A stretch of DNA of 64,000 nt, from NCBI GenBank assembly GCA_030747075.1, contig JASLLL010000004.1:70891-134890 (forward strand). The letters run 5' to 3'. This document shows positions 1-64,000 of the stretch, piece after piece; within the stretch, counting starts at the first letter, position 1; every line of letters starts with the position of its first letter. Made by a program: the position numbers and the translations under genes. The notes beneath the pieces are model-generated. The model had not been told where the DNA came from. It worked only from the letters and a program-made list of their open reading frames with translations, and did not search any database. This DNA is from Gemmatimonadota bacterium. Lineage in GTDB: Bacteria > ARS69.

Positions 1-161
1 ACCTGGAGAGCTTCCTGGCCGTTCCGGTTTCGGCGGGAGATCACGAGGTTTCGTTGTCCTGGACGCCTCCGGGGTTTGTGGCGCTGTTGGTGGTGTCGGG
101 TGTGGGGCTGGCGTTGGCGGCACTCTTCGCGGGACTCGGAGTGAGGCGCGCGCACGGGTGA
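1..161 (+). CDS. 3' end of a membrane protein, YfhO-like (partial, runs off window start)
   Basis: Frame from nt 3 reads LESFLAVPVSAGDHEVSLSWTPPG plus a terminal TM helix, stop TGA 159-161; resembles the YfhO C-terminal 'AVPxGxHxVxLxYxPP' pattern. Confidence 0.6.
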   Translation, partial: LESFLAVPVSAGDHEVSLSWTPPGFVALLVVSGVGLALAALFAGLGVRRAHG

Positions 162-216
162 TGGCGCTCGACAGGGGCGGGCTTGATGTCGGCCGGAGGG
201 CCGGAGAGGAGTCGAA

Positions 217-975
217 GTGGCTGATCGCGATCGAGTGATTGAGTTTCTGAATCAGACGCTGGGAGCCGGGTCCATCTCGGACTACGCGCCTCAGGGGCTC
301 CAGGTGGAGGGCCGTGCGGAAGTTCGGAGGGTGGCGGTAGGGGTGACGGCGTCGGTGGAGTTGTTTCGTCGCGCCGTGGACGAAGGCGCGGATCTGCTGC
401 TGGTTCACCACGGGATGTTCTGGGACTCCGACCCGCGCGTGGTGAAGGGGGGGCTCCGCGAACGGTTGCGGATCCTCATCGAGCACGAAGTCACACTGCT
501 CGGCTATCATCTCGTGCTGGATGCACACGACGAGCACGGCAACAACGCAATCATCGCACGCGAACTGGAACTGACGGATGTAGAGCCCTTTGGCGAATAC
601 AACGGGGTGAAGATTGGGCGAAAGGGCCGGTTCCCGGAGCCGATCTCCCGGGCCGACTTCCTGAAGAAGGCGGCAGCCGTGTTCGGCGCGGAACCGTTGG
701 CCTTTCCCTTCGGACCGGATCCGATGGAGACGGTCGGCGTGGTCTCGGGTGGTGCGGTGAGGGAGTTTCAGCAGGCACTTGACGAGGGCCTGGACGCGTT
801 CATTACGGGCGAGGTGCAGGAGTTTGTGCAGGAGCGCGTCCGGGAAGAAAGTCTGACCTATGTGTCGGCGGGGCACTATCGGTCGGAGACCTTCGGAGTG
901 CGTTCGCTGGGGGCACTCCTGGAGAAGGAGTTTGGCCTTCCCTGGAGCTTCATCGATGTGCCAAACCCGGTGTAG
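217..975 (+). CDS. Nif3-like dinuclear metal centre hexameric protein (YbgI family)
   Basis: Motifs DYAPQGLQVEG, LLVHHG, YHLVLDAH, GHYRSE. Confidence 0.93.
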   Translation: MADRDRVIEFLNQTLGAGSISDYAPQGLQVEGRAEVRRVAVGVTASVELFRRAVDEGADLLLVHHGMFWDSDPRVVKGGLRERLRILIEHEVTLLGYHLVLDAHDEHGNNAIIARELELTDVEPFGEYNGVKIGRKGRFPEPISRADFLKKAAAVFGAEPLAFPFGPDPMETVGVVSGGAVREFQQALDEGLDAFITGEVQEFVQERVREESLTYVSAGHYRSETFGVRSLGALLEKEFGLPWSFIDVPNPV

Positions 976-1090
976 TGCGCATCAAGGCGGAGGAAACCGC
1001 ACGGGTCGTCATGCCGGGCGCCGGTTTCGCCGGGTGTCGGCGACAAACCTGACGAGGAATGCGACCAAAGGCTGAAGACTTCACGATTCC

Positions 1091-1777
1091 GTGCCGATGA
1101 GATGGGTGAGTGGACATCTCGACCCATCTCGGAGGCCCGTTGTGGACATCGTATTCTCACAGGATGACTTCCCGTACAGCAGCCAGGTCGAACCGCTGAT
1201 CAGACGGGTTACGAAACGCCTGGAAATGACCCGGAGCCTCTCCAGCGTCATGATCGATGTCGTGGATCTCGGGATGGTGCCGCGCCGGAACCCGGGCGAC
1301 TCCATCGAAGTGTACTCGACCGGGGGAGTTCGCCTGCACCTTCGCCTTGATCACTTTCTCAAGGAGAAGTACCGCGGGGACTGGCGTCGTCGCCGTGGTC
1401 GCCGTCGTCTTCCGGCCTGCGCTTTCGATACGAAGGGTACGCTGGAGGTTCTCTATCGCCTTCTGCTCCAGTGGCGGGATGTGAATGAGTGGGGCATCCC
1501 GGAGAATCAGGACGATGAGTTCCTCTGCCTGTGGAACGCTCATGTCGCCGGTCGACTGGAGCGATCCGGAGCGCCGGTCGCTTCCCGGTCGGCCCACTGG
1601 GCGGAGTTTCAGCGTCTCTTCAGCGGAAACGAACCCGTCTCCGACTATCGCGTGGCATTCGAAATCCTGTGGAAGTGCGATGATGTGGGGAAGTGGGGGA
1701 TCACGGACCTTCTCTACCGGATCCGGGAGAGCCGCTCTTACCGACCGCTCGTTGCCGAAAAGCAGAACGCCGCGTAA
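1091..1777 (+). CDS. Hypothetical protein, 228 aa
   Basis: Fills the gap between same-strand genes with protein-like composition; start uncertain (GTG 1091 or ATG 1097). Confidence 0.65.
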   Translation: MPMRWVSGHLDPSRRPVVDIVFSQDDFPYSSQVEPLIRRVTKRLEMTRSLSSVMIDVVDLGMVPRRNPGDSIEVYSTGGVRLHLRLDHFLKEKYRGDWRRRRGRRRLPACAFDTKGTLEVLYRLLLQWRDVNEWGIPENQDDEFLCLWNAHVAGRLERSGAPVASRSAHWAEFQRLFSGNEPVSDYRVAFEILWKCDDVGKWGITDLLYRIRESRSYRPLVAEKQNAA

Positions 1778-1873
1778 TCCTCGCGTCCCGCCTGTGTGTG
1801 CCCGACCGCTACCGTTCCGGTTCTTGCGGAGCCGTCGCTCTCCGCCTATCGTCCGGCCCGGGAGGGTATCCGT

Positions 1874-2725
1874 ATGAAGCGTCGCATCGTGATCTGCGCG
1901 CTGGGCCTGATCGGTTTCGCCTCGTCGGCGACCGGGGCCGGGTCCATTCCTCCGGAGCCCCGCTCGCCCTCCGCAGACGCCGGTCTCTCTCTTGCGGGTC
2001 GTTTCGCGGAAGTGGCCCGGGATCTTCTGGGGCTTCCCTATCACAACGGCCCCCTGGGGGAAGGCGCGTTCGGCGGTCCGGACCCCGACCCGCGCGTGGA
2101 CTGGGAGCGCGTGGACTGCGTGACCTATCTTGAGCAGTGTCTCGCACGGGCGCTCACCCCGCTGGACGCATCCCTGCTGCCGGTGCTGGACGCCATCCGT
2201 TATCGTGCGGGCGTCGTGGGTTTTGCGGAGCGCAACCACTTCATGGTCACCGACTGGCTCCCTGCGAACTCTTGGCTTGTGCGGGATGTGACGGCTCAGA
2301 GTGCGCCGGGAAAGACGCTCCGCATTCGTCGCACGATTGATCGCGCCGAGTTCCTTCGTGGGCACGGAGTGACGCCGTCCCCGGCGGACGCTCCGCGCGA
2401 AGCCACGATTGCGGTGATTCCCCGCCGGGATGCGGCGAAGGCGGAAGGGCGGCTCCGCACGGGCGACCTGGTGTTCTGGGTCGGGGATCGCGAAGGGATC
2501 TTCTCTCTCCATACGGGACTGGTGGCCCGGGGACTGTCCGGAGAGCTTCTCTTTCGTCATGCCTCCTCCCGTGCCGGGCAGGTGGTGGACGACTCCTTCC
2601 GCGACTATGCGGCCTCGGCGGAGTATGCTGTCGGCTTCCTGGTACTTCGCCCCCGGGCGGATGCGCGCGTTCCGCTGTCCGCGCAACCCTCCCCGGCCGA
2701 TGGATCCTCCGGAGGGAACCCGTGA
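1874..2725 (+). CDS. Secreted DUF1460 N-acetylmuramoyl-L-alanine amidase-like protein (NlpC/P60 superfamily)
   Basis: Signal peptide; RVDCVTYLEQ (catalytic Cys), HFMVTDW, HTGLV, HASS; GGAGG RBS before ATG 1874. Confidence 0.85.
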   Translation: MKRRIVICALGLIGFASSATGAGSIPPEPRSPSADAGLSLAGRFAEVARDLLGLPYHNGPLGEGAFGGPDPDPRVDWERVDCVTYLEQCLARALTPLDASLLPVLDAIRYRAGVVGFAERNHFMVTDWLPANSWLVRDVTAQSAPGKTLRIRRTIDRAEFLRGHGVTPSPADAPREATIAVIPRRDAAKAEGRLRTGDLVFWVGDREGIFSLHTGLVARGLSGELLFRHASSRAGQVVDDSFRDYAASAEYAVGFLVLRPRADARVPLSAQPSPADGSSGGNP

Positions 2726-4032
2726 CCGAGCGACTGATTCTCTTTGAGGACGAACGCGGTGCCGCATTCGAACCCGTGGCGCTGACGCGTTCGGTGGCAA
2801 GCTTGCGCAGCGGCGCACTGACGGCGAGGGAGCGCGCGGCAAGCCGGGTTCCCGGGCTGGAGGCGGGGCTTCTCTGTCGCGGGGCGCTCGCGGCCACGGA
2901 GTCCGCGTCCGGGGTCTGGGGCTGTGTGAATGGAAACGGCGCGGGGGCGGCCTTCTTCCTGTCCGCCGCAGGTGCGCTTTCGCCGGACCTTGCATCGCTT
3001 CCAACTCCCGCGCCGGGAGAGGCGCTGCTTGCGGATGGTCGATTCATCGCCGCGCGTGCGGACGCGGACGCAGCTGCGCGGATCGTCTCCCGCATCCGGG
3101 AGATCCTGGGAGACGGGCTTTCCCCCGACCCGGTCGGTCCTGACTGGGGTCGCATTCTGGAAGAGTGCGGACTGAGTGTTTCCGATTTCCCCTTGTCCAT
3201 CCCGTCTCACGCGGCGGATCTCATGGCGAACGCGCCCCGGATGCTGGCGGAGGAGTTTGCCGCGCCGGAGAAGAGCGCGCCCCCCGTCGACCCGGTGGAT
3301 TTCCCGGGCGTGTCGTTCGTGCGTCCGGAGAGGGTTCGCCTTGCCGAAGGCGTGACGCTGGCGCCGGGCGTCGTGGTGGATGCGACGGACGGTCCGGTTT
3401 CGCTGGGTCCGGGCACTCGTGTCGGCGCGAATGCGGTGCTGACGGGTCCGGTCGGGATTGGTGCGGGGAGTGTCGTCAATCCGGCAGCGCGTCTCTTGCA
3501 CGGGGTGGCGACCGGCCCGGCCTGCAAACTGGGCGGCGAAGTGGAGCAGTCCGTTCTTCTCGGGTACTCCAACAAGCAGCACGATGGTTTCCTCGGCCAT
3601 TCGTATCTGGGGTGCTGGGTCAATCTGGGCGCCGCCACCGACACGAGCGACCTCAAGAATGACTACGGGGCGGTGAAGATCACGCTGTGTGGATCGCGCG
3701 TGGACACCGGGAGTCGCCATGTGGGGAGTATCATCGGAGATCACTCGAAGACGGGCATCCACACGATGCTGAACACCGGGACGGTCCTTGGCGTCTCCGC
3801 AAATGTGTTCGGCGCGGGGTATCCGCCCACCGAGATACCGTCCTTCGTGTGGGGTGGCCCCGGAGACTGGGCGGACTATCGGGTGGACAAGGCGCTTCAG
3901 GTGGCGGCGGTCGTGACGGCGCGGCGGGGCATCTCTTTCGGCAAGCCCGACGAAGAACTTCTCCGCCGCGTGCGGGACGAGACCGCGACGCCGCGAAAAG
4001 CCTGGCTGGAAGGCCGCGCACGGGAGGAATAA
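2722..4032 (+). CDS. GlmU-like putative sugar nucleotidyltransferase with hexapeptide (LbH) C-terminal domain
   Basis: LFED...FEPVALTRSVASLRSG N-terminus; hexapeptide repeats; CKLGGEVE, NKQHDGFLGHSYLG, NLGAAT; GTGA overlap with upstream gene. Confidence 0.85.
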   Translation: MTERLILFEDERGAAFEPVALTRSVASLRSGALTARERAASRVPGLEAGLLCRGALAATESASGVWGCVNGNGAGAAFFLSAAGALSPDLASLPTPAPGEALLADGRFIAARADADAAARIVSRIREILGDGLSPDPVGPDWGRILEECGLSVSDFPLSIPSHAADLMANAPRMLAEEFAAPEKSAPPVDPVDFPGVSFVRPERVRLAEGVTLAPGVVVDATDGPVSLGPGTRVGANAVLTGPVGIGAGSVVNPAARLLHGVATGPACKLGGEVEQSVLLGYSNKQHDGFLGHSYLGCWVNLGAATDTSDLKNDYGAVKITLCGSRVDTGSRHVGSIIGDHSKTGIHTMLNTGTVLGVSANVFGAGYPPTEIPSFVWGGPGDWADYRVDKALQVAAVVTARRGISFGKPDEELLRRVRDETATPRKAWLEGRAREE

Positions 4033-4068
4033 CGCACCCTCGTCGCCTTCGCATTCCCGGGTTGCGCG

Positions 4069-4077
4069 TGGTATAAT
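4069..4077 (+). promoter_or_regulatory. Extended -10 sigma70 promoter (TGgTATAAT) upstream of the choice-of-anchor-B genes
   Basis: Perfect TATAAT at 4072-4077 preceded by TG. Confidence 0.7.
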
Positions 4078-4178
4078 GAGCGGGTGCGGATTCGTCCCGG
4101 CCACCTCCTTTCCCCCCCAGGCTTCCGGATCCATTCATCCCGGCGGTTTCACCCATCTTTCCGGAGACGCTCTTCCAG

Positions 4179-6599
4179 ATGACGAACTTCACTTCCCGGG
4201 CCACCGGCCCGTTGTGTGCCCTTGTGCTGTTGTGCGCCGCAATCCTGCCCGCCGCAGCCGCGAACTTTGACTCCATGGTGCTTCTCTCCCGCCTCGACGA
4301 CTACTCCGCCTACAACGATGTGTGGGGGTTTGTGGGGAATGACGGGCGTGAGTACATGATCCAGGGACTGACGACCGGCACGGCCTGGTGGGACATTGAG
4401 GACCCGGTTCATCCGGTATTCGTGAGGATGATCGGCGGTCCCAGCAGCACCTGGCGTGACATGTTCGTCATTGGAGACCACTGCTACATCAGTACCGAGG
4501 GCGGGGGCGGCATCCAGATTGTGGACATCTCCGACCCGACGAATCCGACGCTCGTGAACACCTACACGGACACGGTCGGCAGCCTCCACAACATCTTCGG
4601 CGATCCCGCGCGGAATCTCATCTTCGGAATCGGCGGGTATTCGAACGGCGCAAATGGCGGGATTCAGATCTTTGACGTGACCGACCCCGTCAACATCGTG
4701 GAGATCAGCCAGTGGAACAACCGCTACCTCCACGACATTTCGCTGGAGGGAAACATCGTCCATGCCTGCCTGATCTACGAAGGCAAGCTTCGCCTCATCG
4801 ACATCTCGGACTCCACGAACCCTGTGAACCTGGGGTCGGCATTCAACGATCCGACCGGGGCGGTCCACGCATCATGGCCGGTGGGCGATGGCGTGCATGT
4901 TCTGATCGCGGAGGAGACTACCGGCGGGCATGTGAAGGCTCTGGATGTCAGCAACCCGTCGGCGATCACGCAGGTCGGCGTTCACAACCCGGCGCCGAGT
5001 GCCTCCATCCATAACATCCATGTGGAAGGGGATCTTGCGTATGCGGCCTGGTATGCACGCGGCGTGCGTGTGCTGGATGTGTCGGATCCGTCCAACCTGA
5101 CCGAAGTCGGATACTGGGACACTTTTCCGGAGACGGATGCCGGCGGCGTGGGTCCAGGAAACTGGGGCGTGTATCCGCACTTGCCCAGCGGCGTGATTGC
5201 GGCGAACGATCGCACCTACGGGATGTTCCTGTTGAGGTATGACCCGACCGCGGGAGTGATGGACGGCACCGTGTCATCCTCCGACGGCGGACCGGCCCCG
5301 GGCGCGACCGTGGAGTTCGCGGAACTGAACTTCACCGACACGACGGACGCCACAGGCACCTACACGATCTCGTCCTTTGCCGGCGCAGGGAAGCAACTTG
5401 TGTTCGGCGGCTTCGGATTCTCGCCGGACACGATGGTGGTCACGGTTCCGCCGGGCGGAACCGTCACGACGGATGTGACGCTTGTGAAACTCCCGTGGGG
5501 GGGCGTCTCCGGGCGCGTCACGAATGCCGGAACCGGTCTGGGCATCGAGGCTGCGGAGGTGTCCCTTCTTGGGACGCCGCTGCTCACGGAAACAGACGCG
5601 GCGGGAGACTACTCCTTCCCGGATGTTCCGGAGGGAGCGTACGCGGTCGAAGCTCGGCGCTACGGATTCGTTCCGTCGACCGGGCTCTCCACGACGATTG
5701 TCGCCGGGAGCGTCGCCTCTCTGGACGCGACTCTTGAGCCTGCGCCGGTCTTCGAGGACTTCTCCGTGGCATCGGGATGGACCGTGCAGAATGACGCGGC
5801 GACGACCACCGGATTCTGGGTCTTTGAGGAACCGTTCGGCACCTACCAGAGCGGTGTCCCCTTCCAGACGGAGACGGACCATACGCTGGATCCGGAGAAC
5901 AAGTGTGCCGTCACCGGGAACGAGGCCACTGGTTCGCTCGGCGCGGACGATGTAGACGGCGGCGCGACGAAGCTTCTCTCGCCGGCCTATGACCTGTCCG
6001 CCATGACGGAACCGCATGTGTTCTACTACCGGTGGTATGCGGTGAATGCGGAAGAGGACGAATGGACGGTGGAACTCACCCTCGACGGCGGGGCGAGTTG
6101 GGCCCTTCTTGAGAGCACGCCGCTGATGGAAGCGTACTGGAAGCCGGTCGATATTGACCTGACGGCGTTTGTCTCCGGCCCGGGCGCGGGCAGCGTGCAG
6201 TTTCGCTTCACGGCGCTGGATCCGGATCCCGGACAGCTTGTGGAAGCAGCCCTGGATGACTTCACGATCTACGATGCCTCTTCCAGCACCGGCATCCCGG
6301 ATCTTCCCCCGGCCCCGGCGATGGTCCCGGGGCTTGCGCAGAATGCGCCGAACCCATTTGCCGATGAGACGACGGTTCGGTTCTCGGTTGCTCGGGAAGG
6401 CCCGGTGGAACTCTCCGTCTTCGATGTTCGTGGTGCACGCGTTGCGGTTCTGGCCGACGGAGACTTCGCCGCCGGTTCGCACGAAGCGTCCTGGGATGGC
6501 CGCAGCACGGGGGGTCGTCGCGCGGCCTCCGGTGTCTACTACTACCGACTCACGACTCCGGGGTTTGTGACCACGAAGTCACTGGTTCTCTTGAAGTAA
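4179..6599 (+). CDS. Secreted choice-of-anchor B family protein (LVIVD propeller, 2 carboxypeptidase-regulatory-like domains, jelly-roll domain, FlgD-like CTD)
   Basis: Signal peptide, YNDVWG, LVIVD repeats, NAPNPF...SWDGR...SGVYYYRL C-terminus. Confidence 0.88.
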   Translation: MTNFTSRATGPLCALVLLCAAILPAAAANFDSMVLLSRLDDYSAYNDVWGFVGNDGREYMIQGLTTGTAWWDIEDPVHPVFVRMIGGPSSTWRDMFVIGDHCYISTEGGGGIQIVDISDPTNPTLVNTYTDTVGSLHNIFGDPARNLIFGIGGYSNGANGGIQIFDVTDPVNIVEISQWNNRYLHDISLEGNIVHACLIYEGKLRLIDISDSTNPVNLGSAFNDPTGAVHASWPVGDGVHVLIAEETTGGHVKALDVSNPSAITQVGVHNPAPSASIHNIHVEGDLAYAAWYARGVRVLDVSDPSNLTEVGYWDTFPETDAGGVGPGNWGVYPHLPSGVIAANDRTYGMFLLRYDPTAGVMDGTVSSSDGGPAPGATVEFAELNFTDTTDATGTYTISSFAGAGKQLVFGGFGFSPDTMVVTVPPGGTVTTDVTLVKLPWGGVSGRVTNAGTGLGIEAAEVSLLGTPLLTETDAAGDYSFPDVPEGAYAVEARRYGFVPSTGLSTTIVAGSVASLDATLEPAPVFEDFSVASGWTVQNDAATTTGFWVFEEPFGTYQSGVPFQTETDHTLDPENKCAVTGNEATGSLGADDVDGGATKLLSPAYDLSAMTEPHVFYYRWYAVNAEEDEWTVELTLDGGASWALLESTPLMEAYWKPVDIDLTAFVSGPGAGSVQFRFTALDPDPGQLVEAALDDFTIYDASSSTGIPDLPPAPAMVPGLAQNAPNPFADETTVRFSVAREGPVELSVFDVRGARVAVLADGDFAAGSHEASWDGRSTGGRRAASGVYYYRLTTPGFVTTKSLVLLK

Positions 6600-6611
6600 T
6601 GGCCCAATCCT

Positions 6612-6638
6612 CGGGGGTGGCGATCTGTGCCATCCCCG
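6612..6638 (+). other. Intergenic GC hairpin between the two paralogs (possible mRNA stabiliser; no U-tract)
   Basis: CGGGGGTGGC-gatctgt-GCCATCCCCG. Confidence 0.4.
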
Positions 6639-6660
6639 AACTCCCCCCCCCGGAGGATTC

Positions 6661-9072
6661 ATGACCGCGACCCGTATTGCACTCTGGATCGCCTGCCTGG
6701 CCGCGCTGATCTTGATGCCGGCGAGCGCGATTGCCCAGCAGTCGAGCAATGTGATCCTGCACTCCCAGCTCGACGATTATGTTCAGTACAACGATGTCTG
6801 GGGTTACACCGCGCCGAACGGGGACGAGTACGCACTTCTGGGTACGACCACGGGTCTGTCCGTGGTGAATGTGACGGCCCCGGCATCTCCCTATGAGACC
6901 GGGTTCCTTCCGGGAGCCACCTCGACCTGGCGCGACATCAAGACTTATGGAAGCTATGCGTATGTCACGAACGAATCGTCCGGCGGGATGGCGATCGTGG
7001 ATCTTGCCGATCCGGAGAATCCTGTCCATGTGGGCACTTATGCGGGATTCAACACCGCACACAACCTCTACATCGATGAGGCGCGTGCGCTGTGCTTGAT
7101 TGCGGGCTCGAACCTTTCTTCGGGCGGCGTTCGCATACTGAGCCTCGCGAATCCGCTCTCCCCCGCACCGGTCGGCAACTGGGAGACGGAGTACTGCCAC
7201 GATGTGGTCTCTCTGGGGGACCGTCTGTACGCGAGCGCCATCTATGCGGCGCGGATTTATGTCGTGGACATTTCGGATCCGTCGTCGCCCTCCACGATTG
7301 CGTCGCAGGGCAACTATCCCAACGCATTCACGCACAACGCGTGGATGACGGCGGACAACAACTTCGTCATGACGACGGACGAAACCAACGGCGCGTCGTG
7401 CAGAATGTGGGATGTCTCCGCGCTGCCGACGATCACCCAGGCGTCCAGTTACCGTCCGAACCCGACCACGATTCCGCACAACGCACACATCGACGGGAAT
7501 CTGGCGATCATCTCTCACTACACCATTGGTGTGCGGATTGTAGACATTTCGGATCCGTACAACATCGCGGAGGCGGGGTACTACGACACCTTCCCGGAGA
7601 ACGACGGCGGGTCATTCGACGGTTGCTGGGGCGTGTTCCCGTTCTTCGGAAGCAACCCGAATCTCATGGCCGCCAGCGACATGTCGCACGGACTCCTGAT
7701 GCTGGAGTATGTGGCGAACGGCGGGCATGTTGCCGGGACAGTGACGCAGGCGGGAAGCCCGGGCACGCTCATCGAGGGAGCCCTGGTGGCCGTGCAGGAG
7801 ACGGGAGTCAGCACCACGACTTCCGTGGATGGCACCTACGAGATCTTCGACGCGGCCGGAAGCGTGAACCTCTCGGTGTCGGCGTTCGGGTATGTGAGTC
7901 AGGTTCTGCCGGTGACCATTGTGGCGGGGTCGGTGGTGACCGAAGATGTCGCGCTGGTTCCGGTCTCCTCCGGTTCCGTGTCCGGGATTGTGATGGATTC
8001 CGCCCTCTCCCCTCTCCCGGATGCGACAGTGGAGGTTCTCGGGACGCCACTCATCACCATGACCGACGGTTCCGGCGCGTATTCATTCCCCGTGGTCCCG
8101 GAGGGAATGCAGACGGTGCGTGCCTGGGCCTTCGGGTCGAATGCGATGGATGCGTCCGCGAATGTCGTCAATGGCGCGACGCTCACGCTGGACTTTGAGC
8201 TGGAGGACGCCCCGGTTGCGCTGGACTTTGAGGCCGGGGCAGCCGGATGGGGCGCCAGCAGTACGGCCAGCAAGGGAAAGTGGGCGCTCGGCAATCCGGA
8301 ACCGACCAACGGCGGCCAGACGCAAACGGGCGACGACCACACTCCCGCCCCCGGGGTGAATGCGTGGATCACGGGCCTTCTGGCCGGGATCAGCGTCGGC
8401 TGGGGCGATGTGGACGGTGGCGAGACGGTCCTCACTTCGGACACCTACTCTCTGGCTGGAATGCAGGATGTGCGCGTTCGCTATCACCGGTGGTATGTGT
8501 CCGGATACTCCACGAACCCGACCACCGACTTCTTCACGGCGGAAGTTTCGGCGGACGGAGGCGGCAGCTGGACGGTGGTGGAGAACACGGACCTGGCCAA
8601 CCCGTCGTGGGAAGTGGTGGACTTCGCGTTGGAGGACTTTGTGGCTCCGTCCGACCTGACGCGATTCCGCTTCACTGCGCGGGACACCGGGGACGGGTCC
8701 ATTACGGAGGCGGGGATTGACGACTTTACGATCTATCAGGTGACGGCGGCGCCTGCTACAGGAGTGGCGGTGCTTCCCGGTGAGGCGGTAGATCCCGATC
8801 TGGAGCCCGCATTTCCGAACCCGTTCCGGGCCGGGCAGAACACGACGCTCCGGTTCACCATGCCAGCGGACGGGCACCTGTCCGCAGGGGTCTACGATGT
8901 GGCAGGGCGTCGGGTTCGCCTCCTTCGGAACGGGGCCTCGGACGCGGGAGTGCACGCGCTTCGCTGGGATGGACGAACCGACGGCGGAGTTCCGGCACCG
9001 GCCGGGGTGTACTTCGTGCGAACGAAGACCGAATCGACGGAACGATCCCGAAAAGTACTCCTCTTGAGGTAG
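6661..9072 (+). CDS. Second choice-of-anchor B family protein, same architecture as 4179-6599
   Basis: Signal peptide, YNDVWG, LVIVD repeats, FPNPF...RWDGR...AGVYFVR; GGAGG RBS. Confidence 0.88.
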   Translation: MTATRIALWIACLAALILMPASAIAQQSSNVILHSQLDDYVQYNDVWGYTAPNGDEYALLGTTTGLSVVNVTAPASPYETGFLPGATSTWRDIKTYGSYAYVTNESSGGMAIVDLADPENPVHVGTYAGFNTAHNLYIDEARALCLIAGSNLSSGGVRILSLANPLSPAPVGNWETEYCHDVVSLGDRLYASAIYAARIYVVDISDPSSPSTIASQGNYPNAFTHNAWMTADNNFVMTTDETNGASCRMWDVSALPTITQASSYRPNPTTIPHNAHIDGNLAIISHYTIGVRIVDISDPYNIAEAGYYDTFPENDGGSFDGCWGVFPFFGSNPNLMAASDMSHGLLMLEYVANGGHVAGTVTQAGSPGTLIEGALVAVQETGVSTTTSVDGTYEIFDAAGSVNLSVSAFGYVSQVLPVTIVAGSVVTEDVALVPVSSGSVSGIVMDSALSPLPDATVEVLGTPLITMTDGSGAYSFPVVPEGMQTVRAWAFGSNAMDASANVVNGATLTLDFELEDAPVALDFEAGAAGWGASSTASKGKWALGNPEPTNGGQTQTGDDHTPAPGVNAWITGLLAGISVGWGDVDGGETVLTSDTYSLAGMQDVRVRYHRWYVSGYSTNPTTDFFTAEVSADGGGSWTVVENTDLANPSWEVVDFALEDFVAPSDLTRFRFTARDTGDGSITEAGIDDFTIYQVTAAPATGVAVLPGEAVDPDLEPAFPNPFRAGQNTTLRFTMPADGHLSAGVYDVAGRRVRLLRNGASDAGVHALRWDGRTDGGVPAPAGVYFVRTKTESTERSRKVLLLR

Positions 9073-9141
9073 ACTCTCCCGACGAGTCAACGGGTGGGGA
9101 CGGTCTCGTGCCGTTTTCACCCGGCCTTCCGGAGGACAGCC

Positions 9142-9969
9142 ATGACCATCACGCTGGCGGCGGTTGCCGCATTGCTGCTTGCGGTCTCCCCCGCCCTTTG
9201 CGCTCCCCGCGCACCCACGATCTTCCCGGAGGCGGCCCAGCCGGGAGAGTGGCTGCGCTTCGTCGTGTCCGGAACCGTCTACTCGGCGCCCTCGTTTCGG
9301 AGCACCGTGCGCGAAAGCCGGGAGGCCGGCACGCGCATGGTGGCGCTCGCGGAGGTTGAGGGCGACGGCGTCCTGTGGGTCCAACTCTCCAGGGTAGCCT
9401 TTGTCCCGGCGGCGTTTCTCGACCGGATGCCGACCGATACCGGGGGCGATCTTCCAGTCGGGAAGGAAGGCATGATCGCCGGGCGCGTGCTGCCGCCCAC
9501 TTATGAACCGACGGATCTTGTTCCTCTCGCGGATTCGCTCAAGGTCGCGGGAACCGAGAAGCGGAAGCTCCATCTCCGGCGCGGCGCGGCAGAGGCGTTT
9601 ACTCGAATGATCGCGGCGGCGGACAAGGACGGGATTGTGATCCGGATCTTCTCCGCGTGGAGAGGCGCCCGCCATCAGGCGTCGCTTTACGCGGCGGGCC
9701 TCCGGCGGGATCCCGCGCAGCGATCGGTCGCTGCGCCCGGGCGAAGCGAACACCACCTGGGGACGACGGTGGATGTGGCTACCCCGGGAATCCCGGTCCT
9801 GACGGACACACTCGCGGATGCTCCGGCCGGGCGCTGGATCGAGGCCCATGCGGCCGAATACGGGATCGTCGTGAGCTTCTCGCGGGAGCGTTCGGCGCAA
9901 AGAGGCATGGCTTTCGAGCCGTGGCATCTGCGCTGGATCGGCAATGAGACGGTCGAGGATCTCTGGTAA
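9142..9969 (+). CDS. Secreted M15B D-Ala-D-Ala carboxypeptidase (VanY-like)
   Basis: SAWR...Q, SEHHLGTTVD, EPWHLRW; GGAGG RBS before ATG 9142. Confidence 0.88.
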   Translation: MTITLAAVAALLLAVSPALCAPRAPTIFPEAAQPGEWLRFVVSGTVYSAPSFRSTVRESREAGTRMVALAEVEGDGVLWVQLSRVAFVPAAFLDRMPTDTGGDLPVGKEGMIAGRVLPPTYEPTDLVPLADSLKVAGTEKRKLHLRRGAAEAFTRMIAAADKDGIVIRIFSAWRGARHQASLYAAGLRRDPAQRSVAAPGRSEHHLGTTVDVATPGIPVLTDTLADAPAGRWIEAHAAEYGIVVSFSRERSAQRGMAFEPWHLRWIGNETVEDLW

Positions 9970-9998
9970 GTCCCAGCTACGCAGGCAGAGAGACCCGT

Positions 9999-10030
9999 GG
10001 CGGCGACCCTGATTGGGCCGCCGTTTTTTT
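9999..10030 (+). terminator. Rho-independent terminator
   Basis: GGCGG..CCC-tgatt-GGGCCGCC stem followed by 7 T. Confidence 0.8.
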
Positions 10031-10043
10031 GTGAAACAAGGGG

Positions 10044-10072
10044 TTGACGACCCTATGGGAACGGCATAAGAT
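10044..10072 (+). promoter_or_regulatory. sigma70 promoter of marR (TTGACG-17-TAAGAT), probably leaderless
   Basis: Near-consensus boxes with 17-bp spacer; ATG 8 nt downstream, no RBS; short inverted repeats TATG-N7-CATA and TCATA-N3-TATGA overlap it (possible MarR operator). Confidence 0.75.
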
Positions 10073-10080
10073 CATACCAT

Positions 10081-10563
10081 ATGAAAACAGACCTCTTTCA
10101 TATCGTGTCCCGCGTGGACCGTCTTGGCGAGCGCCGAGACGCATACCGCAGGGACCTGGTGCGGCAGCATCAGGTGACGCCCCCGCTCGTGGTGATCCTG
10201 CGGCTTCTGGAGAGCGTTCCGGGAATGACCATGGTGGACATGGCGCGTCGGCTGGGATCGTCCGTACCCACGGTTCAGAGCCGCTTTGCCCGCCTGGAGG
10301 ATTTGGGCCTGATCCGGAGAACCCGGAGCCGGGACGACCGGCGGAAGGTCGGGACCCGCCTCACGAGGAAGGGGAAGTCGCTCCTGGCGCGGGTCCCCAT
10401 GGCGGGGGCCGGACGAATCCTGGACGCGCTGGAAAGCGGGTCGGTGACTCCGCGTTCGCTGAGGCGAATGGTCGCAAACCTCGAACAGGTGGAACGACTT
10501 CTCTTTCCTGACGCGAGCGGGAAGCAGAACGGACGCAAGAAGACGGGAGTCTGGATGAGATAG
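10081..10563 (+). CDS. MarR family transcriptional regulator
   Basis: wHTH pattern: LEDLGLIRRTRSRDDRRKVGTRLTRKG. Confidence 0.9.
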   Translation: MKTDLFHIVSRVDRLGERRDAYRRDLVRQHQVTPPLVVILRLLESVPGMTMVDMARRLGSSVPTVQSRFARLEDLGLIRRTRSRDDRRKVGTRLTRKGKSLLARVPMAGAGRILDALESGSVTPRSLRRMVANLEQVERLLFPDASGKQNGRKKTGVWMR

Positions 10564-10565
10564 CC

Positions 10566-10689
10566 GAACGAAACGACGCTGTGACCCGGGGCCGCTCGTG
10601 GTGATGTGCTGGTGTGTGGATGTCCTGGTTGGGAGGACCCCGAAGGCCCTCCTCTTTCTGGGAGAGTTGGTTCCGGGTCCGTTTCGTTC
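10566..10689 (-). ncRNA. Candidate structured RNA of unknown class
   Basis: Closing helices GAACGAAACG/CGTTTCGTTC and GACCCGG/CCGGGTC; internal C(UUCG)G hairpin on the minus strand; C/A-rich single-stranded segment. Confidence 0.35.
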
Positions 10690-10810
10690 AGTTCCTGCCA
10701 GAATGAGGGAGAGGGGGCCAGCGTTCCCTGATTTCCGTCTGATTTCCCGGAGACTCCCGTGTATTGACAAAGCCGCACCCGCGGATCCGGTCACCCCCCC
10801 CGGGAGGCGC

Positions 10811-10840
10811 TTGCACATTCCCAGGGTGTTTCGGTAAAAT
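10811..10840 (+). promoter_or_regulatory. sigma70 promoter (TTGCAC-18-TAAAAT)
   Basis: Near-consensus boxes about 50 nt upstream of ATG 10892. Confidence 0.65.
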
Positions 10841-10891
10841 GGAAAACTGAACTGTCAGTCAGACCTCTCCTCGCGTCCCCGAGGTGTATCT

Positions 10892-12499
10892 ATGATGCGG
10901 CTTCCCCCCGTGTTCGCATCGGCCCGGTCCTTTTCGACCTTGGCGCCGTGGCTGCTGGCCCTTTTGTTCGTAACCTGCGCCCTCCTTCCCGTGTCGGCTT
11001 CGGCGGTCTCCATTCGCACGGACGGGCTTCTGGAGGTGGACGGCGAGCCGTTCTACCCGCTGGGTCTTGTGGAGCTGGCGACCTATCGCTACGAAGACTG
11101 GAACGATCGCATTCGCCGGTCCCGGGCAAACATCGTCTGGGACATTGAGATTGCGTATGCGGACACCACTCCATCGTGTGCGGACATCGCGGACTCGGCT
11201 GCGGCGACGGGGTACTACATCATGCTGGGGTCGGGAGATACCTGGAACTGGGACGATCTCTCCACGCCCGAGCTTGAGGTCGATCAGAATATGTACGAAC
11301 CCGCACTTCTGGACGCGGCTGTGCAGTGTCTGGATTCGCGTGGCGTGGGACCGCTTGTGGTGGCAAACCGGGACGAGCCCGTCTGGACGCTTTCACGGAA
11401 CAAGCTCGGCGACATCGACCGCGCGCACATTTACGACACCTACGACCAGCTGAAGAGCGTTCTGCCGGATCGACCCGTGGCAATGAACTTCGCCCCGGTT
11501 CACCTCTCCGGAGACCGGGATTTGTGGAAGGCCGATGTGAGTACGTACATGGATGCGACCGACATTGTGATGTATGCCGCGTACCCGTTCCCGGGAGGGG
11601 AGGGGACATGCAGTTCGTACAATGTCATTGATTTTCCCGCGTGCAGACTCGACCGGCTGCCGGTGACGGCGGACATCTTCCTCGGCGAACTCAATCAGGC
11701 GGGTCAGCCGCTCTGGGTGATCGTGCAGGCGTTCAAGAATATCCCGCTGAAGGAGGCCCGGTGGCAGGCGTACACCTCGGTTGTTCACGGGGCGACGGGG
11801 ATTTTCTGGGCGGGCTGGTCCTGGACTCACTTCCTGGGTGGGGGGCCGCCCACATGGCCGGTGGTGGAGCAGGTGATGGGTGAGGTCAGCGACCTGTACG
11901 ATGTGCTCCTCTCCGAAGATGAAGCCGGAGCGTGGAGTGAGGAACCGGCGGTGGAAGTGCGAGCCAAGCGCGGTCCCGACGGAATGGTCACGCTCTTTGC
12001 GGTGGCCCGGAACGGTTTTGTGGGGTCGGCGCGGATCCACCTTCCGAATGCGGGGGTCGGTGGGGTGACGGTCCTGAATGAAGACCGGACGCTCCCCATG
12101 TCCAATCGCACGCTGGTCGATGATTTCGACGGCTACGAGGCGCATGTCTACAGGTACCGGGCGCGGATGTCCAGCCAGGGCGGATCGACTTCTGTCCCGG
12201 ATGGTGTTCTCTTTCCGGCGGATCGATTCCGAATGGTGGTTGCGCCCAACCCCGCGACGGGGCCGGCTCGAGCACGGTTTCACCTTCCGCGAGCGGGGAC
12301 GGTTCTCTTCACGGTGTACGATGCCTCCGGTCGTCGGGTTGCGGTCCCGGGCCGCGGGTCGTTTGCCGCAGGCGAGGGGGAGTTCTACTGGAACGGCCGG
12401 GATTTCTCCGGCCAGCCCGTCTCACCCGGCGTGTACTTCCTCAGCGGTCGGACTTCGGCCGGGGAAGAGGCCACGGCCAGGATCGTTCTGCGGCGCTAG
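10892..12499 (+). CDS. Secreted glycoside-hydrolase-like (clan GH-A-like TIM barrel) protein with FlgD-like CTD
   Basis: Signal peptide; VDGEPFYPLG start, NRDEP putative acid/base motif; PNP...WNGRD...PGVYF CTD. Confidence 0.65.
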   Translation: MMRLPPVFASARSFSTLAPWLLALLFVTCALLPVSASAVSIRTDGLLEVDGEPFYPLGLVELATYRYEDWNDRIRRSRANIVWDIEIAYADTTPSCADIADSAAATGYYIMLGSGDTWNWDDLSTPELEVDQNMYEPALLDAAVQCLDSRGVGPLVVANRDEPVWTLSRNKLGDIDRAHIYDTYDQLKSVLPDRPVAMNFAPVHLSGDRDLWKADVSTYMDATDIVMYAAYPFPGGEGTCSSYNVIDFPACRLDRLPVTADIFLGELNQAGQPLWVIVQAFKNIPLKEARWQAYTSVVHGATGIFWAGWSWTHFLGGGPPTWPVVEQVMGEVSDLYDVLLSEDEAGAWSEEPAVEVRAKRGPDGMVTLFAVARNGFVGSARIHLPNAGVGGVTVLNEDRTLPMSNRTLVDDFDGYEAHVYRYRARMSSQGGSTSVPDGVLFPADRFRMVVAPNPATGPARARFHLPRAGTVLFTVYDASGRRVAVPGRGSFAAGEGEFYWNGRDFSGQPVSPGVYFLSGRTSAGEEATARIVLRR

Positions 12500-12678
12500 T
12501 GGACCAGGCGGTCCAGAGCCGGATTAAGAGCCACTTTGGAGTTTTTTCCAGGGCGCTGTTTTTCCGGGGAACCTCCCGGGCTGACCGGGGTATTTCCTCC
12601 GACGCCGCCTGAGTTGAGGCTCTCGGGCGGTGCCGAAGGGGAAGTGCCAGGCTCGAATTGGGACATGGGACAAGGTCA

Positions 12679-12729
12679 GGGACCGGAACCCGGGGAGGAC
12701 CCCCCCGGAACCTCCGGTCCCTTTCTCTT
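12679..12729 (+). terminator. Hairpin with pyrimidine tail, probable terminator
   Basis: GGGACCGGA...TCCGGTCCC followed by TTTCTCTT. Confidence 0.5.
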
Positions 12730-13250
12730 GGGTGGTGTTGCGGTGATTGTTGTTGGGGTTCACGCGCTGGCTCGCACGCCCGACATCGAGCGTGCGCCTT
12801 GCCCTTCCCTCATTCAGCTGCGGATCCTGGCATGGCTCAACAGCTTGCCCCTCCGGGAGGCGGGCGTCCGGGCGGGATGGCTGCAGAAAGGCCGCCGGTG
12901 CCGGGCGCTGAAAGGAGCCCGGTCTTCTGGGAAACAGCGCTCCGTAGGCCGAAGATGCGCAAATCGCCTCCTGGCAGCGTCCCTCCAGGGCGAAGATCAG
13001 GCGGGCCCGTCGTCTGCCCCGGGGGCGTAACTACCACTGCAGCCACCAGTTACCCAGTGTTGAGAGGTGACCGGTGCCTGCGAGGGAAAAACAACAATCT
13101 TCGGAACACAACCAACCGGAAGTGAGCGGGAAGGAGAGCTCCGGAGGGATCGCAAGGAAGACACCACCTCCTCGCAACACCACCTTTCTGTTGGCCCTGC
13201 GATCGGCCGCCGGGCTACCCTTCGCCGTTTCCAGGGGAGGTTGGAGAAGA

Positions 13251-15131
13251 ATGGCCGGTCGTCACTTGCTGGAACGGCTCTCCCGGGGCGTCCTTGTTGG
13301 AGACGGGGCGATGGGCACCATGCTCTACGCCAAGGGTGTCTACATCAACCGCTGCTTCGACGAGCTCAACCTGACGGAACCGGATCTCGTGCGCGGCGTT
13401 CACTCCGGCTATGTCGAGGCCGGGGCGGACTTTCTGGAGACCAACACCTTCGGCGCAAACACCTTCAAGCTGGAACCCCACGGATTGGGCGATCGCGTCC
13501 CCGAGATCAACCGGCAGGGAGCGGAGATTGCGAGAGAGGCGGCGGGCGAGGAAGTCCTGGTCGCTGGTGCGATCGGGCCTTTGGGTGTTCCCATTGAACC
13601 GATCGGGCGCATCGCCTTTGAAGAGGCGCGCGCTGGTTTCCGGGACCAGGCGGAGGCGCTCGCGGAAGGGGGTGCCGATTTTCTCATCATGGAGACATTC
13701 CATCGGCTGGAGGAGATGCGCGAAGCCATCCGGGGAGCGCGGGAGGCGACCGATCTCCCCCTGGTCGCGCAGATGACCCTCACCGAGGAGAACGCGACCG
13801 CGCTGGGGGATCCCGCGGCGCAGGTTGCCGCCAGGCTCGAGGAGTGGGGCGCCGATGTGGTGGGGCTCAACTGCTCGGTCGGCCCTCGTCCGATGCTGAA
13901 GGCGCTGGAGGTCGTTCGGGAGTACACCGCACGGCCGCTGTCCGTCATGCCGAATGCGGGGATGCCGCGCCTTGTGGAAGGGCGGTACCTGTACCTGTCC
14001 TCTCCGGATTACTTCGCCAAGTATGCGCGCCGGTTCTTCCAGGCGGGCGCGAAGATCGTGGGCGGGTGCTGTGGTACCACCCCGGACCACATTCGTGCGG
14101 TGGCCGCGGCTGCCCGGGCGATTCCGCGCAAGACGGCTGCGCTTGAGCCCGCGCGAACGCCGGTGCGTCTTTCGCCCAAGGTGCTCCCGGAGGCGAAGGC
14201 GGTACCGAGTCGTGCGAAGTCGGCCTTTGCGGAGGCTCTTGCGAGTGGCCGTTTCGCCGTCTCCGTGGAGGTGTCGCCGCCGCGCGGTCCGGATCCGGCC
14301 CGCGTGCTGGAGCGCATCCGCCTTCTGGAAGAGGCGGGCGTGGATGCCGTGAACATCCCGGACGGCCCCCGGGCGAGTGCACGCATGAGTTCTCTCGCGC
14401 TGGCCGTGCTGGCGGGGCAGGAGACCGGCATCGAGGTCATCCTCCACTACTGCTGCCGCGACCGGAACCTGCTGGGGATGCAGTCGGACCTGCTCGGAGC
14501 GGGGCCGCTCGGGATTCGGAATCTCCTCATCGTTACGGGAGACCCCCCGAAGATGGGCGACTACCCGGACGCCACGGCGGTCTTCGATGTGGATTCCATC
14601 GGGCTGCTTCAGATTGCCGGTCGGTTGAACCACGGGCAGGACATTGCGGGGAACCCCATGAGCCAGCCCACCGCGCTGCATCTGGGTGTGGGTGTGAATC
14701 CCGCGGCCGTGAATCTCGACGAGGAGGTCCGGCGGTTTGAGTACAAAGTGGAAGCTGGAGCCGAGTACGCGCTGACCCAACCGGTCTACGATGTGTCGGT
14801 GCTGGAGCGGTTCATCCGCCGAACGGAGCACTGCCGGATTCCGACGCTGGCGGGCATTCTCCCGCTCAGAAGCCACCGGAATGCCGAGTTCCTGTCGAAC
14901 GAGGTTCCCGGGATGGAAGTGCCGCGGTCGATCCTCGATCGAATGAAGGCAGCGCCGACGGGAGCGGAGGGCCGGGAGGAGGGCATCGCGATCGCGAAGG
15001 AAGCGCTTCGGGAATGCGCGCCGATGGTGCAGGGGGTCTATGTCATGCCGCCCTTCGGGAAGATCGACGTGGCGCTGGAAGTGGTGGCGGCCGTCCCCCC
15101 GGAGCTTCGCGCACCGAAGCAGGGGATGTAG
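13251..15131 (+). CDS. yitJ: Bifunctional homocysteine S-methyltransferase / methylenetetrahydrofolate reductase
   Basis: DGAMGT, GLNCSVGP, PNAG, GGCCGTTP, then MTHFR domain (NIPDGP, HYCCRDRNL, TGDPP, TQPVYD); RBS GGAGG/GGAG before ATG 13251. Confidence 0.93.
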   Translation: MAGRHLLERLSRGVLVGDGAMGTMLYAKGVYINRCFDELNLTEPDLVRGVHSGYVEAGADFLETNTFGANTFKLEPHGLGDRVPEINRQGAEIAREAAGEEVLVAGAIGPLGVPIEPIGRIAFEEARAGFRDQAEALAEGGADFLIMETFHRLEEMREAIRGAREATDLPLVAQMTLTEENATALGDPAAQVAARLEEWGADVVGLNCSVGPRPMLKALEVVREYTARPLSVMPNAGMPRLVEGRYLYLSSPDYFAKYARRFFQAGAKIVGGCCGTTPDHIRAVAAAARAIPRKTAALEPARTPVRLSPKVLPEAKAVPSRAKSAFAEALASGRFAVSVEVSPPRGPDPARVLERIRLLEEAGVDAVNIPDGPRASARMSSLALAVLAGQETGIEVILHYCCRDRNLLGMQSDLLGAGPLGIRNLLIVTGDPPKMGDYPDATAVFDVDSIGLLQIAGRLNHGQDIAGNPMSQPTALHLGVGVNPAAVNLDEEVRRFEYKVEAGAEYALTQPVYDVSVLERFIRRTEHCRIPTLAGILPLRSHRNAEFLSNEVPGMEVPRSILDRMKAAPTGAEGREEGIAIAKEALRECAPMVQGVYVMPPFGKIDVALEVVAAVPPELRAPKQGM

Positions 15132-16841
15132 GTGCTCCGCCGCCCATCGTCCGAGCGGCTTCTTCGCGCTCTTCTGCTGGGCGTGGTGGCGTGCCTGGCG
15201 GTACGCGGCCTGTTTGCGGCCAGCTGGTTTGAGTCCCATGAAGCCGCGTCATACCCGGCGCGAGTCGTGGAAGTTCTTCAGTGCTGGGAGGACGGAATGC
15301 CCTCCGCGCGCTGGTTCCCGGATCTCGCGGGGGGGCGCGGGTACCCGTTTCTTTCCTTCTACGCGCCCGGGCTCTTTTTCGCGGCGGCCGCGCTGGCGAA
15401 AGCGGGGCTGGGTGTGGCGGGCGGGCTGAAGGCCGTCACGATTCTGGCCGCACTTCTCGGCACGGTGGGTGCGTACCGTCTTGCGCGCATGGGGTGTGGA
15501 TCGCCGTGCGCGCTGGTCGCGGCATCGCTCTACACGCACGCGCCGTATCTTCTGCGCGACCTCTGGGTTCGCGGTGACCTTGCCGAGTACCTGGCGCTGG
15601 GGATCCTGCCGTGGGCGATTCGCGCCGTGATTCGCCTGGCTCTGGGCGAAGCCTCCGGGACTCGGGCGATTCTCTCCGCGGCGGGATGGGTGGCGGCGGT
15701 TGCGTTGACTCACAATGTGGCCGGGCTTCTTGCGGGGGGGGCACTGGCGATTGCCACAATGGTCGCTCTCGCACCGGCGGGTCCGGAGCGGGGCCGGCGT
15801 TTCGCCGCAACCGTGCTGGCCGGGGTCGTGGCACTTCTTCTGTCCGCGTTCTTCTGGGTTCCCGCGCTTGCCGAGCGAGCGTGGGTGCGCCTGGATGCAC
15901 TTCGCAGCGGGATCTTCGATGTGAATCGGAACTTCGTGGGATTCGCCGACCTCCTGAAGTGGGAGGGGGCGGAGCGGGTTTTTGTCCCCGGGAGCGCGGA
16001 GGAGATGGCCTTTGGGCTGGGCGCTGCGCTGGTGGTGCTTCCGACGGCGCTTCTTGCGCTACGGCAAGCGGACGCGGGGCGGCGTCTGGTGGTCGCCCTC
16101 GGGGCGGCACTTCTGCTGGCGGGAGTTGTGATGGCGACGCCTCTCTCCCGTCCGCTTTACGGAAGTGTTCCGCTGCTGTCGTATGTGGGCTTCCCGTGGC
16201 GGTTTCTTTCGCTGGCGTCTCTGGGTGCGGCACTGCTGGGCGCCGCAGGGCTGGCGGGACTCCTCTCCGGGCGACCGCGCCTGCGCGTGGCGGTGTGCGG
16301 GGTCGTGTGCTGCGGGACGGTAGTGGTGGCGCAGGATCTGTCCCGACCGGTCGCGCCGCTGGATCTCACGCCGCGCCTGCTTGATCCCGTCGCGTACCGA
16401 TCGGGCGATTTTACCGCCACCTCCGCGGACGAGTATCTTCCCGTCTGGGTCACCGCTTCCACCGAGCCTCCCTTTCACGATGGCGTGTGGATTGACGGCC
16501 GGGCGCGACTCCGCAAAGTGGAGAGACTCGCGGCACGGTGGACAATGGAGATCGAGACGACCGGTCCGGCCACGGTTGTCCTGCGGGAGTACTTCTACCC
16601 CGGGTGGGAGGGGGTCGATCGGGGTCGCGCCGTTCCTGTCCGCCCGGTGCAGGGCTCGGGTTTCGTCGCGTTTGACCTCCCCGCCGGAGAGTGGCGGGAA
16701 GTTTCCGTTCGCCTGCACCCGCGATCCGCGCGCCGAACCGCGCGGTGCATCTCCGCCTTGACGGCGCTCGTCGCGCTGGTGGCGCTCTCGGTCTCCTTCC
16801 GGCGAAGCCTCTGTCGGCGCCCTACTGCTGGACCATCCTGA
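15132..16841 (+). CDS. Polytopic membrane protein, PTPS-related / GT-C glycosyltransferase-like
   Basis: RWFPDL.GGRGYPFLSFYAP, RGDLAEYLALG, FFWVPAL.E, FPWRF; multiple TM helices. Confidence 0.75.
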   Translation: MLRRPSSERLLRALLLGVVACLAVRGLFAASWFESHEAASYPARVVEVLQCWEDGMPSARWFPDLAGGRGYPFLSFYAPGLFFAAAALAKAGLGVAGGLKAVTILAALLGTVGAYRLARMGCGSPCALVAASLYTHAPYLLRDLWVRGDLAEYLALGILPWAIRAVIRLALGEASGTRAILSAAGWVAAVALTHNVAGLLAGGALAIATMVALAPAGPERGRRFAATVLAGVVALLLSAFFWVPALAERAWVRLDALRSGIFDVNRNFVGFADLLKWEGAERVFVPGSAEEMAFGLGAALVVLPTALLALRQADAGRRLVVALGAALLLAGVVMATPLSRPLYGSVPLLSYVGFPWRFLSLASLGAALLGAAGLAGLLSGRPRLRVAVCGVVCCGTVVVAQDLSRPVAPLDLTPRLLDPVAYRSGDFTATSADEYLPVWVTASTEPPFHDGVWIDGRARLRKVERLAARWTMEIETTGPATVVLREYFYPGWEGVDRGRAVPVRPVQGSGFVAFDLPAGEWREVSVRLHPRSARRTARCISALTALVALVALSVSFRRSLCRRPTAGPS

Positions 16842-19530
16842 GAATCGCCGACGGAGCGAACACCTCTGCCGCCAGCGACGATACCTGCTGGAATGTGACC
16901 GCGCGCAGATTCTCCGGGGCGCGGGTGTAGGATTCGAAACCGCCGTTTCCCTCCGCAACCGCGAGCCGCCAGGCGAGCACCGCGTTGTCCTGTCGGGACA
17001 GAACATGGGAGTTGATCAGTCGCATGACGGCGTCTTCAAAGTTTTTCCGCGGCAGGCCTTCTTCGGAGTACCGCACGAGATCCTCCTCAAACATCGCGAG
17101 AATCTCGTCGAAGCGTTCGCGCTTCACATCATTCTCGATGATCCACATGCCCGGGCCACGGGCCTCCCAGAAGCGAATCCAGCTCCGGTACGAAACGCCT
17201 TCGCCATAGACATACTTGTAGAAGTGATCGTTCCCCGCCATCCGGCTCAGCACGCGGGACGGAATCTGATCCGCATCGGTCCACAGTGCGCCCGGGCGGC
17301 CCCAGTTCACGGTCCAGTAGTCCTTGCCGAGCGGAATCACCTTCGTCTCCGGCGAAGGTGCCCAGTCCACGGTCTCAGCGGGAGGGAGCGGACCGGCGCG
17401 CCGATTCGGAACATCCGCCCAGTGCGAGGCCAGCCACTCGGCGGCGTGGTGCGGATCGACATCGCCCACGAGGGTGACCACGACCCGATCCGCGGTCCAG
17501 TGGGCCTTGTGGAACGCCGCGAGATCATCGGAAGAAATGGCGGAGATGGACTCCTCCGTCCCGACCGTAGGCCGACCGTAGGGGTGGCCTTCGAAAGCAC
17601 TCACATAGAACTGCTGCTTGATGTACTCGAGGTTGTTCTCCGGAAGGGTGCGGATTTCGGTGAGGAGGTCTTCCCGAACCTTGGACATCTCCTTCGGGTC
17701 GAACTGAGGGAAGAAGGTCGTCTCCTTGAGGATGGTGAGAGCTTCGCGCCAGGTGTCCGCCGTTCCCCGGAGGTGGCGCCCCGCGGAGTCGCGGTAGTCC
17801 ACATTCCGCGATGTGTTGGCCCGGCTTCCGATGGATGCGTGCGCCGTCGCCGTCATGGCGAGTGAGCCGAGGAGTTGACCAAGTTCGCTCTGATCAAAGG
17901 AGCGTGTTGCGCGGAGGCCGAGTTCGGAGACGAACCGGTTGATGCCGGCCTGCGAAGCGGGTTCCACCCACTGCCCGCCGAGGATGCGTGCGCTAGCTGC
18001 GAGAACACGCGACGCGTCGGACGGACTCACCAGAAGGCGAAGACCGTTGGAGAATCGAAACCGCACGATCCCGTCTTCGCGACCGGTCTCCTCGAAGGCG
18101 AGCGGATCGACGGGTGGCGGCTTCAGCAACCCGGGTCGCTGGAGGGAAGGCTGCGGTGTGTCCTCGGCACCGGCGGTGGCAATCGGGCCGGGGAGGGCGG
18201 TCGACGGGTCGAAGCCTTCCGGGTAGACCGTGACCGTCACGAGCTTTCGGGGGCTGATGTGCCGGGCGGCGGCTTCCGCCACTTCATCGGGCGTGACCAG
18301 CGACAGCATCCGCACCCAGCGGTTCGCGCGTTTCGTGCCGAGGCGGCTGGCGAGAAAGCCGAGTCGCTCGGCACGGTCGGCATAGGTCGCTCGTTCCCGC
18401 GCTTCCTGCGCGAGGAGTCCGCGCCGCACATCTTCGAAAATGGTGGATGGAATGGCGCTCGGATTGAACCCGACCAGATAGTCCTGGAGGAAGGCACGCA
18501 CGGCGGGCCCGCGCTCCGGGTCCAGGCGGGCCGTGATCTGGAAGGCACCGTAGTCGCGCATGAAGTAGTGACTGGCTTGCGCGGAGGTCACCCATTTCTC
18601 CTGATCGATGAGCGGTTGCTGGAGTCCCCACACCGGGTGGTTCATGAGTGCGGCCAGCATGGTGAGTGCTGCCGTGTCGTCGGGGCCTTCGCGCGTGACC
18701 ACGCCCGTGAGGACAGTGGCCCGGGTGGCCTGCGGGACGAACTCCTCGCGGGAGCGCGGGCCGCGGATCTCCGGCTCCATGACCCCCAGCTCGAAGCTCG
18801 ACGGACCGGGTTCCCGGCCACTCCATTCCTCCCGCACGAGTTCCACCATCCGGTCCGGGTCGAAGTCTCCGGCAATGGAGAGGATCATGTGGTTGGGCGT
18901 GAAGCGCTCGCGGTAGTAGGCCTCGGTTGCGTGCATCTCCAGTTCGCGGATGGCCTTCTCCGTTCCGATCACGGGCCGCCCGTAGGGGTGCGCCGTGAAC
19001 GCCAGCTCGCTCCATGCGTGGTCCACCATCCGTTCGGGCTGTTCCTGTCCTCGGAACATCTCCTGCAGAACCACGCGCTTCTCGTCTTCGAACCACTCTT
19101 CTTCGAACTTGAGGTCCAGGAGTGCTTCCCGGTAGAGGGAGAGAGCCTCGGCGAAGTTCTCCTTCGGCGTTTCGAATCCGAAGTTGATCTCGTCGTCCCA
19201 GGTCCACCCTCCGGCCTCGCGACCGAGCAGGCTCATTTCTTTTCGATACATGGTCGGCGGGAGGTTGGGGGTTCCGCCCTTGAAGACGAGATGTTCGATG
19301 TAGTGCAGAGATCCCTGATAGTACTCGTCTTCGGTGCGTCCCCCTGTGGTGACAAACCCCGAGAGGGCGATGACCGGATGCGCGTTCCCCGGAGAGAGAA
19401 GCAGCGTGAGACCGTTGTCGAGGACGACTTCCCGGAAAGCCGGGGAAGGGTTCCCGGCGGCGGTCGGTGTTGCGAGACCAGCCGCGACGAGGAGTAGGGG
19501 AAGCGCGGCACGGGCAATGTGAGCGAGCAT
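16822..19530 (-). CDS. Secreted M16 (pitrilysin/PqqL-like) zinc protease
   Basis: Signal peptide; LDNGL, HYIEH (HxxEH), HPYGRP; second inactive M16 half. Confidence 0.9.
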   Translation of the reverse strand: MLAHIARAALPLLLVAAGLATPTAAGNPSPAFREVVLDNGLTLLLSPGNAHPVIALSGFVTTGGRTEDEYYQGSLHYIEHLVFKGGTPNLPPTMYRKEMSLLGREAGGWTWDDEINFGFETPKENFAEALSLYREALLDLKFEEEWFEDEKRVVLQEMFRGQEQPERMVDHAWSELAFTAHPYGRPVIGTEKAIRELEMHATEAYYRERFTPNHMILSIAGDFDPDRMVELVREEWSGREPGPSSFELGVMEPEIRGPRSREEFVPQATRATVLTGVVTREGPDDTAALTMLAALMNHPVWGLQQPLIDQEKWVTSAQASHYFMRDYGAFQITARLDPERGPAVRAFLQDYLVGFNPSAIPSTIFEDVRRGLLAQEARERATYADRAERLGFLASRLGTKRANRWVRMLSLVTPDEVAEAAARHISPRKLVTVTVYPEGFDPSTALPGPIATAGAEDTPQPSLQRPGLLKPPPVDPLAFEETGREDGIVRFRFSNGLRLLVSPSDASRVLAASARILGGQWVEPASQAGINRFVSELGLRATRSFDQSELGQLLGSLAMTATAHASIGSRANTSRNVDYRDSAGRHLRGTADTWREALTILKETTFFPQFDPKEMSKVREDLLTEIRTLPENNLEYIKQQFYVSAFEGHPYGRPTVGTEESISAISSDDLAAFHKAHWTADRVVVTLVGDVDPHHAAEWLASHWADVPNRRAGPLPPAETVDWAPSPETKVIPLGKDYWTVNWGRPGALWTDADQIPSRVLSRMAGNDHFYKYVYGEGVSYRSWIRFWEARGPGMWIIENDVKRERFDEILAMFEEDLVRYSEEGLPRKNFEDAVMRLINSHVLSRQDNAVLAWRLAVAEGNGGFESYTRAPENLRAVTFQQVSSLAAEVFAPSAILRMVQQ

Positions 19531-19655
19531 GGCAATCTCTCCGGAAGTTCAGGGGACCGATGACGGCAGGCTAGCACGCGTGCGCGGGGTCGGCATACGG
19601 CGGGGACGCTTGCCGCTGTCGGTTTGACCCTCTATGATGCGCCGAATCAAGGGGG

Positions 19656-20747
19656 ATGGTGGTGAATATCGGGATAGTCGGGCTTCCTTCCTCAGGGAAG
19701 TCCACGCTCTTCAATGCGCTGACTCGCGGGGCGGCCGAGACGGGTCGATTCGGCTCGGGCCGGGCGGAGATCAATCAGGGGCGGGTGCTCGTTCCTGACG
19801 AGCGTCTCGGATGGTTGGCAGGAGTGTACTCTCCAAAGAAGCGGACCCCCGCGTCGGTGGACTTTCTGGATGCACCGGGTGTGCGGCCCGGCGACTCCGC
19901 ACGCGGTGCGGCGAGCCTGATCTCTGACCTCCGGACGGTGGAGGCGCTTCTTCAGGTCGTGCGCGTGTTTCCGGACGATTCGGTGCCGTCGCCATCCGGT
20001 TCCGTGGATGCGGTGCGGGATGCACAGGATCTGGACGCGGAGTTTCTGCTTGCCGATCTGGCGGTTGCGGAGAACCGGTTGAAGCGGCTGGAGTCGGATC
20101 GGAGCAAGGGCCTCTCGACGCCCGAACTGGCGGAGGAAGAAGCCGTACTCGGTCGAGTTCGTGACGGACTGGAAGAGGGCACCGCGATCCGATGCCTCGG
20201 GCTTGATCGTAGGGAGATGCTTCGGCTGAAGGGTTTCGCGTTTCTCTCCGCGAAGCCGCAGATTCTCGTCGGGAATGTGGGTGAGGAGGAACCGGGCGGA
20301 GGAAGTGCCGACGCGGGTCTTCGGCAACTTGCGTCGGAAACGGGGAGGGAGTATCTGGCGGTATCCGCGCAGATCGAGTCGGAGATTGCACGGATGGATG
20401 AGGAAGAGGCGGGCGCGTTTCTGGAAGATCTGGGTATTGCGGAGGCCAGTCGGGGTCGTGTGATCCGTACATGCTTCGACCTTCTCTCACTCATCTCGTT
20501 CTTCACATTCGGCGAGGACGAGTGCAAGGCATGGACGCTACCGAAAGGATCCAGCGCGGTGGAGGCGGCGGGGAAGATTCACTCGGACATTTCGCGGGGC
20601 TTCATCCGGGCGGAGATTGAGCCATTCGAGGAGTTCAAGGCTGCCGGAACATGGGCCGCCGCCAAGGATGCGGGGAAGTTTCGCCTGGAAGGCCGGGACT
20701 ATGTCATGCGCGACGGGGACTGCGTCGTGTTCCGGTTCAACGTCTGA
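19656..20747 (+). CDS. ychF: Redox-regulated ATPase YchF
   Basis: GIVGLP..GKSTLFNALT, LISFFT, AGKIHSDISRGFIRAE, EGRDYVMRDGD. Confidence 0.95.
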   Translation: MVVNIGIVGLPSSGKSTLFNALTRGAAETGRFGSGRAEINQGRVLVPDERLGWLAGVYSPKKRTPASVDFLDAPGVRPGDSARGAASLISDLRTVEALLQVVRVFPDDSVPSPSGSVDAVRDAQDLDAEFLLADLAVAENRLKRLESDRSKGLSTPELAEEEAVLGRVRDGLEEGTAIRCLGLDRREMLRLKGFAFLSAKPQILVGNVGEEEPGGGSADAGLRQLASETGREYLAVSAQIESEIARMDEEEAGAFLEDLGIAEASRGRVIRTCFDLLSLISFFTFGEDECKAWTLPKGSSAVEAAGKIHSDISRGFIRAEIEPFEEFKAAGTWAAAKDAGKFRLEGRDYVMRDGDCVVFRFNV

Positions 20748-22582
20748 TGGGCGGCTTCCTGCGAGCGTTTCGAGCCGGACTGATTGCCGCCATCACCGGG
20801 GCGGCGGGCTACGCGCTTCTGGAACTGGCCTTCTTCGCGCGACGAAACCACCTGCTTCCCTGGGATCCCGGACATGGAGTGCTGGGGATTGTGTTCTTCG
20901 CCATGCACCTGGGCGTGGCGGTCGCGGCTTGCGCGCTGGGGGCGGCCCTTGGAGCGCGCATTTCCAGAGATGGCGCAGGCGTGCTCTCGTCGGCACTTCC
21001 GGTCGCGGCACTTCTGGCCGTCCACTGGCTCACCTGGTATCGCGAGCGAATGAACGCGCTGCCGAGAGACTTCGCCGGAACGGCCGTGTCGCTGGGGATC
21101 GTGTTGCTGCTGCTGGTCGCAGCGGTCGCCGTGGCGCTTCTCTTCCGGAAGCGAGGATCGTCCGGGCGACGCATCGTGCGCGGAACGGCGGGCCTGATTG
21201 TTCTGGCGGGCGTGGTGCAGGTCGTGATGGCTCGCCCGGTGGCGGAAGCGGAGAGAAGCGTTCCGCGCCCGGAGACGGATCGCCTGAGAGCAGCGGACAC
21301 CGGACAGCGCGTCGTCGTCTTTGGGTTCGACGGGGCGACATGGGCCGTGCTGGATCCGTTGATGGAGGCGGGGAAACTTCCGAATCTTGCGGCGCTTGTG
21401 TCGCGCGGACGCACCTTTGACCTGCGGACGATTCGCCCGACCTTCTCGCCGGTGATCTGGACTTCGGTGGCCACGGGGAAGACGCGTTTCCATCACTCCA
21501 TTCACGATGTCGTACAGACCCGGCTTCCCGGAGGCACCCGGTTGCCGAGGTCGCTTCGGCGCACCGCCTTCTTGACGAAGACGACGGGCGTCTTCTTCCG
21601 CGCGCTGAATGGCCGCCGCCTGCTGAGGGTGGAGCCGTACCGGAGCGATCATCTCGATGCGACCTCCGTGTTTGAGGCGGCTTCCGAGGCGGGCGTTCGC
21701 ACGAATCTCGTGGAGTGGTATGTCACCTGGCCCGCGAGACCGCTGGAGGGCGTGACGGTGTCGGACCGGTTTCACCTACCGGTGTATGGCGGAGTTCCGC
21801 TGACGGGCCTGGTACTGCCCGAGGCGTTGGAAGCGCCGCTGGCGAAGTTCCGCCTCACGCCGGACGAGGTGCCGGTGGAGACGGTTCGCCGATTCTACGA
21901 CACCACCGGCCTCGACGAGGCGGGCATGAGCGCATGGGAAGAAGGACACCCGGAGTTCGTGACGGAACTCCGGCACAACATCGCGCGGGACTTGACCACG
22001 CGCGATGTGACGGTGGACCTCCTGGCTCGAGATGCAAAATGGCGACTGTTCGGGACCTACTTCCGCGCGGTCGATCTGACTCACCATCTGACATGGGGAC
22101 TCCGCACGAAGGAGGGGACCGTGGACGGGGATGCCGCGCTGCGCCTGCGCCCGGCCATCGATCGATACCATGAGTTCATGGACGAAGTGGTGGGTGATGT
22201 GCTGGCGGCCGTCCCCGAGGATGCGGTGGTTCTCATGCTCTCCGACCACGGGTATGAGTCGCGTTATGCGCACTCTCGCGCGCCGGACGGGTTCGCCATT
22301 CTGGCGGGGGGCGCGACGGAACCCTCTGCCGTGCGTGGCACGCTGGACATCTACGAGGTGGCCCCGACGGTGGCGGCGCTTGTGGGGCTTCCCGTTGCGG
22401 AGGATCTGGAAGCGCGGCCCCGGATGGATCTGCTGAGCCCGGACTTTGCCGCCGAGTATTCGGTGCGGAGCGTTTCGACCTGGGAGCGCGCGGGAGGGGC
22501 GGGCGGGGAAGTGTCGGCGGACACGCGCGGGGCCGCCGACGCGGAAGTGGAGCGCCTCCGCGCCCTCGGGTACATCCAGTAA
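20747..22582 (+). CDS. Membrane-anchored alkaline-phosphatase-superfamily (phosphodiesterase-type) protein
   Basis: N-terminal TM helices; FGFDGATW, PTFSPVIWTSVATG, SDHG, C-terminal ERLRALGYI; TGATG coupling to ychF. Confidence 0.8.
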   Translation: MGGFLRAFRAGLIAAITGAAGYALLELAFFARRNHLLPWDPGHGVLGIVFFAMHLGVAVAACALGAALGARISRDGAGVLSSALPVAALLAVHWLTWYRERMNALPRDFAGTAVSLGIVLLLLVAAVAVALLFRKRGSSGRRIVRGTAGLIVLAGVVQVVMARPVAEAERSVPRPETDRLRAADTGQRVVVFGFDGATWAVLDPLMEAGKLPNLAALVSRGRTFDLRTIRPTFSPVIWTSVATGKTRFHHSIHDVVQTRLPGGTRLPRSLRRTAFLTKTTGVFFRALNGRRLLRVEPYRSDHLDATSVFEAASEAGVRTNLVEWYVTWPARPLEGVTVSDRFHLPVYGGVPLTGLVLPEALEAPLAKFRLTPDEVPVETVRRFYDTTGLDEAGMSAWEEGHPEFVTELRHNIARDLTTRDVTVDLLARDAKWRLFGTYFRAVDLTHHLTWGLRTKEGTVDGDAALRLRPAIDRYHEFMDEVVGDVLAAVPEDAVVLMLSDHGYESRYAHSRAPDGFAILAGGATEPSAVRGTLDIYEVAPTVAALVGLPVAEDLEARPRMDLLSPDFAAEYSVRSVSTWERAGGAGGEVSADTRGAADAEVERLRALGYIQ

Positions 22583-22633
22583 GTTGTGGAGAGGCTGGCC
22601 TCTGCGACCGGCTCTCTCCACAACGCGACCGGG

Positions 22634-23755
22634 TCAGTCGGCCCAGTTCGCCACGAAGACATTCGTCTCTCCCATCACGCTGCCGTTGCGATTCGACGCG
22701 AACGCCAGTCGTTTCCCGTCCGGGCTGAACATCGGGAACGCATCGAAGGAAGGGCAGAATGTGACCCGTTCCAGGCCGGATCCGTCCAGATTGACGAGAT
22801 AGAGATCGAAGTTTCGCCCCTGCGGATCTCCCAGATTGGAGGAGAAGATGATGCGTTCTCCATCCGGCGTGAAGAAGGGGCAGAAGTTCGCGGCTCCGCT
22901 GTCGGTGACCCGCGTCTTGTCGGTTCCATCCGCATTCATCCAGTAGATGTCCAACTGGCCCGGGCGAATGAGTCCTTCGCGGAGGAGGCGCTGGTAGTCT
23001 TCGAGTGCTTCCCCTGTCGGACGGCTTGCGCGGTAGCAGATCTTCGATCCGTCGGGTGAGAAGAAGGGGCCGCCGTCGTAGCCGGGATCGTCGGTGAGTC
23101 TGAGGACCTCGGACCCGTCAGGGCGCATCCGGTAGATGTCGAGGTCGCCGTCGCGCGTGGAAGTGAAGAGTACCCACTCACCGTCCGGAGAGAGCGTGGC
23201 TTCCGCGTCGTAGACTCCCGAATCAGTGATGCGGACGAGATCCGACCCGTCGTCCCTGGCCGTGTAGATGTCGTACCCGGAGTAAATGGGCCAGACATAG
23301 CCGCGAGAGAAGTCCGGTGGAGGCGGGCACTCCTTCGAAGCCGCGTGCGTGGATGAGAAGATGATGCGATCCGTTCCCGGGATGAAATAGGAGCAGGTCG
23401 TCCGCCCGAGACCGGTGGAGACGAGCGCGTTCCCTGAACCGTCCGCGTTCATGACGAAGATCTGGTCGCAGCCCTCGTCCTGCGGCGTGGCCTGATAGAT
23501 GAGGCGCTTGCTGTCCGGAGCCCAGTAGGCCTCGGCGTTTTGACCTCCGAAGGTCAACTGAACGACACCCGTCAGGTGATCCTCCCCGTCGAAATGGAGA
23601 CCTTGTGGTTCCCCCGCAGCCTCGGCGTGATGGGCGTGTGCGTGGGGGTGTTCCGATCCCTCCCCCTCCCCGGCCGCGGCGGCGCCGGGCATGATAAGCA
23701 GACAGAGCAGCGCGAAGAATGCCGGGGTGGCCCGGCCGAAGGTCTTGCAGGACAT
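22634..23755 (-). CDS. Secreted TolB-like PD40/WD40 beta-propeller protein
   Basis: Signal peptide; NAEAYW, repeated FSPDG motifs; AGGAG RBS. Confidence 0.88.
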   Translation of the reverse strand: MSCKTFGRATPAFFALLCLLIMPGAAAAGEGEGSEHPHAHAHHAEAAGEPQGLHFDGEDHLTGVVQLTFGGQNAEAYWAPDSKRLIYQATPQDEGCDQIFVMNADGSGNALVSTGLGRTTCSYFIPGTDRIIFSSTHAASKECPPPPDFSRGYVWPIYSGYDIYTARDDGSDLVRITDSGVYDAEATLSPDGEWVLFTSTRDGDLDIYRMRPDGSEVLRLTDDPGYDGGPFFSPDGSKICYRASRPTGEALEDYQRLLREGLIRPGQLDIYWMNADGTDKTRVTDSGAANFCPFFTPDGERIIFSSNLGDPQGRNFDLYLVNLDGSGLERVTFCPSFDAFPMFSPDGKRLAFASNRNGSVMGETNVFVANWAD

Positions 23756-23897
23756 TTTGAACTCCTGGAAAGTCGGCCGGGGGCCGGGGGCCGGGGACGG
23801 TTGCCTGACGGACCCGGAAAGGTACACAATCCCCGAAGTTCCGAGTAGCACGGAGCGATTCCCCGTACGACTTCCACCCCGAACGACTGGAGAGGTG

Positions 23898-24257
23898 ATG
23901 ATCGACCCGGTTCTTCTCACGACAGTGGCTGAGATTGACTCCCTCCTTGCGGAATCCCGCGACAGGATCGCCCTTCTCTTCAAACACAGCGTGACCTGTC
24001 CCGTCTCGGACGCCGCCTTCGCGGAGTTTCATGCATTCCTGGAGAGCATCGACTCCGAGGGAGAAACGATGCTGTTCGCCGCAGTGATCGAGATCCAGAA
24101 CGCGCGCCCTGTCTCCGCGGCCGTGGCGGAGCGAACCGGTGTTCGCCATGAGTCGCCCCAGGCGATCGTGTTCCAGGACGAGGAGGCCATCTGGCACGCC
24201 AGCCACCAGGCGATCACCGCGGCATCGTTGCGGGACACGGTCGAGTCGGTGTGGTGA
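23898..24257 (+). CDS. ytxJ: Bacillithiol-system redox protein YtxJ family (thioredoxin fold)
   Basis: FKHSVTCPVS and GVRHESPQ signatures. Confidence 0.85.
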   Translation: MIDPVLLTTVAEIDSLLAESRDRIALLFKHSVTCPVSDAAFAEFHAFLESIDSEGETMLFAAVIEIQNARPVSAAVAERTGVRHESPQAIVFQDEEAIWHASHQAITAASLRDTVESVW

Positions 24258-24880
24258 CGCCGCCCCCCGTGGCTCTGGTGCTGGCGGGGGGGGCGTCGCG
24301 GCGACTGGGCAGGCCGAAGGCGCTTCTGGAGTTTGGCGATCGGTCAGCGATGAGGCTCGTGCTCGACTCGTTGGAGGCGGCCGGCGTGCGGTCGGGGGCG
24401 GTGGTCACGGGAAGTGACGCGGATGCCACCCTGGCCGTCGATCCCGCGCCCTTCGCCTTTGTCCGCAACCCGAACCCGGCGGCGGGTCGCATGGGGAGCA
24501 TCCTCGCCGGGATGGCCCTGGCACCGCCCGCCGCGGATGTGGTTCTCTGGCCGGTGGATCGTCCGCTGGCCTCTACCAACACGCTGGCCGCGCTTCTCGT
24601 CGCGCGCCCCCTGCCGGATGCGGAGGGGCACGCCGCCACACCCTGGGTGGTCATCCCGCGAGCCGACGGCGGCTGTGGACACCCCGTGATCCTGGGGGCT
24701 GCCTTCTGCGCGACCCTCCACGCTCAGCCGCCGGACGCCAGCCTGCGAACCGCGATGGCGGCGCCCGGAGTCCTTCGGGTGGAAGTGCCGGTAGCTGACC
24801 CCGGCATCCACCACAACCTCGACACGGACGACGCCTACACGCGCGCCCTCGCTTGGTGGGAAGCACGCACCACTCCCTGA
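24251..24880 (+). CDS. MocA-like nucleotidyltransferase (Mo-cofactor cytidylyltransferase family)
   Basis: LAGGASRRLGRPKALL, LWPVDRP, GHPVIL, NLDT. Confidence 0.8.
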   Translation: MVTPPPVALVLAGGASRRLGRPKALLEFGDRSAMRLVLDSLEAAGVRSGAVVTGSDADATLAVDPAPFAFVRNPNPAAGRMGSILAGMALAPPAADVVLWPVDRPLASTNTLAALLVARPLPDAEGHAATPWVVIPRADGGCGHPVILGAAFCATLHAQPPDASLRTAMAAPGVLRVEVPVADPGIHHNLDTDDAYTRALAWWEARTTP

Positions 24881-24896
24881 TCCGGAGGCGCCTCGG

Positions 24897-27407
24897 CTAC
24901 TCCAAGCCGCCTCCTCCAGTGACATAGACCTTGCCACGCTCGCGGAACCCCCCACGGGTCAGGCCTTCCTCCCGGATCTGATCCAGCAGTCCGAAGCGGT
25001 GCAGTCTCTTGTTCAGGGACCTCCGCGAAATCCCCAGCCTCCGCGCGGCCCGGTGCTGACTTCCTCCGTCCAGTCTGAGCGCTTGCAGGATCTCCTCCTT
25101 TTCGTAAGTGGTAAGCCGCGCAGGGAGATCCTCCGGGGACTGGGCCTGGTTCAAGTGCCCACTGAAGCGGGTGGATCCGGCGGCGTATTCGATCTCCTTT
25201 GTCCCGATCTCCGTCCGGCTGTCCGGGGTGAGGAGCGCCGCCGAGTGAATCAGGCTGAACAGCTCCCGGATGTTCCCCGGCCAGGAATAGGTCGAAAGCA
25301 GGTTTCTCCCCTCCACGGAGATCTCCCTCGGGGGAGAGCCCTCGGTGCTCCGGACCACGCGCAGGGCCAGCGCGAGAAGAAGATCGAAGTCCTCCCTCCG
25401 TTCCCTGAGTGCGGGCACCGCCACGCAGAGTCCACCGAGGCGGTAGGCGAGGTCCGGGAGGAACTCCCCATGCATCGCCAGTTCGTGGAGGTTCCGATTC
25501 GTCGCGAAGACGAAGCGCGCGTTCGCGGGGAATGAACGGTGTCCTCCCACGGGCCGGACCTCGTGCCGGTCCAGCACATGCAGGAGGTTCGCCTGCATGG
25601 AGGAGGATGCCTTGTCGATTTCGTCGAGGAAGACCGTGCCGCTTCTGGCCGCCCGAATGAGTCCGGGCTTCTCCGCTTCCGCTCCGGTGAAGGCTCCGCG
25701 CACATGGCCGAACAGTTCCGACTCCTGGAGCGTCTCCGGCAGAGATGCGCAGTTCACCACCAGAAACGGTTCCTCCGGCGAACTGCCGGACCGGTGGAGA
25801 ATCTCCGCGAAGGAGGTCTTCCCCGCGCCGCTTTCACCCAGAATGAGCACCGGCCTGGAGCTCTTCGCATAGTGACACGCCCGGTCCAGAGCGGACCGGA
25901 AGCGACGGGAACGCCACGGGATGGCCAGCGCCGTCCGGGCCATCGGAGTGGTCCGGTCCACCGGTTCTTCTTTGAGGTCGTGGAGTTCCAGAATGTCCTC
26001 TGTCACCCTTTCGTGAAGCGTCAGCGATGCCGGGTCTTCCTCTTCGGCGGACCGGGTCGCCGCCTCAAGGAGCGCGGCTCCCAGCGGGCTGTTGAGCTCT
26101 CCCAGCACCTCTCCGGCGGATGCCAGGCAGCGCCGGGCACGATCGGGCCGGTTCTCTTCTCCCAGCGCCCGGGCGATCTCCAGGAGTGTCCGTCCCACCT
26201 CAAACGGAACATGAATGCTCCTCAGACGACGCAGTGCCGCACGCAACCGGTCGTGTCCCGCTCGGCGGCGCCCCCTCGCACACAGGACGATTCCGTACGC
26301 GCGGATTGTGAGCGCTTCCTCTTTGGTGTCCCCGTTGCTTCCGCAGATGTCCAGTCCCTTGCGGACCCAACGCTCCGCGTCGGCGGGCTCTCCAAGCCGG
26401 AGTCGGTTCAGCCCGATTCTCCACGCCAGCTCTCCAGCGACTTCCCCGCCGGGGGAGGTCTCCCGCACAGACTCCCACGCCTGCCGATAGTGGTCCGCAG
26501 CGCCCGGGTAGTCCTTCCGATGCGAGAGCAGGTCTCCCAGGTCTTCATGCGCGAGGGCTGTGGCGTGCGGGTCGGTTTCCGGATCCGGGTCCGAGAGTAC
26601 GGATCTCCAGAGGGCCTCCGCCTCGGAGGCTCTTCCGAGCTGGAACAGGATCCGTGCACGGGAAATGCGGCAGAAGAGAACGCCGCGCCACGCCGACTCC
26701 TCTGCCAGTGCCACGGCGCGCCCGCTGTACTCCTGCGCGGCGGAGAGGTCTCCGGTCAGACGCGCCACCACCGAAATGTCGAGCGCGATCCGGGCCACCA
26801 TGGACGGTGCCCCCAACTCCGCGAAGCCCTCATAAGCCTCCAGGCGAAGTGCGAGCGCTTCCGCGTAGTGCGCGCGGATACGGTGGATGCGTGCGAGTCC
26901 CAGCTTGGCCAGCGCGATATTCCGCGCTTCGCCGAGTCGTTCCGCAGCCCCGAGCGACTCGTACATGGCTTGAATGGCCGGCCGGGTCCGCCCCTGCGAC
27001 TGAAGCGCATGCCCCAGCCAGCGGGCCGTCTCCGGAATCCACCGGTCGGTTCCCAGGGCGCGGAGTCTTGCGAGGCTTTCGGTGCAAGCCCGGACGCACT
27101 CTTCGGGATCTCCGCCGTGGCTTGCATCCCAGCCCGTCATGGCGTCCAGGGCGACACCCGCCACTCCGTCGCGGTCGATCCTCCGGACGAGGTCATCGCT
27201 CGTCTCCCGGAATCCTGCGCGGTCCGCAAGAATGGCATGGCACAGCGCCAGTTGGAGCAGTGCGTCGTGTCGAGCGTCTTCCGTGATGTCGTGGTCTGTA
27301 AGGAGTTCCTTCAGGGCTTCTGCCGCGATGGCGAACTCGCCCCGGACAAGCGTTTCTTGAATCCGGTCCCGCAGGATCCCGGACTCCGTGATGCCGGCTA
27401 TAACCAT
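24897..27407 (-). CDS. sigma54-dependent enhancer-binding protein with N-terminal TPR array and C-terminal Fis HTH
   Basis: GESGAGKT, ESELFGHVRGAFTGA, VFLDEI, WPGNIREL, AARRLGISRRSL; about 450-aa helical-repeat N-terminus; GGAG RBS before ATG 27407. Confidence 0.92.
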   Translation of the reverse strand: MVIAGITESGILRDRIQETLVRGEFAIAAEALKELLTDHDITEDARHDALLQLALCHAILADRAGFRETSDDLVRRIDRDGVAGVALDAMTGWDASHGGDPEECVRACTESLARLRALGTDRWIPETARWLGHALQSQGRTRPAIQAMYESLGAAERLGEARNIALAKLGLARIHRIRAHYAEALALRLEAYEGFAELGAPSMVARIALDISVVARLTGDLSAAQEYSGRAVALAEESAWRGVLFCRISRARILFQLGRASEAEALWRSVLSDPDPETDPHATALAHEDLGDLLSHRKDYPGAADHYRQAWESVRETSPGGEVAGELAWRIGLNRLRLGEPADAERWVRKGLDICGSNGDTKEEALTIRAYGIVLCARGRRRAGHDRLRAALRRLRSIHVPFEVGRTLLEIARALGEENRPDRARRCLASAGEVLGELNSPLGAALLEAATRSAEEEDPASLTLHERVTEDILELHDLKEEPVDRTTPMARTALAIPWRSRRFRSALDRACHYAKSSRPVLILGESGAGKTSFAEILHRSGSSPEEPFLVVNCASLPETLQESELFGHVRGAFTGAEAEKPGLIRAARSGTVFLDEIDKASSSMQANLLHVLDRHEVRPVGGHRSFPANARFVFATNRNLHELAMHGEFLPDLAYRLGGLCVAVPALRERREDFDLLLALALRVVRSTEGSPPREISVEGRNLLSTYSWPGNIRELFSLIHSAALLTPDSRTEIGTKEIEYAAGSTRFSGHLNQAQSPEDLPARLTTYEKEEILQALRLDGGSQHRAARRLGISRRSLNKRLHRFGLLDQIREEGLTRGGFRERGKVYVTGGGGLE

Positions 27408-27438
27408 GAGTACGGCTCCGGTTCGAAGGGTGGAGGGA

Positions 27439-27744
27439 TCACGATCTCGGGAGTCGGACAAGGATCTGGCAGGCGATACGGACCCAGCGGTCCTTCGCCG
27501 TGGCGCGCGGTGCGGGTGTCTGATTCACCCTCGGGCGCGCGGAGCGGTCAGTTCCGTCCGTGGCGGGAATGGCCGCCCGGTCGAGGAACGCCCCGGCAGG
27601 GGCTTCCGGCTCTCCGTCTGTGAGGATCTCCCGGATGTTCAGCGAGGGGATCAACTCTGCGCGAGCACTCCCCACCGGAACCAGAAGGAGCGCGGCCCAC
27701 AGACCGGCGAGCGTTCCGATCTTCGAGTATTTGTGCATATTCAT
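27439..27744 (-). CDS. Small secreted protein / putative signalling pre-peptide (101 aa)
   Basis: Sec-type signal peptide (KYSK-hydrophobic core-ARA|E); AAAGG RBS; stop 31 nt before the regulator start; lies downstream of a sigma54 promoter. Confidence 0.65.
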   Translation of the reverse strand: MNMHKYSKIGTLAGLWAALLLVPVGSARAELIPSLNIREILTDGEPEAPAGAFLDRAAIPATDGTDRSARPRVNQTPAPRATAKDRWVRIACQILVRLPRS

Positions 27745-27843
27745 CGCCGCCTTTCAGGACCGGGCGATGCCCGGATGGCTCGTGTACCCGGATCTCTCCG
27801 GGCAGAGGCGGACGCTCGGGTCCGCCGGACGGTCCCGGACTCC

Positions 27844-27858
27844 GCGAGGATCGTGCCA
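27844..27858 (-). promoter_or_regulatory. sigma54 (-24/-12) promoter TGGCACGATCCTCGC
   Basis: Matches TGGCACG-N4-TTGC with exact GG-N10-GC spacing and one mismatch; about 100 nt upstream of the small secreted ORF. Confidence 0.75.
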
Positions 27859-28122
27859 GTTTCGTTCCCGAACCGGGGGTCCCCTGATGCCACGAAGGGC
27901 GATTCCTCGACGGTCCCTCTCGGGAACCGGAACGCAAGGGCCAGAGAACCGGCCCTTGGTGGCCATATTACTGAAAGTGACAAGCCAAAACTGACATTTT
28001 TACCCGACGCTTTGCAAAAATACCCTGGTGTTGCCCGGCATCTCCTATCCCTCGCGGGGGGCTCCGGCCCTGCGCGGAGATTGCATCGGGCGAAATCCCG
28101 CTGGATGGGCTATTCTGCCCCC

Positions 28123-29241
28123 ATGATGCCTACTTCACCGAATTCAGCCTCTGTCTTCCCGACTCCGGCGGGGCCGGTTCTCGCCGTCTGCGGGTGGAGC
28201 GGATCCGGGAAGACGACGCTTCTGGACCGCGTGATTCCGGAGATCACTGCTCGCGGGCTGTCCGTGGCGGCGCTCAAGCACGATGCCCACGGCCTGAAGG
28301 TGGATCCGCGGGGGAAGGACTCGGATCGCCTCTTCCGGGCGGGTGCCGATGTTGTCCTCCATGCGCCGGGCCAGTCGCTCATCCGTCGGCATGCTCCCGC
28401 CGGGGGAGAGCTGCCCTCGGTGGTGGCCGCGCTTCTCGGCGAGTACGACCTCGTCCTTGTGGAGGGGCACAAGGGAACTCCGCTGCCCAAGGTCTGGCTT
28501 CGGAATGAAGCCGGGGACGATCCTCCTCCGGAAGTCACGGAGATCCTCCACGATCTCCCATGGGACTCCGACCGGCCTTCCGCGTTCTTGCATCTGCTGG
28601 ATTCGTGGCTTCCGACCGCCTGGCGGAGACCTCCCGTCCATGCCGGCGTGCTCATCGGTGGCGGCAGCCGAAGGATGGGGCGTCCCAAGCACCTCCTGCG
28701 CGTCGATGGGCGGACCTTCGTCGAACACGCGGTCGAGACGCTGTCTCCGCTGGTGGACGGGGTGGTCCTGCTCGGCAGCGGGGATCTCCCCGCTTCCTGC
28801 CGGGAATTGCCGTGTCTTCCGGACCCTCCCGGTCTCGGCGGACCGCTGTCAGGGATACTGGGCGCGCTCCGGTGGGCTCCGGCGGCCACCTGGATGGTCG
28901 TCGCCTGCGACCTCCCGAGGATCGGTCCGGAAGCCATCTCCTGGCTGCTGGACCAGCGTGCTCCCGGGGTCCATGCCGTGCTTCCCCGGCGGGATGCGGC
29001 GGGCGTCGAGCCGCTGCTTGCGCTGTATGACGCGCGGGTCCGGGTTCTGCTGGAGCGGCTGGCCGCCGCGCGCTGTCTGGCACCCTCCGCGCTGGCCCCC
29101 CACGCCCGGGTACAGACGCCCATTCCCCCGAAGGCCATTCTGGGATCGTGGCAGAATGTCAACACGCCGGAGGATCTGGCCCGCATATCCAGGCCGCACG
29201 AGGCGGATTCGGGCGAAATCAGCGATTCCGGGGCCGTTTAG
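28123..29241 (+). CDS. mobBA: MobB-MobA fusion (molybdopterin-guanine dinucleotide biosynthesis)
   Basis: N-terminal GWSGSGKTT, KHDAH, GKDS, LVEGHK (MobB); C-terminal GGGSRRMGRPK, GPLSGI, VACDLP, EPLLALY, NVNTPED (MobA). Confidence 0.85.
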   Translation: MMPTSPNSASVFPTPAGPVLAVCGWSGSGKTTLLDRVIPEITARGLSVAALKHDAHGLKVDPRGKDSDRLFRAGADVVLHAPGQSLIRRHAPAGGELPSVVAALLGEYDLVLVEGHKGTPLPKVWLRNEAGDDPPPEVTEILHDLPWDSDRPSAFLHLLDSWLPTAWRRPPVHAGVLIGGGSRRMGRPKHLLRVDGRTFVEHAVETLSPLVDGVVLLGSGDLPASCRELPCLPDPPGLGGPLSGILGALRWAPAATWMVVACDLPRIGPEAISWLLDQRAPGVHAVLPRRDAAGVEPLLALYDARVRVLLERLAAARCLAPSALAPHARVQTPIPPKAILGSWQNVNTPEDLARISRPHEADSGEISDSGAV

Positions 29242-29394
29242 CGGGGGATATCCCGCCTCTCCGAACAAAACACGAGTATTCGTCCCGTAAAGTTTGTAAA
29301 CTTCCGTCACGCGCCGCAACAACGATGTTCTCCCCCCAGACCCGGGGCGGTGCGAATCAGCGGATCTTCGACCCTCGCGAAAGGGGATCGCGTC

Positions 29395-30795
29395 ATGCGT
29401 AAGGCACACATTCTGATTTGTGGGGGACTCGTCGTCCTTCTGGCCACCGCGGCCGGTGCGGCGACGGTATTTGTGCCCGCAGATTATCCCACGATCCAGC
29501 AGGCCATCGACGGTTCCGTGGCGGGCGACCAGATCATCGTTTCGCCGGGAACTTACGAGGAACAGCTCGTCCTTGCCAAGGATGTCACCGTGACCGGCTC
29601 CGGTCCCGGCGTCACCGTGGTCCGTTCACCGGACACGCTCACCGAGTACTTCACGACGAGCGCGAACAACTACCCGGTCGTGTATTTCACCGGCACGCTC
29701 AACGCAGTCGTTGAAGAGCTGACGGTGGACGGAGCGGGGAAGGGAAATGCGAACAGCCGGTTCATCGGAGTCGGCTTCTACAACGCGGGTGGTTCGCTCC
29801 TGAACTGCACCGTCACCGATGTGCGGGACACGCCGTTCAGCGGCGCGCAACATGGGGTTGGCATCTACGCCTACTCCGACGGCGGCGGCTACCCGACTCA
29901 CAATGTGCTGCTCTCCCGGTGCCGTGTGACGGACTATCAGAAGGCGGGCATCGTGATGAACGGCACCCAGCTTCTGGGCACCGTGACCGAGTGCATCGTG
30001 TCCGGCGCCGGGCAGACCTCCGTGACCGCACAGAATGGGATCCAGTTCGGTTACGGATGCAGCGGCATGGTCAACACCTGTCAGGTGCGGGACCATTCGT
30101 ACACGGGCGCGTCGTGGACCGCGTCCGGGATTCTCGCGTATCAGGCGGGGAATCTGGATGTCGTTTCCTGCCCGCAGATCGCGCACAACCAGATGGGCGC
30201 CTACTTCGTCATGACTTCCGGCACCTTTACCGACAACACCCTCTATTCCGGCGCACTGGGGCAAGGTGCGGGGGGTAGCTACTGGGGGCTTGGTGTGGAT
30301 CGGGAGGGAGCCCATTCGCCCGCTCCTGCGGTCTGGACCGAAGACCTGCTGCCGCCGTTGGCCGGGCGAAGCACGACCACGGTTCTCGTGAACTCGTGCA
30401 GCTTTGCGGGGGACGGTACAGGCTCCGGCACCGGGATCGGCGCATGGGCGCAAAACGGAGACAATGTTTCGCTGTCCGTGGATACCTGCGACATCACCCA
30501 GTGGACCTGGGGTGTGGAGGTGTGGGACGACGGGTCGGCTGCGGCTTCCGTCGGAGTTCACAGTTGCTGCATTCGCTCCAACACGAGCGAAGGTGTGGTG
30601 AACTACACCGCCACGGATGTCATCGCGACCAACAACTGGTGGGGAAGCACGAGCGGTCCTTCGGGCGAGGGGCCGGGAACGGGAGACGCGGTTTCCACCG
30701 GAGTAGTCTTTGCTCCGTGGCTCTCCTACAATCCCTGCAACCCGGTTTCCGTCGAAGATGTCTCCTGGGGCCGCGTGAAGGGATTCTACCGGTAG
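29395..30795 (+). CDS. Secreted right-handed beta-helix (pectin-lyase-like) protein with terminal SWGRVKGFYR motif
   Basis: Signal peptide; VPADYPTIQQAID, GTYEE, ATNNWWG; C-terminal PVSVEDVSWGRVKGFYR. Confidence 0.8.
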   Translation: MRKAHILICGGLVVLLATAAGAATVFVPADYPTIQQAIDGSVAGDQIIVSPGTYEEQLVLAKDVTVTGSGPGVTVVRSPDTLTEYFTTSANNYPVVYFTGTLNAVVEELTVDGAGKGNANSRFIGVGFYNAGGSLLNCTVTDVRDTPFSGAQHGVGIYAYSDGGGYPTHNVLLSRCRVTDYQKAGIVMNGTQLLGTVTECIVSGAGQTSVTAQNGIQFGYGCSGMVNTCQVRDHSYTGASWTASGILAYQAGNLDVVSCPQIAHNQMGAYFVMTSGTFTDNTLYSGALGQGAGGSYWGLGVDREGAHSPAPAVWTEDLLPPLAGRSTTTVLVNSCSFAGDGTGSGTGIGAWAQNGDNVSLSVDTCDITQWTWGVEVWDDGSAAASVGVHSCCIRSNTSEGVVNYTATDVIATNNWWGSTSGPSGEGPGTGDAVSTGVVFAPWLSYNPCNPVSVEDVSWGRVKGFYR

Positions 30796-30834
30796 TGCAC
30801 TTCGGCCGCCCGTGCGCGGCGGTCGGACGCACCG

Positions 30835-30873
30835 AAGAAAAAGGGCCCGGACGCACAGGGAGGCGTCCGGGCC
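30835..30873 (-). terminator. Rho-independent terminator (minus strand, possibly bidirectional)
   Basis: Perfect 11-bp IR GGCCCGGACGC/GCGTCCGGGCC with an A-run on its left (U-tract on the minus strand). Confidence 0.7.
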
Positions 30874-31121
30874 TGATCGCGTTCCGAGGCGGGAGGTGGC
30901 GGATCGTTCTCTGCTCTGCAGGCGACCCGAGCCATCCCCCCTCGGGTCTCCACCACCTCGCCGCCATCGGAACGGGAAGCTGATTTCCAGCGCTCGGTCC
31001 ACTGAGCACCACGGACCAGTTTACGAGTACCGGGTCAGGAAAGCAAGAACCAGGGACAAGAAAATGCCCCGGCTCCGACTCTCCGGCAAGGGGCGGGAAC
31101 CGTTCCCGCCCCCCGGTGGAG

Positions 31122-31722
31122 CTACTCGTTGTAGCGCTCCTTGTACATCTCCCGGAGCGCGGCGGCTTCTTCCACCGAAAGCCCCTTCATCCAGAGGTGG
31201 TCCTTCCCGGTCAGGAAGGTCTCCACCTTCTGGCGGTACTTGTTGCCCATCTCCTCGCTCTTCAGCTCCGCGGCCTCGATCACGGCCGGGAGGAAATCCA
31301 TGTAGAAGTGCTTGGAGACCTCGTACATACCGTGCCAGTGCGTATAGTCCGGGCCCATCATGCTGGCACCGTGCCGTGCGCGACGGCCTTCGTGGTGCCA
31401 GAGTTCCCAGAAGATCCACTGCACATTGTGCTCGAACGGCGCGTCGGGCTTCAGGACGCCGTCGGCCTTGAGGTCGGTCATGAACTGCTTGGCGGGCTTG
31501 GCGAACTTCTCGTTGTACAGCACGACGAGGCTGTCGAACTGCTCGTAGAAGTTCTTCGTGTGCGTGTCGCTGTGGCAGTTCCGGCAGGCGCCCATCATCT
31601 TCTCCCGCCGTTCCTCCCAGGTGACGACCTCCGCGACTTTCCGCTCCACCGACTTCTTCACCAGCTCGTAGTCCTCGACGACCTTCTCGATGGTGTTCAC
31701 CTTCGAGCCGACCTCCGGGATC
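31122..31722 (-). pseudogene. 3' fragment of an HAO-like multiheme cytochrome c (N-terminal hemes missing)
   Basis: One CRNCH plus WHHEGRRARHGASMMGPDYTHWHG; in-frame stop near 31790 and no signal peptide or further CxxCH upstream. Confidence 0.75.
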
Positions 31723-31825
31723 GCGCACTCGGCTACCGTCCTCCGGCACCCGAAGCGATCGAGCCGCTGCCACTCCGGCTCGTCGCAGGTCTAACTTAGA
31801 GAGTGGTACAACATGTCCCGGGCAG

Positions 31826-32386
31826 GTCACGGGGATCTTCCAGTTCCTCTTCGGGTGGGACGGGGGCGCGGGCGTGCGCGGCACTCTTCATCGGGGAGCG
31901 GCGGTGCTGTTCTCGGTCGGGTGCGTGTGGCACCTCATCTACCTGTGTACGGCGCGTGGCCGCCAGTTCCTGCGTGACATGTGGCCGCGGATCTCGGACG
32001 GGGCGGATCTCTGGAACATGCTGCTCCACAACCTCGGGCGCCCGGAGTCCCCGCCGCGCTTCGGACGATTCAGCTTTGTGGAGAAGATGGAATACTGGGC
32101 GCTCATCTGGGGATCGGTCATCATGGCGGGGACCGGCCTCTTCCTCTGGTTCGACAATGTGGCCGTTCAGTACATCCCCAAGGGAGTGCTGGATGTTCTC
32201 CTGATCATCCACTTCCTGGAAGCAGTGCTGGCGACGCTCGCGATTGCCATCTGGCACTTCTATTTCACCGTGCTGCGGCCGGGCGTGTACCCGGGGAATC
32301 CATCGTGGCTGACGGGGAAGATGCCGCTGGAAATGCACCGCCACGAGCATCCGGCGGAGTACGATGCGGAGGATGTGGACGCGTAG
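31826..32386 (+). pseudogene. 3' fragment of a cytochrome b (FdnI/cytochrome b-b6-like) membrane subunit
   Basis: LHRGAA...WHL, RFSFVEKMEYWALIWG, IHFLEAVLA..AIAIWHFY, WLTGKM; first TM helix and a credible start are absent. Confidence 0.7.
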
Positions 32387-32427
32387 GGGAGACCCGGCCA
32401 CTTGGCGCCGTGTGGTATACTCCACGC

Positions 32428-32538
32428 ATGAACCGCATCCTGCTCTTCGCATCACTGCTTATCGCGACCGCTCTGCCCGCCGGGACGACTCCGGCACCTC
32501 CCACACCACCAGACCCCCTTCATTCCGGCTTGGGCTGA
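32428..32538 (+). CDS. 36-aa signal-peptide-like micro-ORF (or gene remnant)
   Basis: MNRILLFASLLIATALPAG plus Pro-rich tail; extended -10 TGgTATACT (32413-32421) 6 nt upstream. Confidence 0.45.
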   Translation: MNRILLFASLLIATALPAGTTPAPPTPPDPLHSGLG

Positions 32539-32664
32539 GCTCTCACTTGGACGATGATCTGACGAGGGGCGGACGGCCCCGCGGGTCCCCGGCTTCACGG
32601 GGCTGCCGACTTCCGGAGGGGCACTCTGCGCGAGCTTCCTGTCATCGTCGCGACACTGGCCGGA

Positions 32665-33885
32665 ATGTGTGCGCTCGGGTTTCCCGTGCGCGCGATGCTC
32701 CGGCGTGCGGGGGCACCCCCGGCCGTCTCGCTGATGGCGCTGGGAGTCCTCATCGGGCCGGGCGTTCTCGACTGGATGCCCGCCGCATGGGACGGCGTTT
32801 TGGAGACGACCTCGCGCGCCGCCTTCGTCGTGCTTCTACTGAGGGCGGGGCTGGACCTTCCACCCGGGGTTCTGCGCACGGTGGCCGTGCCGGCACTCGT
32901 ATTCGGGACGGTGCCGGTGGCCGCCGAGTTTGCGGTCGTCACGGGGCTGGCGCGCGTCTTCCTCTTCGATCACTGGGTGCTTGCGCTCCTCGCCGGGGTA
33001 CTCGTGGCCGCGGTCTCTCCAGCCGTGATTCTGCCGACCATGCTCTCCCGCAAGAAACGGGGGTGGGGGAGCGCGCGAATGGTGCCGGATCGAATCATTG
33101 GACAGACGCTTGTGAACGCCATCCTCGCCCAGACGGGAATCCTGTGCCTCCTCGCGGTCCTGGACCCCGGACGGTCCGCGCAGGGCGCCGTGTGGAGTCT
33201 CGCGGCGTTTCCGCTCGCGGTGGTGGGCGGCGGGGCGGTCGGCGTCGCGGTGGGTCGCTGGGGGATCCCCCGCGCCGTACTGCAGGCGCTCCCGTCGTGG
33301 GCCGCCACCCTTGTCGTACTGGGCGCCGGGCTGGGCGTGTACTTCGGGTGTGGTCTCCTCGGGCTTGAGGCCGTGGTGGCGGCGCTGGCCGCGGGGGTCG
33401 CGGTCCGCGTCCGTCTCCCGGACGGCGCGCCCGGGATTCGGGCGGGGCTGCATCGCGTCTGGCAGGTTGCGGAAGTCGTTCTTTTCGTGAACCTGGGTTC
33501 GCAGATCGACCTGTCCGGGCTGAGCCGGTCCGACCTTGTGCTGAGCCTTCTCGCGGTGCTGGGGGTCGCTCTTGTCGCAAGGCTTGCCGTGGCCCGGCTG
33601 CTCGTCGCCCGGACATCACTGACGGCGCCGGAGCGACGCTGTGTGCTGCTGGCCCATGTGCCCAAGGCGACCATTCAGGCAGTGTTCGGGGCTCTGCCGC
33701 TCCTGAAGATCCGCGAATGGGGCCTCACTTCCATGGAGGACGCGGGGCAGGTCCTCCTGCTTCTCTCCGCGCTGGCGATCGTGGCGACCGCACCGATCGG
33801 AGCCTGTCTTCTGGAGCGGGTGAGTGCCCGAGCCGCCACGGGAACCCCGTCGCCTTCCTCTCGCCCCGGAGCGGTCGCGCCCTGA
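32665..33885 (+). CDS. Cation:proton antiporter (CPA1/Na_H_exchanger family)
   Basis: About 12 TM helices; LLRAGL, AAVSPAV, PKATIQA; true start may be CTG 32626. Confidence 0.8.
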   Translation: MCALGFPVRAMLRRAGAPPAVSLMALGVLIGPGVLDWMPAAWDGVLETTSRAAFVVLLLRAGLDLPPGVLRTVAVPALVFGTVPVAAEFAVVTGLARVFLFDHWVLALLAGVLVAAVSPAVILPTMLSRKKRGWGSARMVPDRIIGQTLVNAILAQTGILCLLAVLDPGRSAQGAVWSLAAFPLAVVGGGAVGVAVGRWGIPRAVLQALPSWAATLVVLGAGLGVYFGCGLLGLEAVVAALAAGVAVRVRLPDGAPGIRAGLHRVWQVAEVVLFVNLGSQIDLSGLSRSDLVLSLLAVLGVALVARLAVARLLVARTSLTAPERRCVLLAHVPKATIQAVFGALPLLKIREWGLTSMEDAGQVLLLLSALAIVATAPIGACLLERVSARAATGTPSPSSRPGAVAP

Positions 33886-34164
33886 AGGACCCCGGGGCGG
33901 CGGAGTGGCGCGAGACGCGGCACTCGGCGAACACACTCCTTCGCAACGCAACGCTGCCGCCTCAGCGGACGCACTCTTCGCTTCGCCTGGTCGCCGTCCG
34001 GGCGGAAGTGCGCCATGTAGGTCCGTGAAGACCGGCGCTCCCCCTGTCCGGCACGCCTGTCCAGGTCCGGTGGGTGCCCCCCCCGGGTTCCCTACGGTGG
34101 AATCGACGGGCCGGACTTTGCGACCAAGGGCATTGAAGAGATCCGGTGTGTTCGAAGTTAAGAT

Positions 34165-34185
34165 ATAGTGACCATCTATCACTAT
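34165..34185. promoter_or_regulatory. Palindromic operator candidate ATAGTGA-N7-TCACTAT in an AT-rich tract
   Basis: Perfect 7-bp inverted repeat upstream of CDS 34289. Confidence 0.45.
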
Positions 34186-34288
34186 TAGTCTGGCTTCTCG
34201 CGAAATATTCCAGCTCATGCTGGTATTTTTGCGGATGTTTGATAGGATTCGTGCCTGACAGAGGCATGGGCAAGGGGGGGGGACGGTC

Positions 34289-35746
34289 GTGACTCAGCGT
34301 TCTGATCACCGTACATCCTCCATGGATGACCCGCCGGGTCCGGGCCGCGGGGCGGCGGACCTGCGCGACTTTCTCAGCGGGAGGATTGCGGAGACGCAGG
34401 CGCGGGTCGATCGGCTGGAGGAGCTTCGGCGGGACCTGACCGGGAGCGGAGACGCCGGCAAGGCGGGTGCCGCGGAGGTTCGACGGCATCAACTGGTGCT
34501 CTGTACGCGCAGGGATCGTCTGGTGGCTCTCCTCGAAGATCCTTCGATGGCGGCCGCGCTGGACGGAAGCGGTTCGCCGCGCGCGTTGACTCCACTCTGG
34601 GCGGAGGTGGCGCGGCACCTCATGGGGGGTGGCGAGGAGGTCGACGACGAGGCGTTCCTGCGGCACCGGAAGAGCGCGGACGCGGCGAACTCGGCGGCGC
34701 GCCGCCTTGCCTCCGAGATCCAGGGCGTGCTTCCCGGGCTGGCGTTGTTGGGCCCGGAGGAAGTCAACGCCCGTCTCCATGTGTGGCTCGGGCGGTTGCG
34801 CGGATACCTGGACGGCTTCGACTTGGACGACGACGCCCAGCGCGACATTCAGCGCACCTTTGGCGAAATCAACTCCGCGCGGCGCATGCTCGGGATCGAC
34901 GGGTTTCCAGATCCCCTGAGCCGGGAGTTTCGGACGGACTGGAAGCAGTATGTCGAGTTGTGGGAGGAACGGCTCGAACGGGCTCGCCTTCAGGATGAAC
35001 TGGATCGCCGTGAAGACGGGCGTCTTCGCGAGGAGCGCGAGGGTGTCCGGTCGCTGGATCCGGAGGATCGCCGTCGGCATGATCTGATGATCCACGAAAT
35101 CACGCAGATCCTTCGGGAGATGGCCGCCAGCGAGGAATGGTGGTCCTTTCCCGATCAGCGTGAGGAGGCGCGCGAGTATCTGCTGGGCGGAATGGAAGCC
35201 GGCGGATGCACGAACGACTCCTTCCTTGCGGCAGCGCGAGTCTTTGCTCCGCTGGTGGAGGGGGACCGGTTTCGCCCGCTTCGGCGGTCCCTGGCGGGAG
35301 AGGGGATGGACCTCTCGCGGGATCGCTCTCTGTCGGACGCGCGTGACCGTCCGGACGATCCGCTCTTCGCAAGGCTTCGACCGTCGTGGGAAGGGAAGCG
35401 CGTGGTTCTCGTGGGCGGACTGCCGCGCGAAGGCTCCCGTCGTCGTCTGGAGCGGGGGCTGGCGCTGGCGTCGCTCCGGTGGTTCGAGTACTTCCGCCAC
35501 CGAAGCCAGCGCGACGAAGCGGCGGTCGCGATCCGCGCGGGGGGCGTCGATCAGGTTCTGCTTCTTGCGCGGTACGCCGGGTCCGGCATCGGCGGTCTCC
35601 GGGATGTCTGCCGAAGCATGGGCGTTCCGTTTCGCACCGTCGAAACCGGATGCGGCGTCGCCGCCGTTCTCCGGACTCTGCGCGAACTGGAGGAACCCGT
35701 CTGGGTTCACGCCTCTGAGTCGCTGGAGGAATCTCCCGTCCTCTGA
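34289..35746 (+). CDS. Hypothetical helical protein with C-terminal DUF2325-like alpha/beta domain
   Basis: C-terminal VVLVGG...WF...D.VLLLARYA...C...GVPF pattern; long helical N-terminus. Confidence 0.6.
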   Translation: MTQRSDHRTSSMDDPPGPGRGAADLRDFLSGRIAETQARVDRLEELRRDLTGSGDAGKAGAAEVRRHQLVLCTRRDRLVALLEDPSMAAALDGSGSPRALTPLWAEVARHLMGGGEEVDDEAFLRHRKSADAANSAARRLASEIQGVLPGLALLGPEEVNARLHVWLGRLRGYLDGFDLDDDAQRDIQRTFGEINSARRMLGIDGFPDPLSREFRTDWKQYVELWEERLERARLQDELDRREDGRLREEREGVRSLDPEDRRRHDLMIHEITQILREMAASEEWWSFPDQREEAREYLLGGMEAGGCTNDSFLAAARVFAPLVEGDRFRPLRRSLAGEGMDLSRDRSLSDARDRPDDPLFARLRPSWEGKRVVLVGGLPREGSRRRLERGLALASLRWFEYFRHRSQRDEAAVAIRAGGVDQVLLLARYAGSGIGGLRDVCRSMGVPFRTVETGCGVAAVLRTLRELEEPVWVHASESLEESPVL

Positions 35747-35766
35747 TAGCCTCGCCGCACCGGGAG

Positions 35767-37089
35767 GTGAGGATGACGGGGGTGCAGTGGGTGCCGGTTC
35801 TTGCGGGGGGCGCCGTGGCCGTGTTCGGTGCCGTGGCGCTTCTTCAGTGGCGGCGGGCTGATTCGTGGCGGGATCGTGCCGCGCGCCTCGAAGCGGAACT
35901 GCAGGCGTCGCGTGACTCCAACGACACCACCGAATCCATTCTGGAGACGGTGGAGACCCGGTTCCGCGATGCCTTCCGGTCCCTTTCGGCCGATGCCCTC
36001 TCCGAGAACAGCGACACCTTCCTCCGGCTGGCGCGGACCTCCTTCGACGGGTTTCGAGAAGCGACCGCCACCGACCTCGAGCGTCGCCGTGCCGCCGTGG
36101 ATGATCTTGTGCGTCCGCTTACGGAAGGCCTCGGCCGGATCGACCGGCATCTTACCGAAGCCGAGAAGGAACGAGGCAGCGCCCATGCCGCGCTCACCGG
36201 GCAGATCGACGGGCTGTTTCGCACGCAACAGGCCCTTCAGACGGAAACGGTGGGGCTTCGCCGGGCGTTGAGCGCGCCGTCCATTCGCGGGCGGTGGGGC
36301 GAAGTGCAACTTCGTCGCGTGGTCGAAATGTCGGGGATGGCCGAACACTGCGACTTCACCACACAGGATTCGTCCTCCGACGAGGAAGGGCGCGTGTTGC
36401 GGCCGGACCTGGTGGTGCACCTGCCCGGAGGGCACAGCATCGTCGTGGATTCCAAGGCGCCGCTGGCGGCCTACCTGAAGGCGATGGATGCGTCGGGAGA
36501 AGCGGAACGCGAAGTCCACCTGCGCGCTCATGCGCAGAGCGTGCGGGATCATCTGAAGGCGCTGGGGGGAAAGGCGTACTGGGAGCGTGTTCAGCCCGGC
36601 CCGGAGTTTGTCGTGATGTTCCTGCCGGGCGAAGCGATTCTCGGCGCCGCACTCGGCAAGGATCCGGATCTGCTGGAGTACGGCGTGGATCACAAGGTGA
36701 TCCCGGCCAGCCCCGCGACCCTGATTGCGCTCTTGCGTTCGGTCGCTTTCGGGTGGCGGCAGGAACGCGCCGCGGAGAGCGCGCGCGCGATTGCGGAACT
36801 GGGTCGCGAACTTCACGGGCGCATCGGTACGCTGGCCGCGCACTTCACCGACATGGGTCGCGCGCTGGGGAAGACCGTGGACACCTACAACCGCGCGGTC
36901 GGGTCGTTCGAAGCGCGCGTGTTGCCGGGCGCGAGACGGTTTCATGAACTGGGCGCGGTGGATTGTGCCGAAGTCGACTCTCCTCCTCCGCTCGACAGAG
37001 TCCCGCGCTCGCTTCGAGATCCGGCAGACCCGGCTGGTCCGGAGCGGATCTCCGAAGGCGAACCGGAGAACACGGAGATGAAGCCGTGA
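35767..37089 (+). CDS. rmuC: DNA recombination protein RmuC
   Basis: N-terminal TM and coiled coil; RGRWGEVQL, RPDLVVHLPG, VVDSKAPL, PEFVVMFLPGE, ASPATLIALL. Confidence 0.93.
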   Translation: MRMTGVQWVPVLAGGAVAVFGAVALLQWRRADSWRDRAARLEAELQASRDSNDTTESILETVETRFRDAFRSLSADALSENSDTFLRLARTSFDGFREATATDLERRRAAVDDLVRPLTEGLGRIDRHLTEAEKERGSAHAALTGQIDGLFRTQQALQTETVGLRRALSAPSIRGRWGEVQLRRVVEMSGMAEHCDFTTQDSSSDEEGRVLRPDLVVHLPGGHSIVVDSKAPLAAYLKAMDASGEAEREVHLRAHAQSVRDHLKALGGKAYWERVQPGPEFVVMFLPGEAILGAALGKDPDLLEYGVDHKVIPASPATLIALLRSVAFGWRQERAAESARAIAELGRELHGRIGTLAAHFTDMGRALGKTVDTYNRAVGSFEARVLPGARRFHELGAVDCAEVDSPPPLDRVPRSLRDPADPAGPERISEGEPENTEMKP

Positions 37090-39344
37090 CGCGCATCGGT
37101 GAGAGTCCGCGTCGCCCGGACGCTCTCGGGAAGGCGATCGGGACCGCGCTTTACGCGGCCGATGTCCCCATCCCCGGGGTCTTTCACGGGATGACCATCC
37201 GAAGTCCGCACGCGCACGCGAAGATTCTCGCCATTCACTGGCGACCCGAGGCGGCGCCCCCGGATTCCGTCTTTGTCTCCGCCGAGGACATTCGAGGCCG
37301 GAACGGCATCCAGATCCTTGACGACAGCTGGCCCGTACTCGCCCGCGAAGAAGTGCGGCATGTCGGTGAACCGGTGGCCCTGGTCGCGGCGATGACTCGT
37401 TCGGCCGCACTGGAGGCGGCGCGCGCCGTCGAAGTCGAGTACGAACCGTTGACGGCTGTGGCGGACATGGAAGACGCGGAGGATGTGCCGTTGCTGCACG
37501 AAATCCGGCTTGGAACGGACGGCGTCGAGGCCGCGCTCTCCCGCGCAGACCGCATCATCACCGGCGAGTATCGCACCGGCCTTCAGGAACACGCGTACAT
37601 CGAGAATCAGGCGGTGACCGCGTGGTTTGAGACGGACGGGACGCTGCAGATCACCGGGTCGATGCAGTGCCCGTTCTATGTTCACTCCGCGCTGGTTCAC
37701 AGCCTCGGCCTTCCGGAGGAGATGGTTCGCGTTCGTCCCACGGTGGTCGGGGGGGGCTTTGGCGGGAAGGAGGAGTACCCCAGCATGCTCGCGCTGCACG
37801 CGGCGCTTCTGGCGACGGCGTGCGGGGAACCGGTGCGGATTGCCTACGATCGCCACGAGGACATCGTCGGCACGACAAAGCGCCACCCTTCGCGCGTGCT
37901 GCATCGAACCGGTGTGGATGCGGAAGGGCACATCGTCGCGACGGACATTCGCGTCGATCTTGACGGCGGGGCTTACCGGACCCTTTCGCCGGTCGTGCTC
38001 TCGCGGGCGGTACTTCACGCGGCAGGCGCGTACCGCGCGGGAGTCGCGCGGATTCACGGGCGCGTGCTTCGGACGAATATGCCGCCGAGCGGAGCTTTTC
38101 GCGGCTTCGGGGCACCGCAGGTGCTCTTCGCGATGGAACGGCAGATGGATCGCATCGCGAGGGAGACGGGGATGAACCCGGTGGACATTCGCCGAAAGAA
38201 TGCGCTTCGACCGGGCGATGCCCTCCCCACCGGGCAGGTTCTTGACGACACCACTGCGGCCGTGGAGTGCCTGGAAGAGGCGGTGCGGCGAACGGACTTC
38301 GAGCGGAAGCATGCGATAGCGGAGGCCGCGCGACATGGCGAAGCGGAGGCGCCGTCGAAAGGAATCGGGGTCTCGCTCTTTCTGCACGGGGCAGGGTTCA
38401 CCGGCGAGGGAGAGCGGCGGATGCGCTCGCCCGTGACCGTCCGGCTGGACGGACAGGGGCGGATCGAACTTCTGGTCGCCAACACCGAAATGGGGCAGGG
38501 GTGCGCCACGGTGCTGCCGCAGATTGCCGCGGACTCGGCGGGGGTGGCGATGGAGGACATCGTGCTGGCGGAGGTGGATACGGCCACCGTGCCGGACTCC
38601 GGCCCGACCGTGGCGTCGCGCACAACCATGGTCGTCGGGGGAGTCGTGGCCCGCGCGGCGGGGCGCCTTGCGCGGGAGGTGCTTGCGTGGTGGAAAGAGC
38701 GCACCGGGGGAGAGGCCCCCGCGCTGCATGACGGATTGATCACCGACGGCGCGCGCGATCCCGTTCCTTTCCGGGAAGCGGCACGGCTCCGCCGGGAAGA
38801 GGTCGGCCCGCTGGAGATCACCATGAGGTATGAGCCTCCCGACTGGCAGGACTTTGACGAGACCTCCTACCGGGGGGCCGCGTATCCCACTTATGCGTGG
38901 GGCGCGAATGTCGTCGAAGTGGAAGTGGATCCTGACACGCTGGAGGTTCGCGTGGACAAGGCCACGGCTGTCTGCGAGATCGGGCGTGCGATCCACCCGG
39001 AACTCTGCCGCGGGCAGATTGAAGGCGGGACGCTTCAGGCGATCGGCTTTGGGCTCCTGGAGGAACTGAAGACGGAAGACGGGCGTATCTTGAACGATCG
39101 ACTCCAGACTTACATGGTGCCGACCTCGGTCGACGCACCGGATCTGGCCATCCACCTGCTGGAGAAGCCGTGGGAGGGTGGCCCGTCCGGCGCAAAGGGC
39201 ATCGGGGAGCTTCCCATGGACGGGGGCGCCCCGGCCGCTCTGCAGGCGGTGGAGAACGCGACGGGGCTCATTGCGGATGAGGCGCCCGCGACACCGGAAG
39301 TGCTCCTGGAACTCCAGGCGAATCGGAGAGCGGACGCGCCATGA
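37086..39344 (+). CDS. Xanthine dehydrogenase family molybdopterin-binding subunit
   Basis: GTALYAAD, HAYIE, GGGFGGKE, AFRGFG, TEMGQG, SRTT, KGIGE. Confidence 0.92.
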   Translation: MTRIGESPRRPDALGKAIGTALYAADVPIPGVFHGMTIRSPHAHAKILAIHWRPEAAPPDSVFVSAEDIRGRNGIQILDDSWPVLAREEVRHVGEPVALVAAMTRSAALEAARAVEVEYEPLTAVADMEDAEDVPLLHEIRLGTDGVEAALSRADRIITGEYRTGLQEHAYIENQAVTAWFETDGTLQITGSMQCPFYVHSALVHSLGLPEEMVRVRPTVVGGGFGGKEEYPSMLALHAALLATACGEPVRIAYDRHEDIVGTTKRHPSRVLHRTGVDAEGHIVATDIRVDLDGGAYRTLSPVVLSRAVLHAAGAYRAGVARIHGRVLRTNMPPSGAFRGFGAPQVLFAMERQMDRIARETGMNPVDIRRKNALRPGDALPTGQVLDDTTAAVECLEEAVRRTDFERKHAIAEAARHGEAEAPSKGIGVSLFLHGAGFTGEGERRMRSPVTVRLDGQGRIELLVANTEMGQGCATVLPQIAADSAGVAMEDIVLAEVDTATVPDSGPTVASRTTMVVGGVVARAAGRLAREVLAWWKERTGGEAPALHDGLITDGARDPVPFREAARLRREEVGPLEITMRYEPPDWQDFDETSYRGAAYPTYAWGANVVEVEVDPDTLEVRVDKATAVCEIGRAIHPELCRGQIEGGTLQAIGFGLLEELKTEDGRILNDRLQTYMVPTSVDAPDLAIHLLEKPWEGGPSGAKGIGELPMDGGAPAALQAVENATGLIADEAPATPEVLLELQANRRADAP

Positions 39345-39835
39345 CCTCTCCGGGATTCTCCGTCGGGAAGGGAGGTGCGGTCCGGGTGGAGTTCCGCCTG
39401 AACGACCGGGACATCTCCGTTGACGCGTCCCCCGTTGATCGGCTTCTCGATATTCTCCGGGATCGCCTCCATCTCACGGGCACCAAGGAAGGGTGCGGCG
39501 AAGGAGAGTGCGGCGCCTGCACGGTGCTGCTGGACGGGGTTCCGGTGCTGGCGTGTCTCGTCCCGATATTCCAGTGCGCCGGGCGCGAGGTGACCACGGT
39601 GGAGGGAATCGCGGAGTCGGGTTCGCCTTTGCCGGAACTGCTGGCGGACTCGGGTGGCGTCCAGTGCGGGGCTTGCACGCCGGGGGTGCTGGTGCGACTG
39701 CACGCGCTGCTGGCGGAAGATCCGACGCCCACGCGCGAACGCGTTCGCGAGGCGCTTGCGGGGAACCTCTGTCGCTGCACCGGCTACGAGGGAATCCTGC
39801 GCGGAGTCTGCGCGAAGGAAGGAGAGGCCCGTTGA
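39341..39835 (+). CDS. Xanthine dehydrogenase family (2Fe-2S) subunit
   Basis: GTKEGCGEGECGAC, QCGACTPG, NLCRCTGY. Confidence 0.93.
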   Translation: MTSPGFSVGKGGAVRVEFRLNDRDISVDASPVDRLLDILRDRLHLTGTKEGCGEGECGACTVLLDGVPVLACLVPIFQCAGREVTTVEGIAESGSPLPELLADSGGVQCGACTPGVLVRLHALLAEDPTPTRERVREALAGNLCRCTGYEGILRGVCAKEGEAR

Positions 39836-40686
39836 TCACCGTCCACTCGCCGCGCACGCTGGAGGAAGCGGTGGAGCATCTTGCGCGGACGCCGGGCCTG
39901 GTGCCGGTCGCCGGGTGTACGGATCTCATGGCCGCCGGAGGCTTCCCGAGCGCAGGCGGCCTGCTGGATGTGACGCGCATTGCGGAGATCGGCCGGGTGG
40001 AACGCGAAGACGCATGGGTGAAGATCGGCGCGGCCGCTTCCTTCGCGCGGATCGAGGCGTCTGAGATCGTGCGGGCCGCGTTCCCCGTGCTGGCGATGGC
40101 GGCCGCCACCGTGGGCGGGACGCAGGTGCGGAACCGGGCGACCCTCGGCGGGAATCTCGCGAACGCCAGCCCGGCCGGTGATTCGCTTCCGGCGCTCCTG
40201 GCACTGGGCGCGGAGATTGTGGCGGTGGGGCCGGACGGTTTGCGGTCGATCCCGCATGACGCATTTCACACGGGCTACCGAAAGACGGCACTCGCTCCGG
40301 GTGAGATCATCGCGTGGGTGAGGATACCGTTGGAAGGACACGGGGCGGCCCCGTCTCCGGAGATCCAGCGGTTCCGAAAGGTGGGCACCCGCCGCGCACA
40401 GGCGATCAGCAAGGTCACCCTGGCGCTTGCGGCATCGCGGGAAGGGAAGAACGGCCCGCTCTCCCGAGTCCGGTTGGCCGCCGGAAGCGTCGCGGATCGA
40501 CCGGTGCGTCTGCGGAAGGCGGAGGAAGTGCTGGAAGGCGCATTGCCCGGGGAGAAAGTGGCGGGCGCGGTGGAGGCGGCCGCCCGGGCCGAGGTGTGCC
40601 CCATCGACGATGTCCGTTCGACCGCCACCTACCGGCTCCATGTGCTGGGGAGAGTCGCGCGCCGGATGGTGCTGTCTATCGAATAG
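39832..40686 (+). CDS. Xanthine dehydrogenase family FAD-binding subunit
   Basis: VAGCTDL, QVRNRATLGGNLANASPAGD, PIDDVRST. Confidence 0.9.
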   Translation: MITVHSPRTLEEAVEHLARTPGLVPVAGCTDLMAAGGFPSAGGLLDVTRIAEIGRVEREDAWVKIGAAASFARIEASEIVRAAFPVLAMAAATVGGTQVRNRATLGGNLANASPAGDSLPALLALGAEIVAVGPDGLRSIPHDAFHTGYRKTALAPGEIIAWVRIPLEGHGAAPSPEIQRFRKVGTRRAQAISKVTLALAASREGKNGPLSRVRLAAGSVADRPVRLRKAEEVLEGALPGEKVAGAVEAAARAEVCPIDDVRSTATYRLHVLGRVARRMVLSIE

Positions 40687-40820
40687 GGCCGCTCCCGTCA
40701 ACGGACTCGTCGACGCGCTCTCGGTGGGCGGCGAGTTCCGGGTGCGGAGCCCTTCTGGTGGGAGAAGACGGGGGAAGCGATGGGCAAACGCTCTCGCTCC
40801 CCCCGCGGTAGTGATGATCC

Positions 40821-41051
40821 CTAGCAGTTGTGTGCGCCGCCCCCGAAGAGAATCATGCACAGGATGAACAGGCGGAACGCCTGCCAGTAGGCGATCGTCG
40901 GCAGGCGGAAGATGTCGGGCATCGTGCGGTTCCACAACCACATGACAATCGCGGGAACGAGGAAAATGACGCCCGCGGCAAGGCCGCAAAGCGCCGCGAT
41001 TCCGAGCGCGCCGAGTACGCCGTCCGCGCAATCGAACATCGAGCAGTCCAT
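40821..41051 (-). CDS. Small membrane protein
   Basis: Two TM segments with WLWN..MP.IF.LP.I.YWQA pattern; overlaps stop of upstream gene. Confidence 0.65.
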   Translation of the reverse strand: MDCSMFDCADGVLGALGIAALCGLAAGVIFLVPAIVMWLWNRTMPDIFRLPTIAYWQAFRLFILCMILFGGGAHNC

Positions 41052-41542
41052 CAGAGTCCTCCGGTTGGGGTTGGGGGCCGGTTCGTCGCGAACCAGCGGT
41101 CGAAGACTTCACGGTCCGCCGCATCTGCGATGAGATCCCCCGCGTCGCGTGCGCGTTCGCGAGAGGCCATCGCTTCAGTCTCCATTTCAAGCGTGGCAAA
41201 CGCGCGGGCCAGCGCGTCATGAACGAAAGGCAGATCCCAGTCCGCCAGTCCCTCCGGCGTATCGTCGGCCAGTGCTTCGGAGTGCCGTGCCGCGTTCAAC
41301 GCGGACGCGCCGAGGCCGAGCGCGGCATGGACACAAGCCACCAGGCAACTGGCACGCAGGGCGTGAATCGCCTCTCCGGCAAACGACCAGTGAAGACGCG
41401 CGGTATGCGCAGCGTCCAGCATGACGCGGTCTTCTTCATCGGACCGGCCCGCTCGTTCCAGAAGGTCCCACGCGAGGTTGTTGTTCTCCACCGCGAAGGC
41501 CCGGTGCGCGACGGCCTTGTCGAATGTCTGCGGCATCGTCAT
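41051..41542 (-). CDS. Hypothetical protein
   Basis: HRAFAVENNNLAWDLL...AAHTARLHW; AAGGA RBS before ATG 41542. Confidence 0.7.
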   Translation of the reverse strand: MTMPQTFDKAVAHRAFAVENNNLAWDLLERAGRSDEEDRVMLDAAHTARLHWSFAGEAIHALRASCLVACVHAALGLGASALNAARHSEALADDTPEGLADWDLPFVHDALARAFATLEMETEAMASRERARDAGDLIADAADREVFDRWFATNRPPTPTGGL

Positions 41543-41687
41543 CCGGTTACCGTCCTTTCTCTTCGTCGAATCAGGCCACGCACGAGGTAATCCGTCAAGG
41601 ATTGCCCACCCGTGAGGATAAGGTGCCACGGTGTGGTATCTTCCGGGGAAACGACACTCCGCCAAGAGCGTGAACCGGGAGGCTGGT

Positions 41688-43352
41688 GTGGGATCTTCAG
41701 CGGGCAGGTTCGCGGGGAGTTACCCGGCCGGAGTCCCGGCGGAAGTGGACACCGGTGAGTTCGCCTCCGTGGGCGATCTCTTCCTGGACGCGGTGGCGCG
41801 GTTTCCGGATCGACCCGCCTTCACCAATCTGGGGCGGACGCTGTCGTTCACGGAGACGGAGCGTGCGAGTCGTGACTTTGCGGCGTATCTCACGCGTGAT
41901 CTCGGTCTCACCCGGGGCGACCGCCTTGCGATCATGTTGCCGAATCTTCTGCAATACCCGGTCGTGCTCTTTGGTGCGATGCGTGCTGGCGTTGTCGTGG
42001 TCAATATCAACCCGCTCTACACGGCGCGTGAACTTCACCATCAACTGACGGACTCAGGGGCTTCGGCGATGGTGATTCTGGAGACCTGTGCGCGCGTGCT
42101 CCAGAACGCGATCCACGGGACCGGCGTGCGATCGGTGGTGGTCACGGGTGTGGGGGATGCGCTGGGCTTCCCGCGATCGGCCCTTGTGAACGCGGTGGTC
42201 CGGTATGCGAAGCGTGCCGTTCCCCGTTGGTCGCTTCCGGGGGCTGTGCGCTGGCGAACGGCGATGCGAAGCGGTGCGGCGCTTCCGTTTGACGCGCCCG
42301 CGGTGGGGCAGGACGAGATCGCGTTTCTCCAGTACACCGGCGGCACGACGGGAGCCAGCAGAGGCGCGGTTCTGACTCATGGAAACATGGTGGCGAATGT
42401 GCTGCAGGCGGGCGCGTGGATCGGGCAGGAGGTGCGTCCGGGGAGAGAGGTCATGGTGACCGCGCTGCCGCTGTACCATATCTTTGCGCTCACAGCGAAC
42501 GCGCTCACCTTCCTGCATGCCGGAGCGGAAAACCTGCTGATTACGAACCCGCGCGACCAGAAGTCCTTCGTGCGGGAGTTGTCGCGCTCGCGCTTCACCT
42601 ACATCACGGGCGTGGACACGCTCTTCCGCGCCCTCCTGGACGCGCCCGGGTTCGACCGGTTGGACTTCTCCAGCCTTCGTCTGGGACTGGGCGCGGGGAT
42701 GGCGCTTCGTCCGGAGGTGGCGGCGCGCTGGCAGGAGGTGACCGGCGTTCCCGCGGTCGAGGGGTACGGGCTGACAGAGGCGTCCCCGGCGGTTTGCCTC
42801 AGTTCCTTTTCCGCGACCGGGTACACCGGGAATGTCGGCCCGCCGCTTCCCTCCACCGAATGCGAGGTTCGCGCGCCGGACGGCGAGGAAGTTCCCTTTG
42901 GAGAAATCGGGGAACTGTGCGTGCGTGGCCCGCAGGTCATGCGGGAATACTGGAACCGCCCGAAGGAGACCGCGGCAGTCCTGGGCGAAGACGGCTGGCT
43001 TCGCACGGGGGACCTCGCGACGATGGACGCGGCCGGGTTTGTGAAGATCGTCGGGCGCGCGAAGGAGATGGCGATCGTCAGCGGGTTCAATGTGTACCCG
43101 GACGAGGTGGAGGAGGTCGTCGGCGAGCACCCGGGCGTGGCGGAGGCGGGGGCAGTGGGTGTGCCGGATGAGAAGTCCGGCGAGACAATGAAGGTCGTCA
43201 TTGTGCGGCGGGATCCCGCCCTCACGGCGGAAGAGGTGAGGGCGTTCTGCCGGGAGCGGCTGGCGGCGTACAAGGTGCCGCGCGTTGTGGAGTTTCGCGA
43301 GGCGCTTCCGAAGAGCGCCGTCGGGAAGATCCTTCGCCGGGAACTGCGATAG
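41688..43352 (+). CDS. fadD: Long-chain fatty acid-CoA ligase
   Basis: LQYTGGTTG, EGYGLTEASP, TGDL, SGFNVYP, PKSAVGKILRR; GGAGG RBS; extended -10 TGgTATCTT at 41634-41642. Confidence 0.9.
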   Translation: MGSSAGRFAGSYPAGVPAEVDTGEFASVGDLFLDAVARFPDRPAFTNLGRTLSFTETERASRDFAAYLTRDLGLTRGDRLAIMLPNLLQYPVVLFGAMRAGVVVVNINPLYTARELHHQLTDSGASAMVILETCARVLQNAIHGTGVRSVVVTGVGDALGFPRSALVNAVVRYAKRAVPRWSLPGAVRWRTAMRSGAALPFDAPAVGQDEIAFLQYTGGTTGASRGAVLTHGNMVANVLQAGAWIGQEVRPGREVMVTALPLYHIFALTANALTFLHAGAENLLITNPRDQKSFVRELSRSRFTYITGVDTLFRALLDAPGFDRLDFSSLRLGLGAGMALRPEVAARWQEVTGVPAVEGYGLTEASPAVCLSSFSATGYTGNVGPPLPSTECEVRAPDGEEVPFGEIGELCVRGPQVMREYWNRPKETAAVLGEDGWLRTGDLATMDAAGFVKIVGRAKEMAIVSGFNVYPDEVEEVVGEHPGVAEAGAVGVPDEKSGETMKVVIVRRDPALTAEEVRAFCRERLAAYKVPRVVEFREALPKSAVGKILRRELR

Positions 43353-43363
43353 CGCCCTGTTCG

Positions 43364-44353
43364 TCAGTCCGGGGAGGAGGCGGCCGCCGCGCAGCGCCGA
43401 ACGATGTCTCCCGCGGGCAGGATGGACGATACGCCCCCCGCGCTCTTCCCGGCCTGAAGGTAGGCGCGCGAGTCGGCGCGGCCTTGCGCGGCGCGCTTCT
43501 GGCTCCATACTGAACGCAGCGTGTAGATGGTTCGCATGAGGTGTTTCGTTCGGGGATGCCGAAGGAGACGGCGGGCGACCGGTCCCGCATGAAGCCCGGT
43601 GCGTTCCACATGAGGCGTTCGGATCACCGAGACGGGAACACCGGTGAGGCGCTCCGTCAGCACGATGTCGTCCGCGGTGGCAGCGATGATGGCGGCCTTG
43701 TAGTCCGCCGGGGCGGTGCATTCCTCCGTGACGATGAAACGCGTCCCCATCTGCACGCCCGCGTAGCCCGCCCGGATGGCGTCGGCGAAGTCGTGCTCCG
43801 TGCCGATCCCACCCGCGCAGACAAGCGGAACACCGAGTCCGGCCAGCTCTGCGAACAGATCACCGGCGGTGCGCCCGCCCGCGTGTCCCCCGGCGCGGTT
43901 GTTCACGCAGATCAGGCCGTCGACTCCCGCGGCAAGGCTCTTCTCAGCCCAGCGCAGTTCGGTGACATCGTGGTAGACGATGCCGCCTGCCTCCCTGGCG
44001 CGCTCCACGACCCACCGGGGGTTCCCGAGGGAAGTGACGAAGAAACGCACGCCCTCTTCCAGCGCGATATCGATCCAGCTTTCCATGCGCTGCCGGTACT
44101 TCCTCGAGGACGATTCGATGAGCGCGTTCATGCCGATCGGGCGGGAGGTGAGCGACCGGATATGGCGGAGGCCTTCGCGGAAGTCATGCCCGTGGACATA
44201 GGTGAGCGACACCGGCTGCACCACGCCGATCCCGCCCGCTTCCGAGACCGCGGCCACCAGTTCCGGATTGCTGCACGGGTACATCGGGCCGCAGATGAGC
44301 GGCGTGTCGATGCCGAGGTGGCGGGTGAGCGGCGTGTCGATGAGCGCGGTCAT
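43364..44353 (-). CDS. Nitronate monooxygenase / FabK-like FMN oxidoreductase
   Basis: [26 protein letters not shown]. Confidence 0.88.
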
Positions 44354-46380
44354 GCGGGGCCGAGCCTCCACCGCGCGGTCGTTACCGCGACGACCTGGCC
44401 GCCCGAGTCGAGGATTTCGGCGGTGGCGTCGAAGTCCGCGCCTTCCGGCGGGACGCGCGGCGGTGTGCAGCGGGCCACGGCGGTCAGCGGCCCGCGCGCC
44501 TTCTTGCGGTACTCGGTGGAGAGATGCGTGACGATGCCGCGGACATCGGCGGGAAGAGAAGCCAGCGTGGCGAGCCCGCTCGTGACTTCGCCGAGATTGG
44601 TGAGAGCCACGGCGTGGACGGATCGCAGATGGTTGCGAACGCGCCGGGAGTCTCGCAGGCGCACAGTGGCACGGCCGGGGGCCAGTTCGACAACGCGCGG
44701 TCGGATCGTGTGCGTGTAGGGTACGCGCTTGCCGAGAAGGCGGCTGAAGAGCCACGCGCCACCGGGGTAGGGGCGCAAGCGGTTCCAGAGCGAGAGAAGT
44801 TCGTTGTCGGCGGTCTGAGCCGCGACCGTGGCCGCGGGAACAGGCGTGGCGCCTTCGTCTCCTTCGCTTTCGGCGGAAGTCGGCGCGGCCCAGTCCCGAC
44901 AGCGGGTGACGGCCTTCGCCCAGCGGGCATGGCGTCGATTCCTCTCCTCCTCCGGGACGGCGGGTTCGTGGCGGCGCGCCATGCGCCACTTCTCGGCGAG
45001 TTCGTCGCGATTGCTCCAGAAGCCGACCGCCAGTCCTGCCAGGTACCCGGCGCCGAGTGCCGTCGTCTGCGTGATCTCGGGGACCTCCACGGGCACGCCG
45101 AGGAGATCGCTCTGGCACTGCATGAGGAATCGATTGCCGACCGCGCCCCCGTCCACGCGAAGCTCGGTCAGGTCCACGCCGGAGGCGCGCCGCATGGCGT
45201 CCATGGCGTCGCGCGTCTGGTGGCATATGCTCTCCAGCGTTGCCCGCGCGATGTGCGCGCGCGTTGTGCCGCGCGTGATCCCGACGATCGTCCCGCGTGC
45301 GTAGGCGTCCCAGTGCGGGACGCCGAGCCCCGTGAGCGCCGGGACGAAGAAGACATCGCCGGTGTCATCCACGGAGGCGGCAAGCGCCTCGCTTTCGGCC
45401 GCGGTCTCGATGATGCCGAGGCCGTCGCGCAGCCACTGGACGGCGGCGCCCGTGATGAAGATGGCGCCTTCGAGCGCGTATTCCACCGGCTCCTCACCGA
45501 TCTTCCACGCGATCGTCGAGAGAAGTCCCTCCCGCGCGGGCGCGGGGTGATGTCCCGTGTGGAGCAGCAGGAAGGAGCCGGTGCCGTAGGTGTTCTTCGC
45601 CATGCCGGGCCGGTGGCACGCTTGCCCGAAGAGCGCGGCCTGCTGGTCCCCCGCGATTCCGGACACGGGGATGCGTCTCCCGAGGAATGCGCCGGGGTCG
45701 GTCTCTCCATAGACGGCGGACGACGGTTCGACTTCGGGGAGAATGGCACGCGGAATATCGAGCCGCTCCAGAATGTCGGAATCCCAGTCGAGCGTGCGGA
45801 TATTGTAGAGGAGCGTGCGCGAGGCGTTGGAGGGGTCGGTGACATGGCGAGCGCCACCGGTGAGCTTCCAGACGAGCCAGGTGTCGATCGTGCCGAAAGC
45901 GATCTCGCCGTTCGCACAGCGGGCGGGAAGGCCGTCGTGATGGTCGAGCATCCAGCGGATCTTCGTCGCGGAGAAGTACGGGTCGATGAGGAGGCCGGTC
46001 TTCTCGCGCCAGATCGGCTCCAGCCCTTCCCGCTTCAGTTTGTCGCAGAGCGGCGCGGTTCGTCGGTCCTGCCAGACAATGGCGCGGGAGATGGGGATGC
46101 CGGTTGCGCGATCCCACAGGAGCGAGGTCTCGCGCTGGTTGGTGATGCCGATGGCGCGAATGTCGTCCGGGGATGCTCCCGCATCGGCGAGCGCCGCCTC
46201 CACCACGGCCAGCGTGACACGCCACAACTCCTCCGCGTCGTGTTCCACGCGTCCGGGCAGGGGATAGTGCTGCGTGAACTCGGAGGAGGCGCGGCCGCGG
46301 ATGGAACCCGCATGATCGATCACGAGCACGGTGGATGCCGTGGTGCCCTGATCGATGGCGATCACGAATCCGTCGCTCAT
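44350..46380 (-). CDS. glpK: Glycerol kinase fused to a C-terminal hotdog-fold (DUF4442/PaaI-like) domain
   Basis: [45 protein letters not shown]; open frame continues through a linker into [16 protein letters not shown]...[10 protein letters not shown]. Confidence 0.9.
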
Positions 46381-46513
46381 GGGGGTCCTTTCGCAACGGC
46401 GGATGCACCGCGCACCCGCGAGAGAGATATTGCCGGAAGGAAGTGGAGAGCGGTAGCTTCGATTTGTCCGGAAGGATCTTCCGCTTGCTCGGGCGCTGCC
46501 CGGGGAAAGGAGA

Positions 46514-47203
46514 GTGCCGCTCGTGCTGCCGTTTCTCTCCGGCCTGGCCGCGGGTTCGCTGCATGTAGTCTCCGGGCCGGACCATCTGGGCGCGCTGGCA
46601 CCGATGGCTGCGGGCCGTCCGGCGCGGGCGGTGGGAGTGGGCCTCTTCTGGGGATTCGGCCATGGAACGGGCGTGGTTCTCTTGGGGCTGGCCGGAGTGC
46701 TGGGTCGTTCCTTGATTGATGTGGATGCCGTGAGCGGTTGGTCGGAGCGCATCGTGGGCGTGGTGCTGGTGGCGGTGGGTCTTTGGGCGATTCGTCGATC
46801 ACGAACGCTCGTTGTGCACGCGCACGGGCACAAGCACCTGCATGGCGAAGGCGACGCGGGCGGCGGCCATGAGCACATTCATGTTCACCTGGGCGACACA
46901 GATCACGCGCGCGGCCGGAAGCACAGTCACCGTCGCCGCGCGGCTTGGGGAATCGGCGTGCTGCACGGAGCTGCGGGAACCGGCCATCTGGTCGGTGTCG
47001 TGCCTTCGCTGGCGTTGCCGGCGGGACAGGCGTTAGTCTTCCTTTCGGCGTATCTTGTTGCCGCGACCGTGTCGATGGGGGTGTTCGCCGGATTGCTCGG
47101 GAGCCTTACGGCACGACTCGGCCCGCGCGCTCTTCGGCCGATCACGCTTGTGAGCGGTCTCTTTGCCCTGGCGGTCGGGGTTGTGTGGATGGTGAGAGGA
47201 TGA
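46514..47203 (+). CDS. Nickel/cobalt transporter (NicO/UreH-like)
   Basis: [17 protein letters not shown], His-rich loop, GVLHGAAG. Confidence 0.85.
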
Positions 47204-47231
47204 TCCGGTTGATAAGGAGGTCGGTGCGCGC

Positions 47232-48365
47232 ATGAGAGTTGCGATGATCACGAGTTACCCGTGGGATCCGGAACTCGTTCCCGGGGGCGTGACAGCGGTC
47301 GGGGCGCACATGACCCGCTGTCTGGCGGCCATTCCGGGAATCGAGCTCCATGTGGTCTGCTGCGACCCCTCCGTCGAGCGGGACATCACCACGGAACGCG
47401 ACGGTGCCACCATCCACTTTCTCACCGATCGCGTGCGGTTCTCCGCGGTGACGAACCGGCTCCCGCAGCGCTGGAAGATGGCGCGGGTTCTCGGGCGCAT
47501 CCGGCCCGATCTCGTACACGCGCAGGGGCTGGGAGTTCCGGCCGCCGGGGCGCTGGATTCGCGGTGTCCGCGGGCGGTGACGGTTCACGGGCTCATGTGG
47601 AACGAACCGATTGAACACCCGGCGTGGATCACGCGGCAGGGCGACCGAATCCGCCGCCGGAATGCTTACCGGCAGGCCGGTCGGTTCCGGCATGTGTTCA
47701 TCACTTCCGGCCATGTCGCGCGCTCGTTGCCTCCGGAGGGCGACTATCGCCTCGTTGAAGTGAACAACCCGGTCGGTGAAAAGGTGTTTGCGATCCGGAA
47801 TCGACCCGAACGGCCCCATGTGCTGGTCGTGGGTGGTCTCAGGCAGCGCAAGGATCCGATGACAAGCGTCCGCGTGATGAACCGTGTGCTGAAGGAGATC
47901 CCGGACGCCACGATGCATCTTCTCGGCGTGCCCGGCCGGACGGAACTGGACGATCAGGTGGCGGACTACATTGCGTCGTGTGGAATGGCCGACCGGGTAA
48001 AGATACTGGGACTCGTTCCGAATGAGACTCTCTACGAAGAGTACGAACGGGCGTCGGTGCTCTTGATGCCGTCGCTGGAGGAGTCGGCGCCGGTCGCGTT
48101 GGGCGAGGCCTGCGCGGTCGGGCTTCCGCAGGTGGGTACGGACTCGGGCGGGATTCCGGACATGATTCGCGAAGGAGAGACGGGGTTCGTGCGGCCGGTG
48201 GGGGACGTGGAGGCGTTGGCCGAGCGCGTGACGGCCATCCTTCGTGATGAAGGCCTTCGGACGCGCCTCGCGGCGGGCGCGCGGGCACTGGGGCAACAGG
48301 AGTTTGCGGGCGAACCCATCGCGAGAAGGACGGTCGCCGCTTATGAGGAGATTCTCAGCGGATAG
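47232..48365 (+). CDS. Glycosyltransferase family 4
   Basis: GGVT, TVHG, K(D)P, PSLEESAPVALGEA..G.P. Confidence 0.9.
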   Translation: MRVAMITSYPWDPELVPGGVTAVGAHMTRCLAAIPGIELHVVCCDPSVERDITTERDGATIHFLTDRVRFSAVTNRLPQRWKMARVLGRIRPDLVHAQGLGVPAAGALDSRCPRAVTVHGLMWNEPIEHPAWITRQGDRIRRRNAYRQAGRFRHVFITSGHVARSLPPEGDYRLVEVNNPVGEKVFAIRNRPERPHVLVVGGLRQRKDPMTSVRVMNRVLKEIPDATMHLLGVPGRTELDDQVADYIASCGMADRVKILGLVPNETLYEEYERASVLLMPSLEESAPVALGEACAVGLPQVGTDSGGIPDMIREGETGFVRPVGDVEALAERVTAILRDEGLRTRLAAGARALGQQEFAGEPIARRTVAAYEEILSG

Positions 48366-48383
48366 CCGGGGTGCCCCGAGGCG

Positions 48384-49280
48384 TCACTGACCCCGACGAA
48401 GGCCGATCACAAACGGGATCCGCGTCGCCGGGAGGGTTGCGGTTGACTCGTAGAAGCCCGTCTCGAATCCGCCGATGAGTTCCAGTTCGGTGTCCCCGAC
48501 GCGGACGAACAGCTGCGCCTCCGGTCCGCCCTCCAGGTGCTGTGCACAGACAAGATCCACGGGCAGCGACAGGAGAAGCTCGTTCAGGTCGTGCATGGAG
48601 AGCGCCTCTTCGCAGAAGATGAACAGCATGCGGCCGGAGGAGTCTTCGCCCAGAGCGGCTTCCGTCCAGCGGCGGGGTTGGGGGCTCCAGCGATTCTCGC
48701 CCGGGCGCTTGATGAGCCGGAGGTTTTGCGCGACGCAGCGGTAGTCCTCGCGAATGCGAGAGAGCGAGACTCCCGGCACATCGAGGTCGAAGATGTGGAA
48801 GGGGGATTCTCCGGGGCGGACCGGGTCGAACGCCACGGCCGACTGGTAGTCGTTCACATGCGAACTGTTCGTGTGACTCCCGACTCGGCAGTAGCCGACA
48901 TGGGTCGAGTAGTCCGTGGCGAACATTCCCGCGTTGATCGCGGCGACGAGATCATGGTCCGCGCACCAGTCGCGAGCGGTCTTGCGCGCGCCGTCGGTGA
49001 GTTCGCTGGCGCAGAGGAGGTCCGGCGTCCACAGCGCGGGGTCGGCCCGGAGGACGGTGACGGTCGTGTTGTCGCCGCCCGTGGGGAATCGCGCGAGATC
49101 GAGCCCTTCGGCGAGCGGTGTCCAGGGGGAGGCGGCGGTGGCGGCGGCCGTGAAGCAGAGCGTCAGGATGAGTGCGGTGCGCAGAGAAGCGCGGAGGTGG
49201 CCGCAGGCAAATCCTCCCGCGGCCATTGCGCGAAGCGACGTCGGCGAACACAGCGACATGCACTGCCCTCCGTCGTTCAT
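48384..49280 (-). CDS. Phosphodiester glycosidase (NAGPA/DUF2233) family protein
   Basis: AAINAGMF, LEGG motifs; signal-like N-terminus; start uncertain. Confidence 0.75.
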   Translation of the reverse strand: MNDGGQCMSLCSPTSLRAMAAGGFACGHLRASLRTALILTLCFTAAATAASPWTPLAEGLDLARFPTGGDNTTVTVLRADPALWTPDLLCASELTDGARKTARDWCADHDLVAAINAGMFATDYSTHVGYCRVGSHTNSSHVNDYQSAVAFDPVRPGESPFHIFDLDVPGVSLSRIREDYRCVAQNLRLIKRPGENRWSPQPRRWTEAALGEDSSGRMLFIFCEEALSMHDLNELLLSLPVDLVCAQHLEGGPEAQLFVRVGDTELELIGGFETGFYESTATLPATRIPFVIGLRRGQ

Positions 49281-49287
49281 GTGATGG

Positions 49288-49887
49288 TCAGAGCGTCTGC
49301 GCGTGCTCGGACAGGTACTCGGCCACGCCCTCGGCGGATGCCGTCATGCCGGACTCGCCCTTCTGCCAGCCGGCCGGACAGACTTCGCCGTGCTCCTCCG
49401 CGAAACGAAGGGCCTCGACCATGCGAAGCATCTCGTCCACATTCCGGCCGAGCGGCAGGTCGTTCACGACCTGATGCCGGACGATGCCCTCCTTGTCGAT
49501 CAGGAAGGACGCGCGCAGCGCGACACCGGCCGGGTGCTCCACGCCGTAGTCCTGCGTGATCTTGTGGGTGATGTCCGCGACCATCGGGAAGCCGACCGGT
49601 CCGATCCCGCCCTTTTCGACCGGGGTCTGGCGCCATGCCGCGTGCGTGAAGTGGGAGTCGATCGAGACCCCGACCACCTCAACGCCCAGCGCCCGAAATG
49701 CGTCCAGCCTGCGATCGTGCGCAATGATCTCGGTGGGGCAGACGAAGGTGAAGTCCAGCGGCCAGAAGAAGAGCACCACATAGCGGCCCTTCAGGCCCGA
49801 CAGGGAGAAGTCGTCCTGGATCTGCCCGTTCGGCAGGACCGCGGCCGAGGTGAAGTCCGGCGCTTCCGTCGCAACAAGAACACTCAT
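49288..49887 (-). CDS. ahpC: 2-Cys peroxiredoxin (AhpC/Tsa)
   Basis: FTFVCPTEI and GEVCPAGW. Confidence 0.93.
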   Translation of the reverse strand: MSVLVATEAPDFTSAAVLPNGQIQDDFSLSGLKGRYVVLFFWPLDFTFVCPTEIIAHDRRLDAFRALGVEVVGVSIDSHFTHAAWRQTPVEKGGIGPVGFPMVADITHKITQDYGVEHPAGVALRASFLIDKEGIVRHQVVNDLPLGRNVDEMLRMVEALRFAEEHGEVCPAGWQKGESGMTASAEGVAEYLSEHAQTL

Positions 49888-49961
49888 GCTTACTTCCTCC
49901 ACTATTCCTCTGTTTTTGGATTCAGGGGAAAGCATCGTACAGGTTTGCCCGGAGGGTGTCC

Positions 49962-49997
49962 AAAAAAACCGGCCCGCGATTCACGCGGCGGCCCGGT
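49962..49997 (-). terminator. Rho-independent terminator of the hyp operon
   Basis: Minus-strand ACCGGGCCGCCGCG-tgaat-CGCGGGCCGG followed by a U-run. Confidence 0.7.
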
Positions 49998-50683
49998 CAC
50001 GCGGTTCGTTCCTCGCGCACGGCGGCGATGGTCTCACGAAGATAGCGGAACCAGTCCTCCATCCCCTCGCCCGTGCGTGCGCTCGTCTTGAGAACCGGGG
50101 CATCCGGGTTGACTTCGCGAATGTGCCCGAGGAGTTGGTCCATTTCGAAGTCGAGATGCGGAATGAGATCCGTCTTCGTAATGACGATGGCGTCCGCGTT
50201 TCGGAAGATGAGCGGGTACTTGACGGGCTTGTCCTCTCCTTCGGTCACCGAAACGAAGGTCACCTTGCGGTCCTCGCCCAGACGGAAACTGGCGGTGCAG
50301 ATCAGGTTGCCGACATTTTCGATGAAGAGGAGGTCCAGTCCGTCGAGGTTCAGCGCAGCCAGACCTTCGCGGACCATTCCCGCATCCAGATGGCAACTGC
50401 CTCCCGCCGGGCCGCCGGTGTTCACCTGGACGACCGGCGCGCCGTGGGCTGCAATCCTCTCCGCGTCGTGACTGGTGTTGACATCGCCCTCGACCACGCC
50501 GATCGGGGTCTCGTCACGCAGCGCATCGAGCGTGGCCTCCAGGAGTCGTGTCTTTCCCGCGCCGGGCGAGGAGACGAGATTCAGAGTCACGATGCCGCGG
50601 CGGGCGAGTTCGCCGTGATTGCTCGCGGCAACGCTGTCGTTGAGCTTCATGATGTCCCGCACGACCTTGACTTCCATCGTCAC
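49997..50683 (-). CDS. hypB: Hydrogenase nickel incorporation GTPase HypB
   Basis: SSPGAGKT, CHLDA, ENVGNLIC, EGEDKPVKYP, TKTDL. Confidence 0.93.
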   Translation of the reverse strand: MTMEVKVVRDIMKLNDSVAASNHGELARRGIVTLNLVSSPGAGKTRLLEATLDALRDETPIGVVEGDVNTSHDAERIAAHGAPVVQVNTGGPAGGSCHLDAGMVREGLAALNLDGLDLLFIENVGNLICTASFRLGEDRKVTFVSVTEGEDKPVKYPLIFRNADAIVITKTDLIPHLDFEMDQLLGHIREVNPDAPVLKTSARTGEGMEDWFRYLRETIAAVREERTA

Positions 50684-51039
50684 CGCTCCTCTTCGTCGGC
50701 GAAGAGGATGCTCTCGACGAGCATCTCCTTCCCGCCGGTGATTTCAACCGCGAAAGAACCGCACTTCGTGCAGACGAAGCACGCGGACTCGCCGATCCAG
50801 TCGTGGCCGCAGTCCTTGCAGTGCAGCGTCAGGGGCACTTCCTCCACCACGAGCCGACTCCCGGCCAGGGGGCCTTCACTCGTGAGGAGGTCATAGTAGA
50901 ACTCCACCGGGCCGCGGACCGCGCCGGAGAAGAGCCCCAGCGAGAGTCGCACTTCCCGGACGGGGGCGGGGACGGCAAGAGCGCGCACTTCCTCTTCCAC
51001 GGCATGAACAAGCGCTTCGGTGATGGAGTACTCGTGCAT
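50680..51039 (-). CDS. hypA: Hydrogenase maturation nickel metallochaperone HypA
   Basis: MHEYSI, CKDC, CTKC. Confidence 0.93.
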   Translation of the reverse strand: MHEYSITEALVHAVEEEVRALAVPAPVREVRLSLGLFSGAVRGPVEFYYDLLTSEGPLAGSRLVVEEVPLTLHCKDCGHDWIGESACFVCTKCGSFAVEITGGKEMLVESILFADEEER

Positions 51040-51046
51040 GAGGCGC

Positions 51047-52069
51047 CTAGCAGATTCTGGGGAGCATCTCCCCGGTGAGCATATCCACGATTCTCTCCCC
51101 GCCGATGGAGGTGCGCAGCGTGACCCGTCCGGGCGGACCCTCGCGCACTTCTCCGATGCGACACGCGTCCGCGCCCGCCGCGTGTGTGCGGAGGATGCGC
51201 AGAGCACGGTCGGCATCCGCTTCAGGGACCACCGCGATCATGCGTCCCTCGGACGCAAGATAGAGCGGATCGAATCCCATGATCTCGCACGCTCCGCGAA
51301 CTCCCGGGCGCAGCGGGATGCGCTCCTCGTCGAGGCGGATGGCGACGCCGCTGGCGGATGCGATCTCCCCCAGGACCGTGGCCACTCCCCCCCGCGTGGG
51401 GTCGCGCAGTGCGTGCAGCGGGATGGCGTCGTCCGCGAGTGCGCGCACCAACCCGTTCACGGGCGCGACATCGCTCTTCACTTCCCCGTCGAGCGAGAGC
51501 CCGGCGCGGAGCGTCATGAGGCAGATCTCGTGATCGCCAAGTGTTCCGCTGGCGAGAATGGCGTCGCCCGGGCGGGCGCCGGTTCCCGTGGGGGTGATCC
51601 CGTCGGGAAGGATGCCGAAGCCCGCGGTGGTGATGAAGATCCGGTCGGCGTGCCCGCGCGGCACCACCTTTGTGTCTCCCGCGACCACGGTCACTCCCGC
51701 CTCCTTCGCGGCGGCGGCCATGGAGTCCGCGATTCGCACCAGGTCGGCGACGGGAAGGCCTTCCTCCAGGATGAAGCCCGCCGTCAGCCAGCGCGGCTGT
51801 GCGCCGGTCATGGCCACATCGTTGACGGTTCCGCAGATGGCGAGGCGTCCGATGTCGCCGCCCGGGAAGAAGACGGGGTCCACGACGAAGCAGTCCGTGC
51901 TGACGGCGAGTCGCCCGGCGGGGATGTCGCCGACGAGCGCGCCGTCGTCCAGGACATCCAGCGCGGCGTTGGAGAAGCGCGGGAGGAAGACAGCCTCCAC
52001 GAGATCGTGCGCGAGCTTCCCGCCGGAGCCGTGGGACAGGAGAATGTGTTCGTCAGTGAGAGTCGGCAT
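51047..52069 (-). CDS. hypE: Hydrogenase maturation protein HypE
   Basis: HGSGGK, DDGA, CGTVND, GDTKVV, RDPTRGG, C-terminal LPRIC. Confidence 0.95.
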   Translation of the reverse strand: MPTLTDEHILLSHGSGGKLAHDLVEAVFLPRFSNAALDVLDDGALVGDIPAGRLAVSTDCFVVDPVFFPGGDIGRLAICGTVNDVAMTGAQPRWLTAGFILEEGLPVADLVRIADSMAAAAKEAGVTVVAGDTKVVPRGHADRIFITTAGFGILPDGITPTGTGARPGDAILASGTLGDHEICLMTLRAGLSLDGEVKSDVAPVNGLVRALADDAIPLHALRDPTRGGVATVLGEIASASGVAIRLDEERIPLRPGVRGACEIMGFDPLYLASEGRMIAVVPEADADRALRILRTHAAGADACRIGEVREGPPGRVTLRTSIGGERIVDMLTGEMLPRIC

Positions 52070-52684
52070 GGTGGCCTCCGTCCGGGCCGTACTTGAAGTG
52101 TGCGGCGCAGGTTCCCTCGCTGGAGACCATGCACGCTCCCACGGGGTTTTCCGGCGTGCAGGCGGTTCCGAAAAGCGGGCACTCCTCCGGCGCGGCCAGT
52201 CCCTGCAGAATCTGTCCGCAGATGCAGCCCTTGTGCTCGCGAGTGGGCTCCACCTCTACGGGGATCCGGCGGTCGGCGTCGAAATCCGCGAACTCCTCCC
52301 GGATGGCAAGTCCACTTCCCGCGATGACGCCGATGCCCCGCCACCATGCGTCGGCCGGTTCGAAGACGCGGTGCAGGATTTCCAGTGCACGCGGATTTCC
52401 TTCTTCGCGGGCAATCCGTGCGTACTGGATCTCGACCCTTGCATGGCCGCGAACGGTCTGCGTGCAGAGCATGTCGATTGCGTGGAGAACATCCAGCGGT
52501 TCAAAGCCCGCGATGACGACACCGAGCCCGTGCTGCCCGGCAAGGAAGCGGTACGGACGCGCGCCGATGATCGTGGAGACATGGGCCGGGCCGAGGAAGC
52601 CGTCGAGCTTCAGTTCTCCCGTGGCGATGGCGGCCAGCGCTTCCGGAACCGTCTTGTTGGCACCGCTCACGAAGTAGTTGGTTG
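52053..52684 (-). pseudogene. hypD: 3' half of HypD (N-terminus missing)
   Basis: DGFLGPAHVS, GFEPLD, CICGQIL, CPLFGTACTP, GACMVSSEGTCAA present; CGTH and GPGCPVC motifs absent. Confidence 0.85.
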
Positions 52685-53032
52685 GTCGTCCGGCTCTTTC
52701 AGGGGTCGATCGCAACGATTCTCGGCAGGATTGTGGCCGAGGACATCAGTGGAGCGTGGCGGCGGTACCTGGCATTCGCCATTTATGTGGTGGGCGTGTC
52801 CGGGGGTGTTCGTGTCTGGGATCTGGAGAAGTACATCACGCCCCGGCCCGAAGAGGCGGAAGCCATCGTCCTCAATGCGGAGCGGTGGACGCTGGAAGTC
52901 TACCGAACGATCATCGGCACGCTTCAGGGTGTGGCGTGGATGCTGCTGGTGTTCTTCCTGTTCGCGCTGGTGGCGTATGTGATCGTTCGCGGACTGGAGG
53001 CGAAGCGGACGACTCCGACAGCCGGGGAGTAG
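52682..53032 (+). CDS. Small membrane protein, probably 5'-truncated
   Basis: AWRRYLAFAIYVVGVSGGVRVWDLEKYI and TM helices; no RBS; starts exactly at the hypD break. Confidence 0.55.
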   Translation: MVVRLFQGSIATILGRIVAEDISGAWRRYLAFAIYVVGVSGGVRVWDLEKYITPRPEEAEAIVLNAERWTLEVYRTIIGTLQGVAWMLLVFFLFALVAYVIVRGLEAKRTTPTAGE

Positions 53033-53040
53033 ATCCCCGG

Positions 53041-53712
53041 TTATTCCTCCACGGGAGTAGGTGGCACGGACCCCTGAACGTACCGGAAGACCCATGTTGC
53101 CGCCGCGGCTCCGGCAATGGGTGCTGCGATGTACAGCCACAGCGCGTCCCACTGGCCGGAGACGATTGCCGGGCCGAGTGAACGCGCCGGGTTCATGGAC
53201 GCACCGGTCAGCGGCCCGCCGAGAAGCGCTTCCCAGGTGACCGTTCCGCCGATGGCGACTCCGGCCATGATCCCCTTTTCCATGTGCCCGGTGGACACAT
53301 TGAGGATGACGAAGACCAGGAAGAAGGAGAGAGCCGTCTCCACCACCAGAGCCTGGGGTACCGTCACCGACGGCAGTGTCGCGCCCAGCGTCTCATGCTC
53401 GGGAAACAGCACGCGCAAGAGAAGGGCGGCCGCGATCGCTCCTGCCAGCTGGCTTCCGATGTACGGGAGAACCGCCTTCCCTTCCAGGCGTCGGGCGAAC
53501 AGGAAGCCGAGCGTGACCGCCGGGTTGATGTGCGCTCCGGAGATGTTGCCGATTGAGTAGATCATGGCCATGACGACCAATCCGAACACCACGCATACGC
53601 CCAGGTGCCCCAGCGTTCCCGGGAACAAGTCGTTGACGATGGCGGCTCCGCAACCCGCAAACACCAGCGCGAATGTGCCGACGCCCTCCGCGATGAACCG
53701 GTTTCCGTTCAT
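53041..53712 (-). CDS. MIP/aquaporin family channel
   Basis: ISGAHINPAVT and ASMNPARSLGP (two NPA motifs); AGGAG RBS. Confidence 0.93.
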   Translation of the reverse strand: MNGNRFIAEGVGTFALVFAGCGAAIVNDLFPGTLGHLGVCVVFGLVVMAMIYSIGNISGAHINPAVTLGFLFARRLEGKAVLPYIGSQLAGAIAAALLLRVLFPEHETLGATLPSVTVPQALVVETALSFFLVFVILNVSTGHMEKGIMAGVAIGGTVTWEALLGGPLTGASMNPARSLGPAIVSGQWDALWLYIAAPIAGAAAATWVFRYVQGSVPPTPVEE

Positions 53713-54089
53713 GAGTCTCCTCGCGCCCGGTGAGAGGGCGATCCGGCGGCTTCCGTAGTCTTCGCGGCCTGCTGAAACGAGCGCGCTCCTGCGGTCGCGT
53801 CCAGCCCGTACTTCTCCCATGCGGCAATCAGCGACGGGCCGCCCCCTTCCGCCCATGCGGAGTCGTAGACGCGGAGCCCTTCGGTGAGCCACGCCTCGTC
53901 GCACTCTTCCCACCGGTTCAGCAACGCGGGGATGTTGTGGACGGCCTCCATGAGGTCCGCCAACCGCGCGCTCTCCCCTGCGGACAGGCCCTTCTCCTGC
54001 CCACGGTGTGCGGTCGCGCGGGCTTCGAGGATGGCGCGGGACAGAACTTCGAGACAGGCGGAGCGTTGAGGCTCCGGTGCGACAGACAT
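53709..54089 (-). CDS. Hypothetical protein
   Basis: ADLMEAVHNIP motif; ATGA overlap with the MIP gene. Confidence 0.6.
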   Translation of the reverse strand: MSVAPEPQRSACLEVLSRAILEARATAHRGQEKGLSAGESARLADLMEAVHNIPALLNRWEECDEAWLTEGLRVYDSAWAEGGGPSLIAAWEKYGLDATAGARSFQQAAKTTEAAGSPSHRARGDS

Positions 54090-54281
54090 GGGCGTTCCCC
54101 TTCGATGGGCGTGCCGTACGGAGTCATGGCATGGATTGGCCGGTGGATGAAACCGGAGCACTGGCGGCAGTGTACGGGGTATCCATTCCCCGCGCCAGCT
54201 TCGCCTTGCCCGCGCGCCGCTGCCGCCGGGCCGTCCCCGCCGCCGTCGCCGTCCTTGCTGGAATCGTGCTACCTTCGCCCC

Positions 54282-56996
54282 ATGAACTCAACCCCGCTCT
54301 CTTTCGTGCTGGATGGTGTGGATCGCGACGTGGCGGTCGAATCCGGCGAGTCGCTTCTCGAGGTCCTTCGCGAACGCTGCGGCGTCCGTTCCGTGAAGGA
54401 TGGATGCAGCCCGCAGGGTCAGTGCGGGTGTTGCCTCGTGCTGGTGGACGGTTCGCCAAAGCCCGCCTGCGCCGTCCCCGCCGCGAAAGTGGAGGGAAGG
54501 ACCGTCACGACACTCGCCGGTGTGCCGCAGGCGGATCGGGATCTTCTGGCGCTTTCCTTTGCCGCCGCGTCGGGAGTCCAGTGCGGGTTCTGCACGCCGG
54601 GGATTGCCCTTCGGGCGTACGCACTGGTGGCGCAAGACCCGGCGCCCGCCCGATCGACCATCGCGAAGGCGCTGCACGGTCACCTCTGTCGCTGCACGGG
54701 CTACACGAAAATCCTCGACGCGATCGAGCTCTTTGCGGCCGTTCGACGCGGCGACGCATCGCCCCCGGAACCGGCGCGTTCCGGTGGCGCGGGCGAAGGC
54801 GTGGGCGTGCGGCTGCGGAAGTACTCGGCCGCCGAACTCACTCTCGGGGAGCGTCCGTTTGTCGACGATCTTTCACCGCCCGGCGTGCTTCACGGGGCTG
54901 TGGCGCTGTCCGCGCATGTCCGTGCGCGCGTTCTCTCCATCGACACCACGGAAGCGCGTGCGCTGCCGGGGGTGCACGCCGTGGCGACCGCTGGCGATGT
55001 CCCCGGAGAGCGTTTCTACGGGCTCATCGAGCGCGACTGGCCGGGGCTGGTCGCGCCGGGAGAGGAAGTGCGCTGTACAGGCGACATTCTCGCCGCCGTC
55101 GCGGCCGACAGTCGGCGGATCGCCCGGGAGGCCGCCGCGCTCGTGCGCGTGGAGTACGAACCGCTTCCGCCGGTGCTGGACACGAAGGCGGCCCTCGCCG
55201 AATCCGCCCCGCGTGTCAATCCGGCCAACCCGAATCTTCTTTCGCGTACGGTGGTCCGCCGGGGTGACGCCGCGGCGGCGATGGCGGGTAGTGCGCACAC
55301 GGTGGCCGGGGTCTGGCGCACGCAGCGGATCGAGCACCTCTTCCTGGAACCGGAGAGTTGCGTGGCGGTTCCCGCTTCGGCGAATCGCGCTCGTCGCGCA
55401 TCCAACCCAACCTCCACGCCGCGTCTTCACCTCTACACCCAGGGGCAGGGCGTCTTCGACGACCGAAGACAGGTCGCGGCCTTCCTCGCGATGGATGAAG
55501 ACGACATCTTCGTCGAGCTTGTCCCGAACGGCGGCGCGTTCGGCGGCAAGGAGGACATGTCGATTCAAGCGCACGCGGCGCTGCTGGCGATGATGACGGA
55601 TCGGCCGGTCAAGCTCACGCTGTCGCGCGGCGAGTCGGTTCGCGTGCACCCGAAGCGGCATCCCATCGAACTGCGCTACGAGGCAGGGTGTGACGAGGAG
55701 GGTCGCCTCACGGTCGTGCGGGCGCGCATGGTCGGGGACACCGGCGCGTATGCGTCGGTGGGTGCGAAGGTGCTGGAGCGCTGCGCGGGGCATGCGTGCG
55801 GTCCGTACAAGGTTCCGTGCGTGGATGTGGAGGCGGTGGCCGTCCACACGAACAACCCGCCCGCGGGTGCCATGCGCGGATTCGGCGCGAACCAGGCTTC
55901 GTTCGCGATGGAAGGCGTGATGGATCTGCTTGCCGAGAGGGCGGGGCTGGATGGCTGGGAGATGCGTCGCCTGAACGCGGTGGAAGTCGGCGATGCCGTG
56001 ACTACCGGACAGGTGCTCCACAAGTCGGTCGGGATGGTGAAAACGCTCGACGCCATCAAGCCGCACTGGGACGCCGCTCGCGCTGCCGGATTGTCTGCGG
56101 GCATCGCGTGCGGCATCAAGAACTCCGGCATCGGCAACGGCGCCGTGGAGTGGGGCAAGGCGCGACTGGTCGTGGAAGATGACGGTACCGTTTCCATACT
56201 GAACGGATTCACGGAGATGGGGCAGGGCTTGCTCACGGTGCTCGTCCAGATTGCGGTGGAGGCCACCGGGCTTCCGGCGTCCGTCTTCCATCCCCGCGTG
56301 GATTCCACCTTTGCGCTCGACTGCGGGCAGACCACCGGGTCCCGCGCGACGCTTCTCGGTGGCCGGGCGGTGAAGCGTGCCGCGGAGAAACTCGCGGGAG
56401 CACTGGTTGAAGGGCACAGCCTGCGTGACATGGCCGGGCGTGTGTTCGCGTCCGACATTGTGGTGGACGACACGGTCGCGCCCGACCCGTCCGGGATGGC
56501 GACGGATATCAAGACGCACACTTCCTACGGCTTCGCCACGCAACTGTGCATTCTGGATGAGAATGGACGCGTGGAGCGCTTTGTTGCCGCGCATGATGTC
56601 GGGCGGGCGGTCAATCCCGCACTCTGCGAAGGGCAGATTGAGGGCGCGGTTCACATGGGCCTGGGGTATGCGCTCACCGAAGAACTGCCGTGCCCCGAAG
56701 GCCGGCCGGTGACAGAGAAGCTTCGGGAAATCGGGGTCCTGCGCGCGGCGGATATGCCGGTGGTGGAGGTGATTCTCGTGGAGGATCCGGAACCGGAGGG
56801 TCCGTACGGCGCCAAGGGAGTGGGCGAGATCGGTCTTGTGCCGACGGCGGGTGCGGTGGCCGGTGCTCTTCACGCCCACGACGGCATTCGCAGGACGGAT
56901 CTGCCCATGCGCGACTCTCCCGCCGCGCTGGCCATGAGCGTGCCGAGGCCGCGTCGTCGTGTGCGTACCGGGGACGATGCGGGGGGGACGCCGTGA
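54282..56996 (+). CDS. Selenium-dependent-type xanthine dehydrogenase (fused 2Fe-2S and Mo-binding domains; XdhD-like)
   Basis: CSPQGQCGCC, QCGFCTPG, CRCTGY, FGGKEDMSIQ, AMRGFG, TEMGQG, KGVGE; extended -10 TGcTACCTT 6 nt upstream. Confidence 0.88.
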   Translation: MNSTPLSFVLDGVDRDVAVESGESLLEVLRERCGVRSVKDGCSPQGQCGCCLVLVDGSPKPACAVPAAKVEGRTVTTLAGVPQADRDLLALSFAAASGVQCGFCTPGIALRAYALVAQDPAPARSTIAKALHGHLCRCTGYTKILDAIELFAAVRRGDASPPEPARSGGAGEGVGVRLRKYSAAELTLGERPFVDDLSPPGVLHGAVALSAHVRARVLSIDTTEARALPGVHAVATAGDVPGERFYGLIERDWPGLVAPGEEVRCTGDILAAVAADSRRIAREAAALVRVEYEPLPPVLDTKAALAESAPRVNPANPNLLSRTVVRRGDAAAAMAGSAHTVAGVWRTQRIEHLFLEPESCVAVPASANRARRASNPTSTPRLHLYTQGQGVFDDRRQVAAFLAMDEDDIFVELVPNGGAFGGKEDMSIQAHAALLAMMTDRPVKLTLSRGESVRVHPKRHPIELRYEAGCDEEGRLTVVRARMVGDTGAYASVGAKVLERCAGHACGPYKVPCVDVEAVAVHTNNPPAGAMRGFGANQASFAMEGVMDLLAERAGLDGWEMRRLNAVEVGDAVTTGQVLHKSVGMVKTLDAIKPHWDAARAAGLSAGIACGIKNSGIGNGAVEWGKARLVVEDDGTVSILNGFTEMGQGLLTVLVQIAVEATGLPASVFHPRVDSTFALDCGQTTGSRATLLGGRAVKRAAEKLAGALVEGHSLRDMAGRVFASDIVVDDTVAPDPSGMATDIKTHTSYGFATQLCILDENGRVERFVAAHDVGRAVNPALCEGQIEGAVHMGLGYALTEELPCPEGRPVTEKLREIGVLRAADMPVVEVILVEDPEPEGPYGAKGVGEIGLVPTAGAVAGALHAHDGIRRTDLPMRDSPAALAMSVPRPRRRVRTGDDAGGTP

Positions 56997-58153
56997 CTCC
57001 GCTCGCTCGACTGCACGCGGCAGGGCTGGACGCTACCGACTGCCAGGTCCACGGCGGTTTCGTCAACGCCCACACGCACATTTACTCCGCGCTCGCACCG
57101 ATGGGGATGCCCGCGCCGGAACCGCCGCCCTCGGACTTTCTGGAGATTCTCCAGCGCGTGTGGTGGCGGCTCGACCGGGCACTCGATGCGCAGAGCCTTC
57201 GCGCTTCGGCAAGACTCTACGCGGCGGAATCACTCCTTTTCGGCACGACCACGCTCATTGACCATCACGAATCGCCCGGCATGATCGACGGTTCGCTCGA
57301 CATCCTCGCGGACGCCTGCGAGGAAATGGGCATTCGCGCCGCCCTCGGGTACGGCGCCACAGAGCGCAATCGGGGACGCATCGAAGCGCGGGAGGGACTG
57401 GAGGAATGTCGTCGCTTCCTCACCTGGAGGGGCGCGCCGCAGCGGGAGTCCGACGCGTCGCTGGAATCCCCGCCGCTTCTTCGCGGATTGGTTGCGCTCC
57501 ATGCCTCATTTACCGTCTCCGATGACTCGCTGGTCGAAGCGGCCGCGCTCTGTCGCGAACTGGGTGCGCCGATGCACATCCATCTGGCGGAAGATGCCGC
57601 CGATGTCGCGGATGCCCGCAAGCGCGGTCACGCGGGACCGCTGGAGCGACTCCTTGCGCACGACGCGCTTCCCGCGGGATCCATCCTTGCGCACGGCGTG
57701 CACCTGGATGCGGATCAGGTGAGAATGGCACGCGACAACGGGCTGTGGATCGTCCAGAATCCGCGCTCGAACCGGGGGAATCGCGTCGGGTATCCCGGGG
57801 CTCTGGCCGCCGCCGACCGCGTGGCGCTCGGAACGGACGGGTACCCTTCGGACTCCGCCGCGGAGATTGCGGCGCTTCTCGAAGAGGCTGCCCTGCACGG
57901 CGATGACATGGCCTCCGCCCGGCGCCGTCCGGATGCGGGGCGGGATCTGGCCGGTGCCCTTTTCGGCGAACTGCGTGACGCGTGCGCGGTGGAAAAGACA
58001 GGAGTGGTCCGCCAGTTGATTGTGAATGACCGCGTGGTCGTTCGGGATGGTCGGCTGGTGGCGGAAGACATCGAGGCTCTTCGGGCGGAGGCGGCAGCGG
58101 AAGCACCCACGCTCTGGGAGCGCATGGCCGTTCAGGACGAGCGGTTTTCCTGA
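56993..58153 (+). CDS. ssnA: SsnA-like metal-dependent amidohydrolase
   Basis: NAHTHIYSAL, GTTTLIDHH, LHASFT, HIHLAE, LAHGVH, LGTDG. Confidence 0.82.
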   Translation: MTPLARLHAAGLDATDCQVHGGFVNAHTHIYSALAPMGMPAPEPPPSDFLEILQRVWWRLDRALDAQSLRASARLYAAESLLFGTTTLIDHHESPGMIDGSLDILADACEEMGIRAALGYGATERNRGRIEAREGLEECRRFLTWRGAPQRESDASLESPPLLRGLVALHASFTVSDDSLVEAAALCRELGAPMHIHLAEDAADVADARKRGHAGPLERLLAHDALPAGSILAHGVHLDADQVRMARDNGLWIVQNPRSNRGNRVGYPGALAAADRVALGTDGYPSDSAAEIAALLEEAALHGDDMASARRRPDAGRDLAGALFGELRDACAVEKTGVVRQLIVNDRVVVRDGRLVAEDIEALRAEAAAEAPTLWERMAVQDERFS

Positions 58154-58171
58154 AGAGGGAGGCGAATCAGA

Positions 58172-59665
58172 ATGGCCAAGCTGGGACTCGAGCGGGAGAT
58201 CGTGGACCGCAATGTCTATGATCGAACCGTGGATCGATTTGCGGAAGCGTCGATCGTGCTGCCTCGATTTTCCGAACTGGCGGACCCCTCGACGATTCCC
58301 GTGTCCGTGGTCGAGGCTCTTGCGGAAGTGGACCCCGACGCCCCTCATCCGCTCAACCTCTTCCGCGTTCACTGGCATAACTCCTCGGACCGCCGCGGGT
58401 TCACGGAGATTCCGGACCATCTCGTGCTGCCCACTGAACTGACGGGTGTCGCCGCTCCGATTGTCGTCGCGCTCGGAAACCGATTCCCGATGATCCGTGC
58501 GCACAAGGTGCTGGCCGCGTACGCCTGCCTGGTGCCGCGCCTGATTACCGGGCAGTTCGACCCTACCCGGCATCGCGCGGTCTGGCCGTCCACTGGCAAC
58601 TATTGTCGCGGTGGCATCGCCATCTCCCGCATTCTGGATTGCCATGGCGTGGCGGTCCTTCCGGAGGGGATGAGCCGGGAGCGCTTCGAGTGGCTGGAGA
58701 AGTGGGCGACGGACCCGGCGGACATCGTGCGCACGCCCGGGAGCGAAAGCAATGTGAAGGAGATCTACGACGAGTGCGCTCGTCTGGATGAAGACCCGGA
58801 CACGATCATCTTCAACCAGTTCAGCGAGTTCGGAAACCACCTGGCGCACTTTCTGTGTACGGGTCGTGCGCTGGAGACCATCCATCGCTCGCTCGTGGAG
58901 AAGACGCCGGGGTGGACAGCCGCGGCGTTCGTGTCGGCGACCGGGTCCGCCGGGACCATTGCGGCCGGGGACTATCTGAAGGAGCGGTTCGGGTCGAAGA
59001 CCGTGGCGGTCGAAGCACTGGAGTGCCCGACGCTTCTCTCGAATGGTTTTGGCGAACACAACATTCAGGGTATCGGCGACAAACACATTCCGCTCATCCA
59101 CCATGTGATGAATACGGATTTCGTGGTCGCCGTCTCCGACCGCGCGACCGACTCGCTGAACCATCTCTTCTCGTCGACCGCCGGGCGGGACTACCTGCTG
59201 GCGCGACGCGGACTCTCCCCCGAGATGGCGGGGATGCTCCCGAACCTCGGGATTTCCGGGATCTGCAATGTTCTGGCAGCCATCAAGACGGCGAAGTACC
59301 TCCGTCTCGGTGCGACCGACGCCATCTACACCGTGGCGACCGACGGCGCGGAAATGTATGCGACGGAGCGTACGCGCACCGCCGAGCGGGACTTCCCGGG
59401 CGGGATCGACTCCGTTTCGGCGGCGGAAGCGTTCGGTCGGTATGCGCTGGGCGCGGGCGTGGACCATCTCCGGGAACTCACGCGTCCGGAACGGGACCGC
59501 GTGTTCAATCTGGGGTACTTCACCTGGGTCGAGCAGCAGGGTGTATCCCTTCACGACTTTGAACGCCGACGCACGCCGGAGTTCTGGCTGGGTCTGCGAG
59601 AGTGGATCCCCGCGTGGGACGACATGATCGACGCGTTCAACGCACGCGCACGCGGGAAGCCGTGA
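58172..59665 (+). CDS. Fold-type II PLP-dependent enzyme (cysteine-synthase-like, uncharacterised subfamily)
   Basis: AHKV (PLP Lys), [20 protein letters not shown]. Confidence 0.85.
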
Positions 59666-61083
59666 CCAGCGGTCCGTTCCGGATGGTGTGCGCCGGGTGC
59701 GGTGCGGGGGTCCCGCCGGACGCTCCGCATCCGTTCCGCTGTCCCGAAGGACCGGCCGAAGCGGGAGATGTCGACCATGTCCTGGTGAGACTCCTGGACC
59801 CGGAACGCGTGGCCCCGCCTGACGAAGACCCCCAACCCTTCGTTCGCTATCGCACGCGCTTGAGGTCGTACCATCTGGCGCTCGCGCACGGGATGGACGA
59901 TGCCGCGTTTGTGTCTCTCGTTCGCGAACTGGATGATGCCGTCGGGGCCGTCTGCGGAACCGGGTTCTTCGTGACGCCGTTCGCGCTCTCCCGGCAGGGT
60001 GCGGAGGCCGTCGGACTTTCGTCCGGAACGCTGCGCATCAAGGACGAAACGGGTCATGTGGGCGGGTCGCACAAGGCGCGCCATCTCTTCGGGATTCTGC
60101 TGCAGTTGGAGGTCGCCCGCCGCACGGGCCTGTTCTCCACGAAGGAGAAGGCGCCGCTCGCGATCGCCAGTTGCGGGAATGCGGCGCTGGCTGCCGCGAT
60201 CGTCGCGAAGGCGGGGGGGCGAGCGCTCACGGTCTTCATCCCGACGGATGCGGATCCCGCAGTGGTGTCGGCGCTTCGCGAGCACGATGCGTCGCTCACG
60301 ACCTGCGCACGAGAAGAAGGGGTGCCGGGGGATCCGTGCGTGACGCGGTTCCGGCAGGCGGTGGAGGGCGGCGCGCTTCCATTCACCTGCCAGGGACCGG
60401 AGAATGGACTTGCGATTGAGGGCGGACACACACTGGGTTGGGAGATGGCCGAAGTGCTCGCGGCCGAGGAGGGCCGTCTGGGTCATGTGCTGGTGCAGAC
60501 AGGCGGCGGCGCACTCGCCAGCGGAGTCGCGGCGGGACTGGCGGAAGCGGCGGCGCTCGGTGTGCTGCCCCGCCTCCCGCGTGTTCACACGGTGCAGACG
60601 CGTGGCGCGTTTCCGCTGGAGCGGGCGTGGGACCGCGTGGCGTCGCGTGCGCTGGAAGCACTGCACGCGGAGGGTGCGTTGCCGCACGCGATCCCGGAGG
60701 GCGCCGCCGCGCGCGCGGATCTCCTGCGAACACACGCGGACTGGGCCGCCGTCGCTACGGAACTTGCGCACGCGGTCACGCACCGGGCGGAATACATGTG
60801 GCCGTGGGAGGGAACTCCCCGCAGCATCGCGACCGGGATTCTCGACGACGAGACCTACGACTGGTTCGCCGTCGTGTGCGGAATGATCCGAACGGGCGGT
60901 ATCCCGGTGATCGTGAGCGAGGAGACGCTGGCGGATGCAAATGCCATTGCCCGGGAAGCGGTTGGAATCCGCGCGGACGCGACCGGTTCCGCGGGTCTTG
61001 CCGGGCTGATGCGGCTTGTTCGCGCGGGGGAGATCGGGGCCGAAGCCGATGTGGCGGTCCTCTTCACGGGAACGCTGCGCTGA
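59662..61083 (+). CDS. Threonine-synthase-like PLP enzyme with N-terminal Cys motif
   Basis: CAGC..C, IKDET..GGSHKAR, ASCGNA, QTGGG, LFTG. Confidence 0.82.
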
Positions 61084-61101
61084 TCCCGGGCCGAGGTCCT
61101 G

Positions 61102-62292
61102 CTAGCGGCGGACGATTCCCCGATCCAGACAGCGGCCCAGAGCGGCGGCGGGATCCGCGAAACGCGTGTGCAGGATCATCGACGCGATCACGAACGGCTT
61201 GTGCGCCGCCTCCTGATAGGTGCCGAGCCGGGCTTTCTCGAACACCGACTCCGACACTTCTCCCGACTCGCAACTCACGCCCGTGATGTCCGCGGGCAGA
61301 CAGTGCATGTAGGAGGCCTGACCGTTCTTCGTGCGTGCCATCTTCTCTTCGGTGCACTCCCAGTCCTGGAAACGCGCATTCTCGGCAAGGCACTCCCGTT
61401 CGAGTTCCTTCAGCGCGTTCGTTTCCCCGGCGCGGAGGAGTCGGGTCCTTTCGTGCATGACGCGAACCGGCGCCCAGCTCTTGGGGTAGACGATGTCCGC
61501 ACCTTCAAACGCTTCGTCCATGGAGTGGACCACCGAGAAGGCGCCCCCGTTTGCCGCGGCGCCCCGGCGCGCGGCGTCCAGCGGTTCCTCTACGAGGCCG
61601 TATCCTTCCGGGTGCGCCAGGACGACATCCATTCCGAAGCGCGTCATGAGAGACACGACACCTTGCGGGACCGACAGCGGCTTTCCGTAACTGGGCGAGT
61701 AGGCCCAGGTCATGGCGATTCGCTTCCCGCGCAGTTCGTCCAATCCGCCGAAGGTCTCCATGAGGTGCCGAAGGTCGGACAGGCTCTGCGTCGGGTGGTC
61801 CAGATCGCACTGGAGGTTGATCACCGAAGGCCGCTGTGCCAGCACGCCCTCGCGCCGACTCTCTTCCACGGCTTCCGCGACTTCCTTCATGTAGGCGTGT
61901 CCCTCGCCCAGGAACATGTCGTCGCGGATGCCGATGGTCTCTGTGAGAAACGATATCATCGTTGCCGTCTCACGCACGGTCTCCCCGTGCGCAATCTGCG
62001 AAGTTCCCTCGTCGAGTTCTTCCGTCATGAGCCCGAGAAGATTCGCGCCGGACCGGAAGGAATAGCGCGTGCGTGTGGACTTGTCCCGGAAGATGGAGAG
62101 GGCGAGGCCGGTGTCAAAGAACCGCGCCGAGATGTTCGCCCGGTGGAGATCGCGCAGGATTTCCGCGCCGAGCAGGACGCTCCCCAGTGAGTCGTCGTCC
62201 ACATCCCAGGTTCGCAGGAAGTCCCCGTCGTGGAGGCGGTTCTCCAGCGTCTCCATGGATCCGATGAGCGGGCGGATGTCGTTGTGGGTCAC
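61102..62292 (-). CDS. ygeW: Knotted carbamoyltransferase YgeW
   Basis: FRDKSTRTR, LQCDLDHPTQ, WAYSPSYGKPLSVPQG, YMHCLPADI; AGGAGG RBS. Confidence 0.92.
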   Translation of the reverse strand: MTHNDIRPLIGSMETLENRLHDGDFLRTWDVDDDSLGSVLLGAEILRDLHRANISARFFDTGLALSIFRDKSTRTRYSFRSGANLLGLMTEELDEGTSQIAHGETVRETATMISFLTETIGIRDDMFLGEGHAYMKEVAEAVEESRREGVLAQRPSVINLQCDLDHPTQSLSDLRHLMETFGGLDELRGKRIAMTWAYSPSYGKPLSVPQGVVSLMTRFGMDVVLAHPEGYGLVEEPLDAARRGAAANGGAFSVVHSMDEAFEGADIVYPKSWAPVRVMHERTRLLRAGETNALKELERECLAENARFQDWECTEEKMARTKNGQASYMHCLPADITGVSCESGEVSESVFEKARLGTYQEAAHKPFVIASMILHTRFADPAAALGRCLDRGIVRR

Positions 62293-62306
62293 GGGGTCCT
62301 CCTGCG

Positions 62307-63527
62307 TTATGCGGGTACGGTGTCGAGATACACGAGCGGGAAGGTTGCGTAGAATGCGGCCGCTTTCGTGAGGTGTTCCACCGGGCACTGATCTTCGGGG
62401 CTGTGTGCGTGCGCCTCGTCGCCGGGGCCGAATCCGAATGTCGGGACGCCGAAAAGACCGCGCGTGGCGATCCCGTTGGTCGAAAAACCCCACTTGTCGA
62501 TGACAGGTTCTGCGCCGAGGACGGACCTTGCCGCCTGTGCGGCCGCGACGATGACCGGGTCATCCTCCTCCAGCACCCAGGTGGGATAGTACTTCTTCGT
62601 GGGATAGGTGAGGCCGGTGTAGGCCTCCCGCGCATACTCCAGCACGGTGACGACCGCCCCTGATGCCGCGACCCCGGGGAGGCTCTCGATCTCGGCGACC
62701 GCGCTCTCCAGTGTCTCACCGCGCGTAAGGCGACGGTCGAGATGGATGGTGCAACTGTCGGCCACGGCGCACAGCGAAGGCGAAGTGGAACGGATGTCGG
62801 AAATGGTCACGGTGCCTTTGCCGAGAAAGGGGTCCGCGGTCGCGGCAAGATCCTCGTTCAGCTTCTCGATGTCCGCGATGATCGGCGCCATGTGGTACAC
62901 CGCGTTCACCCCGCGTTCCGGCGCGGACCCGTGGCAGGAAAGGCCCTGAGTGCGAACTTCCATCTCCATTCTGCCCCGATGCCCGCGGTACACACCCAGC
63001 AGCGTGGGTTCCGTGATCACCACGACCTCCGGCTCCAGCACTTTCTCGCGGAGAATGTACTGCCAGCAGAGTCCGTCGCAGTCCTCTTCCAGCACCGTGC
63101 CGGTAATCCACAACTGGTAGTCGCCGTCCAGACCGAGTTCGCGGATGATCCGCGCCCCGTGGACCATGGAGGCCATTCCGCCTTCCTGATCTCCCGCCCC
63201 GCGTCCATAGACCGTGCCATCGCGAAGCTCCCCCCGGTAGGGATCGCGCGTCCATGTGGAGGGATCTCCCACGCCGACCGTGTCCAGGTGCGCATCCATT
63301 GCCAGAACGCGCTTTCCGGAGCCGATCCGGCCGAGGATGTTGCCCATTCCGTCGATACGGATCTCATCGAACCCGACGCTCTCCATTTCCTGCCGCACGC
63401 GCTCCACCACCGCGCGCTCATCCGCGCTCTCGGACGGAATGGCGATCATGTCGCGCAGAAACCGGACCATGTCAGGGGTGTACTCTTCGGCAAGCCTTGC
63501 GATGGCAGCGGCGTCAGGGAGCGTCAT
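62307..63527 (-). CDS. ygeY: M20 family hydrolase YgeY
   Basis: MDAHLDTV, GRGAGDQEGG, EEDCDGLCW, GHRGRME, SCHGSAPERG. Confidence 0.92.
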   Translation of the reverse strand: MTLPDAAAIARLAEEYTPDMVRFLRDMIAIPSESADERAVVERVRQEMESVGFDEIRIDGMGNILGRIGSGKRVLAMDAHLDTVGVGDPSTWTRDPYRGELRDGTVYGRGAGDQEGGMASMVHGARIIRELGLDGDYQLWITGTVLEEDCDGLCWQYILREKVLEPEVVVITEPTLLGVYRGHRGRMEMEVRTQGLSCHGSAPERGVNAVYHMAPIIADIEKLNEDLAATADPFLGKGTVTISDIRSTSPSLCAVADSCTIHLDRRLTRGETLESAVAEIESLPGVAASGAVVTVLEYAREAYTGLTYPTKKYYPTWVLEEDDPVIVAAAQAARSVLGAEPVIDKWGFSTNGIATRGLFGVPTFGFGPGDEAHAHSPEDQCPVEHLTKAAAFYATFPLVYLDTVPA

Positions 63528-63603
63528 GGCAGTCTCCGATTGCGTGGATACCCCGCGCTCATCGCGGGGGAACCCGTGAATACACATCCGACCCGGCGGG
63601 TTG

Positions 63604-64000
63604 TCAAGCCGTCCCGGTCGCGATCCAGTTCGAAGCCCCGCCGCGGAGGACCGCTTCGGAGATTCTCACCACCAGATGGAATGGCCGAAGGTCCACTTCG
63701 CCCGCCGCATGACCGGAGACCGTCCCCGCGATATCACGCGGGTCAAATCGCAGCGCGAACCCCGTTCCCTCGTAGAGCGCGCCTTCGGGGTTCACCTCCA
63801 CGAGGACTTCCTGCCCGGCGATACGAGCTCGCACGCGGATCCCGCCACCCCCCGGGTCTCCCGAAACCCCCACTGCGTGAAACCCGTCGGCGGGGGCCGC
63901 TTCCGCGAACGCCTCCGCGCTTCCGAAGAACCGGGGCTTTGCCAGATACGGCCCGCCATCCTCGGGACAGAACACATCGCAGTTTCCGCAGTCGTTGCAG
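63604..64000 (-). CDS. ygfK: 3' end of a YgfK-like Fe-S oxidoreductase (partial, runs off window end)
   Basis: CNDCGNCDVFCPEDGGPYLAKP 4Fe-4S motif typical of the YgfK C-terminus; adjacent to ygeY and ygeW. Confidence 0.7.
   Translation of the reverse strand, partial: CNDCGNCDVFCPEDGGPYLAKPRFFGSAEAFAEAAPADGFHAVGVSGDPGGGGIRVRARIAGQEVLVEVNPEGALYEGTGFALRFDPRDIAGTVSGHAAGEVDLRPFHLVVRISEAVLRGGASNWIATGTA

Follow-up and report, generated by a model that had tools for sequence, protein, structure and literature searches.

Glycerol kinases (GlpK) belong to the FGGY family and have solved structures from E. coli (1bo5, 1gla) and T. thermophilus (2dpn); to our knowledge no GlpK is regulated by acyl-CoA. 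The DUF4442 family of hotdog-fold proteins has two structural-genomics structures, those of PA1835 (1yoc) and PA5026 (1sh8) of P. aeruginosa, both stand-alone proteins of 150–170 aa. PaaI, the Arthrobacter 4-hydroxybenzoyl-CoA thioesterase (4HBT) and THEM2 are hotdog acyl-CoA thioesterases, a fold class whose members bind CoA thioesters and in which the catalytic residue, at the N-terminal end of the central helix, is an Asp or Glu at the position of the Asp in the motif HAGxxxxxLD. Our search of the literature on DUF4442 found incidental mentions of the family and no biochemistry of any member, and it found nothing relevant on a glycerol kinase joined to a hotdog domain or on a nitronate monooxygenase (NMO) associated with a hotdog thioesterase.

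The window analyzed here, a stretch of 64,000 nucleotides from a Gemmatimonadota bacterium (assembly GCA_030747075.1, contig JASLLL010000004.1), contains a gene in which a complete GlpK continues without a stop codon into a DUF4442 domain. The best named match of the genome's EF-Tu, at 87%, is from Ca. Eiseniibacteriota, to which this marine bacterium probably belongs. Compared with the systems described above, the kinase part matches GlpK from end to end and carries a C-terminal extension of 176 residues, linker plus hotdog, which is absent from the 120 closest GlpKs and from those with solved structures. The hotdog domain, in turn, shares its family, its fold and the motifs RNHLxSxHAxALxNxxE and KKARG with PA1835 and PA5026 but is fused behind a kinase, and the subfamily to which it belongs pairs with a gene of the NMO family.

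Architecture of the fused gene

The features of the locus are collected in Table 1. The kinase part contains FGGY_N (PF00370, residues 6–252, E = 1.2e-72) and FGGY_C (PF02782, residues 262–451, E = 2.8e-42), and its score against the NCBIfam GlpK equivalog TIGR01311 (680.3 bits over residues 5–497) is well above the cut-off of 590.35. Residues 5–498 are collinear with residues 5–497 of the 501-residue E. coli enzyme (1bo5), and both AIDQGTTAS and a further segment of 13 residues are identical to it or conservatively replaced. DQGTT, near the N-terminus, and GDQQAA, which we take to be the phosphate- and glycerol-site motifs of GlpK, are both kept. Given this alignment, and given that close GlpKs terminate 2–16 residues past the GWA motif, the kinase part is complete at about residue 500. 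A tblastn search of the whole genome with GlpK returned a single match, the fusion, which is the only GlpK of this genome. A gene for a MIP-family channel in the window and a GlpD-type gene on contig C5 of the same genome (DAO_C match) indicate that the glycerol route is probably a working one.

Table 1. Features of the fused gene and its surroundings in the window.
Feature	Coordinates	Strand	Basis
Fused ORF (GlpK, linker, DUF4442), 676 aa plus stop	44350..46380	−	Stop-free translation; Pfam and NCBIfam matches; indel-free contigs
Glycerol kinase part, residues 1–500	44881..46380	−	TIGR01311; E. coli GlpK alignment; sole tblastn match
Linker, residues 501–526	44803..44880	−	Lies between the usual GlpK end and the usual stand-alone hotdog start
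DUF4442 hotdog domain, residues 527–676	44353..44802	−	PF14539, E = 2.4e-34; profile match to 1yoc; AF2 model
FabK-like FMN oxidoreductase gene (NMO family), 329 aa	43364..44353	−	PF03060, E = 5.6e-39; conserved partner of the hotdog gene
FadD-type long-chain fatty-acid-CoA ligase gene	41631..43352	+	AMP-binding domains; convergent with the NMO gene; not a conserved neighbor
MIP-family (GlpF/aquaporin-like) channel gene, about 7 kb away	53041..53913	−	PF00230, E = 1.1e-50, window 53086–53703

The linker that follows the kinase, about 26 residues long, is rich in Ala, Pro and Thr, contains five acidic residues and no basic ones, and has pLDDT values below 50 at residues 516–524 of the structure model. 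Stand-alone homologs of the hotdog domain mostly begin 15 codons ahead of the conserved Trp532. The idea that a separate hotdog protein is started from within the gene was considered and rejected: codons 495 to 534 contain no in-frame ATG, GTG or TTG, and the first in-frame candidate, TTG535, falls past the conserved Trp. An AAGGAG sequence at codons 506–508, accompanied by ACG codons at positions 512 and 518 that could once have been ATGs, resembles a relic Shine-Dalgarno element. We do not accept it as evidence because the genome shows no enrichment of AAGGAG ahead of ATG codons (10.6%, with a background of 9.9%), because a stretch of about 80 nt would contain one copy by chance with a probability of about 3%, and because the usual start of the homologs is too distant from the motif.

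The hotdog domain is likewise complete. Its DUF4442 match (residues 541–672) spans model positions 1–131 of 132 with a score of 118.8 bits (cut-off 25), and the profile match to 1yoc has an E-value of 5.5e-27. The AF2 model of the domain (pLDDT 88.4, pTM 0.83) shows the hotdog fold of a long central helix enclosed by an antiparallel sheet, with a helix at residues 75–93 of the model followed by strands, and superimposes on 1yoc in Foldseek with TM scores of 0.83 and 0.91 and an rmsd of 2.1. All residues that are invariant in two alignments of DUF4442 subfamily members, of 25 and 36 sequences (W532, PY, RNH, S, HA, A, N, E598, KARG), are kept, as are the nearly invariant ones. Its next structural neighbors are PaaI, 4HBT and THEM2 (Foldseek E about 1e-8 to 1e-9), and the domain has HAx in place of their HGG motif. 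In the alignment with the thioesterase-family protein 3e1e, the invariant Glu598 of the domain falls on the Asp of HAGxxxxxLD, although identity to this class is only 11–26%.

The stop codon of the fusion overlaps the ATG of the NMO gene in the sequence ATGA. The product of the convergent fadD-type gene scores 741–745 bits against the best FadD-type models of NCBIfam, below their equivalog cut-offs. A preliminary description of this DNA had reported the fusion of two complete domains, the lack of an internal start before the hotdog, the overlap with an NMO/FabK-like gene and the convergent fadD; the stop-free frame with its full-length domain matches and independently assembled contigs, the codon scan and the gene coordinates bear out all of these observations.

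Distribution of the fusion and of the hotdog–flavoenzyme pair

Among the collections searched, the GlpK–DUF4442 fusion is confined to one species-level population. A word search with residues 490–676 against proteins of 372–1183 aa in a set of 5.8 billion clustered sequences recovered only the protein of the window itself. A phmmer search of 1.84 billion representatives gave 1207 matches, the best 150 of which are all 116–298 aa long and include no fusion, and when 241 million metagenome records were scanned, with the junction peptide CRDWAAPT included, 49 relatives came up, every one of them hotdog-only. Conversely, the top 120 GlpK matches (66–77% identity) consist of FGGY_N and FGGY_C with no hotdog. 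Both the nearest GlpKs (72–77%) and the nearest hotdog homologs (about 60–66%) are thus stand-alone proteins. These searches produced no second example of the FGGY_N+FGGY_C+DUF4442 architecture across large protein and metagenome collections; they operate through shared words or 50%-identity representatives, so that very distant or independently arisen fusions could escape them.

The hotdog domain has a conserved partner, and it is not the kinase. An NMO orthologue (52–75% identity) lies directly downstream of a stand-alone hotdog gene in 70 of 80 genome loci and in 30 of the 42 metagenome loci that have enough downstream sequence, so that this order is found in 100 of 129 related loci, in many Gemmatimonadota and Planctomycetota and in some other bacteria. 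In none of the 129 loci does a glpK or fadD homolog occur within 3–6 kb of the hotdog relative. The conserved unit is therefore the hotdog plus the flavoenzyme, to which glpK appears to have been joined in this lineage only. The best solved matches of the NMO protein are FabKs, FMN-dependent enoyl-ACP reductases II (2z6i, 4iql, 5gvh; E about 1e-29), with which it shares the NMO/TIM-barrel family. Because it scores 134.3 bits against the FabK equivalog TIGR03151, below the cut-off of 453.1, it is FabK-like but not a FabK orthologue. The substrate of the hotdog–NMO module is most plausibly a thioester of the acyl or enoyl type.

A related arrangement is found in myxobacteria, where a member of this hotdog subfamily (54% identity) adjoins or is fused to an oxidoreductase of the SDR family. 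In Archangium the SDR and DUF4442 parts are adjacent, and in Cystobacter fuscus they form one open frame of 511 aa, adh_short followed by DUF4442. The partner there is an SDR whereas that of the hotdog in the window is a kinase, and the myxobacterial arrangement supports a redox or thioester role of the hotdog rather than a link to glycerol. Long open frames upstream of other stand-alone hotdogs were considered as possible fusions and rejected: of the ten tested, nine lack a further Pfam domain and represent chance frames in GC-rich DNA, the sole exception being the SDR of Cystobacter fuscus.

This distribution bears directly on the reading in which the gene is a functional "Rosetta-stone" fusion. 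According to it, the hotdog would bind or hydrolyze acyl-CoA or acyl-ACP and link the salvage of glycerol with that of fatty acids for glycerolipid synthesis or breakdown, either by tuning the kinase allosterically or by placing glycerol-3-phosphate production beside acyl-thioester turnover. The intact domains, a frame preserved in samples dating from 2015 to 2025, the status of the fusion as sole GlpK, which means that it cannot be dead, the adjacent fadD and the affinity of this fold class for CoA thioesters are all consistent with such a role. We nevertheless consider it unlikely. The architecture does not recur in the collections searched, glpK is absent from the surroundings of the hotdog gene in all 129 related loci, the flavoenzyme is the partner that has been conserved, and fadD, being on the opposite strand to the fusion, belongs to a separate transcript. 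The "lipid-salvage cluster" of the preliminary description thus finds no counterpart in the related loci, and of its central proposal the unusual fusion stands, while the coupling of glycerol and fatty-acid salvage, which would concern one population only, has no comparative backing. A response of the kinase to acyl-thioesters by way of the tethered hotdog, if it were shown, would amount to a novel form of GlpK control.

A broader version of the same idea, which we regard as more doubtful still, is that the kinase, the acyl-thioester hydrolase or binder and the FabK-like flavoenzyme, made from one message, form a three-activity unit that ties glycerol phosphorylation to acyl-thioester turnover. 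One possible form of such a unit would be acyl-CoA-responsive control of the entry of glycerol into glycerolipid metabolism in a streamlined marine bacterium. It would provide the first GlpK regulated by acyl-thioesters and the first function for DUF4442.

A model for the origin of the fusion

The reading that we favor, with a probability of roughly 70%, is that of a genuine, young, lineage-restricted and tolerated fusion whose intact halves are most likely working and independent. In the ancestral module, a stand-alone DUF4442 hotdog gene would have been followed immediately by the gene for the FabK-like NMO, the hotdog binding or hydrolyzing a thioester and the flavoenzyme reducing or oxidizing the acyl chain. 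The genome's only glpK would then have come to lie directly upstream of this module, perhaps by a deletion or rearrangement in a genome that is about half the size of those of its family relatives. With the loss of the glpK stop codon, the kinase would read through the disordered acidic linker into the hotdog, while the translational coupling to the flavoenzyme gene by the ATGA overlap would have been retained. Genomes of the family relatives lack the hotdog–NMO module and their GlpKs terminate at the normal place; the nearest GlpKs are also unfused and have unrelated neighbors. The presumed pre-fusion order, glpK beside DUF4442–NMO, was not found in the family relatives or on the three contigs with the nearest GlpKs.

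Under this model, a working kinase and a working hotdog are most likely because all family-defining features are kept and changes within the population are mostly synonymous. That the two domains act independently is our default assumption and the most likely one, and the fusion looks tolerated rather than selected for coupling. Taken alone, it is a curiosity, a glycerol kinase architecture from one uncultured marine population that was met nowhere else in the collections searched. As a well-documented young fusion, real in many samples, it is also a case in which "guilt by association" would mislead, because the conserved partner of the hotdog is the flavoenzyme and not the kinase or FadD. 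Its analysis also exposed a widely conserved and unstudied pair, DUF4442 hotdog and FabK-like NMO, in about 100 loci, and with this pair gene context offers a first clue to what DUF4442 does.

Population variation and the reality of the join

Variation within the population bears on a third reading, in which the hotdog is a C-terminal tail, inert or in decay and on its way to loss, that was acquired by accidental read-through, and only the kinase matters. The youth of the fusion, its confinement to one population and the absence of the module from family relatives would fit such a tail. Seven of the nine substitutions observed in the population are synonymous, two of these seven lying in the linker (P513, P515), a mostly synonymous pattern that we read as probable purifying selection, although a proper test of selection would need more than nine polymorphisms. 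In the hotdog part, three of four substitutions are synonymous. Together with the full set of invariant and nearly invariant subfamily residues, the confident structure model, and the intact downstream NMO gene with its preserved start–stop coupling, this makes an inert tail improbable. The fusion sequence was not found in RNA runs.

The possibility that the fusion is an artefact, through a stop codon lost or a frame shifted by sequencing or assembly error or because pieces of two organisms were joined in this metagenome-assembled draft (61 contigs), can be dismissed as highly improbable, since contigs from four runs, a second assembly and a divergent variant all reproduce the join and composition is even across it. 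With a GC content of 0.68–0.70, glpK, the hotdog part and the NMO gene lie inside the spread of the genome (mean 0.656, s.d. 0.024), so that composition is uninformative about horizontal transfer. Logan contigs from four runs of four seawater metagenome studies (2015–2023) cross the join without an indel; these independently assembled contigs continue without a break over 44200–46155 or over 44529–45219 and differ from the window by synonymous changes only. The fusion is also carried by the second metagenome-assembled genome, GCA_030743925.1, and the linker, where the preliminary description had called for verification, is free of stops and indels in all of these sequences. Short contigs from brine runs, 97–98% alike, span the linker without a gap.

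One reading frame for kinase and hotdog domain

The GlpK-hotdog fusion is real and unusual. Its gene is translated without a stop over 676 residues, and the Pfam and NCBIfam matches in the table place a complete glycerol kinase (GlpK), a linker and a DUF4442 hotdog domain in one frame, as the preliminary description had read it. Residues 5-498 align with residues 5-497 of the 501-residue E. coli GlpK (1bo5), in comparison with which the motifs DQGTT and [13 protein letters not shown] are conserved. Since the C-terminus of the 30 closest GlpKs lies 2-16 residues beyond their GWA motif, and stand-alone hotdog relatives most commonly start 15 codons ahead of a conserved Trp (W532 in the fusion), the linker can be placed at residues ~501-526 ([27 protein letters not shown]), of which five are acidic and none is basic. 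Codons 495 to 534 contain no in-frame ATG, GTG or TTG, which bears out the earlier claim that the hotdog domain lacks an internal start. We rejected the idea that the linker preserves a relic ribosome-binding site, as AAGGAG is not enriched ahead of ATG genome-wide (10.6% at 3-12 nt 5′ of ATG versus a background of 9.9%); the choice of start codons in this host may therefore depend little on classical Shine-Dalgarno pairing.

Coordinates of the fusion gene, its domains, its neighbours and the loci used for comparison
Feature	Location	Strand	Source or remark
GlpK-DUF4442 fusion gene	window 44350-46380	(-)	
FGGY_N	fusion protein residues 6-252		Pfam
FGGY_C	fusion protein residues 262-451		Pfam
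GlpK equivalog TIGR01311	fusion protein residues 5-497		NCBIfam, 680 bits, cut-off 590
DUF4442	fusion protein residues 541-672		Pfam, 118.8 bits, cut-off 25
FabK-like NMO gene	window 43364-44353	(-)	329 aa
FadD-type ligase gene	window 41631-43352	(+)	
His-rich membrane protein gene	window 46514-47203	(+)	229 aa
Molybdenum hydroxylase subunit genes	window 36963-40686	(+)	
Stand-alone DUF4442, then FabK-like NMO gene	loci L014-L093, L114-L162		window counterpart 43364-44802 (-)
adh_short (69-254) and DUF4442 (378-505), one 511-aa open frame	L082:4942-6474	(+)	Cystobacter fuscus strain NCWS
EF-Tu gene, cut by contig end	G000:C20:36816-38003	(+)	window's genome

The fusion is restricted to one species-level population, because searches of proteins, DNA and family genomes gave no other case, although very distant or independently arisen fusions could be missed by them. 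Among 5.8 billion protein clusters, a word search (words from residues 490-676 only, candidate lengths of 372-1183 aa), which needs shared 5-mers, found a single match, which is the window's own protein in a truncated copy. With residues 501-676 as phmmer query, 1207 of 1.84 billion representatives matched, with a top identity of 59%, and the best 150 are all 116-298 aa long; the window's own protein is missing from the matches because the representative library hides 50% cluster members. The best 120 whole-protein matches are GlpKs of ~500-575 aa (66-77% identity) with FGGY_N and FGGY_C only. At the DNA level, 241 million metagenome records were scanned, with CRDWAAPT and ELAEKWRM from the junction among the peptides sought; the 49 relatives returned all match the hotdog part only, and the DUF4442 matches in 60 relatives and outgroups all lie inside open frames of 137-333 aa. 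The GlpKs of the eleven other family genomes (53-57% identity) have the usual C-terminal end, and the genes downstream on the three nearest GlpK contigs are unrelated.

Partners of the hotdog domain

To the most likely reading we assign a probability of about 0.7: the fusion is young and tolerated, its two enzymes are intact and work independently, and the hotdog domain would still serve its flavoenzyme partner. The TGA stop of the fusion gene overlaps the ATG of the NMO gene (ATGA), whose end lies 11 nt from that of the convergent FadD-type ligase gene; both the overlap and the facing fadD had been described before. A domain alignment against one genome per species (GTDB) identified 589 hotdog relatives. 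Among the best 80 of these, which are mostly from Gemmatimonadota with some from Planctomycetota, 'Gammaproteobacteria' MAGs and myxobacteria, an NMO orthologue (52-75% identity) follows immediately downstream in the same orientation in 70, and a GlpK or FadD homologue is found within 6 kb of the hotdog gene in none. Likewise, NMO directly follows the hotdog gene at 30 of the 42 metagenome loci with enough room, and GlpK or FadD occurs at none. Given this distribution, the conserved unit is hotdog plus NMO, with the ATGA coupling in the window as its remnant. The "lipid-salvage cluster" of the preliminary description, and with it the proposed coupling of glycerol and fatty-acid metabolism through the fusion, thus finds no comparative support, and we consider functional coupling of kinase and hotdog unlikely.

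The two-gene module is spread over Gemmatimonadota, Planctomycetota and some 'Gammaproteobacteria' MAGs; we found no literature on it. Its NMO protein resembles FabK without being one: the best solved matches are FabKs (E ~1e-29), but the score is 134 bits against a cut-off of 453. In the Cystobacter fuscus frame, where the hotdog part follows a short-chain dehydrogenase (SDR), the hotdog belongs to the same subfamily as that of the fusion and no NMO gene is present downstream; in Archangium (G068, contigs C867 and C133), the SDR and hotdog parts are adjacent, in separate frames or contigs. These cases form a second, independent tie of the hotdog to an oxidoreductase. Taken with NMO, they show an oxidoreductase to be the recurrent partner, which points to acyl-/enoyl-thioester redox chemistry, not to glycerol. 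The DUF4442-NMO pair is a first functional lead for the uncharacterised DUF4442 family and the more useful by-product of this study.

State of the two halves and of the join

That the hotdog part is an inert tail seems to us very improbable. All subfamily-invariant residues are kept (W532, P554/Y555, N583, H584, S587, H589, A590, N595, E598, A628-R629-G630 and others), and the AlphaFold2 model of residues 516-676 has a pLDDT of 88.4 and a pTM of 0.83. Its first nine residues score below 50, and the linker is accordingly predicted to be disordered. In structure the model comes closest to two DUF4442 proteins, 1yoc (TM 0.83/0.91) and 1sh8, followed by PaaI, Arthrobacter 4-hydroxybenzoyl-CoA thioesterase, THEM2 and AziG. 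In a profile alignment, Glu598 aligns with the Asp of HAGxxxxxLD in the thioesterase-family protein 3e1e, the position of the catalytic carboxylate in this class; this is a lead that makes Glu598 a candidate for that role. The kinase part is the sole GlpK of the genome, which also encodes a GlpD-type gene and, ~7 kb from glpK, a MIP channel; if this pathway operates, the predicted glycerol kinase activity must therefore come from the fusion protein.

Errors of assembly or sequencing are effectively excluded as the source of the fusion, since neither contigs of independent runs nor a second assembly show an indel at the join, where the preliminary description had called for verification. The 501 bases around the linker are present in Logan contigs from at least nine runs on seawater or marine samples (six studies, 2015-2023); such contigs give a consensus and not individual reads. 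Contigs from four of the runs, each of a different study, were mapped against 44200-46500 and leave no gap at the junction: two runs span 44200-46155, and the others 44200-45186 and 44529-45219. They show four substitutions, no insertions and no deletions. A 4184-base contig of assembly GCA_030743925.1 carries the same gene up to the contig end with two bases different, and short contigs from 2025 brine metagenomes, 97-98% alike, span the linker gap-free. Seven of the nine substitutions in all are synonymous, two of them in linker codons (P513, P515); the others are R466S and G660D. Composition is uniform over the join.

Origin and surroundings

The NMO orthologue and this close DUF4442 subfamily are absent from the eleven other family genomes, the window's NMO forms a long branch within a clade almost wholly of Gemmatimonadota, and its GlpK is 77% identical to metagenome-contig GlpKs, ~70% to those of other phyla and ~55% to those of its own family. 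These facts are compatible with acquisition of one or both fusion parts by transfer, without proving it; composition carries no transfer signal. The best named relative of the genome's EF-Tu is from a Ca. Eiseniibacteriota MAG (87%), followed by Calditrichota (82%); the host probably belongs to the FCB group as an Eisenbacteria-type bacterium. The genome measures 2.67 Mb at 100% completeness, whereas the eleven others measure 3.4-5.1 Mb; streamlining, horizontal acquisition of the NMO, DUF4442 and GlpK genes, or both are possible, and the fusion could reasonably have been born by a deletion or rearrangement while the genome was shrinking. Runs with host sequence are seawater, marine and brine metagenomes.

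Divergent from glpK lies the gene of the His-rich membrane protein, which has no Pfam match and weakly matches the nickel/cobalt efflux transporter model NF007454 (E 4e-5, 23 bits, cut-off 195). Just upstream of fadD, the molybdenum hydroxylase genes (xanthine/CO dehydrogenase family) encode a large subunit, in which MoCoBD_1/2 is found, and a subunit that binds FAD.

Follow-up and report, generated by a model that had tools for sequence, protein, structure and literature searches.

Results

The window is the whole analyzed stretch of 64,000 nucleotides, and its last part (54282-64000) carries seven genes: xdh, ssnA, PLP1, PLP2, ygeW, ygeY and ygfK. A sequence-only reading had described this gene set as a variant anaerobic purine-degradation cluster. 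All seven genes were confirmed, and their assignment to a variant of the reductive route of urate breakdown via 2,8-dioxopurine was supported. The plus-strand block xdh-SsnA-PLP1-PLP2 faces a convergent minus-strand block that reads, from the right, ygfK, ygeY and ygeW. Both xdh and ssnA, and likewise PLP1 and PLP2, are coupled by GTGA overlaps, in which the GTG start of the downstream gene overlaps the stop of the upstream one.

The xdh gene (54282..56996, plus strand) starts with the ATG at 54282 and encodes a Se-dependent type protein of 904 aa beginning with MNSTPLSF, which scored 882.5 bits against TIGR03311 (cut-off 830.45) and contains the 2Fe-2S and Mo-cofactor domains Fer2, Fer2_2, Ald_Xan_dh_C, MoCoBD_1 and MoCoBD_2 of Pfam. 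Its product is presumed to be a urate to 2,8-dioxopurine reductase of the XdhD/DOPDH type. The following gene (56993..58153, plus strand) encodes an SsnA-type amidohydrolase of 386 aa, whose match to NF005540 covers model positions 50-321 only and, at 267 bits, stays below the cut-off (444). When the protein was aligned, the HxH, HHES, HASFT, HxHxAED, AHGVHL and GTDG motifs were kept, including all metal-ligand motifs, and deletions were seen within the beta-sandwich parts. Catalytic motifs and synteny are both kept, and the protein represents a short subfamily.

On the minus strand, ygeW (61102..62292) has a GTG start downstream of an AGGAGG site and encodes a knotted carbamoyltransferase of 396 aa with 60% identity to E. 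coli YgeW (NF005538, 605.3 bits against 453; TIGR03316, 580 against 500). The ygeY gene (62307..63587) encodes an M20 ureido/carbamoyl-amino-acid hydrolase with 55% identity to E. coli YgeY (TIGR03526, 558.4 bits against 321.5); its product has 426 aa when counted from the first ATG, and the ATG at 63527, giving 406 aa, is probably the better start. Only the 3' end of ygfK (63604..64000) lies in the window, the whole gene of 649 aa extending to the window-equivalent coordinate 65553. This short form matches TIGR03315 at model positions 4-452 and 923-965 only (398.8 bits against 835) and is composed of an FMN/DPD-like N-terminal half and a 4Fe-4S tail with Pfam Fer4 domains. The GltD-like FAD/NAD(P)H domain is missing, and residues 418-904 of E. 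coli YgfK are without a counterpart.

An acs gene is coupled upstream of ygfK and is found, together with T9SS-like genes, in the 8.6 kb by which the contig extends past the window. Neither hyuA nor ygeX is found there, so the earlier suggestion that both may lie beyond the window did not hold. The proposed genome search did recover homologues of hyuA, carbamate kinase, selD and yqeC. A HyuA-like D-hydantoinase is encoded on contig C61 (TIGR02033, 618.6 bits against 393), directly preceded by a PreT/GltD-like gene whose match to YgfK spans positions 441-837; a carbamate kinase adjoins YqeC on contig C37 (TIGR00746, 378.8 bits against 358), and SelD is a Sec-containing protein. A canonical ygeX was found neither in the cluster nor elsewhere in the genome, where the best NF006058 score was 26.5 bits against 276 and tblastn with E. 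coli YgeX returned no match, and the phylum, Candidatus Eiseniibacteriota, likewise lacks YgeX in all 12 of its genomes. Since YgeY, YgeW, hydantoinase, carbamate kinase and the other enzymes are all encoded, every step to 2,3-diaminopropionate (DAP) appears to be covered, with YgeX as the sole gap.

Between ssnA and ygeW lie the two PLP enzymes, PLP1 (58172..59665, plus strand, 497 aa, CysK fold) and PLP2 (59662..61083, plus strand, 473 aa, ThrC-like). With 37.2 and 100.4 bits against PF00291, respectively, both exceed the Pfam gathering score of 35 and belong to the fold-type II PLP superfamily, as does YgeX. The earlier observations that both keep the PLP lysine and that neither looks like YgeX were borne out. 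The candidate Schiff-base lysine K112 of PLP1 (AHKV) and K138 of PLP2 (GSHKAR) are invariant, in contexts that differ from that of YgeX, and both proteins fall below the curated thresholds for YgeX, CysK and ThrC. Against the YgeX model NF006058 (cut-off 276), PLP2 scored 19.1 bits over 45 residues, and PLP1 had no match to the YgeX/DpaL models NF006058, TIGR03528 and TIGR01747. We found no paper describing either family in the literature.

In the AF2 models (pLDDT 82 for PLP1 and 86 for PLP2), the core folds match those of known enzymes with Foldseek TM-scores, normalised to the target, of 0.7-0.8. The top folds for PLP1 were CysK, CBS and beta-cyanoalanine synthase; hhalign against E. coli CysK gave 95.7%, and the Asn (PSTGN) loop, NQF, the Gly-rich phosphate loop and Ser362 at the pyridine N are kept. 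PLP1 differs from these enzymes in carrying a conserved extension of roughly 100 aa at either terminus, neither with a PDB match. Assignment as CysK or CysM was rejected on the family threshold (TIGR01139, 63.1 bits against 350.95) and on the length of 497 aa with extensions, compared with about 300-330 aa without them. For PLP2, the top folds were ThrC, threonine deaminase and serine racemase. Its alignment with ThrC spans the Lys and Gly loops, and Thr or Ala stands where the YRIEG motif of ThrC has its phosphate-binding Arg; PLP2 also has Cys171, which is invariant, and the acidic segment DDETYD, and its N-terminus, unlike that of YgeX, carries an additional Cys3His ribbon that is Zn-ribbon-like. 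Threonine synthase was rejected by family criteria, as the scores are below threshold (NF006050, 69.7 bits against 303; TIGR00260, 19.6 against 167) and the phosphate-binding Arg is replaced.

PLP1 and PLP2 form a conserved adjacent pair across many phyla, and of 72 loci, 45 have PLP2 following PLP1. Among the 27 pair loci with good flanks, 24 have one or more purine-cluster genes no further than 10 kb away; SsnA is near 21, XDH 16, YgeW 15, YgeY six and HyuA four. The pair thus does co-occur with ssnA, xdh, ygeW and ygeY elsewhere, and locus L080 reads XDH-SsnA-PLP1-PLP2-YgeW-YgeY-CK-YgfK-HyuA without YgeX. Within Candidatus Eiseniibacteriota, PLP1 and PLP2 are either both present (7 of 12 genomes), in the same convergent cluster, or both absent. 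Many pair-bearing clusters contain two carbamoyltransferase-like genes. Locus L015 holds PLP1, PLP2 and YgeX together, and the pair and YgeX are also found in three other genomes, a coexistence that counts against replacement.

Counted on its own, PLP1 is found in at least 600 species. Without PLP2, it is found beside a CoA-transferase and a luciferase-like (LLM) oxidoreductase, or beside a BisC-like reductase, and these non-purine contexts imply that the PLP1 reaction is not purine-specific. Where PLP2 is missing, a true YgeX adjoins PLP1, as in Alphaproteobacteria, and the YgeX-linked PLP1 clade is nested within pair-type PLP1 sequences. In the proposed phylogenetic profiling, YgeX was present in 4 of 49 pair genomes and missing from 45, counts of absence that MAG incompleteness inflates, compared with 11-13 of 29 genomes in which PLP1 lacks an adjacent PLP2. 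Across the genomes that carry PLP1, PLP2 is anticorrelated with YgeX (p = 3e-4 to 3e-5), a relation partly confounded by phylogeny as the PLP2-less genomes are mostly Pseudomonadota.

Taken together with the YgeX genes found beside PLP1 where PLP2 is lacking, the anticorrelation makes PLP2 look like a YgeX substitute, and the best reading of these sequence comparisons is that PLP2 is a non-orthologous replacement of YgeX. Replacement, one of the two earlier proposals for the PLP proteins, is thus supported for PLP2 but not for PLP1. PLP1 as a plain YgeX substitute was rejected, given that it adjoins true YgeX in Alphaproteobacteria and that L015 has all three; PLP1 appears to add a function without a counterpart in the E. 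coli pathway.

Discussion

This gene set varies the known oxygen-independent cluster for uric-acid breakdown, and its new part is the PLP pair, which sits where YgeX would be expected. The E. coli pathway is encoded by ygeW-ygeX-ygeY-hyuA-yqeA and ygfK-ssnA-ygfM-xdhD (PMC12507026; bioRxiv 10.1101/2025.04.24.650524). Homologues of the Se-type XdhD/DOPDH, the FMN half of YgfK, SsnA, YgeW and YgeY are shared, as are the hydantoinase, the carbamate kinase and the selenium trait (SelD, YqeC). In contrast with E. coli, YgfM is lacking, the FAD/NAD(P)H domain is missing from YgfK, SsnA is a shortened version, neither hyuA nor carbamate kinase is linked to the cluster, and the host belongs to an environmental candidate phylum rather than being a gut anaerobe. 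Clostridioides difficile has another variant cluster, with UacX and UacY (PMC12507026). Like UacX, the reductase here has no FAD domain, which implies another donor such as ferredoxin or a separate subunit; it is a truncated YgfK and not a PydA homologue, YgeW is retained instead of being swapped for UacY, and the PLP pair would take the place of YgeX.

We lean toward the interpretation that this region encodes the core of the reductive urate/purine degradation pathway in a conserved environmental version, in which the PLP1-PLP2 pair performs the terminal conversion and PLP2 takes the role of YgeX. Homology and synteny support the Se-type XDH, the short SsnA, YgeY, YgeW and the short YgfK-type reductase, which, comparable to UacX of Clostridioides, would probably receive its electrons from ferredoxin or from a PreT-like flavoprotein that is encoded separately. 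Judging from its context, the translationally coupled pair may yield pyruvate and ammonia from a C3 diamino acid or from an amino-ureido acid. PLP2, whose ThrC-like fold is without the phosphate-binding Arg and has acquired the invariant Cys and DDETYD, likely stands in for YgeX, with which it shares its place in the pathway logic and alternates as the neighbor of PLP1. The CysK-type PLP1 would form an aminoacrylate intermediate and could carry out an additional beta-elimination or beta-replacement, or handle one stereoisomer or one ureido intermediate, without an E. coli equivalent. Counting against this interpretation, YgeX alone is enough for DAP deamination, which leaves the second enzyme of the pair without explanation.

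Alternatively, the pair would open a different branch instead of replacing YgeX, leading to another end product than in E. coli or to another order in which the ureido groups are removed. PLP1 would then use a beta-ureido amino acid as its substrate, for instance splitting off urea from 2-amino-3-ureidopropanoate, or catalyze a beta-replacement on DAP to give serine, cysteine or another product, and PLP2 would process what it releases. We consider such a branch unlikely but the most serious competitor. Consistent with it, PLP1 keeps all CysK beta-replacement motifs and, co-occurring with genuine YgeX, must do something else; YgeY (6/27) and HyuA (4/27) are seldom near the pair, many clusters have a second carbamoyltransferase-like gene, and the two published pathway models conflict over which enzyme takes off which ureido group. 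Nevertheless, DAP should form in this genome and its relatives, as they encode YgeY, YgeW and hydantoinase, all pathway functions except YgeX have a gene, and the anticorrelation between PLP2 and YgeX indicates equivalence.

It is very improbable that the pair is not catabolic and mobilizes sulfur or selenium, for instance as a cysteine/selenocysteine lyase or synthase type, for Mo-cofactor maturation of the Se-dependent hydroxylase. SelD occurs in 40 of 49 pair genomes and in 2 of 14 controls, which leaves some room for a role linked to selenium, although clusters that use a Se-dependent XDH would show this enrichment in any case. The CysK-like nature of PLP1, the Sec-containing SelD of this genome and the BisC-like reductase, another molybdoenzyme, that adjoins PLP1 in Alphaproteobacteria would also fit. 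On the other hand, the pair adjoins SsnA more often than XDH, its co-transcribed neighbors in Chloroflexia are ygeW and carbamate kinase, and at many loci it has no Mo enzyme inside 10 kb; ten PLP1 loci with CoA-transferase and LLM oxidoreductase lack one as well, and the 66-70% identity of PLP1 homologues between phyla suits a flux-carrying enzyme more than a maturation factor.

Canonical thrC is lacking in this genome (best TIGR00260 score 30.9 bits against 167, with 14/14 controls above the cut-off), which leaves room for a biosynthetic role of PLP2 here. That the pair represents divergent housekeeping genes that are neighbors by chance, PLP2 as threonine synthase and PLP1 as cysteine or cystathionine synthase, is nonetheless hardly credible: PLP2 is the most ThrC-like protein of the genome, but it scores 19.6 bits on TIGR00260 and lacks the phosphate-binding Arg, no clear homoserine kinase was found in the genome either, suggesting threonine auxotrophy, PLP2 is missing from 5 of the 12 genomes of the phylum, a canonical CysK/CBS-like gene lies at C55:98019-99434, and the association of the PLP2 family with PLP1 and purine genes holds across phyla and extends to large genomes of 3-11 Mb, which presumably carry canonical thrC.

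Returning to PLP2 in the role of YgeX, we tentatively propose that PLP1 and PLP2 are two new activities which, outside the gut, make up the standard last module of reductive purine degradation. In this view PLP2 is a diaminopropionate-type lyase derived from ThrC, and PLP1 a general partner of DAP lyases, whether PLP2 or YgeX, with an undescribed reaction on beta-substituted alanines. If so, the module would span soil, freshwater and marine bacteria, many of them from lineages that are mostly aerobic, among them the Actinomycetota, Chloroflexota, Acidobacteriota, Myxococcota, Gemmatimonadota and Eiseniibacteriota.

Gene organization of the cluster

In the 66% GC window (C44:70891-134890), GC3-based gene calling could not tell true genes from shadow ORFs, and gene identities were based on family searches instead. 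The plus strand of this contig, one of 61 in a host genome of 2.67 Mb and 65.5% GC, carries xdh (54282-56996; 882.5 bits vs a cut-off of 830 for TIGR03311, 'selenium-dependent XDH'), an ssnA-like gene (56993-58153; NF005540, 267 bits vs 444), PLP1 (58172-59665; 497 aa) and PLP2 (59662-61083; 473 aa). On the minus strand, ygeW (61102-62292; 605 bits vs 453, with a GTG start behind AGGAGG), ygeY (62307-63587; 558 bits vs 321) and ygfK, the start of which lies beyond the window end, converge on these genes. The converging layout had been described in the sequence-only reading, and both the ORF listing and the family scans bore it out. GTGA overlaps are present at both the xdh/ssnA and the PLP1/PLP2 junctions, which couples the four plus-strand genes translationally. 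Since hypE, hypD and an aquaporin gene lie just upstream of xdh on the minus strand (51047-52715 and 53041-53913), the cluster begins at xdh. Scanning of 53800-64000 for promoters and terminators gave no excess over chance.

The SsnA-like protein retains all metal-ligand motifs and has deletions in the beta-sandwich parts; it forms a group, denoted short SsnA, with homologues from other phyla. When the 8.6 kb of contig past the window was included, the ygfK product was found to be 649 aa vs 1032 aa in E. coli. This short YgfK keeps the FMN/DPD-like N-terminal half and the 4Fe-4S tail, and is devoid of the GltD-like FAD/NAD(P)H part. The stop of an acetate-CoA ligase (acetyl-CoA synthetase) gene, acs (C44:136443-138392, corresponding to 12444-14393 of the fetched stretch L004; 1031 bits), overlaps the start of short ygfK, and acs appears to be co-transcribed with ygfK-ygeY-ygeW. 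T9SS PorU/PorZ-like genes follow past acs (L004 15799-19485). Elsewhere in the window, a second molybdenum hydroxylase set of the XdhABC/CoxLSM type (about 37113-40671) comprises large, 2Fe-2S and FAD subunits with 28-43% identity to E. coli XdhA, XdhC and XdhB, and an 842-aa ORF (44350-46878, minus strand), whose start may be over-extended, fuses an FGGY sugar-kinase domain to DUF4442.

Sequence and fold of PLP1 and PLP2

PLP1 only just passed PF00291 (37 bits) and scored 63 vs 351 bits with the cysK model. Its homologues, about 499 aa in length, are 66-70% identical across Chloroflexota, Actinomycetota, Acidobacteriota, Myxococcota and Pseudomonadota, and the mean column identity of their alignment is 78%. 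The AF2 model of PLP1 (pLDDT 82) matches cysteine synthases, CBS and beta-cyanoalanine synthase over the core only, while the conserved N- and C-terminal extensions (about 100 aa each) had no match in the fold search of this model. In the hhalign comparison with E. coli CysK (95.7%), PLP1 retains the Asn loop (PSTGN), the NQF motif, the Gly-rich phosphate loop and a Ser in contact with the pyridine nitrogen, and the invariant, correctly spaced K112 is probably the Schiff-base lysine. These motifs mark PLP1 as a predicted beta-replacement or beta-elimination enzyme that forms an aminoacrylate. An OrtB-like identity (aminoketopentanoate thiolase) was also considered and rejected, being unsupported by NCBIfam, and the PDB sequence and fold matches were all CysK/CBS.

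PLP2 gave 70 bits vs 303 with NF006050. Its best PDB sequence match is Aquifex ThrC (E = 8e-17), and its fold matches are ThrC, threonine deaminase and serine racemase. The N-terminal Cys3His ribbon is invariant, as is Cys171 directly before the Gly-Asn loop, and the lysine is found in GSHKAR. An acidic segment of 10 residues takes the position of IGNP in ThrC, and the phosphate-binding Arg of ThrC is replaced by Thr or Ala. Considering the sub-threshold score and these residue differences, PLP2 does not seem to be a threonine synthase. At the level of sequence, the likeness of both proteins to YgeX, the diaminopropionate ammonia-lyase that ends the E. coli pathway, goes no further than the shared superfamily, as had been suspected from the window.

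Remaining pathway genes in the host genome

The published pathway comprises XdhD, YgfK, SsnA, HyuA and YgeY/YgeW plus YqeA and YgeX. The proteins of the E. coli cluster served as tblastn queries against the whole genome, followed by NCBIfam scoring. The suggestion that hyuA and ygeX may lie beyond the window did not hold for the 8.6 kb past its end, which contain ygfK, acs and the T9SS-like genes; a D-hydantoinase/dihydropyrimidinase is encoded on contig C61 instead (TIGR02033, 618 bits). Directly 5' of it, a PreT/GltD-like flavoprotein (C61:11108-13836; 5085-7840 of the fetched stretch L088) matches exactly the YgfK segment that is absent from short YgfK (model positions 441-837). The two C61 genes may be a split YgfK partner beside the 'missing' HyuA, or may be part of the pyrimidine reductive pathway; Pfam searches of the surrounding ORFs gave no informative match.

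Of the other genes proposed for a genome-wide check, those for carbamate kinase, SelD and YqeC are present. Carbamate kinase (TIGR00746, 379 bits) is clustered on C37 with the selenium-cofactor protein YqeC and a purine-type deaminase (C37:9133-12285), and a BMP-family ABC transporter also adjoins it. Some 7 kb ahead of the window, selD (C44:62873-63799) contains one in-frame TGA, which indicates a selenocysteine-containing selenophosphate synthetase. YgeX was found nowhere in the genome (NF006058, best 26 bits; tblastn, no match). Hence, every published step except YgeX has a candidate gene in this genome, and PLP1 and PLP2 are the sole cluster genes left without a role.

Distribution and gene context of the PLP1-PLP2 pair

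Using one genome per species, PLP1 was detected in at least 600 species, and 80 loci were fetched for context, onto which reference proteins were mapped. PLP2 lies directly 3' of PLP1 in 45 of the 72 loci with enough downstream sequence. Among the 27 pair loci with 8 kb or more of flanking sequence at either end, one or more purine-cluster genes are present in 24: SsnA is near the pair in 21, XDH in 16, YgeW in 15, carbamate kinase in 9, YgeY in 6, YgfK in 5, HyuA in 4 and YgeX in 1. The pair thus co-occurs with ygeW and ygeY elsewhere, as the sequence-only reading requires. A 28th pair locus, L007, stands outside these 27 since PLP2 overlaps the PLP1 stop there and was missed by the adjacency rule. 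In a Rubrivivax MAG (L080), the complete string XDH-SsnA-PLP1-PLP2-YgeW-YgeY-CK-YgfK-HyuA is present and YgeX is lacking, and de novo clustering of all ORFs neighbouring the PLP1 loci revealed no further frequent partner. A class-level survey of SsnA at E <= 1e-50 recovered mostly paralogous deaminases (about 175-200 bits) and few true SsnA.

The phylum of the window is represented in the collection by 12 genomes of one family, including G060 (contig C26, JBQTGV010000026.1; locus L027). PLP1 and PLP2 occur together in the same seven of the 12, and YgeX in none. Short SsnA adjoins the pair in six of the seven, and in the seventh, G060, a partial copy is located at the contig start. The convergent XDH-SsnA-PLP1-PLP2 / YgeY-YgeW-YgfK layout recurs wherever contigs of the phylum are long enough. 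In Chloroflexia (L008, L010, L013, L014, L021 and L037), PLP1-PLP2 is followed after a gap of about 1.1 kb by a YgeW-like gene and carbamate kinase. Two OTCase-family ORFs were seen in 12 loci, consistent with a second carbamoyltransferase in place of YgeY in those lineages.

In a profile search covering 1.84 billion representative proteins, 624 PLP2 clusters (50% identity) were obtained at E <= 1e-30, and no PLP1-PLP2 fusion was present among the best 150 of the 624 representatives. A 665-aa PLP1 match, P0012, was considered as a Rosetta-stone fusion and proved to be an internal duplication or assembly artefact.

PLP2 and YgeX as probable alternative partners of PLP1

At the whole-genome level, YgeX exceeded the cut-off in 4 of 49 pair-bearing genomes, and in 11 of the 29 genomes that have PLP1 but no adjacent PLP2 (13 when two near-threshold or truncated matches are counted). 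PLP2 is encoded elsewhere in 4 of these 29, none of which has YgeX. Fisher tests of PLP2 against YgeX among PLP1-bearing genomes gave p = 3e-4 to 3e-5, although this anticorrelation is partly confounded by phylogeny, as the PLP2-less genomes are mostly Pseudomonadota, and MAG incompleteness adds absences. In nine loci, a YgeX-like gene is located within 10 kb of PLP1, and PLP2 is missing from eight of them (p = 8e-4); two such neighbours that were scored reached 460-470 bits vs the 276-bit cut-off. The gene order in Hoeflea is ABC transporter-PLP1-BisC-like reductase-YgeX-M24 peptidase. In the alphaproteobacterial loci L055, L077, L081 and L052 (about position 10001), a polar-amino-acid ABC transporter, PLP1 and a BisC-family S/N-oxide reductase occur in this order with no PLP2, near a genuine diaminopropionate ammonia-lyase and M24 and M20 hydrolases, with urease in L077.

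In the PLP1 tree, the YgeX-linked group falls inside the pair-type sequences, sister to proteobacterial pair-type PLP1. A third, non-purine context, PLP1-CoA-transferase A/B-luciferase-like (LLM) oxidoreductase, forms a separate well-supported clade (L059, L063, L064, L066, L068, L069, L079, L083, L084 and L087).

We read PLP2 and YgeX as alternative partners of PLP1, which makes PLP2 the better candidate for a step like that of the diaminopropionate lyase, and we read the function of PLP1 as different from that of YgeX. The earlier proposal of non-orthologous replacement of YgeX therefore gains support for PLP2, which alternates with YgeX beside PLP1, but not for PLP1, which is found beside YgeX.

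Proposed pathway and alternative roles of the pair

By homology, the Se-type XDH would reduce urate to 2,8-dioxopurine, and short YgfK would reduce the pyrimidine part, presumably with a PreT-like subunit or ferredoxin as electron donor. Short SsnA and the unlinked hydantoinase would then open the rings to yield 2,3-diureidopropionate, the ureido groups of which would be removed by YgeY and YgeW, with carbamoyl phosphate passing to carbamate kinase to form ATP. In the last step, PLP1-PLP2 may turn diaminopropionate, or an amino-ureido acid, into pyruvate and ammonia. Several schemes would be compatible with two enzymes. Each could act on one stereoisomer or one could epimerise, and PLP2 has a Cys where serine racemase has its re-face base; beta-replacement could be followed by deamination; or PLP1 could eliminate urea from a beta-ureido amino acid, which would fit because YgeY and HyuA are often absent near the pair elsewhere.

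A selenium- or sulfur-mobilising role for the pair is possible, given that 40 of the 49 pair genomes encode SelD. However, such enrichment is expected anyway for clusters with Se-dependent XDH, and the association of the pair is closer with SsnA and YgeW than with XDH. That the two families as a whole serve housekeeping amino-acid biosynthesis is unlikely, even though canonical thrC was not found in the host genome, where TIGR00260 reached at most 30.9 bits; all 14 control genomes were positive. The PALP-family set of this genome consists of PLP1, PLP2, a CBS-like protein (C55:98019-99434) and TrpB (C55:26839-28794) only. Homoserine dehydrogenase (hom, C22:162733-163821) and trp genes are present, with no clear homoserine kinase in the genome, and the organism would be either a threonine auxotroph or a user of an unrecognised threonine route.

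Significance of the variant cluster

It was not until 2025 that the reductive urate pathway was worked out, and this was in gut bacteria alone. Full-text literature searches brought up the pathway papers of that year along with reviews, and no description of the PLP1-PLP2 pair. Li et al. took every PF00291 protein encoded next to SsnA to be 'YgeX', and another published survey searched with Clostridium proteins; the variant would thereby have been merged or missed. The cluster is a variant of the known pathway with two uncharacterised, widespread enzyme families, and the data show that a different candidate terminal module, PLP1-PLP2, dominates in environmental phyla. Assigning reactions to PLP1 and PLP2 would make the maps of purine-nitrogen recycling in soil and aquatic bacteria complete and annotate thousands of genes now labelled 'cysteine synthase' or 'threonine synthase', and the two may possibly serve as alternative enzymes for engineered urate-degrading strains.
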